Of a stretch of DNA of 31,220 nucleotides, positions 1 to 31,220 are shown one piece after another. Both the position numbers and the translations under genes were made by a program. The stretch comes from a virus (taxonomy: Duplodnaviria > Caudoviricetes). Location of the stretch: IMG/VR virus record IMGVR_UViG_3300023081_000053, positions 1 to 31,220 of that record; one strand, given 5' to 3'. Each line of letters opens with the position of its first letter. The first letter of the stretch is position 1. The notes below the pieces were generated by a model. That model had not been told where the DNA came from. It did not search any database and saw only the letters and a list, made by a program, of their open reading frames with translations.

Positions 1-2
1 CT

Positions 3-782
3 AGCCTTCAGCAAGCGTCTTCTCAAAAGGTTAAACCTTTTATCCAAGAAGTCGAAACAATGGCTAAAGAAAGGTTTGGTCCAGATATATTCCAAGGGCA
101 GTTGTTACCAACCCAGGGACCACTTGGTGTTGCGAATCTAGTGCCAAGTTATATATCAAATTTTGGCCCAAATGTCGGTTCACACCGCCCCCTTCCTCAG
201 CCTAATAACAATCTCTTTGAGCAACCACTGGAGCAAATTTTAAGGTCAAATGCTGCATTTGAAGGTGGTGAGGTTGCTCAACTTCAAGCCGCTAGATCTA
301 GTCCTCTTCCTCTTTCTCTTTCAAGTAATGTTTTTAGAAGCGCACTAGGCTATGCTGAAGGTGGTGAAGTTGAGGGGATGAACGAAAAAGAAGTTATCCT
401 AGAGGCCATAATGGCAATCAAGGGCTTGAAGGAAGAGTCTGAAGCTCAAATGATTTTAGGAAAATTCTTGGCGACATATGGTGAAGAGGCTCTGCGTGAT
501 CTTGTTTCGTCTGTTCAGTCTGGTGAGTTTGATGAAACGGTTGAGCGTTTTGCTGAGGGGGAAAAGGGAATCGTGCGTGGACCTGGTGATGGCTCTGGCG
601 AAGACGATAAGGTTCCAGCAACCCTAGACAATCAACAAGATGTATTGCTTACTGAAGGCGAATACGTTTTTCGTGAGCCAACAACAGATGCGTTAACTAA
701 AGCGTATGGCGGTGGGTTTTTAGATAAGATAAATCAGGCAGAGGAAAGAGCGCCAGAGGTGCTAAAAGAAATGGTGGGGTAA
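3..782 (+). CDS. Phage virion-associated protein, probably 5'-truncated by the window edge
   Basis: The frame is open from position 3, upstream of the ATG at 60. It carries (F/YA)EGGEV motifs and a C-terminal GPGDG..DDKVPA..LTEGEYV motif seen in phage virion/tape-measure-associated proteins. Confidence 0.65.
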   Translation, partial: SLQQASSQKVKPFIQEVETMAKERFGPDIFQGQLLPTQGPLGVANLVPSYISNFGPNVGSHRPLPQPNNNLFEQPLEQILRSNAAFEGGEVAQLQAARSSPLPLSLSSNVFRSALGYAEGGEVEGMNEKEVILEAIMAIKGLKEESEAQMILGKFLATYGEEALRDLVSSVQSGEFDETVERFAEGEKGIVRGPGDGSGEDDKVPATLDNQQDVLLTEGEYVFREPTTDALTKAYGGGFLDKINQAEERAPEVLKEMVG

Positions 783-1208
783 TTGAAGGTAAGTGCTGTT
801 CCAAAGGAAACAGTCAAGTATATATGGAAGGACGTTGAAAAGGTACTGAAGGAAAGTGTCGAAACAGCTATCGGTAAAATGAAAATGATAGATGTTTTAA
901 AGGGGATATTGGAAGACACTTACGTTCTTTGGGTTGTGTTTGAAGAAGACAAGATTGTAGCTGCATTCACAACCAGAATAATAAAGTACCCGCAACGCAA
1001 AAGCATGGCACTTGATTGGGTAGGTGGAAGTCGAATGAAAGAATGGCTGGATATAGGAATGGAAAAGGTTATAGACTTTGCTATTCAGAATGACTGTCAG
1101 CACTTAGAAGGCTATGGAAGAAAGGCTTGGGGTCGGGCTTTGCGAAAGCACAAGTTTTATCCAGAGTACATTGCGTTTCGTATGGAGATAGAAAATGGGC
1201 AAAGGTAG
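783..1208 (+). CDS. GNAT-like phage protein of the virion module
   Basis: 141 aa, TTG start directly after the upstream TAA. W-GG..M.EW and C..LEG.GRKAW.R pattern typical of degenerate GNAT-fold proteins found before ejection-protein genes. Confidence 0.55.
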   Translation: MKVSAVPKETVKYIWKDVEKVLKESVETAIGKMKMIDVLKGILEDTYVLWVVFEEDKIVAAFTTRIIKYPQRKSMALDWVGGSRMKEWLDIGMEKVIDFAIQNDCQHLEGYGRKAWGRALRKHKFYPEYIAFRMEIENGQR

Positions 1209-3234
1209 TTCGCCGCAACAACAGGTAGTTTCGACAGGTCTGCCTGAGTATGTTGACCCATATTTTAAGCGACTTCTCAAAGGCGCTGAAGAAGCGACCA
1301 TGCCATATTACCCAGACGACCCTGACAAGTATGGTGACTTAGCTGGTAAGTCCACTTATGTGCCATACGAAGGTGATCGCTTAACGTCATCCGCAGATTA
1401 TGGTGATATTACTCAGTCGCGGGATATGATCAGAAACATAGCCACAAGTCCGCTGGCAGGGATGACAACGGCTGTTGGCACTCAAAATGAAGGTATCGCT
1501 GGGCTTCGTAATCTAGCTTTAAACGCACCCAGCTTTACTGCATCTAATTTTTCTGCGACAGGTGTTAACCCATATAGTGGGTTTCAGGCTGGGTCTGCGG
1601 ATCCCTATAGTGGTTTTGCGGCAAGTCCCGCTACCGCTTTTACAGGCTTTCAAGCTGGCTCTGCGGATCCGTATAATAGATTTGATAGAAGTTCAGTTAC
1701 TGGATATGGCGGGTTTCAAGAAAGACAAGCTGATCCATTCTCTGATTTTGATAGGAGCAGTGTTGAAGCTTATGGTGGATTCCAAGCGGGTCAGGCCGAT
1801 CCGTTTAGTGATTTCACCCAAGCAGAATTTTCAAAAGCACAAGGCAAAGAGTTTGATTTTGGACCAGCACGTCAGTTTACGGGCGCTGAAGTGTCAGACT
1901 ATATGGACCCATACATGCAAAATGTTGTGGATGTTCAGAAGCGCGAAGCAATACGTGACTTTGGTAGGGGTCAGGCTGGCAGAGATGCAGCGGCTGTAAC
2001 GGCAGGTGCCTTTGGTGGATCACGTCAGGCTGTTGCTCAAGGAATGGCAGAGCAGAACCTAGATCAAAGATTGGGTGATATACAACAAATTGGAAGTCAG
2101 GCAGCGTTTGACCGTGCAATGCAGATGTTTGAGTCTGATCGTGCGGCACAAATGGACGTTGATCAGCGCCGTGCAGCAGAAGCGGCACGAGTTCAAGGCA
2201 TTGATGTTGGTGAAACAGGAAGAACGCAAACTGGTACAGCGGCTGAGATGGCTCGTACTCAGGCTGGAAGAGCGGCAGAACTTGCTAGGACGCAGGGGAT
2301 TAGTCTTGACGAAGCTGCACGGATTCAAGCAGCGGAAGCTTCAGAGTTGGCTAGAACCCAAGGCGTTGATGTTAGCGAAGCTGCAAGGACACAAGCAGCA
2401 AGAGCAGCGGAGCTTGCCAGAACTCAAGGCATTAGTATTGATGAGGCACGTAGAATACAGGCCGCTGAAGCCGCTGAACTTGCCAGAACGCAAGGTGTTG
2501 ACGTTAGCGAGGCAGCTAGAACGCAAGCTGCAGAAGCTGCCGAACTGGCTCGCACACAAGGTATTAGTTTGGATGAGGCCGCACGAATCCAAGCAGCAAA
2601 CGCCGCAGAACAGGCTAGGGTGCAAGGTCTTGATGCTTCGGAAGCAGGTCGTATCCAATCAGCCCAAGCTGCAGAACTTGCTAGAACCCAAGGTATTAGC
2701 ATTGAAGAAGCCGCTCGCATACAAGCAGCAGAAGCAGCGGAGCTTGCTCGAACACAAGGTATAGATGTTAGCGAAGCAGCCCGTGTGCAGAGCGCAAACG
2801 CAGCAGAGCAAGCAAGGATACAGGCGGCATTAGAAGCTCAGAGATACGGAACCGCTGGACTGTACGGTGATTTAATGGGCGCAGGTCGTGGTCTTCTTGG
2901 GCTTGGCGAACTTGCTCGTGGCACTGACATACAGGGTGCGCAATTACTTGAAACACTTGGTCGGGATATTCGCGGAGAAGATCAGGCTCGCCTAGACCTA
3001 GCGTATCAAGATTTCTTACGTCAACAAGACTATCCAATCAGTCAGTATGAACGCTTCGCTGGCCTTCTAAGTGGTGTACCTACTGGCAATCTGGACAGGA
3101 CAACAACGCAGTATGCTTCTTACAATCCAATCCAACAAGCATTGGGTGCGGGAATTTCTGCGCTTGGATTGTATAGAGGTCTTGGTGGTGGATATGGTGG
3201 TTATGGCGGTTATGGTTACGGAGGTATGCAATGA
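1195..3234 (+). CDS. Internal virion / DNA pilot (ejection) protein with 11-aa repeat arrays
   Basis: 679 aa, Ala/Gln/Gly-rich. MGKG N-terminus, YMDPY..VVD and AGAFGGSRQ motifs, two repeat arrays and a GYGG tail. Confidence 0.7.
   Translation: MGKGSSPQQQVVSTGLPEYVDPYFKRLLKGAEEATMPYYPDDPDKYGDLAGKSTYVPYEGDRLTSSADYGDITQSRDMIRNIATSPLAGMTTAVGTQNEGIAGLRNLALNAPSFTASNFSATGVNPYSGFQAGSADPYSGFAASPATAFTGFQAGSADPYNRFDRSSVTGYGGFQERQADPFSDFDRSSVEAYGGFQAGQADPFSDFTQAEFSKAQGKEFDFGPARQFTGAEVSDYMDPYMQNVVDVQKREAIRDFGRGQAGRDAAAVTAGAFGGSRQAVAQGMAEQNLDQRLGDIQQIGSQAAFDRAMQMFESDRAAQMDVDQRRAAEAARVQGIDVGETGRTQTGTAAEMARTQAGRAAELARTQGISLDEAARIQAAEASELARTQGVDVSEAARTQAARAAELARTQGISIDEARRIQAAEAAELARTQGVDVSEAARTQAAEAAELARTQGISLDEAARIQAANAAEQARVQGLDASEAGRIQSAQAAELARTQGISIEEAARIQAAEAAELARTQGIDVSEAARVQSANAAEQARIQAALEAQRYGTAGLYGDLMGAGRGLLGLGELARGTDIQGAQLLETLGRDIRGEDQARLDLAYQDFLRQQDYPISQYERFAGLLSGVPTGNLDRTTTQYASYNPIQQALGAGISALGLYRGLGGGYGGYGGYGYGGMQ
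1564..1827 (+). repeat. Coding repeat array: 8 x 33 nt (11 aa), ADP(Y/F)SxF-type
   Basis: VNPYSGFQAGS / ADPYSGFAASP / ATAFTGFQAGS / ADPYNRFDRSS / VTGYGGFQERQ / ADPFSDFDRSS / VEAYGGFQAGQ / ADPFSDFTQAE. Confidence 0.85.
2173..2832 (+). repeat. Coding repeat array: 20 x 33 nt (11 aa), xxExARxQxxx
   Basis: Units such as AAELARTQGIS / LDEAARIQAAE / AAELARTQGVD / VSEAARTQAAE, with 22- and 44-aa higher-order periodicity. Confidence 0.95.
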
Positions 3235-5444
3235 ACATTATAGAGCAAACAGAAGCTCTTAAAGACCTTCCTGATCAAAGACTGATGCAAGAGATGCAAG
3301 CCCCTACAGGATTTGCACCTCAGTTTCTTGTGCTTAGTGAGCTTAAACGCCGCAAAAGAATGCGTGATGAGTATCAGCGCCAGCAAGCTGCAAACATGAA
3401 GACAGTTGCAGAAGAAGCCGTAACTGCTGCAGGTGTGCCGCAAGAGGGTATCATGCAGATGTCTCAGGCCATGAACCCAAATAGTTCAATTGCACAAAAC
3501 ACTGGAGCGGACCAGAGACCACAGATGCAACCGACACAGGCACCTCAAATGATGGCTGATGGTGGCGTTGTTCGCATGTTCGATGGTGGTATTTCTGGCG
3601 GCACTATGTCTGCTATTGCAAACCTTAAAGCAAATTATCCTGATGTATACAGGTCGGCAGTTGAGCAGGGCATTGTTGAACAAATGGCAGAGTACATGCA
3701 AAATGTTGCTCAAGATGTGCCGTATGGCCTTGATGCCCTTGAAGATCCACGTAGCTTTGATTTTCTGCAAAGCATGTTTACTGACCCATCAAATCGTGCT
3801 GTAACTGAAAAACAAAAAGAAATAGAAGCAACGCAGCCAGAAAGAGCATTACAGGCAAGAGTCGATTCCAGAACTGCACTAAGTAGATATAGCGACGATG
3901 ATCCTATATTTGGCACGTCTGCATTGGAGCAGCGGGAAAGGCCAGTAACAGGGGAATACACTGCTGCGCTGGATATTCCAGTCACTAGCGTTGAGGGCAA
4001 ATTGCCACTGCCGCCTTCTGATCCATTGGGGTTAGTGTCAGATGGGAAAGATTTTGGAGTTAAAACCCCTTCAGGTAGTGCGTTGCCTGGTTTAATGCCA
4101 CCTGTTGTTGATGATGGTTTCGGCACGGAATCAATTCAAAATATGCAAGAACAAGAAAGACAAGATGATATTTATAAATTCTTAGCAGAGAAGGGGGAAG
4201 ATTTCCGTGGAGATTTCCCTAGTATAGCTATAGCTGATAGGTTAGATGAGGCTAACCTTGAAGGAGATGAAAAGTATAGAAAAAGAATACTGGAAGGAAA
4301 TCTTGCTGCACATACTGGGTTGTACTTTCCAGAAGGCTCTTCTGGTCGAGAGGTTGCTCGTAAAGATTTAAACCTTCGCGCTTTACAGTTCTTACAAGGC
4401 GATCAATTTACACCACCCAGTGAGATATACGGTAATCTTTTACGTGGTGATCCACTCGAAACCGCTAAATATCAAGAAGAACCCCCAGAAGTCATCCAAC
4501 AACTGTCAGATGATATATATAATGCAGATAGAGTAGATCAAGAAGCCAATGCGTTAAGATCTCTTGACCAGCAAGACATGAACGCTCAAAGGAAAAGCGA
4601 CGAATTTTTCCGCATGTTGGAAATCAACAACCCACCTGTAGCTTATGATCGTTCTCCGACTACAGAGTTTATTAATAATTTACTATCTGGTGGAACTGAT
4701 GAAGTTGATAACGAGGTATTTAAGGGACAGGCAATACCAGAAGATCTTCCTGAAGGATTCCAGCTTGGAATGGGAGCGGCATCAGAAGGTGCTTTGTCAT
4801 TCGGAAAGCTAACAGATGACACATCCACCAACCCCGCTGGGAACAAGGTGACTGGTGGTCAGAAGGCAAGCGCAACGTCATCTCTTGGTGGCATAGAAGG
4901 CCGCATAGCTAAGATGCTTGAAGAGAAAGAGAAGAGCGCCCAGAGCGACAAGTGGATGGCTCTTGCTCAAGCGGGTATGGCATTGATGGCATCTGATGCA
5001 CCAACTCTAGGGGGTGCCATAGGAGAAGCTGGTCTTGTTGGTCTTGGTGCATTGAAGAAAGGAAAAGATCAGTACGATAAAGATGTCCTTGATCTTCTGA
5101 CTTTGCAGCAACGCATAGACGCACAGAAAGCAAGGTCTTCTGGTAAAGGGGGTTTGACTGCAAGCAACATGATTAGCCTTATGGACGACTTGAGAAGGTA
5201 CAAGGGTGACATTCAAGATCGCATTGACGCCCTTAACTCTCCAGCCAATATAATGGATCCAGCAGAAAAAGAACGTCAGATAAAGGGCTTGCAGCAAGAG
5301 TTGTTCAGAACTGATATTGAGCTTGGCACATATCGTAACGCTCTACGCGGAACTGGCAGTATTGGTAGCCAGTCATTTGATGTAAGAGGTGGATCGGCGC
5401 AGCAACCTAGTGTAGGATACAGCTTAGGCACAGCTTCACAATAA
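3231..5444 (+). CDS. Internal virion (ejection) protein
   Basis: 737 aa, ATGA overlap with the previous gene and GGAGG upstream. Helical N-terminus, MADGG/MFDGG motifs, and a Gly/Ala hydrophobic segment (MALAQAGMALMA..GGAIGEAG) before a C-terminal coiled coil. Confidence 0.6.
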   Translation: MNIIEQTEALKDLPDQRLMQEMQAPTGFAPQFLVLSELKRRKRMRDEYQRQQAANMKTVAEEAVTAAGVPQEGIMQMSQAMNPNSSIAQNTGADQRPQMQPTQAPQMMADGGVVRMFDGGISGGTMSAIANLKANYPDVYRSAVEQGIVEQMAEYMQNVAQDVPYGLDALEDPRSFDFLQSMFTDPSNRAVTEKQKEIEATQPERALQARVDSRTALSRYSDDDPIFGTSALEQRERPVTGEYTAALDIPVTSVEGKLPLPPSDPLGLVSDGKDFGVKTPSGSALPGLMPPVVDDGFGTESIQNMQEQERQDDIYKFLAEKGEDFRGDFPSIAIADRLDEANLEGDEKYRKRILEGNLAAHTGLYFPEGSSGREVARKDLNLRALQFLQGDQFTPPSEIYGNLLRGDPLETAKYQEEPPEVIQQLSDDIYNADRVDQEANALRSLDQQDMNAQRKSDEFFRMLEINNPPVAYDRSPTTEFINNLLSGGTDEVDNEVFKGQAIPEDLPEGFQLGMGAASEGALSFGKLTDDTSTNPAGNKVTGGQKASATSSLGGIEGRIAKMLEEKEKSAQSDKWMALAQAGMALMASDAPTLGGAIGEAGLVGLGALKKGKDQYDKDVLDLLTLQQRIDAQKARSSGKGGLTASNMISLMDDLRRYKGDIQDRIDALNSPANIMDPAEKERQIKGLQQELFRTDIELGTYRNALRGTGSIGSQSFDVRGGSAQQPSVGYSLGTASQ

Positions 5445-5455
5445 GGAGATGACTC

Positions 5456-8400
5456 TTGGGCGTTATTCAACAAGTAGGTCAATTCTCTGGGAACCCGTAT
5501 TCATTTACCATTGCAGGTGATACACCTACTGAGCAAGAAGTTGCACGTATCTCTCAGATCTTGGATCAGCAAGAGCTACCCTATCGTCAGCAATACGAGA
5601 CACAGTATGGTGGCATTGCCTCTCTTAATCAGCCAATTGAGGAAGAAGAAGAGGGCGGATTTTTTAGTAGGCTAGGAGATCGCTTTGCATATGCCATTGA
5701 TGCACCATTAGAAAACTTTGCCACAACAGCAAGGTTAACTGGGTTTGATAGAACTGCAGACTTTCTAAGCGGCGCTGTTGAAATGCCAGAGAATTATGAA
5801 AGCGCCACAGAAAAGTTTCTAAATGAAGACGGTAGCTTCTACAACTTCTTGTATGCTCCAGAGGCAGTAGCAGAACAAGCGGGTCAATTCGCTGGCTCTC
5901 TTTTGTCTAGGGCAGGTGGTGCGGCAATAGGTGGTGTTGCTACTGGTGGTAGCCCTGCGGGTGTGCTGGCTGGTGCGCTGGCTGGCCCAGCTTTGTTTGA
6001 GGCAGTGCAGCTTGTCGGACCAATCGCTCAACAACGGGCAAGAAACAATGGCAGGGAGATACCCACTAAAGATGACTGGTTGGGTGCAATCTCAAGCGCA
6101 AGCGCATCTGGTGCGCTAAACGCAATTGCTCCTGGTCTGCAAGGCACTTTAAGAAAACTTATTGCTGAAGGCGGCACAGAAACTGTTCAGTCTGTTATTC
6201 AGCAAACAGGCGAGACTGCTTTAACAGACAAGGGCCTTGATATAAATCTAAGGCAAGCTTTTGGTGAGGGTATACTTGCGGCTGGTACTGTTGCTGCAAT
6301 ATCGGGACCCATTGATTACCTTAGCGAAAAGCCAAAGTCTGCATCTGAAATAGAACTTGACGAGGATCTGCAAGAAAGTGCTGTTGAAGACAGTGAGCGT
6401 ACTGGATTTGCATCAGACATTTCACAACAGTTGATGGAGCAAGCAGAGGCTCAGACTGAAGCAGCCATACAATCTGAATCCCCCCAGACAACATCAGAAA
6501 GCCCAGCTACTTTATCTGAGGTTACAACTGATAGTGAGTTTGAAAACAAGACCTACAATAAAGCCCAGTATGATCGTGTTCTTCAGCAAGTTAAATCTGA
6601 CATCGCAAGGGAGAAGGCTCTTAGCGTTACTGGAATTCAACGCGCTATAAAGACAGACCTGCCTGATACTAAGGTTAGTCAGGTTCGTGACATCATGGCA
6701 GAGCTAGAGACACGAGGATACGTTCAGTCTCAACCCACAACGACAAGAGATCTTCGGGCTGTACCTTTGTATCAGCCGACTGAAAACATAGTGCCTCAAC
6801 TAAAGACACCAGATGTGGCGTATCGTCGTCAGATTGATATTGCCAATGAGGCAATAGAAAAAAATAATAAAACTATAGACAGCCTGAAACTTGATCTGGA
6901 TTCTGTAAGAGAGTTTGGTCGTGACCTTCAAGGAAAACGTACAACTGAGAACGCAATAAATTATGAAATCACCAGACTTGGGGAAAGGAACAAGCAATAC
7001 AGTAGCGTTGTGAATGAAGCGCAGCAAGGATTGCAGCAGGTTGGAAGCTTGCCCTACGTTCCCAAAGTCACTCCTGATTTAAATAGAGCGCAGAAGATTG
7101 AGCGTAAAGTTGCAGCAGCAAAGGCGCGTAGTGTTGCTGATCAGGTGAAAGAAAAAGTTCAATCGAACAAACCCGTATATACGCCAGCCCTTACGGCTAA
7201 ACAGGAGAAGGTGTTTCAGTCCATTCGAAAGCGCCTTGATGGCTACGGGTTGAAAGATGTTAGGTTGGAAGCGGAGCAGTTAGTAAAGGCTCCAGACGGT
7301 GCGGGTATTGAGGGATCTTACAACCCAACCAATCGCATGATGAGTTTGTCTATGGGTTTGTATGACCCCAATCTTTCGGAAGCAGAATTGTTTAATCGTG
7401 TTGGAGAAGTTCTTGATCACGAAACAACTCACGCCCTGAAAGAGATGAATGTTATTACCCCCGCTGAGTGGAAAACACTCACTGATGCTGCAGCTAAAAT
7501 GCGGTATACAAAGATCAAGAGCGGTGAGAAGCAGCAAAGAAAGTATTCATACCTAGATCGTGCCAAGCGCATGTATGGGGATATGGGCGCAGAAATACAG
7601 GCTGAAGAAGCCGTTGCAGAAATGTTCCGTGATTATAACGCTGGTCGATTGAGCATGAAGGGCAAGCCAGTAAGCTTGTTTAATAAGATTAAAAACTTCT
7701 TCAAAGCTATTATTGGCGGTGCGAAAGCTAATGGCTTTACGGATGTGCAATCCATCTTCGATGATATTGTTGTTGGAAATATTGGGCAGCGCGAACGTGG
7801 CATTGCTGCACAAGAGCAGACAGAACCAACGTCTTCGCGTCAGTCACGACTAGCGGCAACAGAGGAAGAAACAACACCCGAACAAAACATTAGAATGCCA
7901 CTGAATGTTGCGGCACCGAATGATCAAATCCGCGCTGAAATACAGCGCATGACAAATCAGAACCGCCCACTGGTTAAGCAACTGATCAGACGGATTGATG
8001 AAAGGTACGGCACTAAGTCAGGCGACAACGCCAAAGACCTGTCAAAGGTTACGCAGAAAGCTCGTCGCCCATCAATACTGGCTAAGAAACCTTGGCATGA
8101 TGTTTCCCACATCCGTGATAGTTATCGCTTTAAGACAGTGATTGATGACTTCCGTGCAGTCCCTGCAATCTTCAATGAGTTACTTGCTGATGGGATATCT
8201 CTGGTCAAAATAGATACCAACAAGTTGTTTGAGCCAAAGGAATGGGGCTGGCGTATTATTGCTTTTGATTTACGTATGCCGAATGGGCAGCTTGTCGAAT
8301 GGTATCTGCCGCTGAGAGAGCTTGAAGTTGAGAAGAAAGCTCGTGGTCATTTGATCTTTGAGGAATGGCGCAACAAGACACAAGAGGAATTGTCAGCGCA

Positions 8401-11400
8401 GCGTGATGCTTACTTTGCTGCCATCGCTCGTAGTTATAGAAACTATGATGAGGCTTTCCAAGCTGCGCTAGATCGAATGAACACTACACGTCAGGATGCA
8501 GAAGCATCTTGGAGAAGAGCAGAGAGTTCACTGCTTGAGGCTGCGCGGAATGCACGTAGGTCATCTGGTGTTGGGATCTCTTCTGCCGCAACGGCAGAGG
8601 CTGGCATTACAACGCCTTCAGAAGTACGCACTGATGTAGATCCATCAGCCTTGAATATAAGCGCCCGTGAAGAGCCATCTTCTATGAGTGCAAAAGGTTC
8701 TGCCATCTTATCTACCTCCGATGACTATGTTACAGATTTGCCTGTTGAACAGCAAGTTAAGTTCTCAAGGCTGTCTCGCTCCCCTAGTGTATCAGGTTTA
8801 CAAGACTTTATCAGAAATAATCCTGATGGATTTACTATTGATCCTGTCTCCATGGAACCTGCGTCTGGTGGTTTCGTTGTTGCCCCCCTCAAAGAAGCCG
8901 AAATAATTGTCGGAGAGACCTTGCCAGAGGAGGTACTATTAGGTTATATTGAGGATAATAAGGATATTTCGAGGGCTGTCAATAAGCCAGTTTACCTTGG
9001 TGGTTGGTTCGACACAGACTCTCAGCAATATTTCTTAGACAACACTTTGATACTGCCGACTGCAGAAGAGGCGCTGTACATCGCTGAGGCTGCAGATCAA
9101 CTGGCAATCTTTGATCTGAATAACTTTGAGGAGATCAGGACCAATGAAGGAATCAGACAACTCCAAGAGAGTGGTGCTTACAGAGGTGACACCGCAATCG
9201 GATACCAAAGAAACCTTGCAGAGGTTGGTCGCCGCTTTGCGGAAGCAAGGAATAACCGTAACGCCAGCCAAAGAGAACAGCTTACTAGAGGAGTAGAGGG
9301 CTTTAGACAATCACGTCTAACCTTACCCCTCTCTCCTGAGCAACGTGCTGCTAGTGTTCTGGATTATTTAGACCCGAACACTGGACAACCTAAGTTTAAA
9401 AACAAGCAGGGTTCCGAAACCCTTGTAAGCTTTGCCAACAAGCTTCTTGAGCTTCGCGGCACACGTACATATGACATCGTCAACTCAGAGCAAGACCGCG
9501 AAGAGGTCGCTCGCATCATGGCTGCAGAAGCAGAGGCTGCGCTTCTGTCCAGTAGCGATGCGATTGGTTGGTATGATGCCAAGCTGAAGCTGGCAAAACA
9601 AATTCTGTTCCCTGTGTACCCAGAGGTATCACCACTGCGTCCTGATGGCACAGAGAATTCAATGTATGATCCAGCGTCTGAGCATGCATTTGACTATGCA
9701 ACAGCAGTTACCTCAAATGGTTTGTCTGTAATTGACAACTACCTACTGGCATCTCGCCAGTATGACGCATGGAAAAACAACCAAGACGGTAAGTTCCCGC
9801 TCTCAGCTTCTGGGGCGCAAGGCAAGTCCATGATTAAGGCGTGGGAGTTTTGGAATGCTCTTGTGGATCTTGGTTATAACTCTAATCAGATTAACGATCT
9901 GCTTACAACGCAGATGCGTAAGGGTGATCTTGCGGCACTGATGACAGAAGTATTCGGTGTAGATCGTGTCAAAGATTTACCATTTACAATAGATGGAAAA
10001 GAACTTGCCGATGAAATCGTTGGCGTTGCCTATGTGATTGGACCTAAGATTGGAAATGGTTTCTATCAAAACTTACGTGGCAACTTTGATCCTCTAACAA
10101 TGGATCGCTGGTGGATGCGCTTTGTCAACCGTATCACTGGCAACCCAACAGTTAACTATCGTGAAGAACTTGTACAGGAAAACAAAGAAAAGCTTTGGAA
10201 CCTAATATCAAATCCAGATAGCTTGACGGAAATGGACCAAAAGCTTTTGGTGGATACTGTCGAAGCTTTGGGAATCACCACTATAGAGAAAAGTGATATT
10301 GAACTTATTGCCCCAGAAGTACAAAAAGTTTGGGACAAAAACTTCTACAACAAAGCATTCAACGACAAGCTTGATGATCTTGCTGATCAATATAACTTTC
10401 TTGTCACATCAGACGGTGTAATCACTGGGCGTGACGCGGAAAAAGTTAAGAAGATTGCTCAAGATGCACGTCCTAAATCCACAGACTTAGCACTGGCTGC
10501 TAAAAATTTAGCAGGTAAACTAAAGCCTCAGCTTCAGGAAGATCCACGTAATGCCCGTGAGCGTTCAGCCATGAGGGCTGCTGCTAATCGTGCTAGAGAA
10601 ATACTGCGTCAAAGCAACCAGATTGGTGTGGATCTAACCAACGCAGACTTCCAAGCCCTCATGTGGTACGCAGAGAAGCGCATCTTTGAAGCTGGTGGTG
10701 TGCGCAAAGGTCGTGGTGATGACAATGATTATGCAGATGGTGCAATAGCCATCCTTAAAAACAAAGGTGTAAGCGATGACAAAATCGAAGCCACACTCCC
10801 CGATGCAGAACGAGGAAGAATCCGTAGTGTCGAATCTCAACTCGACAGAGATTCTGAAATTGGCAGAGAGATTGATGCGATACAAAGAGGGCCAGAAGAA
10901 GGAAACTTCTTCGCTCCAAGAGAGCTAACACTTCTTGATGGGTCTATGGCCCCACAGGAACAGCTAACAACCGAACAGCTACAGCAAACAGAAGCAGATC
11001 TTGCGGGAGCAGAAGTTGATCCAGAGCTACCACCTCAACGGTTCTCTCGCCTCATCCCTGCTCAGGCACTCATGCCATTACGCGCACCAGTTAACATGGC
11101 TGATGGCTCTCCCAATCCAGTCTATGGGTACTTTAGGGATGACACAACGGGCAAGCTACGTCCTATAGTTTTGCCTAGAGGTTCCCACAAAACATACGAG
11201 AATGGTGTAGAGGTTGGTCAGGGATTGTATCACATACAACAACGCAACCACGATAAGGAACTGGTGGAGAATTCTAAATACAAGCGTGTTGAGAATGCCA
11301 TCTTTGATCTCCTTCGCCGCTGGCAAGATCAAGGGTACGAGGATGGTGATGCGGTTATCTCCTATCCAAGTCAGGGTGTTATCGTTCTTGAGTGGCGCAA

Positions 11401-14400
11401 TAACCTAGCGTTTAAAGCACCACCCATGCGCCTTGTGCTGCAGTCGGGTCGTGATCTACCAAATGCACCTTCTAAAAATGTATTTTATGTAAAGACATTC
11501 TTCCCGATCTTGGAGAAGAAAGCACGGAAGACTGCGCCTGTTCGTCAATCTCGCTTGATGAGCAGACTTCCAGAACAGATAGGCGAAAAGCAATACAATT
11601 TAGAATATGCTAGAACCTCTGACTTCTTGGCAAAGGGTTTGAAATTTTTTGTGCCAGAAGAAAAAGCACAGACTGCAGCGGATGGGATTATTCGCAGGTT
11701 CCAAGACGACATGCTTCCCGTGGGACGTATGATGCAAGAGCTTCAAAAGAAGGACGCTACAATTACAGATGCGTTTGATCCTTATCTGCAAGAAGAATTG
11801 TATCATGGTCGTGTAGGCGCAGAGATCGAAAGCCGTGAGAAGACAATCTACAAAGATGCTGTGGATGCAGTTAAAGGTGTTAACATTTCTCAGGGTAAGA
11901 TCGATCAGCTAAAAGCTATTTCAGACAAGGCGTCAGAGACGGGTGATGGGTTTGTTAAGAAAGCTCTTGCTAGTTACCCAAGCAAAAAACTTGCAGTAGT
12001 TGATGCTGTTCTTTACGCGACACACGCTAAGGAACGTAACGCATTCATCAGAAAAAAAGATCCAGATAACACCTCTGGCTCAGGCATGTCAGACATGGAA
12101 GCTGATTCAATCCTAGCGTGGGTTGCCACGTTGGACGCGCCAAGTGTGGCTGCTCTGCAGAGAGTTCAGCAAGGGGTCAGAAGTATTGTTGCAAATACAA
12201 ACCAGAGCCGTGCTGATTATGGTTTGATACCAGAGGAATTGCGCACTGATACAAACTTTAATTCATACGTGCCTCTGCGTGGCAAGGTGGATATGCTTGA
12301 GGGCGAAATGGACTTTACCCGCCCAGCCAGCGGTGCGCCGTTTGGTGTACGTGGTAGGGAAGATCGTCGTGCGCTAGGTCGTTTTGACTATGCCACAGAT
12401 ATCCTTGCAACTGTGATTAATCAGAACCAGAACTCTGTTGTTCGCGGAGAACGCAACAAGGTTGGTCAGGCATTCATTGAATTGCTACGCGCAAACCCAG
12501 ACAAAACCCGTGGCTTTGGTCGGATCCTAGATCGCATGCCAACAATACGAAGAGAGGATACATCAGGTAAGGTAAGAGAATTTACAGACTTTATGGCGGC
12601 TCAAGACCCACACATTTTTGTTGCTAAAGAAAATGGTAAAGATGTTTATGTTGAGATCAGTGACATACGTCTCGCCAACTCCTTGAAGGGTAGTGATGGA
12701 ACAGGATCTAGCTCACTTGGAGCTATCACTAGATCTTTGGGTAAGCTTAACAGATACCTGTCAAACATTAACACCTCGTACAACCCAGAATTTTTTATCA
12801 CTAACATCGTCCGTGACATCCAGACTGCAGGTATAAACGTGCAGCAGTTTGATGCTGATGGCATGGTGAAGAGTATTGCCAAGGACTACAGAAGCGCATT
12901 TGGTGGCATCAAGAGAGCCATCAGAAATGGTGACAAGGATAGTGAGTGGGCAAAGATATACGCTGACTTCGTCCGTGATGGTGGTCAGAATTCTGCAAAC
13001 CCAATGAACAGTGTTGCCGATCAGATGGCAAACATTAGCAACTTACTGGGCGACATCGCTGAGGATGGTGCGCGTGGCAAGTTCAACAAGATGAAGAACA
13101 GTTTTGCAGGGGAGAGAGTTAAGTCTCTTCTCAAGTTCTTAGAAGACTACAACACTGTGGCTGAAAACGCCGTGCGTGTTGCTGTTTACAAAGGTCTAAA
13201 GGACAAAGGCTTCTCGCCTGAGAGAGCGGCACAAGCTGCACGTAATGTGACTGTAAACTTTGGTAAGGGTGGCGAATACAAGACACTGATGAACTCAATG
13301 TACTTGTTCTATAACGCATCCATCCAAGGTTCATTTGCGCTTTTCAATGCGTTCCTAAGATCACCAAAGGTTCGCAGATTATGGGGTGCTTTGGTTGTTG
13401 CTGGTGTAATGCAAGACCTTCTTAACTCAACATTTTCTGAAGAAGATGATGATGAGATCTTAGTCTACGACAAGATACCCGATTACATTCTTGAGCATAA
13501 CTTGATCCTTCCGACATTTGGTATGGGAACTGATCGTCAATATCTTGCGATACCAATGCCATACGGTTTGAACATGGCAGTCAATGCTGGTCGCGCATTC
13601 AATCGCACATTACGCGGAGAATACTCTGCGTCAGAAGGTGCCAACTCAATCATCATGACTGCGGTGGATGCTCTCAATCCACTGGGCGGCACAGAGAACC
13701 TTATCAACTTTGCAGCGCCAACTGTGTTCGATCCCTTCGTTGAAATCATGCGTAACGAAAACTACGCTGGAGTTCCGATATACAAGCAGCAGTATCCAGG
13801 AGATCAGTCCCCCGATAGCCAGCGTTACTTCAATAGTGTCAGCCCTTCAGCGCGTTGGATTACAAACAACTTAAATGCTCTGACTGGCGGCACCACTGAG
13901 ATGTCTGGTTTCGTTGATTGGAACCCAGAGATCATGGACTACTGGTTTGAATATCTGACAGGTGGTATCGGGCGGTTCGTCCAAAGAACAGCCGAATTAC
14001 CTGCTCGTGTGTACACCGATGGCTTCAACGAAGACTTGGTCCGCGAGATACCTTTTGTTCGTAAGGCAATCGGCACTGTGTCAGAGCGTGAAAACATTGG
14101 CATGTTTGTGGAGAAGCGTGATCGTATCTTGAACGTAGGTCAGGAGATCAAGGCGGCACAAGAAGCAGGTGACCGTGAAAGGTTTATGAGGGCAAGAGAA
14201 AAGTATTCTGAAGAGATTGCTCTTCTGCCTCGCATCAAAGCAATCAACAATGCCATCAAAAAAATATCACGGCAGCAGAACGCTATCCGTGATAATGTAA
14301 ACCTTCCTGACAGTCAGCGTCAGTTAATTCTTGATAGGTTGGATGAGCAAAAGCAGATGCTATACGCTCGTGGCAATATGATCATGAAGGACTATCGATA

Positions 14401-14401
14401 A
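5456..14401 (+). CDS. Large polyvalent protein: ejection-protein-like N-terminus, metallopeptidase, RelA/SpoT-like, SAM-lyase-like, HhH glycosylase-like, BECR RNase-like and LPD38-like C-terminal domains
   Basis: 2981 aa, TTG start with AGGAG (5444-5448) 7 nt upstream. Motifs HETTH (7418) and EEAVAE (7604); D..R/PK..GWR/VEW/GH..FEEWR; GGW..D..DQLAIFDL; GPKIG..NL..TMDRW..QALMW; GLYHI...NH; C-terminal NFGKGG..LFYNASIQG..IPMPYG. Confidence 0.8.
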   Translation: MGVIQQVGQFSGNPYSFTIAGDTPTEQEVARISQILDQQELPYRQQYETQYGGIASLNQPIEEEEEGGFFSRLGDRFAYAIDAPLENFATTARLTGFDRTADFLSGAVEMPENYESATEKFLNEDGSFYNFLYAPEAVAEQAGQFAGSLLSRAGGAAIGGVATGGSPAGVLAGALAGPALFEAVQLVGPIAQQRARNNGREIPTKDDWLGAISSASASGALNAIAPGLQGTLRKLIAEGGTETVQSVIQQTGETALTDKGLDINLRQAFGEGILAAGTVAAISGPIDYLSEKPKSASEIELDEDLQESAVEDSERTGFASDISQQLMEQAEAQTEAAIQSESPQTTSESPATLSEVTTDSEFENKTYNKAQYDRVLQQVKSDIAREKALSVTGIQRAIKTDLPDTKVSQVRDIMAELETRGYVQSQPTTTRDLRAVPLYQPTENIVPQLKTPDVAYRRQIDIANEAIEKNNKTIDSLKLDLDSVREFGRDLQGKRTTENAINYEITRLGERNKQYSSVVNEAQQGLQQVGSLPYVPKVTPDLNRAQKIERKVAAAKARSVADQVKEKVQSNKPVYTPALTAKQEKVFQSIRKRLDGYGLKDVRLEAEQLVKAPDGAGIEGSYNPTNRMMSLSMGLYDPNLSEAELFNRVGEVLDHETTHALKEMNVITPAEWKTLTDAAAKMRYTKIKSGEKQQRKYSYLDRAKRMYGDMGAEIQAEEAVAEMFRDYNAGRLSMKGKPVSLFNKIKNFFKAIIGGAKANGFTDVQSIFDDIVVGNIGQRERGIAAQEQTEPTSSRQSRLAATEEETTPEQNIRMPLNVAAPNDQIRAEIQRMTNQNRPLVKQLIRRIDERYGTKSGDNAKDLSKVTQKARRPSILAKKPWHDVSHIRDSYRFKTVIDDFRAVPAIFNELLADGISLVKIDTNKLFEPKEWGWRIIAFDLRMPNGQLVEWYLPLRELEVEKKARGHLIFEEWRNKTQEELSAQRDAYFAAIARSYRNYDEAFQAALDRMNTTRQDAEASWRRAESSLLEAARNARRSSGVGISSAATAEAGITTPSEVRTDVDPSALNISAREEPSSMSAKGSAILSTSDDYVTDLPVEQQVKFSRLSRSPSVSGLQDFIRNNPDGFTIDPVSMEPASGGFVVAPLKEAEIIVGETLPEEVLLGYIEDNKDISRAVNKPVYLGGWFDTDSQQYFLDNTLILPTAEEALYIAEAADQLAIFDLNNFEEIRTNEGIRQLQESGAYRGDTAIGYQRNLAEVGRRFAEARNNRNASQREQLTRGVEGFRQSRLTLPLSPEQRAASVLDYLDPNTGQPKFKNKQGSETLVSFANKLLELRGTRTYDIVNSEQDREEVARIMAAEAEAALLSSSDAIGWYDAKLKLAKQILFPVYPEVSPLRPDGTENSMYDPASEHAFDYATAVTSNGLSVIDNYLLASRQYDAWKNNQDGKFPLSASGAQGKSMIKAWEFWNALVDLGYNSNQINDLLTTQMRKGDLAALMTEVFGVDRVKDLPFTIDGKELADEIVGVAYVIGPKIGNGFYQNLRGNFDPLTMDRWWMRFVNRITGNPTVNYREELVQENKEKLWNLISNPDSLTEMDQKLLVDTVEALGITTIEKSDIELIAPEVQKVWDKNFYNKAFNDKLDDLADQYNFLVTSDGVITGRDAEKVKKIAQDARPKSTDLALAAKNLAGKLKPQLQEDPRNARERSAMRAAANRAREILRQSNQIGVDLTNADFQALMWYAEKRIFEAGGVRKGRGDDNDYADGAIAILKNKGVSDDKIEATLPDAERGRIRSVESQLDRDSEIGREIDAIQRGPEEGNFFAPRELTLLDGSMAPQEQLTTEQLQQTEADLAGAEVDPELPPQRFSRLIPAQALMPLRAPVNMADGSPNPVYGYFRDDTTGKLRPIVLPRGSHKTYENGVEVGQGLYHIQQRNHDKELVENSKYKRVENAIFDLLRRWQDQGYEDGDAVISYPSQGVIVLEWRNNLAFKAPPMRLVLQSGRDLPNAPSKNVFYVKTFFPILEKKARKTAPVRQSRLMSRLPEQIGEKQYNLEYARTSDFLAKGLKFFVPEEKAQTAADGIIRRFQDDMLPVGRMMQELQKKDATITDAFDPYLQEELYHGRVGAEIESREKTIYKDAVDAVKGVNISQGKIDQLKAISDKASETGDGFVKKALASYPSKKLAVVDAVLYATHAKERNAFIRKKDPDNTSGSGMSDMEADSILAWVATLDAPSVAALQRVQQGVRSIVANTNQSRADYGLIPEELRTDTNFNSYVPLRGKVDMLEGEMDFTRPASGAPFGVRGREDRRALGRFDYATDILATVINQNQNSVVRGERNKVGQAFIELLRANPDKTRGFGRILDRMPTIRREDTSGKVREFTDFMAAQDPHIFVAKENGKDVYVEISDIRLANSLKGSDGTGSSSLGAITRSLGKLNRYLSNINTSYNPEFFITNIVRDIQTAGINVQQFDADGMVKSIAKDYRSAFGGIKRAIRNGDKDSEWAKIYADFVRDGGQNSANPMNSVADQMANISNLLGDIAEDGARGKFNKMKNSFAGERVKSLLKFLEDYNTVAENAVRVAVYKGLKDKGFSPERAAQAARNVTVNFGKGGEYKTLMNSMYLFYNASIQGSFALFNAFLRSPKVRRLWGALVVAGVMQDLLNSTFSEEDDDEILVYDKIPDYILEHNLILPTFGMGTDRQYLAIPMPYGLNMAVNAGRAFNRTLRGEYSASEGANSIIMTAVDALNPLGGTENLINFAAPTVFDPFVEIMRNENYAGVPIYKQQYPGDQSPDSQRYFNSVSPSARWITNNLNALTGGTTEMSGFVDWNPEIMDYWFEYLTGGIGRFVQRTAELPARVYTDGFNEDLVREIPFVRKAIGTVSERENIGMFVEKRDRILNVGQEIKAAQEAGDRERFMRAREKYSEEIALLPRIKAINNAIKKISRQQNAIRDNVNLPDSQRQLILDRLDEQKQMLYARGNMIMKDYR
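8491..8706 (-). CDS. Nested antisense 71-aa gene, candidate antitoxin/immunity protein for the RelA/SpoT-like domain
   Basis: ATG at 8706, GGAGGT at 8719-8714 (7-nt spacing), promoter-like TTGCTG-N17-TAACAT upstream. The product looks natural while the overlapping + strand segment is Ser-rich and linker-like. Confidence 0.65.
   Translation of the reverse strand: MAEPFALIEDGSSRALIFKADGSTSVRTSEGVVMPASAVAAEEIPTPDDLRAFRAASSSELSALLQDASAS
8714..8755 (-). promoter_or_regulatory. Sigma70-like promoter and RBS for the nested antisense gene
   Basis: -35 TTGCTG (8755-8750), 17-nt spacer, -10 TAACAT (8732-8727), SD GGAGGT (8719-8714). Confidence 0.55.
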
Positions 14402-14417
14402 AGTTCAATTGAACTTT
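14400..14417. promoter_or_regulatory. Perfect 18-bp palindrome AAAGTTCAATTGAACTTT, best copy of a dispersed motif
   Basis: Sits at the convergent junction of the giant gene and the 170-aa gene. Related copies at 3483, 7156, 18129, 21713, 23605, 25138, 27695, 30217 and 30835. Confidence 0.75.
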
Positions 14418-14917
14418 TTAAGTCTTCTGAAAGTGTAGTAAGCCCAAAGTTTCTCAATTGGGCTTAGTTCATCCTGATCTAAAACCATGCCCACCCCATG
14501 ACCTAAGTCCATAGGTTTGCTTAGTTTACTGAATGTCTTTTGAGAACAGTAACCCGCTACACGAAAGGTGTCTTCTTCTTGCTTACAGACAAGTACGGAG
14601 CAGTCTGCTTTAAATGACTCCATGTTTTTGAAAAGCAACTTACCTCTTGGATAAAATGTTGACTTAACATCAATAGATAAATCACCAAGCCACATATCTT
14701 CGCCACTATCTACACCTAATTGAAATGGGTTGTGTTCTATGTCGAACACTTTAGCAACGCAAACTTCCGCCTGTATACCAAGCAGATCAAGATCGTTATC
14801 ATTCCGACCCTGATCTCTCCTTTGGTTTGCAACACCACATGCCCTAGCAAGCTGCCACCTAAAGGTAGCTGCTTGCTTGCAGTTAGACATTTCTTTAGGA
14901 CTTAACTTTACTATCAT
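14405..14917 (-). CDS. PD-(D/E)XK nuclease-like protein
   Basis: G..AE..VA, D.G.D and IDVKST motifs in 170 aa. Confidence 0.55.
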   Translation of the reverse strand: MIVKLSPKEMSNCKQAATFRWQLARACGVANQRRDQGRNDNDLDLLGIQAEVCVAKVFDIEHNPFQLGVDSGEDMWLGDLSIDVKSTFYPRGKLLFKNMESFKADCSVLVCKQEEDTFRVAGYCSQKTFSKLSKPMDLGHGVGMVLDQDELSPIEKLWAYYTFRRLKKFN

Positions 14918-15089
14918 GTCTACTGTTTATCCACTCAATTATTTCTGATCTTTTCCACCGCCGTGTGTGTGGTGTAATCATGATTGGTTTCGGGAAATCA
15001 TTCTCTTCCCGCAACATTTTTTGAACAGTCTTTAAGTGAAGCGACAGCATCACAGACAGATCGTTTGTATCTAGGAGTTTTTCTTCCAT
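14895..15089 (-). CDS. AlpA/excisionase-like HTH DNA-binding protein
   Basis: 64 aa; LL...DL..ML......TV and FPKPI....RRW..SEI.EWI signature. Confidence 0.8.
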   Translation of the reverse strand: MEEKLLDTNDLSVMLSLHLKTVQKMLREENDFPKPIMITPHTRRWKRSEIIEWINSRHDSKVKS

Positions 15090-15520
15090 TGCCTAAAGTC
15101 CTCTCTTAGTGTTTCGAACTTACTTCTGGCATCAGGATTATCTCTAAACTCTGACCGTGATGTGATGCCACAGTATTCTCTTACAGCCTTCACCGCTGCG
15201 CCTTCAATTTTGAAAGGGTCTTCTTCATCCATCAACCCACAAGACCAGAGGTACTCTCCGAATTCTGGGTTACGGCACAGAAGCCCTGCCGATGCAATCA
15301 GCCTTTCTATTCGCTGATGTTCTTCCCGTGTCTCTGGTTCATCCTGATCGTTAAGTCGAACCATAGCCACCATGTATCTTGTTCCCACCCAGTCAGTGTG
15401 AAGCTCTTGTGGGCAGTCGTTTGGATGGACGTTGAGTCGAAGGATAATTCCATTTCTATCTTGAGACATGGATACCTTCACAGCTTCAAAGCCCATAGCT
15501 GCATCTCTTATGCTACTCAT
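15071..15520 (-). CDS. Hypothetical phage protein
   Basis: Tightly packed in the operon; likely ATG at 15520 (MSSIRD), just after the upstream gene's stop. Confidence 0.7.
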   Translation of the reverse strand: MSSIRDAAMGFEAVKVSMSQDRNGIILRLNVHPNDCPQELHTDWVGTRYMVAMVRLNDQDEPETREEHQRIERLIASAGLLCRNPEFGEYLWSCGLMDEEDPFKIEGAAVKAVREYCGITSRSEFRDNPDARSKFETLREDFRQWKKNS

Positions 15521-15521
15521 C

Positions 15522-15809
15522 TTAAAAACCCCAATCAATTTTTACATGAACATGAACGTCAATGCGTTCTGGAATGCCTGATGTTTGATTGATCAACACA
15601 GGCTCATCGAATTCACCAAAGAAACTTTCGTAAGGCACACCTAAGTAATCAGCAATGTCTTTGATTGCTGTTGCAGGTGGCTCTTTTATTACGCCTCTCT
15701 CGTACTTAGAATAAAGAGATTGATGTAAGTTTATGGCGTCACATATTTCTGTTTGAATTAAGCCTTTTTGTTCGCGGATCTTCTTTAAGAGCTTTCCATT
15801 AAAGTTCAC
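15522..15809 (-). CDS. XRE-family HTH transcriptional regulator
   Basis: LKKIRE.KGL.Q..I...INL.QS.YSKYERG...P.......IADYLGV. Likely GTG start at 15809 with GGAGAG upstream. Confidence 0.85.
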   Translation of the reverse strand: MNFNGKLLKKIREQKGLIQTEICDAINLHQSLYSKYERGVIKEPPATAIKDIADYLGVPYESFFGEFDEPVLINQTSGIPERIDVHVHVKIDWGF

Positions 15810-16119
15810 TGTATCTCTCCCAATTTCTTTCAGCCCATGCTTTGGCATCTACCCCCATAAGATCCCACCATGTGCGCTCATCACCAAAACGGTGCAGGTC
15901 CATATGGCAATCGTGACACAGAGGTACAGCCCAGTTATCTCCCGACCTCATACCTACACCACGTTCCCCCACATGCTGCAGGTGGTGCGCCTCTGCGCCA
16001 CGACTACACACTAAGCAGGGTGACCCCCGCAAAGTTTTCAAATATCTCTCCCGCCTAATCCTGTCTTGCTTTGGGAAGCGAAAGCCTCGCCACTTTCTCG
16101 TCAGCATCTTTATCCTCAA
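15799..16119 (-). CDS. HNH-like zinc-binding nuclease (DUF968/HNHc type)
   Basis: CLVC...AEAHH...G.G....D.WAVPLCHDCH..LH. Confidence 0.75.
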   Translation of the reverse strand: MRIKMLTRKWRGFRFPKQDRIRRERYLKTLRGSPCLVCSRGAEAHHLQHVGERGVGMRSGDNWAVPLCHDCHMDLHRFGDERTWWDLMGVDAKAWAERNWERYSEL

Positions 16120-16687
16120 TCATTTTTCTGTGATCAGTAAGAGCCTTACCTCTCTTAAAGCTGTTGATAGGATTTTCGTCCTTGTACTTACGCCACAACG
16201 CAGCCGATTTCTTTTTGTCGGATGGATCCGTTTGAGTGACAAACAGTTGAGGCTGTAGATCGTAGCGCCAGTTGTTGATGTCTCTCATGCGGCGTATTCC
16301 ACCTGCCGTTACGCCCTGACAGTAGAAGCCCATAGCTTTCCAGAAACCATTTGCTGCAATATCAGAGCCGCAACGCAAGCTAATTGACAATCCGTTGGAT
16401 GCGGACACGAGGTCAATCAGGTGCCTGATTAGAGCGGCACCGTATAACTGACCTCGCAGATCATATTCAATACAAGCCTGATGTATCTTCACCTGCTGCC
16501 CAAGGGAACCATGATAGATGTAGCCAGCGGGATCATTGTTGACACGAGCCAGAAGTATTCTGTGATTTAATATCTCACGCTCGAATACCTGCCTTGGATA
16601 AAACGCTAAGTCCTCTGCGTTCTTCCGTTGCAGATGATCGATGTAAGGCAAATCACTTTCTACTGCTGGCACGACTTGTATATCCAT
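16055..16687 (-). CDS. GNAT-family acetyltransferase
   Basis: IHQACI..DLRGQLYGAALI acetyl-CoA-binding motif and ANGFWKAMGF. Confidence 0.8.
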   Translation of the reverse strand: MDIQVVPAVESDLPYIDHLQRKNAEDLAFYPRQVFEREILNHRILLARVNNDPAGYIYHGSLGQQVKIHQACIEYDLRGQLYGAALIRHLIDLVSASNGLSISLRCGSDIAANGFWKAMGFYCQGVTAGGIRRMRDINNWRYDLQPQLFVTQTDPSDKKKSAALWRKYKDENPINSFKRGKALTDHRKMIEDKDADEKVARLSLPKARQD

Positions 16688-16690
16688 TGA

Positions 16691-17509
16691 TCATTTTGGC
16701 CTACAGTTACGGGTATCCCAGTCGTCCATGTAAAAGCCATCAGAAGGAAGGTAGGCTTTAGTCATTTCACTGGAATTTTTAAACTTGTGCCAAGACAACA
16801 TGATGTATTTCATCCTTGTAATTGTAGTCATCTTGTCCTTATGGCGCTCATCGTTGTTTAATTTTTCTCTGATATAAACAACTGGGTCATTTGGATAATT
16901 CATTTGACCATCTCGCCATGTTCTAATGAATTCATTTCCTTGATCAGCGTATCCAGTTTTAGAAGCAATGTAGTGTATTGCACCTAATAATGCGTCAGCT
17001 TTGTAGTAAGTTTTCCTACAAAAACACACGCTCTCAACCAAGTCTGGATTAGCTGCCAAAACACCATCAAGTTGATGTACGGTATATCCGTGATCCTTTG
17101 CCGTTTTGTTGGCAATCAATGCAACCATCTTCACAGTATGCGCAAGAGGACCTGCATTATCGTAGCCTCTTATTTTAAGCCTATCAGAGTATGTGCGTTT
17201 TTTTCCGCTATCAATTGATAGGATTGCTTCTTCTGGAAGGTCTTCCACAAGTATCGTCCAGAAAGGTTTTTTAGCTCTCTCGCATGCCATCAGACGTTGT
17301 TGACCGTCAATCAGCACACCATTTTCTGCTACACATATTGTTGAACCATTCAGATGAAAGTTATCTTGCAACATGTCTGTGTGATAAAGGCTCACAACAC
17401 GTTTAGATGCCTTTCTATTTCTTGTGTTTTTATTAAGAAGTTCACTCGCCTTTTCTGGGGTCATGAGAAACTTGTTTACTTTGATCTTTTCGATTTGATG
17501 CTGTTGCAT
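16691..17509 (-). CDS. ParB/Srx-like (DGQxR) domain protein
   Basis: TPE.A..LL..N.RNR, Y..DM...F.LNG.TI and LIDGQQRL.A motifs; AGGAG RBS. Confidence 0.7.
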   Translation of the reverse strand: MQQHQIEKIKVNKFLMTPEKASELLNKNTRNRKASKRVVSLYHTDMLQDNFHLNGSTICVAENGVLIDGQQRLMACERAKKPFWTILVEDLPEEAILSIDSGKKRTYSDRLKIRGYDNAGPLAHTVKMVALIANKTAKDHGYTVHQLDGVLAANPDLVESVCFCRKTYYKADALLGAIHYIASKTGYADQGNEFIRTWRDGQMNYPNDPVVYIREKLNNDERHKDKMTTITRMKYIMLSWHKFKNSSEMTKAYLPSDGFYMDDWDTRNCRPK

Positions 17510-17530
17510 TTTCCACTCCTAACAAAAAAA

Positions 17531-17863
17531 TTAAAACGGTATCTCATCGTCTAAGTCTTGAGAACTTTGACTGGGTCGATATCCGTTGTTGTTTTGATAC
17601 CCAGACGGTGCTTGGTATCCGCTCTTTTCCTTGCGCTCTCTCAACAAGTCGCCGCGCAAGGACAGAAATGGTCTGCCACCCTTGGATGTCTTTCTCCACC
17701 CAACGAGATTGGCCTTCGGGTTCTTCACCCCTTCCTGTAATTGGTTCCATAAGTCTGTCACCGTTTCACTATTGAGTTCGATGTTGCCAGTGTAATCTGG
17801 CTGACGATCATTTTGTTTCCTGTCGTTCTGAAACAGGATGCCTGATGCGGGATATTCTGACAT
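17531..17863 (-). CDS. Single-stranded DNA-binding-like protein
   Basis: G.LF.N..K....PDYTG motif and acidic DLDDEIPF tail; adjacent to Sak. Confidence 0.7.
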   Translation of the reverse strand: MSEYPASGILFQNDRKQNDRQPDYTGNIELNSETVTDLWNQLQEGVKNPKANLVGWRKTSKGGRPFLSLRGDLLRERKEKSGYQAPSGYQNNNGYRPSQSSQDLDDEIPF

Positions 17864-18597
17864 TACTTTTTCTCCTTTAGTTCTGCCTTCTTGGCTGAGA
17901 TCACCTGCCCAACCTCTTCATACTTTGAAAACGCTTCTTCCTTTGCGCGTTCAAACATCTCTTTATTAGCAAGATAAAAACCGTTCAAAGTCTTTTCGGA
18001 CTTGATGGTATTAATCCATGCTATCGCCAGTGTTGCCCAGCTATCCCAGTCGTAAACAGCACGAGGTTCACGATCCGCTTCCTTGTAGGCACCAGTGTTC
18101 TTCATGTAGCCCAAGAGTTTCTCATCTTTGTTCAATTGAACTTTTTCCTCAGAGGGCGGCTCAGGAGCCTTTTCTTTTTTCTGGGGGGTAGGCTTAGGAT
18201 TTTCCTTTCCCTCACTCTGCGGGGCCTCTCCGTTGCTCTGAGGGATATCCTCACCCGCATAAATGTAGTGGCCCAAGCCATGCATGGCGATAGCCTTGGC
18301 AAAGCAGCGCATTCTGGCATCACTAATTTGACGTGATGTCGGTCCAGAGATAGCATTGTTTCTGTTGTCCATGACTGGCAACCACATCATGTGATCCTGA
18401 TCTTCTACAGTCACGGTGACCCGCACCTCAACGGTGCTATCGGGATAGATGATGTCATCATGAACTGTGTATGACGCAGTCGGGTACTTAGACTTTACCT
18501 CGCCCCAAGCCCAAGCCCAAGACAGGTAACTCAATCCCATCTTCTCTTGCTTTTTGTCATTCACATTAATTGAGGACAGTGTTTTCCATACTGACAT
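17863..18597 (-). CDS. sak: Sak (Rad52-like, DUF1071) single-strand annealing protein
   Basis: LSYLSWAWAW, LPVMD.RN and MRC.AKAIA.HGLG.YIYAGED motifs. Likely ATG at 18597. Confidence 0.85.
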   Translation of the reverse strand: MSVWKTLSSINVNDKKQEKMGLSYLSWAWAWGEVKSKYPTASYTVHDDIIYPDSTVEVRVTVTVEDQDHMMWLPVMDNRNNAISGPTSRQISDARMRCFAKAIAMHGLGHYIYAGEDIPQSNGEAPQSEGKENPKPTPQKKEKAPEPPSEEKVQLNKDEKLLGYMKNTGAYKEADREPRAVYDWDSWATLAIAWINTIKSEKTLNGFYLANKEMFERAKEEAFSKYEEVGQVISAKKAELKEKK

Positions 18598-18649
18598 TAC
18601 TTTCTCCACTTGCTTTTTTACTTTTTTACTGTAAACTAATTGTTAATGA

Positions 18650-18991
18650 TTACTGAGTTATGGTCACTTGGTTTTCCTTTACAGTTGGTGAGTGAGGGGG
18701 GGAGCTTTTAGCTCCCTTCTTTCTTTTAGCCCTTGGCTCTTTCTCTCCCCCATGTTTCCAAACCATCTCATGGATCGGGCCACTTTTATCTCCGTAAACT
18801 CTAGATGTTCTTCTGTCACCAAGCGCGGCTTGTTTTTGGATGACCTTCACTTTTGTTGTATCTTGTTTACGCAAAAAGTAATCAGCAGCATCTTCTAACT
18901 GATCTTCAATAGAAACTAAATGCTTCAAGCCTTCAGCTTGTATCTCCAAGTCAATACAAATCACCGCTCTCATTTTCTTTTTAGTTGGCAT
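18650..18991 (-). CDS. Hypothetical basic protein
   Basis: Likely start MPTKKK at 18991, overlapping the end of the exonuclease gene; Lys-rich. Confidence 0.55.
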   Translation of the reverse strand: MPTKKKMRAVICIDLEIQAEGLKHLVSIEDQLEDAADYFLRKQDTTKVKVIQKQAALGDRRTSRVYGDKSGPIHEMVWKHGGEKEPRAKRKKGAKSSPPHSPTVKENQVTITQ

Positions 18992-19886
18992 TCTTCCATC
19001 CTTTAAATTGATCACAAAACTCTGCCACTCCGCAGTAGTTTCCTTCGCAGCGGGTCTTCTCACCCTTGCGATATTCAATCTCACAATTTCCCTTGAGCGC
19101 AGTGTTTGCATTCGCATGTCTAACAGCCTCGTCTTCAGACTGATGAACCTTCATCGCTCTTTTCTGGCCCTTCTTCTTAACGGCCCACGTATCAGGCTTC
19201 GCCCACTGATCTTCTGGAGAGCATACAGGAAACTGATCATACAGATCGCTAAACATCTGCGCTTCTTGGTGGGCATCAATGCGCTCTTGAATGTAATCCT
19301 CTCGCTCGTCTTTGCTCCACAGGGGCAGATCAACAATCACCACTGGTGACTGAGGATACTCAGGATCGAATTCTGCCTTGCGTCTTTGCCAGTCTCTGAG
19401 GATAGCGCAGATGCGCAGCTTGCTTACAGTCTTGCCACGGTTCGCACCTTCCTTGGAATTCTCAACGAGCCAAGCGTAGCAGTTTTGCTGGCGCTCCCAC
19501 TCAACCTTGCCAAGGATTACTGACCAAGCAGACGTAACCTTGTAGTCAGTGATTTGCACAGTGCCATCCTCAAGAACCTCTTGATGGTCAAGCGCACCAG
19601 AGATAGTCCAGTTCGCAACGTCCGCATAGAGACGTTCCTCTACCTGCACGTTATTAGGATCGTCGGCGCTCTCAAGAATATGATGGACCGCTGTACCAAA
19701 CAGAGGCCAGATCATGTCAACAACATCCTTCTCCATTTTGTCAGCGTGTAAGTCTTTCATCAACCGCACCCGTGGTGCGTCGATCAATGTTGTAATGCTG
19801 ATGTCAGCTTTGCCCTTCGAATACTTATCGTCTCTTGCAAAATTCAAGAACGCATCAGGCAGGTTATAGTTGTTAGTTATTTTCAT
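18981..19886 (-). CDS. Cas4-like PD-(D/E)XK exonuclease
   Basis: GTAVH..LE, G.LD, DYKVT, Q.N.Y motifs and C-terminal C..NYC....FC cysteine cluster. Likely ATG at 19886. Confidence 0.8.
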   Translation of the reverse strand: MKITNNYNLPDAFLNFARDDKYSKGKADISITTLIDAPRVRLMKDLHADKMEKDVVDMIWPLFGTAVHHILESADDPNNVQVEERLYADVANWTISGALDHQEVLEDGTVQITDYKVTSAWSVILGKVEWERQQNCYAWLVENSKEGANRGKTVSKLRICAILRDWQRRKAEFDPEYPQSPVVIVDLPLWSKDEREDYIQERIDAHQEAQMFSDLYDQFPVCSPEDQWAKPDTWAVKKKGQKRAMKVHQSEDEAVRHANANTALKGNCEIEYRKGEKTRCEGNYCGVAEFCDQFKGWKNAN

Positions 19887-19958
19887 TGTTTTCTCCACTC
19901 GTATGTAGTTAAATCACATAAGGAACATAAAGTCAAATGGGATTATTTGGGGGAAGAT

Positions 19959-20381
19959 ATGGCTGCATTTGATGTTACGTTTACGGTGTATGGTGAACCT
20001 GCGTCGAAAGCAAATTCACGTAAGATGGTCATGATAAAAGGCAGACCAGCCTTGATCAAGTCCCAGAAAGCACGGGACTATGTGAGTTTCTTTGAGGCGC
20101 AATGCCCCACTTTGAAAGTGCCGACAACAGATGATGTCATAGTTGAGATGATGATTTACTATGCATCCCGCCGCCCAGACTTGGACGAAAGCCTGATCCT
20201 AGATTGCATGCAGAACCGCATCTACAAAAACGATAGGCAGGTAAAACAAAAATTTATTTACTGGGGTTTAGACAAAGAAAATCCACGGTCAATAATTAGA
20301 GTTCGCTCGTGTAATATAAAAAATATTCCACAGTATTTATTATCGGAAGACGTTACGGTAGACGATATTACATATCGGTAG
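19959..20381 (+). CDS. rusA: RusA-like Holliday junction resolvase
   Basis: GEP.SKAN, R.DLD....LD and IY.NDRQV motifs. Confidence 0.85.
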   Translation: MAAFDVTFTVYGEPASKANSRKMVMIKGRPALIKSQKARDYVSFFEAQCPTLKVPTTDDVIVEMMIYYASRRPDLDESLILDCMQNRIYKNDRQVKQKFIYWGLDKENPRSIIRVRSCNIKNIPQYLLSEDVTVDDITYR

Positions 20382-20432
20382 TCTAAGTATATATATATAT
20401 ATTATATTATTAGGCAGCAAAAAAATCGTAGA

Positions 20433-20462
20433 TTGACGGACGCTATTCGTATCCCCTATGAT
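20433..20462 (+). promoter_or_regulatory. Sigma70-like promoter for the primase-helicase
   Basis: TTGACG-N18-TATGAT, followed by AGGAG RBS and GTG start at 20487. Confidence 0.6.
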
Positions 20463-20486
20463 GCTCGAATAGAGTAGGAGATAGCC

Positions 20487-22268
20487 GTGCAAATCGAACA
20501 GCAAGTTCGTGGCGAGGCATACAGATTAGGGCAAGGTCAATACAAAATAAAATGCCCAAGCTGTAGTCCCAGCCGCAAAAACAAAACCGATAAAACGCTT
20601 TCTCTCAAAATAGAACAAGACAAGATACTGTTTCAGTGCTGGCACTGTAATCAGCAGGGCATTGTTCCTTTGAGTGATGGCTTTACAAAAACAAATAGAG
20701 TGGAACCAATGTCCGTTGCAAAGAACGTAAACAAATCCCCGCTTACAGATGCGGCACTGGCATGGCTGAGTAGCCGTGGGATCAGTGAAGAGACTGCCAA
20801 GAAAGCTAAACTTGTTTCAACTTCATCTTGGATACAGGCACTCAACAAGGAAACAGAATGCATCATGTTTCCGTACACAAACGAGGGTCAAGAATATGCA
20901 TACAAGGTGCGGTCCATTGAGAGCAAAGGGTTCAAGTGCAATGGCGCACCTCAAACTTTTTTTAATTTGCAAAACGTCCAGCGGGACGATGATCTAATCA
21001 TATGCGAGGGCGAGATGGATGCTCTTGCGTTTATGGAAACGGGTTACGAAAGCGTTGTGTCAATCCCAAACGGGGCAGTCATGAAGGTTGTCGATGGAAA
21101 CATCGATCCAAAGGAAGATAATAAATTCAAATACTTATGGGCAGCAAAGAAGAAAATCGATGCCGCCAGTCGTATCATCATCGCTATGGATGCGGACGCA
21201 GCGGGACAGGCAACCGCTGAAGAGATCGCTCGTCGTATCGGAAAGGATCGATGCTTCAAGATAGAGTACCCAGAGGGGTGCAAGGATGCCAACGATGTCT
21301 TGTTGAACTCTGGCAAGGATGGCATTGATGATATCGTGGTTGCCGCCAAGCCGTGGCCTGTCGCTGGTCTATATGATGCGTCTCATTTCTATGATCAGAT
21401 CGATGAGATCTACGAAAAAGGAATGGGACGTGGCGAGAGTACGGGATACGATAACGTCGATGAGTTATACACCATTGTCACTGGTCAGCTTACCGTGGTG
21501 ACGGGTCATCCATCATCAGGTAAGTCGGAATTCATTGATCAGATTATGGTCAACATGGCACAAGAAAAAGATTGGAAGTTTGCAATCTGTTCTTTTGAAA
21601 ATGAACCGCGTCTTCATATTGCCAAGCTGATCAGCAAGTATATTCGTAAGCCTTTCTTCGAAGGTGCAACAGATAGAATAACCCAAGAGGAGCTGAATCG
21701 CGGAAAGGAATTTGTTCAATCGCACTTTTCTTTTCTCTATCAGGCAGACGGTTCGATGTCTTCTATCGAAAGCATCATTGAAAGATTGAAGGTTGCAGTC
21801 ATGCGGCACGGGGTTCGAGGTGCCATCATTGACCCATACAACTACATCCAGAAGGGGCGGGATGTCAGCGAAACTGAATGGGTTTCTGATATTCTGACAA
21901 GGTTGCGCGTGTTTGCTCAGGCACATGGAATTCACCTTTGGTTCGTAGCTCATCCAGCAAAGATGATGCGGGACCAGTCAGGAAATGTACCTGCTCCCAA
22001 GGGGTATGATATCTCAGGCAGTGCAGCTTGGTTCGCCAAGGCTGACGTGGGTCTGACAGTTCACAGACCAGACCCTGCGCGTTCTCGTGTTTCAGAAATC
22101 CACATATGGAAATGTCGTTTCTCTTGGGTTGGAAAGCAGGGCAATACCGATCTTGCCTTTGACGTGCCAACGTCAACATACAAGAAGCACATACCAGATC
22201 CGATACTGGATGCGCCAACTCCATACACAGAAGTTGATATAGACTTTGACCAAATCTTCGGACAATAA
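20487..22268 (+). CDS. Toprim primase / SF4 helicase (T7 gp4/Twinkle-like)
   Basis: CPSC..CWHC zinc finger, EGEMD and D.D..G Toprim motifs, KDAND, Walker A GHPSSGKS, IIDPYN, VAHP and ISGSA. Confidence 0.95.
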   Translation: MQIEQQVRGEAYRLGQGQYKIKCPSCSPSRKNKTDKTLSLKIEQDKILFQCWHCNQQGIVPLSDGFTKTNRVEPMSVAKNVNKSPLTDAALAWLSSRGISEETAKKAKLVSTSSWIQALNKETECIMFPYTNEGQEYAYKVRSIESKGFKCNGAPQTFFNLQNVQRDDDLIICEGEMDALAFMETGYESVVSIPNGAVMKVVDGNIDPKEDNKFKYLWAAKKKIDAASRIIIAMDADAAGQATAEEIARRIGKDRCFKIEYPEGCKDANDVLLNSGKDGIDDIVVAAKPWPVAGLYDASHFYDQIDEIYEKGMGRGESTGYDNVDELYTIVTGQLTVVTGHPSSGKSEFIDQIMVNMAQEKDWKFAICSFENEPRLHIAKLISKYIRKPFFEGATDRITQEELNRGKEFVQSHFSFLYQADGSMSSIESIIERLKVAVMRHGVRGAIIDPYNYIQKGRDVSETEWVSDILTRLRVFAQAHGIHLWFVAHPAKMMRDQSGNVPAPKGYDISGSAAWFAKADVGLTVHRPDPARSRVSEIHIWKCRFSWVGKQGNTDLAFDVPTSTYKKHIPDPILDAPTPYTEVDIDFDQIFGQ

Positions 22269-22413
22269 ATTTGTGATCGTCAGAGAAGGCGAGACGGGTC
22301 CTGTACTGCATGTATTTGTAGGGGGGAATGAGGTTGCAGTGGTTGAGCTTAACTCAAGAGAGACACTGCGTCTTATTAGCAACTTAGCAGATAAGATGTT
22401 CGAAACGATTTGA
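22246..22413 (+). CDS. Small hypothetical protein (55 aa), absent from the ORF track
   Basis: TTG start overlapping the helicase end; MTKSSDNKFVIVREGETGPVLHVFVGGNEVAVVELNSRETLRLISNLADKMFETI. Start codon uncertain. Confidence 0.55.
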   Translation: MTKSSDNKFVIVREGETGPVLHVFVGGNEVAVVELNSRETLRLISNLADKMFETI

Positions 22414-22481
22414 CCTACTACATATAGAGTGCTAGGTCTTGTGTGAGGATATTGGTTTACACATCTTCTCCACTCTTGACT

Positions 22482-22510
22482 GGGTCACCTTCGGGTGACC
22501 CTTTTCTTTT
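22482..22510 (+). terminator. Rho-independent terminator
   Basis: GGGTCACC-TTCG-GGTGACCC hairpin followed by TTTTCTTTT. Confidence 0.9.
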
Positions 22511-22544
22511 AAAAAAGGCAGGGAAGATTTCTCCTCTTCCCTGC
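22511..22544 (-). terminator. Rho-independent terminator of the leftward block
   Basis: On the - strand, GCAGGGAAGA-N7-TCTTCCCTGC then CTTTTTT. Confidence 0.8.
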
Positions 22545-22591
22545 TAGTTTCACACCAACCCGCGAGGCAGACGCCAGTAAACGTCAGCGGG

Positions 22592-22798
22592 TTAGTGGAT
22601 CGAAATATCTTCAACATCGTCTATCTGCATTAAAGCATTTGCGATGTTGAGCATTATGCGCGGGAAGTCGTCTTTCATTTGATATGCCATGACGACATTC
22701 ACAATCAAGTCACACACTTGCATTCTGTTTGCTGATGGCGGCAAGCGAAGGATAATATCCAGTATTTTATCAGCATCAAGCTCTTCAGTTTCCATCAA
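22592..22798 (-). CDS. Hypothetical protein
   Basis: 68 aa, start overlaps the upstream stop codon. Confidence 0.7.
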   Translation of the reverse strand: MMETEELDADKILDIILRLPPSANRMQVCDLIVNVVMAYQMKDDFPRIMLNIANALMQIDDVEDISIH

Positions 22799-23577
22799 TA
22801 CCCCATGAGTTCTTTTGTAACTGTATCCCTAATGCGTCTTCTAAGCAAGCTTTCGCATCTGGAAAACTCTTTGTGATAGGCGCGGACATCAGTCTCATTA
22901 CCAGTGGGGTAGCTCATTAACCAACCTGTCTCCATCTCTGCCTTCTTGTTTTTTGCTTTGACTGCCACAACTTCATAAGCATATATGCCTTGGTCGGTCA
23001 GGCGAGAAAGATCACGGGGCTTAACAGCCATGATAAATCGATTGCCATCGCCAGCAACGGCAATCGATAAGCCTTTACGATTGATCGTGCTGTACCAAGT
23101 AATTGGAACATTGACCACCCAATCATACTGACCGTAGTCTTGCCTCTCCTTTTCAACAAAAAGGTTGCCGCTCATCACTGGTCGAATTTGCCAACGCATG
23201 GAAGGAAAGCATACTTTTAAAGCACTCTCTCCATACAGGCACGATGCTTCCTTTGACTTTTGGATGATTGTTTTAGGAGCATCATCTACTCCTTGGACTT
23301 TTCGCAAACGTCTTATTTGCCTGATCAAGTTTGCTCCATACCTTGCGCAAAAATTTGCGTCTTCCATTGGTAATTCTTTCAAACCCCTTGGTGCGTCTGG
23401 ATAATCAAAAGACTTCCATTCGAATTGGTTTGGGTTGTAAGCAAAGTTTTTGATGTTTTCGTCTGAGAACTCATGAGCCTTAAAGAACAGACCAAGAGCT
23501 TTGCTCATCCGCTTGATCGCAAAGTAGTTATTCTTTGCGAAAGTGTTTTTATTTTTTACATAGATTACAGTAGACAT
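22795..23577 (-). CDS. Hypothetical protein
   Basis: 260-aa ORF in the operon; no family recognised. Confidence 0.75.
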   Translation of the reverse strand: MSTVIYVKNKNTFAKNNYFAIKRMSKALGLFFKAHEFSDENIKNFAYNPNQFEWKSFDYPDAPRGLKELPMEDANFCARYGANLIRQIRRLRKVQGVDDAPKTIIQKSKEASCLYGESALKVCFPSMRWQIRPVMSGNLFVEKERQDYGQYDWVVNVPITWYSTINRKGLSIAVAGDGNRFIMAVKPRDLSRLTDQGIYAYEVVAVKAKNKKAEMETGWLMSYPTGNETDVRAYHKEFSRCESLLRRRIRDTVTKELMGY

Positions 23578-23608
23578 TTTGTTTCACGTCCTTCCACGTC
23601 TTTTAGTT

Positions 23609-23806
23609 CTATTGAACTTTTTCCACACTGAAGCCTCGCCTTTCCAGCGATAGCCTATACTCGCGCAATTCTTTTCGCGCTTCCCATAAATACTTGTGAG
23701 CATTCGGGTGGTGGTCACTCCGATTTGCTTCTCGTTCCCATTTAGATACCTCGTTTCTTAGGTATCTCATGTAAGCTCTCTGCTCTGGCCCAATATGTCT
23801 TTGCAT
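23609..23806 (-). CDS. Hypothetical basic helical protein
   Basis: 65 aa, helical-hairpin-like composition. Confidence 0.65.
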   Translation of the reverse strand: MQRHIGPEQRAYMRYLRNEVSKWEREANRSDHHPNAHKYLWEARKELREYRLSLERRGFSVEKVQ

Positions 23807-23952
23807 GGATCTCTCACAATTAAATAAAACGGATCATCAATGCCGCCTTCCCAGCGGTCATCGACGAGGGCTTCACACGTCATCGCCCACCACAGTGGAC
23901 GAAGATCGACGCCCTCTTCTTGAAGTAGAGCATCGATCTCGCAGTTTGTCAT
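23767..23952 (-). CDS. Hypothetical protein
   Basis: 61 aa with AGGAG RBS right after the VWA gene. Confidence 0.55.
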   Translation of the reverse strand: MTNCEIDALLQEEGVDLRPLWWAMTCEALVDDRWEGGIDDPFYLIVRDPCKDILGQSRELT

Positions 23953-23961
23953 TACTTCTCC

Positions 23962-25089
23962 TTATGCTTGGATGTAAGTTGTTTCCCCCCAAGGTGCGGG
24001 GCTTGCTTGATCCCAAGACGAAACCCAAAGCACTGGGTAGTCAGGTTTGTCTGGGAAGTCATGGATGCAAAGGTCAGTGAAGACTACTAGGTTGTCTACC
24101 TCAATGCCTTTGTCTTCCACATATTGGAAGGCGGGAGACACCATTGTGCCGCCACGCCCACCCAATTCGATGGTGTCTATCTCTTCACCCTGTTCGTATC
24201 TGCGAACGGTCTGAACCCTTGCATCAAAGGTGATGACCGTGATCGATTTGGGTTTGAGATCTTGGCTGATCGCGTTCATCTCTCCAAGGAAACTGGGAAG
24301 CTCACGGCTAGATGAAACGGATCCGCTGCTATCGATCAGCGCAACAAGATGACCAGCGCCCAGCTTCTCAATGGATGGGGCAACAATGCCGCTCATGTGA
24401 TACATTTTGCGCTGAGGTTTGCGCATGCTGTAGTCATCTGGCTGATCACCACCGACAAACCTGCGCATCTTATCGCGCCAGTCTACTTGGCTGCGCTTCA
24501 TGCGCTCAATCATTTCTTTGATTGCAGTGGGCAGATTGCCAACAGCCTTTGCGCCAGTCGCAGCCATCATGATCTTGCTATCCACGTCAGCTTCCATCTG
24601 CTTGGCCTCAGCCTGAGAGACAGGGTTGCCCATGTCGTTAGTCGCGTCCACAACCTGACCGACAGATGCTGCCTGACCAAAGCGTTCCTTGGCATCCTCT
24701 GGCAGTCTGTCAAAGATCGCCTCAGCCATAAGACCCTTATACTGTTCGTCGTACAGGCCACCTTTCGGCAAGATAAATCCAGCCTCAATGAGGATTTCAT
24801 TGATCGCAAAGTCACATGCGATGTTCCAGAGTTCTGGATCACGATCTCCACGGCGAAGGTTGTGCTTCATCGTAACATGCATCACCTCATGAGCCATGAC
24901 GCCCACGGTTTCTTCTTGATCCATGCCATCAACAAAATCTGGTGACCACAAGATAGACTTGCCATCCGTACACATGGTCGGGATGGTCGTGTCTGGTGCG
25001 ACACGCAGGGATAGCGCAAGCGACCCGAAGAACGGGTGCTTCACTACAAGGCGCGTAACTGCACGGGATACTTTCATTTGTGCGTCCAT
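23962..25089 (-). CDS. Metallopeptidase-VWA protein (DUF2201-like), MoxR partner
   Basis: TMCTDG, HEVMH, WNIACD..IN, MIDAS DSSGS, GRGGT and FTD motifs. Likely ATG at 25089. Confidence 0.88.
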   Translation of the reverse strand: MDAQMKVSRAVTRLVVKHPFFGSLALSLRVAPDTTIPTMCTDGKSILWSPDFVDGMDQEETVGVMAHEVMHVTMKHNLRRGDRDPELWNIACDFAINEILIEAGFILPKGGLYDEQYKGLMAEAIFDRLPEDAKERFGQAASVGQVVDATNDMGNPVSQAEAKQMEADVDSKIMMAATGAKAVGNLPTAIKEMIERMKRSQVDWRDKMRRFVGGDQPDDYSMRKPQRKMYHMSGIVAPSIEKLGAGHLVALIDSSGSVSSSRELPSFLGEMNAISQDLKPKSITVITFDARVQTVRRYEQGEEIDTIELGGRGGTMVSPAFQYVEDKGIEVDNLVVFTDLCIHDFPDKPDYPVLWVSSWDQASPAPWGETTYIQA

Positions 25090-25203
25090 ACCACACTCCA
25101 CTTTCTTTTTTTGGGTAGCAAACGTACCCAAGGTTTTAGTTCTATTGAACTTTTTTGCTTGGGATAGTTGAAGGCCATCAACTATCCGCGTAAGCTGCTG
25201 ATT

Positions 25204-26223
25204 TTAAAGGACCAGTTTTGATCCCGTTTGCATGATCCAATCGCGGATCGCTTGAGACTGCTTGAGATCTTTGTTGCGGCTCATCGCATCTTTAATCACA
25301 AAAGCAGAGAACTCTTGTTGCGGCAAACGATTGAGGTACTTGATCACATTGCCCACGTTCTTTTCGTTCACGCGGGATGCAACGGCTGCGCAGATCGCGT
25401 AAAGAACAGCGGGGTCAGACGGTACGTCAGCCGCCATTGGTTGGGCGATAAGCTCATCAATGTCTGGCACACTGCTATACATCTTGAGAAAGCCCGTGAA
25501 GTCGGCAGTCGCAGCACGACCAACCTGACCTGCAATGGCCTCAAGTTGATTGAGCGGGTCAAGACCCCATGACATGATCGTTCCAACGCGTTCCCATGAG
25601 CGGGGCGATGGGCATGCATCCGCATCACGATCAAACTTGTGCAAGAACTCAGGACGAAAGCGCAAGAAAGCGCAGACGCGCTCGTCAATACGCTTGCTGT
25701 AGTAATAAGCAATCGTGTCCTCAAGATCCGCTTCGATCTCCAAGAACATCAGTCTGTCCTTGAGATGGGATGGCATGTTGTTGGTTCCAGCACGATCAGA
25801 CATGCGGTTACCTGCGGCAACAAGCACACACTCATCAGGCAGATAATGTGGCCCAATGCGCCGCTCGTTGAACAGTTGTGCGGCAATGTTCATGTTCGCA
25901 GTCGGAGCTTGTGGAAGCTCGTCAACAAACAAAATACATGGACCTTCTGTCGGCATCCAGTCAGGCCGCATACGCACCATCGTATCGCCATCCTTGGCTG
26001 GAACAGGCCACCCGCCAAGCTCACCCGCATCGTACTGGGCGAGCGACAGAATATGGCAGGGAATTTTTCGACGGGCTGCAATGTCTTTCACGGCAGTTGT
26101 CTTACCGATACCCGCACCAGATACCCAGTACGGCACAACGTACTGAGCATCGCGTCCATTTTTCAAACTGAGTGCAAAGTCAATTGCCGCCTCAGTAATC
26201 GCAGTTGCTTGTGATAGTTTCAT
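25204..26223 (-). CDS. MoxR-like AAA+ ATPase
   Basis: Walker A GAGIGKT, Walker B LFVDE, AAGNR..D and PSPRSW motifs. Confidence 0.9.
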   Translation of the reverse strand: MKLSQATAITEAAIDFALSLKNGRDAQYVVPYWVSGAGIGKTTAVKDIAARRKIPCHILSLAQYDAGELGGWPVPAKDGDTMVRMRPDWMPTEGPCILFVDELPQAPTANMNIAAQLFNERRIGPHYLPDECVLVAAGNRMSDRAGTNNMPSHLKDRLMFLEIEADLEDTIAYYYSKRIDERVCAFLRFRPEFLHKFDRDADACPSPRSWERVGTIMSWGLDPLNQLEAIAGQVGRAATADFTGFLKMYSSVPDIDELIAQPMAADVPSDPAVLYAICAAVASRVNEKNVGNVIKYLNRLPQQEFSAFVIKDAMSRNKDLKQSQAIRDWIMQTGSKLVL

Positions 26224-26225
26224 GA

Positions 26226-26459
26226 TCAATCTCCACTCTCTCTTTGTTCGATCACAGATTTAAGATTTTCGATACGCACTGATGCGTTTTCGATTAGCAC
26301 TTTCTCAGAGCGCAGATAGTGCCTCTGATATCTTCTGACTGCAGCCTCGTATTGCTCACGCGCTGCAGCCAGCTTGTCCTTTAGCTCGTCGATGGTATCG
26401 TCTTCGTAAAGGCTGGCGATACGCTGGCGGTATCGCTCAATGTAGTCATCCACTGACAA
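26226..26459 (-). CDS. Hypothetical coiled-coil protein
   Basis: 77 aa, helical, packed in the operon. Confidence 0.65.
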   Translation of the reverse strand: MSVDDYIERYRQRIASLYEDDTIDELKDKLAAAREQYEAAVRRYQRHYLRSEKVLIENASVRIENLKSVIEQRESGD

Positions 26460-26697
26460 TCCTTTCTGGCCTCGCTCTGGGCCTGATGTATGATGAAACG
26501 GTATCTGTCTCGTAGCAGAACATCATGATGTCATCGCCATAAAGACCTCTCAGGTGGTCATAGATGGGGTCAGCAAGACCCCGATCCATAGCTTGCTGGC
26601 AATGCTCTGCACTTGCATAAACGATGCTCATCATAGGCGCTGCGCCGAATTCTGGCATCTCATAATCGATGAAGAGGATCGTAAAGAACGCAATCAT
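26446..26697 (-). CDS. Hypothetical protein
   Basis: TAATG coupling at 26697; Y.S...C and C....VS...RP.ARP pattern. Confidence 0.6.
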   Translation of the reverse strand: MIAFFTILFIDYEMPEFGAAPMMSIVYASAEHCQQAMDRGLADPIYDHLRGLYGDDIMMFCYETDTVSSYIRPRARPERIVSG

Positions 26698-27245
26698 TAC
26701 AGCCCCCAGTTGCTGGCGCACACGGGGCCTATGCCCATCTCAATGGAGACAGGATCCGTAAGCTCGCGTCCGCAACAGGAACACCGTCCAGTGACCTTAC
26801 CATGCTGGACTGCCTCACCCCTTGGGTCAGATGCTACCCGCACTACAGCGTCCGCTGTATCGCCGTGGCATGTGCTTACAGGCATGAACTTGCCCTGCAT
26901 GATCTTGCCTTGGTAGTCAGGCCCACGCTTCACGTACACGGCACCACCGTTGCGGCCCTGCATGGGTGCGAGAGAGAAGGCAAGCTCCGCTGCGCGAAAG
27001 ACTGGCTTCTTGACCTTGGCTGTTTCAAGCAGCGTCTTGATGCGTGACACGTCAACATCGCGGGTCAGTTCCTCGCGGCGCTCAGTTCTGCGCTGAACCT
27101 TGCTGATCATGTTCTCTGCCGCATCCCACTGGCGCTCAGACAGGTTGCCCTTGTTTGTGTACTGCACAAGCAGGGACATTGCGAAGCTGTTCCACTGGCG
27201 CATTTCGCCAAGCTTCAAAAGAATTTCTTCTTCTTCCATTACCAT
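26697..27245 (-). CDS. DUF6011-like zinc-finger protein
   Basis: C-terminal CSCCGRELTDPVSIEMGIGPVC and N-terminal F..SL..Q....G.LS.RQ. Confidence 0.8.
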   Translation of the reverse strand: MVMEEEEILLKLGEMRQWNSFAMSLLVQYTNKGNLSERQWDAAENMISKVQRRTERREELTRDVDVSRIKTLLETAKVKKPVFRAAELAFSLAPMQGRNGGAVYVKRGPDYQGKIMQGKFMPVSTCHGDTADAVVRVASDPRGEAVQHGKVTGRCSCCGRELTDPVSIEMGIGPVCASNWGL

Positions 27246-27529
27246 ATTCTCCCAAGATTACGGATGAACGCATCACCATCGTGATGCTTTTCGACCAACT
27301 CAAACTCTTCACCCTTTGCCTGTAAGGCATTGAGGAAGAGGGCCATGTCGCAGTCCTCTTCGAGGTACAGTGTCGGTACAAACTTGTCAGTCACCTGACC
27401 GTAACTGAACTTGCTGACCTCACACAGTTGAAGCCCTGCGTTCTGCAGGTCACGTAGCGGCACTTCCAGCCAGCCATGACCCGCATCAATGTGATATGTA
27501 TATTTGGTCACTTTTCTTCCTTTCCCCAT
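27239..27529 (-). CDS. Conserved phage/mobile-element hypothetical protein
   Basis: D.GHGWL.VP and YLEEDCD motifs. Confidence 0.75.
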   Translation of the reverse strand: MGKGRKVTKYTYHIDAGHGWLEVPLRDLQNAGLQLCEVSKFSYGQVTDKFVPTLYLEEDCDMALFLNALQAKGEEFELVEKHHDGDAFIRNLGRIW

Positions 27530-27678
27530 ATCAAAACTTTACCGATCACCTTGGACCGTATGTCTGTCCGACCAAGGATCTCAGTGACGAAATATTCTTC
27601 CAAGTCTTCGAAAGACTGGAACTCGTACCGCTCGTAGACTTTTCCCCGTGCGGTGATTTGATCAATCTTGATGTACAT
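27508..27678 (-). CDS. Small hypothetical protein (56 aa)
   Basis: GGAG-N6-ATG at 27678 (MYIKID). Confidence 0.6.
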   Translation of the reverse strand: MYIKIDQITARGKVYERYEFQSFEDLEEYFVTEILGRTDIRSKVIGKVLIWGKEEK

Positions 27679-27745
27679 TTTGCACTCCATAAAAAGTTCA
27701 AATGAACTTTGCGCAGCAGCCCCGCGAGGGGCTACCAACCAAAAC

Positions 27746-27850
27746 TCACCATGCGAACATGAAAAGAAACAGGCCAACGGTGAAGGCCGTGAAGGCGACC
27801 CCAGAGACAAAAGCCTCTAGGATCAACAGGAAGCGTTGGCGTTTGTTCAT
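27746..27850 (-). CDS. Small single-pass membrane protein (34 aa), absent from the ORF track
   Basis: ATGA overlap with the upstream stop; MNKRQRFLLILEAFVSGVAFTAFTVGLFLFMFAW. Confidence 0.6.
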   Translation of the reverse strand: MNKRQRFLLILEAFVSGVAFTAFTVGLFLFMFAW

Positions 27851-28545
27851 GACGCAATACCAAGCTCGTCGAGCATCGCCACAACGGCAGCATCGACAGT
27901 GTCGTTCTCGTTAGCCGCCTCAGCCTCAGCGGCCTTGGCAGCGGCAGTGTCACGGTACGCTTTCCGCGCAGCCATCAACTCCCGCATGACGTTTTGGAAT
28001 TCGTCAAGCTCATCGTCATCAAGGCCATCCTTGAAGACATCGCCCTGCACTTGCTTGCCGTTCTCATCCTTCTTGGTAGAGAACTTGCCGACAACCTGTT
28101 CAGCCAAGCGTTGAGCTTTTGACTTGTCGCTCTCGCCCTTGACCGCTTTTGCAAGCTTGTTCTCGCTATCGATATCCATCGCAGCGAGGTCACGCACAAT
28201 GGCGTCAGCGGTGTATTGGCTGGGGATGTCACCGATCTGGTCAGTGATCAGACGCACGGCACCGACAGAGTTTTCGACGTACCGCTTGACGGTAGCCTCT
28301 TTGAGGCCAGCCTCTTCAAGCAGCGCAGTGCGGAGCGTCTTGGAAACAGCGCGGGGCAGGTTGCCCTTGACCAGTTTGACGTGGGCGATGGTGGCGATTA
28401 CCTCGCCGTAGGCCCCCATCTTCTGGGCGTTAGCAGCCTCGTTGTTGTCGCGGTTCTGGCCCTTGAGGTCAGCAATTGCTGCCTCAGCCTTGAAGACAAC
28501 ATTGATTGAGGCATCGGATACGGTAAAGTTTTTTGAAGCAGTCAT
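27847..28545 (-). CDS. Hypothetical Ala-rich helical protein
   Basis: Likely ATG at 28545 (MTASKN) after AAAGGA; strongly GC-biased codons. Confidence 0.8.
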   Translation of the reverse strand: MTASKNFTVSDASINVVFKAEAAIADLKGQNRDNNEAANAQKMGAYGEVIATIAHVKLVKGNLPRAVSKTLRTALLEEAGLKEATVKRYVENSVGAVRLITDQIGDIPSQYTADAIVRDLAAMDIDSENKLAKAVKGESDKSKAQRLAEQVVGKFSTKKDENGKQVQGDVFKDGLDDDELDEFQNVMRELMAARKAYRDTAAAKAAEAEAANENDTVDAAVVAMLDELGIAS

Positions 28546-28598
28546 CTGTTCATCCTTTTCTGGCTGACTGGTTTCGAGATAGGCATGAAGCCAAAGAT

Positions 28599-28634
28599 GC
28601 AGCCCGTAGGCTGCACTGTTTGGGGTCATGCTGC
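28599..28634 (-). repeat. Gene-end element, copy 2: GCAGCATGACCCCA plus GCAGCC-N4-GGCTGC hairpin
   Basis: The 14-mer is identical to 29191-29204 and is followed by a similar hairpin. Confidence 0.75.
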
Positions 28635-29138
28635 ATGGCCCAGCCAAGCATCGTTGATGCATTCCTCATCAACAATGATTGAAGGCCCCATGTCTTTGAA
28701 AGCGTCCACAAACTTGCTGGACAACTGAACGTAGCCAACAGAGGCGCACATGAAGATCATGGGCTTAGGCGCATCGACAAAGATCAAATCACCCACGGAC
28801 AGGCTGCTACCGCCACCGTGGCGACAAGCAATCTGATTTAGCTCAGTAGGGTAGGGCGCGTTCTCGAACACAAAAATCTTCTCAAGATTTTCTTTGATTT
28901 GTTCAGCGCCATTGTCACCTGCGTCCAGTTCGATCTCATAAGAGGTCTTGTGTCCATAGACCCTGTGTATCAGGCCATACAGGGCTGGAAGCTCAAGGGC
29001 TTTGGCGTCACGGCTGAACAAGCATTGCAGGTCAGCATACGCCCGTGATTGTGGGTGATCGTCCCAGCTACCCTGTGGGGCGTTGAGCATCGCACGGACA
29101 TGGGGTGACATGCGCTTTTTCATAACATGATATTTCAT
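28626..29138 (-). CDS. Hypothetical protein with YodL-like motif
   Basis: SLSVGDLI....F.C...GY motif; GAGGAG RBS. Confidence 0.6.
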   Translation of the reverse strand: MKYHVMKKRMSPHVRAMLNAPQGSWDDHPQSRAYADLQCLFSRDAKALELPALYGLIHRVYGHKTSYEIELDAGDNGAEQIKENLEKIFVFENAPYPTELNQIACRHGGGSSLSVGDLIFVDAPKPMIFMCASVGYVQLSSKFVDAFKDMGPSIIVDEECINDAWLGHAA

Positions 29139-29167
29139 GATTTTCTCCTCTTCATGATACCAACATC

Positions 29168-29204
29168 GCAGCCCCGTGGGGCTGCAAACTTGGGGTCATG
29201 CTGC
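29168..29204 (-). repeat. Gene-end element, copy 1: GCAGCATGACCCCA plus GCAGCCC-N4-GGGCTGC hairpin
   Basis: Same arrangement as 28599-28634. Confidence 0.75.
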
Positions 29205-29498
29205 TTGGGATGGGGGATAGTGCTTGCCAAGGCTGGCAACCTGACCAGCAACCATGCTGACGTGCATGATGTCATCAGGATCGAATTCACCGAAAGCGTT
29301 CTCGTTGTGAAGGAACTCATCGGTCTTGTAGATCCAGATATCACCAGCACAGTTATTGTACTGGTACACCCACTGATGCGCAGTGTTGGTGCTGGCGCGG
29401 ATCAACAACTGAGATTCCCCACCGTCACCAACCAAGGTGATCAGGACTGACACGCCAAAGGGCGTGATTTGTTGAATTTTAGAACGTAGTTCTGCCAT
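29196..29498 (-). CDS. Hypothetical protein
   Basis: 100 aa with GGAGG RBS. Confidence 0.75.
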   Translation of the reverse strand: MAELRSKIQQITPFGVSVLITLVGDGGESQLLIRASTNTAHQWVYQYNNCAGDIWIYKTDEFLHNENAFGEFDPDDIMHVSMVAGQVASLGKHYPPSQAA

Positions 29499-29510
29499 AA
29501 TAGCCTCCGA

Positions 29511-29711
29511 TTAAGAATTGCTGGGGTTTTCGATCATGTGGTCCATTACGTCCCACATGACATTCAAGCGGTTGCTGCCGATCTGAGCGGCATGCTTTGC
29601 GGCAAAGTTTTGAGCCATCTGGTAGTAGCTCTCAGCTTCGTAATCGCGGCCTTCAGACTTGCAGCGTGTATGCATGCGATAAGCAGCGGCGGCGTTTTTC
29701 AAGTGGATCAT
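29511..29711 (-). CDS. Hypothetical protein, first clear gene of the leftward block
   Basis: GAGGAG-N6-ATG at 29711 (MIHLKN). Confidence 0.7.
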   Translation of the reverse strand: MIHLKNAAAAYRMHTRCKSEGRDYEAESYYQMAQNFAAKHAAQIGSNRLNVMWDVMDHMIENPSNS

Positions 29712-30101
29712 TGGAAACTCCTCTGAATGAAACCATGACAACGGCAACCGTAGCTGCCGCTCTCGTATTGTCTCACTCCAACCATCTTTGCGTTCTCTAC
29801 CTGTCGCCGTGGCAAATCTGAAAGGACATCCCTTGTGGAAGGGGATGCTGTTCCAGCGGATCTAGTTCCGATACTGTGCATCAATGGTGCGCCCCGTTTG
29901 GTGGGAAGCCCGATCTTCATGGGGAAAGATGATTGTCGGCGTGTTGCCCGATCATCCGTCCGCTAGGACCGAAGCTCTCTCTACTGCCCGTGCGGGGCTT
30001 TATGTCTTGTCCGCTGAGAGGTGGCGGCGCGGTCCCAAGGACCTTGTCGGGGTTAGGGCGAGGGGGCAAAAGAGGCCGCGTCGGCCCGTCCGACACCCCT
30101 T

Positions 30102-30153
30102 TACCTAATGACCTGATGTTACCCTGTCAACCCCTATGTTACCTGATATTACC
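30102..30153 (-). promoter_or_regulatory. Leftward promoter with overlapping direct repeats
   Basis: TTGACA (30130-30125)-N17-TAGGTA (30107-30102); ACCTGATRTTACC at 30111-30123 and 30141-30153. Confidence 0.6.
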
Positions 30154-30325
30154 AGTGTGACACAGAAACACCAATAAAACATGACAAAAAAAGTTTGGGG
30201 GTGTATGCTGCAAATTAGTTCAATTGCACTTTTCTGGGGATCGCTTGGACCAGATCACAGTGCCAAATCAGGGGTGATTCGCTGGACCGAAAACCCCGAA
30301 AGCCAAGCGCAGCGTCGAGGACCAG

Positions 30326-30835
30326 ATGAAACACAAGGACAAGCCAAAGCTCACAGTAGTGAGTAATACAGGTAAGAAGAGTACAGGCACTAGGAAGAAA
30401 AGTGCCACCAATACCAGAGGGCTTACAGACAAACAGGAAGCCTTCGCTCAGGCCATCTTTGAGGGGGCAAACTTTAGTGATGCGTATCGGAAGTCGTATG
30501 ATGCAGCAAACATGAGTAATGCAAGCATACACAATGAGGCTTGCCTGTTGGTCCAGAACCCCAAGGTGTCCATGAGATTAGAGCAGCTAAATGCTGAAAG
30601 AGAGCAGCAGCGGCGCATGCAGAGCCTCTCAAGAGGTGACTTTGTTTTGAAACAGCTAACAGATGAGGCACTGAACCCTGACAATTCTGATGGGGCGAGG
30701 GTCCGCGCACTGGAACTGCTTGGGAAGAGCGTGGCGCTGTTCACGGACAAGGTGGAGACGGAAGACAAGACAGAGCGTGACGCGGAAAGCATCAAGGCTG
30801 AACTGCAAGCCAAGCTGGATCGCCTGTTGGGATAA
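30326..30835 (+). CDS. terS: Terminase small subunit
   Basis: LTDKQEAF.....G....DAYR..Y HTH, A..L..NPKV and ARVRALELLGK motifs. Confidence 0.85.
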   Translation: MKHKDKPKLTVVSNTGKKSTGTRKKSATNTRGLTDKQEAFAQAIFEGANFSDAYRKSYDAANMSNASIHNEACLLVQNPKVSMRLEQLNAEREQQRRMQSLSRGDFVLKQLTDEALNPDNSDGARVRALELLGKSVALFTDKVETEDKTERDAESIKAELQAKLDRLLG

Positions 30836-31220
30836 GTTCAATTGCACTTCTGCGCCCCGCATCGCAGTCAGTGCAGCGGCTCAGGGGTGGGCCTTCCGAA
30901 TTCAGACGGAACGCGACACCCCACCCACCCCCATCCCCCCCTTGCTCGCTCGTCGCATGGACACGCGTATACATGATGTTCCACACAAACGATTACATAC
31001 TGCTAGGAATCCTATACCCCCCCCTATAATTATATAGAAAAGTTCAAAGATTTAGAAAACAGAAACCTCTACCCACCATGACATATGCCTCTTTACCCTA
31101 TTGACCCTATTGACTCTGTTGACATATCTAAAATTGGTCTATGCTTGCTGTATCGTCTACTGAAGTAAGCCACTAGCGTACTGTCTGAGCAAGCAATCTT
31201 TATATTTGTATGTCTACGAT

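Follow-up and report, generated by a model that had tools for sequence, protein, structure and literature searches.

Basic-X-Ser motifs border exchangeable cargo modules in a giant, probable phage ejection protein and may be cleavage sites for its own putative metallopeptidase

The window, that is the whole 31,220-nucleotide stretch of viral DNA (Duplodnaviria; Caudoviricetes) that was analysed, encodes a giant polyvalent protein in which four cargo modules lie between conserved ends and are separated by short motifs, arranged as follows.

5456..14401, plus strand: ORF of the LPD38-type polyvalent protein, 2,981 aa (Pfam LPD38 E 1e-38)
5456..7180, plus strand: N-terminal region, aa 1-575, rich in Gly and Ala, two segments being moderately hydrophobic
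7181..7837, plus strand: putative zincin-like metallopeptidase domain, aa 576-794 (HETTH 7418-7432, EE 7604-7609; phrog_10691 E 9e-6)
7838..7852, plus strand: junction motif 1, RQSRL, aa 795-799 (from translation; in a segment of pLDDT<50)
7853..8758, plus strand: cargo 1, RelA/SpoT small-alarmone-synthetase fold, core aa 818-1029 (Foldseek E 2.8e-5)
8759..8773, plus strand: junction motif 2, KFSRL, aa 1102-1106 (from translation)
8774..9304, plus strand: cargo 2, unnamed domain (NPDGF...GGWFD...QLAIFD)
9305..9319, plus strand: junction motif 3, RQSRL, aa 1284-1288 (from translation; insertion site in relatives)
9320..11038, plus strand: cargo 3, helix-hairpin-helix (HhH) glycosylase-superfamily fold (VIA-align; invariant K1531 and D1550)
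11039..11053, plus strand: junction motif 4, RFSRL, aa 1862-1866 (coil in a block of pLDDT about 70)
11054..11542, plus strand: cargo 4, BECR-fold predicted RNase, PBECR-like (VIA; H1926, T2014)
11543..11569, plus strand: junction motif 5, doubled RQSRL-MSRL, aa 2030-2038 (pLDDT<50)
11570..14398, plus strand: conserved C-terminal region, aa 2039-2981, holding LPD38 at 13466-14056

A Pfam search of the giant protein identified LPD38 (PF18857) at 133.6 bits against a cut-off of 27, and the combination of RelA/SpoT, HhH and BECR folds with an HExxH motif places unrelated biochemistries in one polypeptide, as is characteristic of polyvalent proteins. In a complete relative the gene for the giant protein is the last of the structural block, the gene upstream shows a weak match to a DNA-ejection PHROG (E 1e-5), and the C-terminal region matches that of the Stx phages' giant protein with 32% identity over 89%. 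Since the homologs in phages phi24B and JC1 are virion proteins, we infer packaging and ejection, and by this analogy the giant protein is likely a virion ejection protein. Cultured phages gave no match at the DNA level, and an NCBIfam search with the N-terminal region (aa 1-575) returned nothing below E 0.04. A second HExxH protein in the window, of the DUF2201 type, is encoded at 23962-25131 and adjoins an AAA ATPase.

The HETTH (aa 655-659) and EEAVAE (aa 717-722) motifs of the putative peptidase are present as the preliminary description claimed, and H655, E656, H659, E717 and E718 are invariant in 40 aligned rows, leaving the ligands of an HExxH motif and a downstream Glu intact. The domain was found in 147 of 152 proteins, the remaining five being N-terminally truncated. 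A zincin fold is defined by a three-stranded sheet plus helices; in the predicted model the sheet was unformed, and no zincin was among the structure-search matches. On its conserved residues, the domain is a putative zincin-like metallopeptidase.

Structural alignment by VIA assigned folds to three of the cargos. Cargo 1 aligned with 8vx3 (Z 14.9, rmsd 3.1, 185 aligned), in agreement with a RelA/SpoT fold. The synthetase motifs of this family are GYR and EIQ, and the active-site motifs of cargo 1 are divergent, with conserved WGWR and E-[WYF]-Y; there was no match to Pfam RelA_SpoT, and phmmer searches against PDB sequences returned nothing for cargos 1 and 3. Cargo 3 aligned with 3n0u (Z 9.1, rmsd 4.7, 197 aligned), and HhH-fold proteins made up most of the top rows. 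Its K1531 and D1550, invariant in 26 rows, are 19 residues apart, a spacing that we take to be that of the catalytic Lys-Asp pair of an HhH-GPD glycosylase/lyase. Foldseek gave nothing at E<=0.001 for the model of cargos 3 and 4, for which the folds came from VIA-align, and an Atlas search with cargo 3 gave just DUF7178 at 14% share. Cargo 4 aligned with 7m5f at a middling Z of 6.6 (rmsd 3.6, 116 aligned), followed by BrnT (Z 5.1) and colicin D (4.8); a PBECR domain is recognised by a BECR fold with a His in the first helix and a Thr/Ser in a late strand, and cargo 4 has all three, H1926 being invariant and T2014 nearly so. Cargo 2 remained nameless after Pfam, PHROGs, NCBIfam, PDB-sequence and Atlas searches, and a suspected likeness to phage SAM lyases received no support from a PDB-sequence profile search. 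The same domain is also encoded by small stand-alone genes, which begin about 1-7 residues after the position of the motif Ser and carry no motif.

Six motif positions had been proposed, namely the five junctions and an N-terminal FFSRL, and all translate as given in the frame of ORF 5456-14401, with codons that differ between motifs, as had also been stated. The pattern [RK][QF]SRL occurs five times in the giant protein against 0.012 expected, and 20,000 shuffles never gave more than two copies. When any degenerate 5-mer could be chosen freely, the best real pattern again contained SRL (5 copies, p 9.4e-13) and beat the best of all 3,596 shuffles, narrowly (1.7e-12). Two elements of the proposal need revision. 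FFSRL, which none of the other full-length members of a non-redundant family set of 67 shares, probably resembles the set by chance and was rejected as a site; and xSRL does not hold as a general signal, since the conserved family core is basic-X-Ser, with the R and L of SRL being lineage-specific. The family motif reads [RK]-[YFQL]-S-(R/hydrophobic), with wide variation at its middle residue (F, Y, Q, L, S, A, E, H). At junction motif 2 the Ser is conserved at 94% and the Arg at 89% (18 rows) and the flanks are less conserved, and the doubled Ser spacing of junction motif 5 was found again in relatives.

The suggestion that the motifs are conserved in homologs and lie at domain boundaries was borne out in the family. 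Across 68 proteins the motif density per 1,000 aa was 2.47 in the cargo region versus 0.28-0.66 elsewhere, with 181 versus 45.6 in shuffles. The motif precedes unrelated folds, at 10/12, 15/18, 23/30, 41/47 and 53/67 domain starts, and was present in 18/1,360 and 46/1,340 background windows; the 41 of 47 are cargo-4 copies preceded by a motif score of >=6. Of the proteins encoded by the complete relative, only the giant one has the motif; the others, including those of the ejection region, lack it. Predicted structures agree with this location in part: motifs 1 and 5 fall at pLDDT<50, whereas motif 4 lies in an ordered coil, and motifs 2 and 3 could not be placed by the 727-aa model, in which cargo 2 is unfolded (pLDDT<50). 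A third element of the preliminary description that needs revision is the position of LPD38: the last motif adjoins a conserved region of 950 aa containing it, and Pfam LPD38 itself begins only at aa 2671, 640 residues downstream. Counting against cleavage by the protein's own peptidase are the ordered coil at motif 4, the start of one BECR alignment 30 residues upstream of that motif, the scoring of a motif directly after the peptidase in just 33 of 68 proteins, the wide variation of the middle residue and the lack of a zincin fold in the model.

The motifs also delimit swappable cassettes, as had been anticipated: in relatives, whole cargos have been exchanged at them, while others are missing, have been added or stand in a different order. 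A Zeta-toxin kinase (Pfam E 2e-19) takes the place of cargo 1 exactly between motifs 1 and 2, the edges of this RelA/Zeta swap being motif 1 on the left and motif 2 on the right. Other relatives lack cargo 1 or have extra cassettes beside it, and extra cassettes are inserted at motif 3 in P0013, P0022, P0025 and P0027. Tandem motifs persist where a cassette was apparently lost (P0099 and P0100). Breakpoints called by BLAST, blind to the motif, fell within 8 aa of [RK]xS in 60 of 108 cases, compared to a random mean of 17.6 and a maximum of 30.

Motif subtypes are more uniform within proteins than expected (84% of 271 site pairs versus 51% when shuffled), and copies of one cargo that are 74% identical carry KRYSRL or RRYSLG, depending on the chassis. 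The peptidase tree unites the proteins with SR-type motifs in a single clade (support 92), which the C-terminal tree does not (p-AU 0.006), the groups for this test having been chosen after the counts of subtype changes had been examined. The N-terminal tree requires three subtype changes and the peptidase tree four, and because the former needs as few as the latter, the N-terminal region could also be the reader. By these sequence comparisons, the subtype follows the peptidase-bearing N-terminal half and neither the cargo nor the C-terminus, which suggests that the motif may be read by the protein's own metallopeptidase. Consistent with this, the motif was absent at cargo 1 in all five complete proteins that carry this cargo without HExxH, and present in 4/5 cargo 1 copies behind this protein's peptidase family. 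Ruegeria phage 45A6, which has the peptidase and lacks the junction motif, counts against it.

In our judgement it is fairly probable that the giant protein is a polyprotein, cut at basic-X-Ser tags by its own zinc peptidase so that the cargo is freed after ejection into the host. Cleavage would yield products of about 87, 35, 20, 65, 19 and 106 kDa. The most plausible position is immediately before the Ser, and such a cut would leave an N-terminus that is stable under the bacterial N-end rule, by which N-terminal Ser is stabilising. The two constant end regions would have roles in packaging and in the ejection conduit, and selection would maintain a tag at each joint and fit every tag in a given protein to the peptidase of that protein; since the release of each module needs one tag, modules would be gained and lost as tag-bounded units. 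Once free, the enzymes would have nucleotides, DNA bases and RNA of the host as their targets during the first minutes of infection. We found no demonstrated self-processing by such an HExxH domain in the literature.

The strongest competitor, which we nevertheless consider unlikely, is that the tag is bound and left uncut, as a docking or threading signal for head packing or for domain-by-domain passage through the tail; its reader might be the peptidase fold, a chaperone or the N-terminal region. Such a tag would account no less well for conservation at the joints, for uniformity within proteins and for a subtype that follows the N-terminal half; moreover, related HExxH ejection proteins remain whole, a region of the N4 protein is required for encapsidation, and the complete relative has a GroES gene. 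It leaves the invariant catalytic Glu unexplained, however, and gives no reason for tethering unrelated enzymes with separate targets between fixed ends or for the lack of the tag in the remaining ejection-region proteins.

Cutting of the tag by a different protease appears improbable, whether this came from the host, was a phage head protease that escaped recognition or was the DUF2201 HExxH protein. The window does encode that second HExxH protein next to its AAA ATPase, and the search for head proteases covered one family only (S78, PF04586; 0/5 genomes), but in the complete relative the motif is restricted to the giant protein, HExxH-free carriers of the same cargo lack it, and it varies with the chassis lineage. 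About as improbable is that the motif is functionless in the protein and only a trace of the microhomology through which cassettes recombine at the DNA level. Crossovers do fall on the motif codons, tandem motifs stand at the apparent cassette losses, and all five core Ser codons in the window are TCN; yet the five 15-mers have just 5-11 bases in common, third codon positions and Arg codon families differ although the encoded residues stay the same, the doubled site has an AGY Ser, and Ala replaces Ser in some relatives. A chance origin of the motifs, or their being no more than the usual conserved starts of domains, is largely refuted by the breakpoint, density and domain-start counts: easily as a k-mer excess arises in single proteins and narrow as the look-elsewhere margin was, the motif stands ahead of unrelated folds far above background windows and is missing from stand-alone cargo 2.

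The processing prediction of 2017 becomes testable through a motif resolved to single residues, expected fragment sizes and a catalytic Glu that can be mutated. Because the sites are rich in Arg and Lys, tryptic proteomics would tend to conceal the cuts. The motif also marks the domain borders of uncharacterised cargo (52 piece clusters) and may thus provide a shortcut to early anti-host enzymes.

In SPN3US and similar giant phages, a prohead protease reportedly processes head and ejection proteins at a short motif, a separate enzyme thus cutting many proteins. In contrast, the motif described here occurs in one protein, which itself bears a peptidase motif, and the search of five genomes gave no S78 protease. 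The N4 vRNAP (PMC13434306) and crAss-like gp65/gp66 (bioRxiv 10.1101/2020.03.07.982082) are likewise very large, ejected and equipped with an HExxH domain, but carry one fixed polymerase cargo instead of a variable string. For the crAss-like enzyme proteolytic activation was raised as a possibility (bioRxiv 10.1101/2020.03.07.982082). Counting against self-cleavage, N4 vRNAP enters the capsid whole and was uncleaved, with no degradation, when purified (PMC13434306), and ArdC, which has an HExxH domain, is transferred whole and is functional without its metal-binding Glu.

The C-terminal region is homologous to phi24B gp47 (32%) and JC1 gp69 (26%), whose cargo differs. Both were detected in virions by MS, gp69 being a Bcep22-like DarB-like protein (PMC9144972); for gp47, the available part of the preprint proposes that the peptidase attacks peptidoglycan and reports no processing (bioRxiv 10.64898/2026.04.10.717836). 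In the TL-2011c protein, YSR stands at three borders of the LPD1, peptidase and MuF_C domains. In the proteins from Stx, Vibrio, JC1, MetMV and Ruegeria, no motif stood out by an unbiased k-mer ranking alone, and ESAR of cyanophage Pag-Yong1 ranked top but within the shuffle range; the motifs in these proteins are position-based leads. We regard it as a real, if tentative, possibility that LPD38 ejection proteins of many lineages self-process with lineage-specific Ser-centred tags, tagged enzymes thereby becoming injectable effectors. Each peptidase would then read a tag of its own: xSRL in the present protein, YS-hydrophobic in its sister lineages, YSR in the Stx phages and ESAR in Pag-Yong1. 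If true, this would be a natural system for modular delivery and release of proteins into bacteria, comparable to the polyproteins of RNA viruses.

The class of phage polyvalent proteins and the proposal that MPTase domains process them date from 2017 (Iyer et al., 2017, PMC5512222). Our protein shares with that class, as presented in its main text, the giant size and virion-region location, an HExxH motif and a Glu downstream of it, an LPD38 domain, cargo of the RelA/SpoT and PBECR types, and mosaic architectures. The passages covered name no cleavage or linker motif, the terms 'linker' and 'recognition site' occur 0 times in the main text, and we found no description of the junction motif in the literature covered. 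Unlike in that account, the joints described here are defined at the level of residues, and their subtype tracks the peptidase-bearing half of the protein.

A single ORF of the 31,220-base virus record encodes the LPD38-type polyvalent protein (the giant protein) and its junction motifs [RK][QF]SRL, which border cargos 1-4:

5456-14401: giant protein, 2,981 aa
aa 795, 1102, 1284, 1862 and 2030, in the frame of ORF 5456-14401: motifs 1-5, motif 5 doubled
aa 69-73 of the giant protein: FFSRL

As the preliminary description had it, all five motifs are present in one ORF and in frame; 0.012 copies were expected by chance, more than two were never found in 20,000 shuffles of the giant protein, and the repeat is real. 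With a freely chosen degenerate 5-mer the real protein came ahead of all 3,596 shuffles by a narrow margin, and the main weight of the case lies in positional evidence. In predicted models, motifs 1 and 5 fall in disordered segments and motif 4 lies in ordered coil.

The earlier proposal that the motifs sit at domain borders and delimit swappable cassettes is borne out by related loci (L-numbers) and proteins (P-numbers). Cargo 1 is swapped for a Zeta-toxin kinase in L012, L018 and P0009/10/12, with the left edge just past motif 1, the right edge just ahead of motif 2 and downstream identity restored at motif 2. Cargo 1 is absent from L017, L023, P0014-17 and P0019-29, and cargo 2 from P0030; extra cassettes are inserted at motif 3 in P0013, P0022, P0025 and P0027, and the cargo order in P0038 is 1-4-x-x-3. 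Motif-blind BLAST breakpoints fell within 8 aa of [RK]xS in 60 of 108 cases, against 17.6 at random; they come from 35 of the 39 proteins left when 65 were made non-redundant, and the events are not independent, since relatives share breakpoints. Across 68 of 72 non-redundant proteins, from 152, motif density in the cargo region was 4 to 9 times that elsewhere, for a pattern picked after the data had been seen. A weight matrix whose training set was the very proteins it scored placed a site ahead of 10/12, 15/18, 23/30, 41/47 and 53/67 domain starts and at 33/68 peptidase ends, compared to only 1-3% of background windows, and cutting at the motifs gave 226 pieces in 52 clusters and many orders. 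The logo of 199 sites, in which Ser was fixed by the method, has R/K at -2 (77%) and Y/F/Q/L at -1 (95%); after Ser comes R (41%) or a hydrophobic residue, and xSRL is not supported as a general signal.

The motif subtype after Ser (SR-type in the window protein, or S-hydrophobic) was shared by sites of one protein in 84% of 271 pairs, against 51% (maximum 63%) after shuffling. One cargo (74% identity) carries KRYSRL or RRYSLG depending on its chassis, the non-cargo part of the protein, the chassis peptidases being 43% identical. With 56 of 68 proteins labelled and kin sharing labels, the peptidase, C-terminal and N-terminal trees require 4, 5 and 3 subtype changes, respectively, compared to about 17 when shuffled. 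On 21 rows picked after these counts were seen, the SR group forms a peptidase clade (support 92); an SR clade in the part of the C-terminus tested is rejected (p-AU 0.006). The few changes on the N-terminal and peptidase trees, together with the clade test, indicate that subtype follows the N-terminal half, in which peptidase and N-terminal region are inseparable as source. For cargo 1, scored at 12 distinct distant loci out of 31 with chassis type and peptidase confounded, the motif occurs with the window-type peptidase family in 4/5 (the fifth has KFAK and KYAL instead); it precedes cargo 1 in none of five complete 1,083-1,187-aa proteins without HExxH, and is missing from two proteins with another HExxH downstream.

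We consider it probable that the giant protein processes itself at the junction motifs by its own peptidase. It would likely be packed whole and then ejected, with the peptidase cutting at basic-X-Ser, most plausibly ahead of Ser, into predicted pieces of about 87, 35, 20, 65, 19 and 106 kDa. Placing the cut after ejection is a guess, made because free cargo could harm the cell that makes the phage; the cut may also fall earlier, within the head, and for P1 DdrB processing prior to packaging is described (PMC5512222). Against self-processing, N4 vRNAP and ArdC are reported to remain whole, ArdC functioning without needing its active site (PMC5512222, PMC13434306, PMC7213743), and a tag that is bound and left uncut is the main, though unlikely, alternative. 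Cutting of the tag by another protease seems very improbable. The PF04586 head protease, the one such family searched for, was found in 0/5 genomes, and a separate protease was not seen among 20 structural-region proteins of G001, a complete close relative. The weight matrix matches only the giant protein among G001 ORFs of at least 120 aa; in the window there are three weaker matches outside the giant-protein junctions, one within the peptidase. That the motif is an imprint of recombination is very improbable: crossovers do use the motif spots, but the five site DNAs share only 5-11/15 bases and vary synonymously across relatives, which argues for selection on the motif peptide.

In the peptidase domain that would carry out self-processing, H655, E656, H659, E717 and E718 are invariant across 40 rows, and a profile search found the domain in 147/152 proteins, the remaining five starting mid-protein; a zincin fold was not recovered from the predicted structure. 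At aa 695-702 (window about 7538-7561) the domain also contains a motif look-alike, RKYSYLDR, whose R and Y do not vary across 40 rows and which could be a structural element or an internal pseudo-substrate. N-terminal aa about 60-300 (window 5630-6360) are exchanged among close relatives (L012, P0007 and P0009 vs L008), at edges without motif.

Cargo 1 has a predicted RelA/SpoT synthetase fold (Foldseek E 2.8e-5, Z 14.9) with diverged active-site motifs, cargo 3 an HhH glycosylase fold (Z 9.1; K1531 and D1550 invariant) and cargo 4 a BECR fold (Z 6.6) with the His/Thr arrangement described for PBECR RNases; these modelled folds leave the substrates unfixed. Cargo 1 also turns up, at 48-68% identity, as the C-terminal domain in HExxH-free proteins of 1,100 aa from another phage type (L140-L143, L146). 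The alternative slot-1 kinase lies at L012:6281-7225; kinase and alarmone-synthetase fold are interchangeable in this slot. Of 72 cargo-2 loci, 39 were examined, and 31 of these hold small stand-alone genes, near-duplicates being frequent; most of the genes have a Met aligned to aa 1105-1111, directly after Ser1104. This gene, of 110-120 aa and without a family name, is common in other viral contigs (L068-L111).

Other genes of the window and of relatives include:

window 60-782 and 3231-5444; L113:18540-19979; L114:155-979 and 2893-4989: neighbouring ejection-region proteins with the tag [YM]A[ED]GG[EV]
window 1195-3234: 679-aa tandem-repeat protein
window 23962-26229 (-): AAA ATPase adjoining a DUF2201 HExxH metallopeptidase-vWA gene
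L116:5025-5390: GroES co-chaperonin gene of the complete relative, between portal and scaffold-like genes

The tag of the ejection-region proteins (YAEGGE, MADGGV, MAEGGE) is retained in the relative, and two tag systems may stand side by side in one phage. The 679-aa protein carries FQAGSADPY-type units followed by about 22-aa AELARTQGIS.DEAARIQAA.A units and weakly matches a DNA-ejection PHROG; the relative's ortholog has only 498 aa. An ATPase and vWA pair comparable to that of the window is annotated in Pag-Yong1.

The sole Pfam match of the giant protein is LPD38 (aa 2671-2867), and its C-terminal 943 aa matched 356 phage records (32% for Stx phages). In the Stx group, phi24B gp47 is reported from virions, where a role in ejection has been put forward for it (bioRxiv 10.64898/2026.04.10.717836), and JC1 gp69 is described as likewise virion-associated (PMC9144972). 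In its capsid the complete relative shares 64-73% identity with HTVC023P, HTVC027P, DSL-LC04 and MinM2/Pag-Yong1. Candidate motifs in distant cultured phages, resting on position and none passing the k-mer test alone, are YSR at three domain borders in TL-2011c, [QM]FS[KQ] with an HExxxH domain in Vibrio phage K250, [KRS][YF]SV in three places in JC1 and four ESAR between domains in Pag-Yong1. The peptidase is present in Ruegeria phage 45A6, where no motif is evident, and HTVC033P gp52 is short and lacks HExxH.

Our literature search found no junction motif of this kind in print, and the word 'linker' is absent from the main text of Iyer et al. 2017 (PMC5512222); the junction code is well supported and apparently undescribed. 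The giant protein itself is a member of the known polyvalent-protein class, which Iyer et al. defined, listing phage versions with RelA/SpoT, PBECR and LPD38, and for which they proposed processing by the MPTase (PMC5512222).
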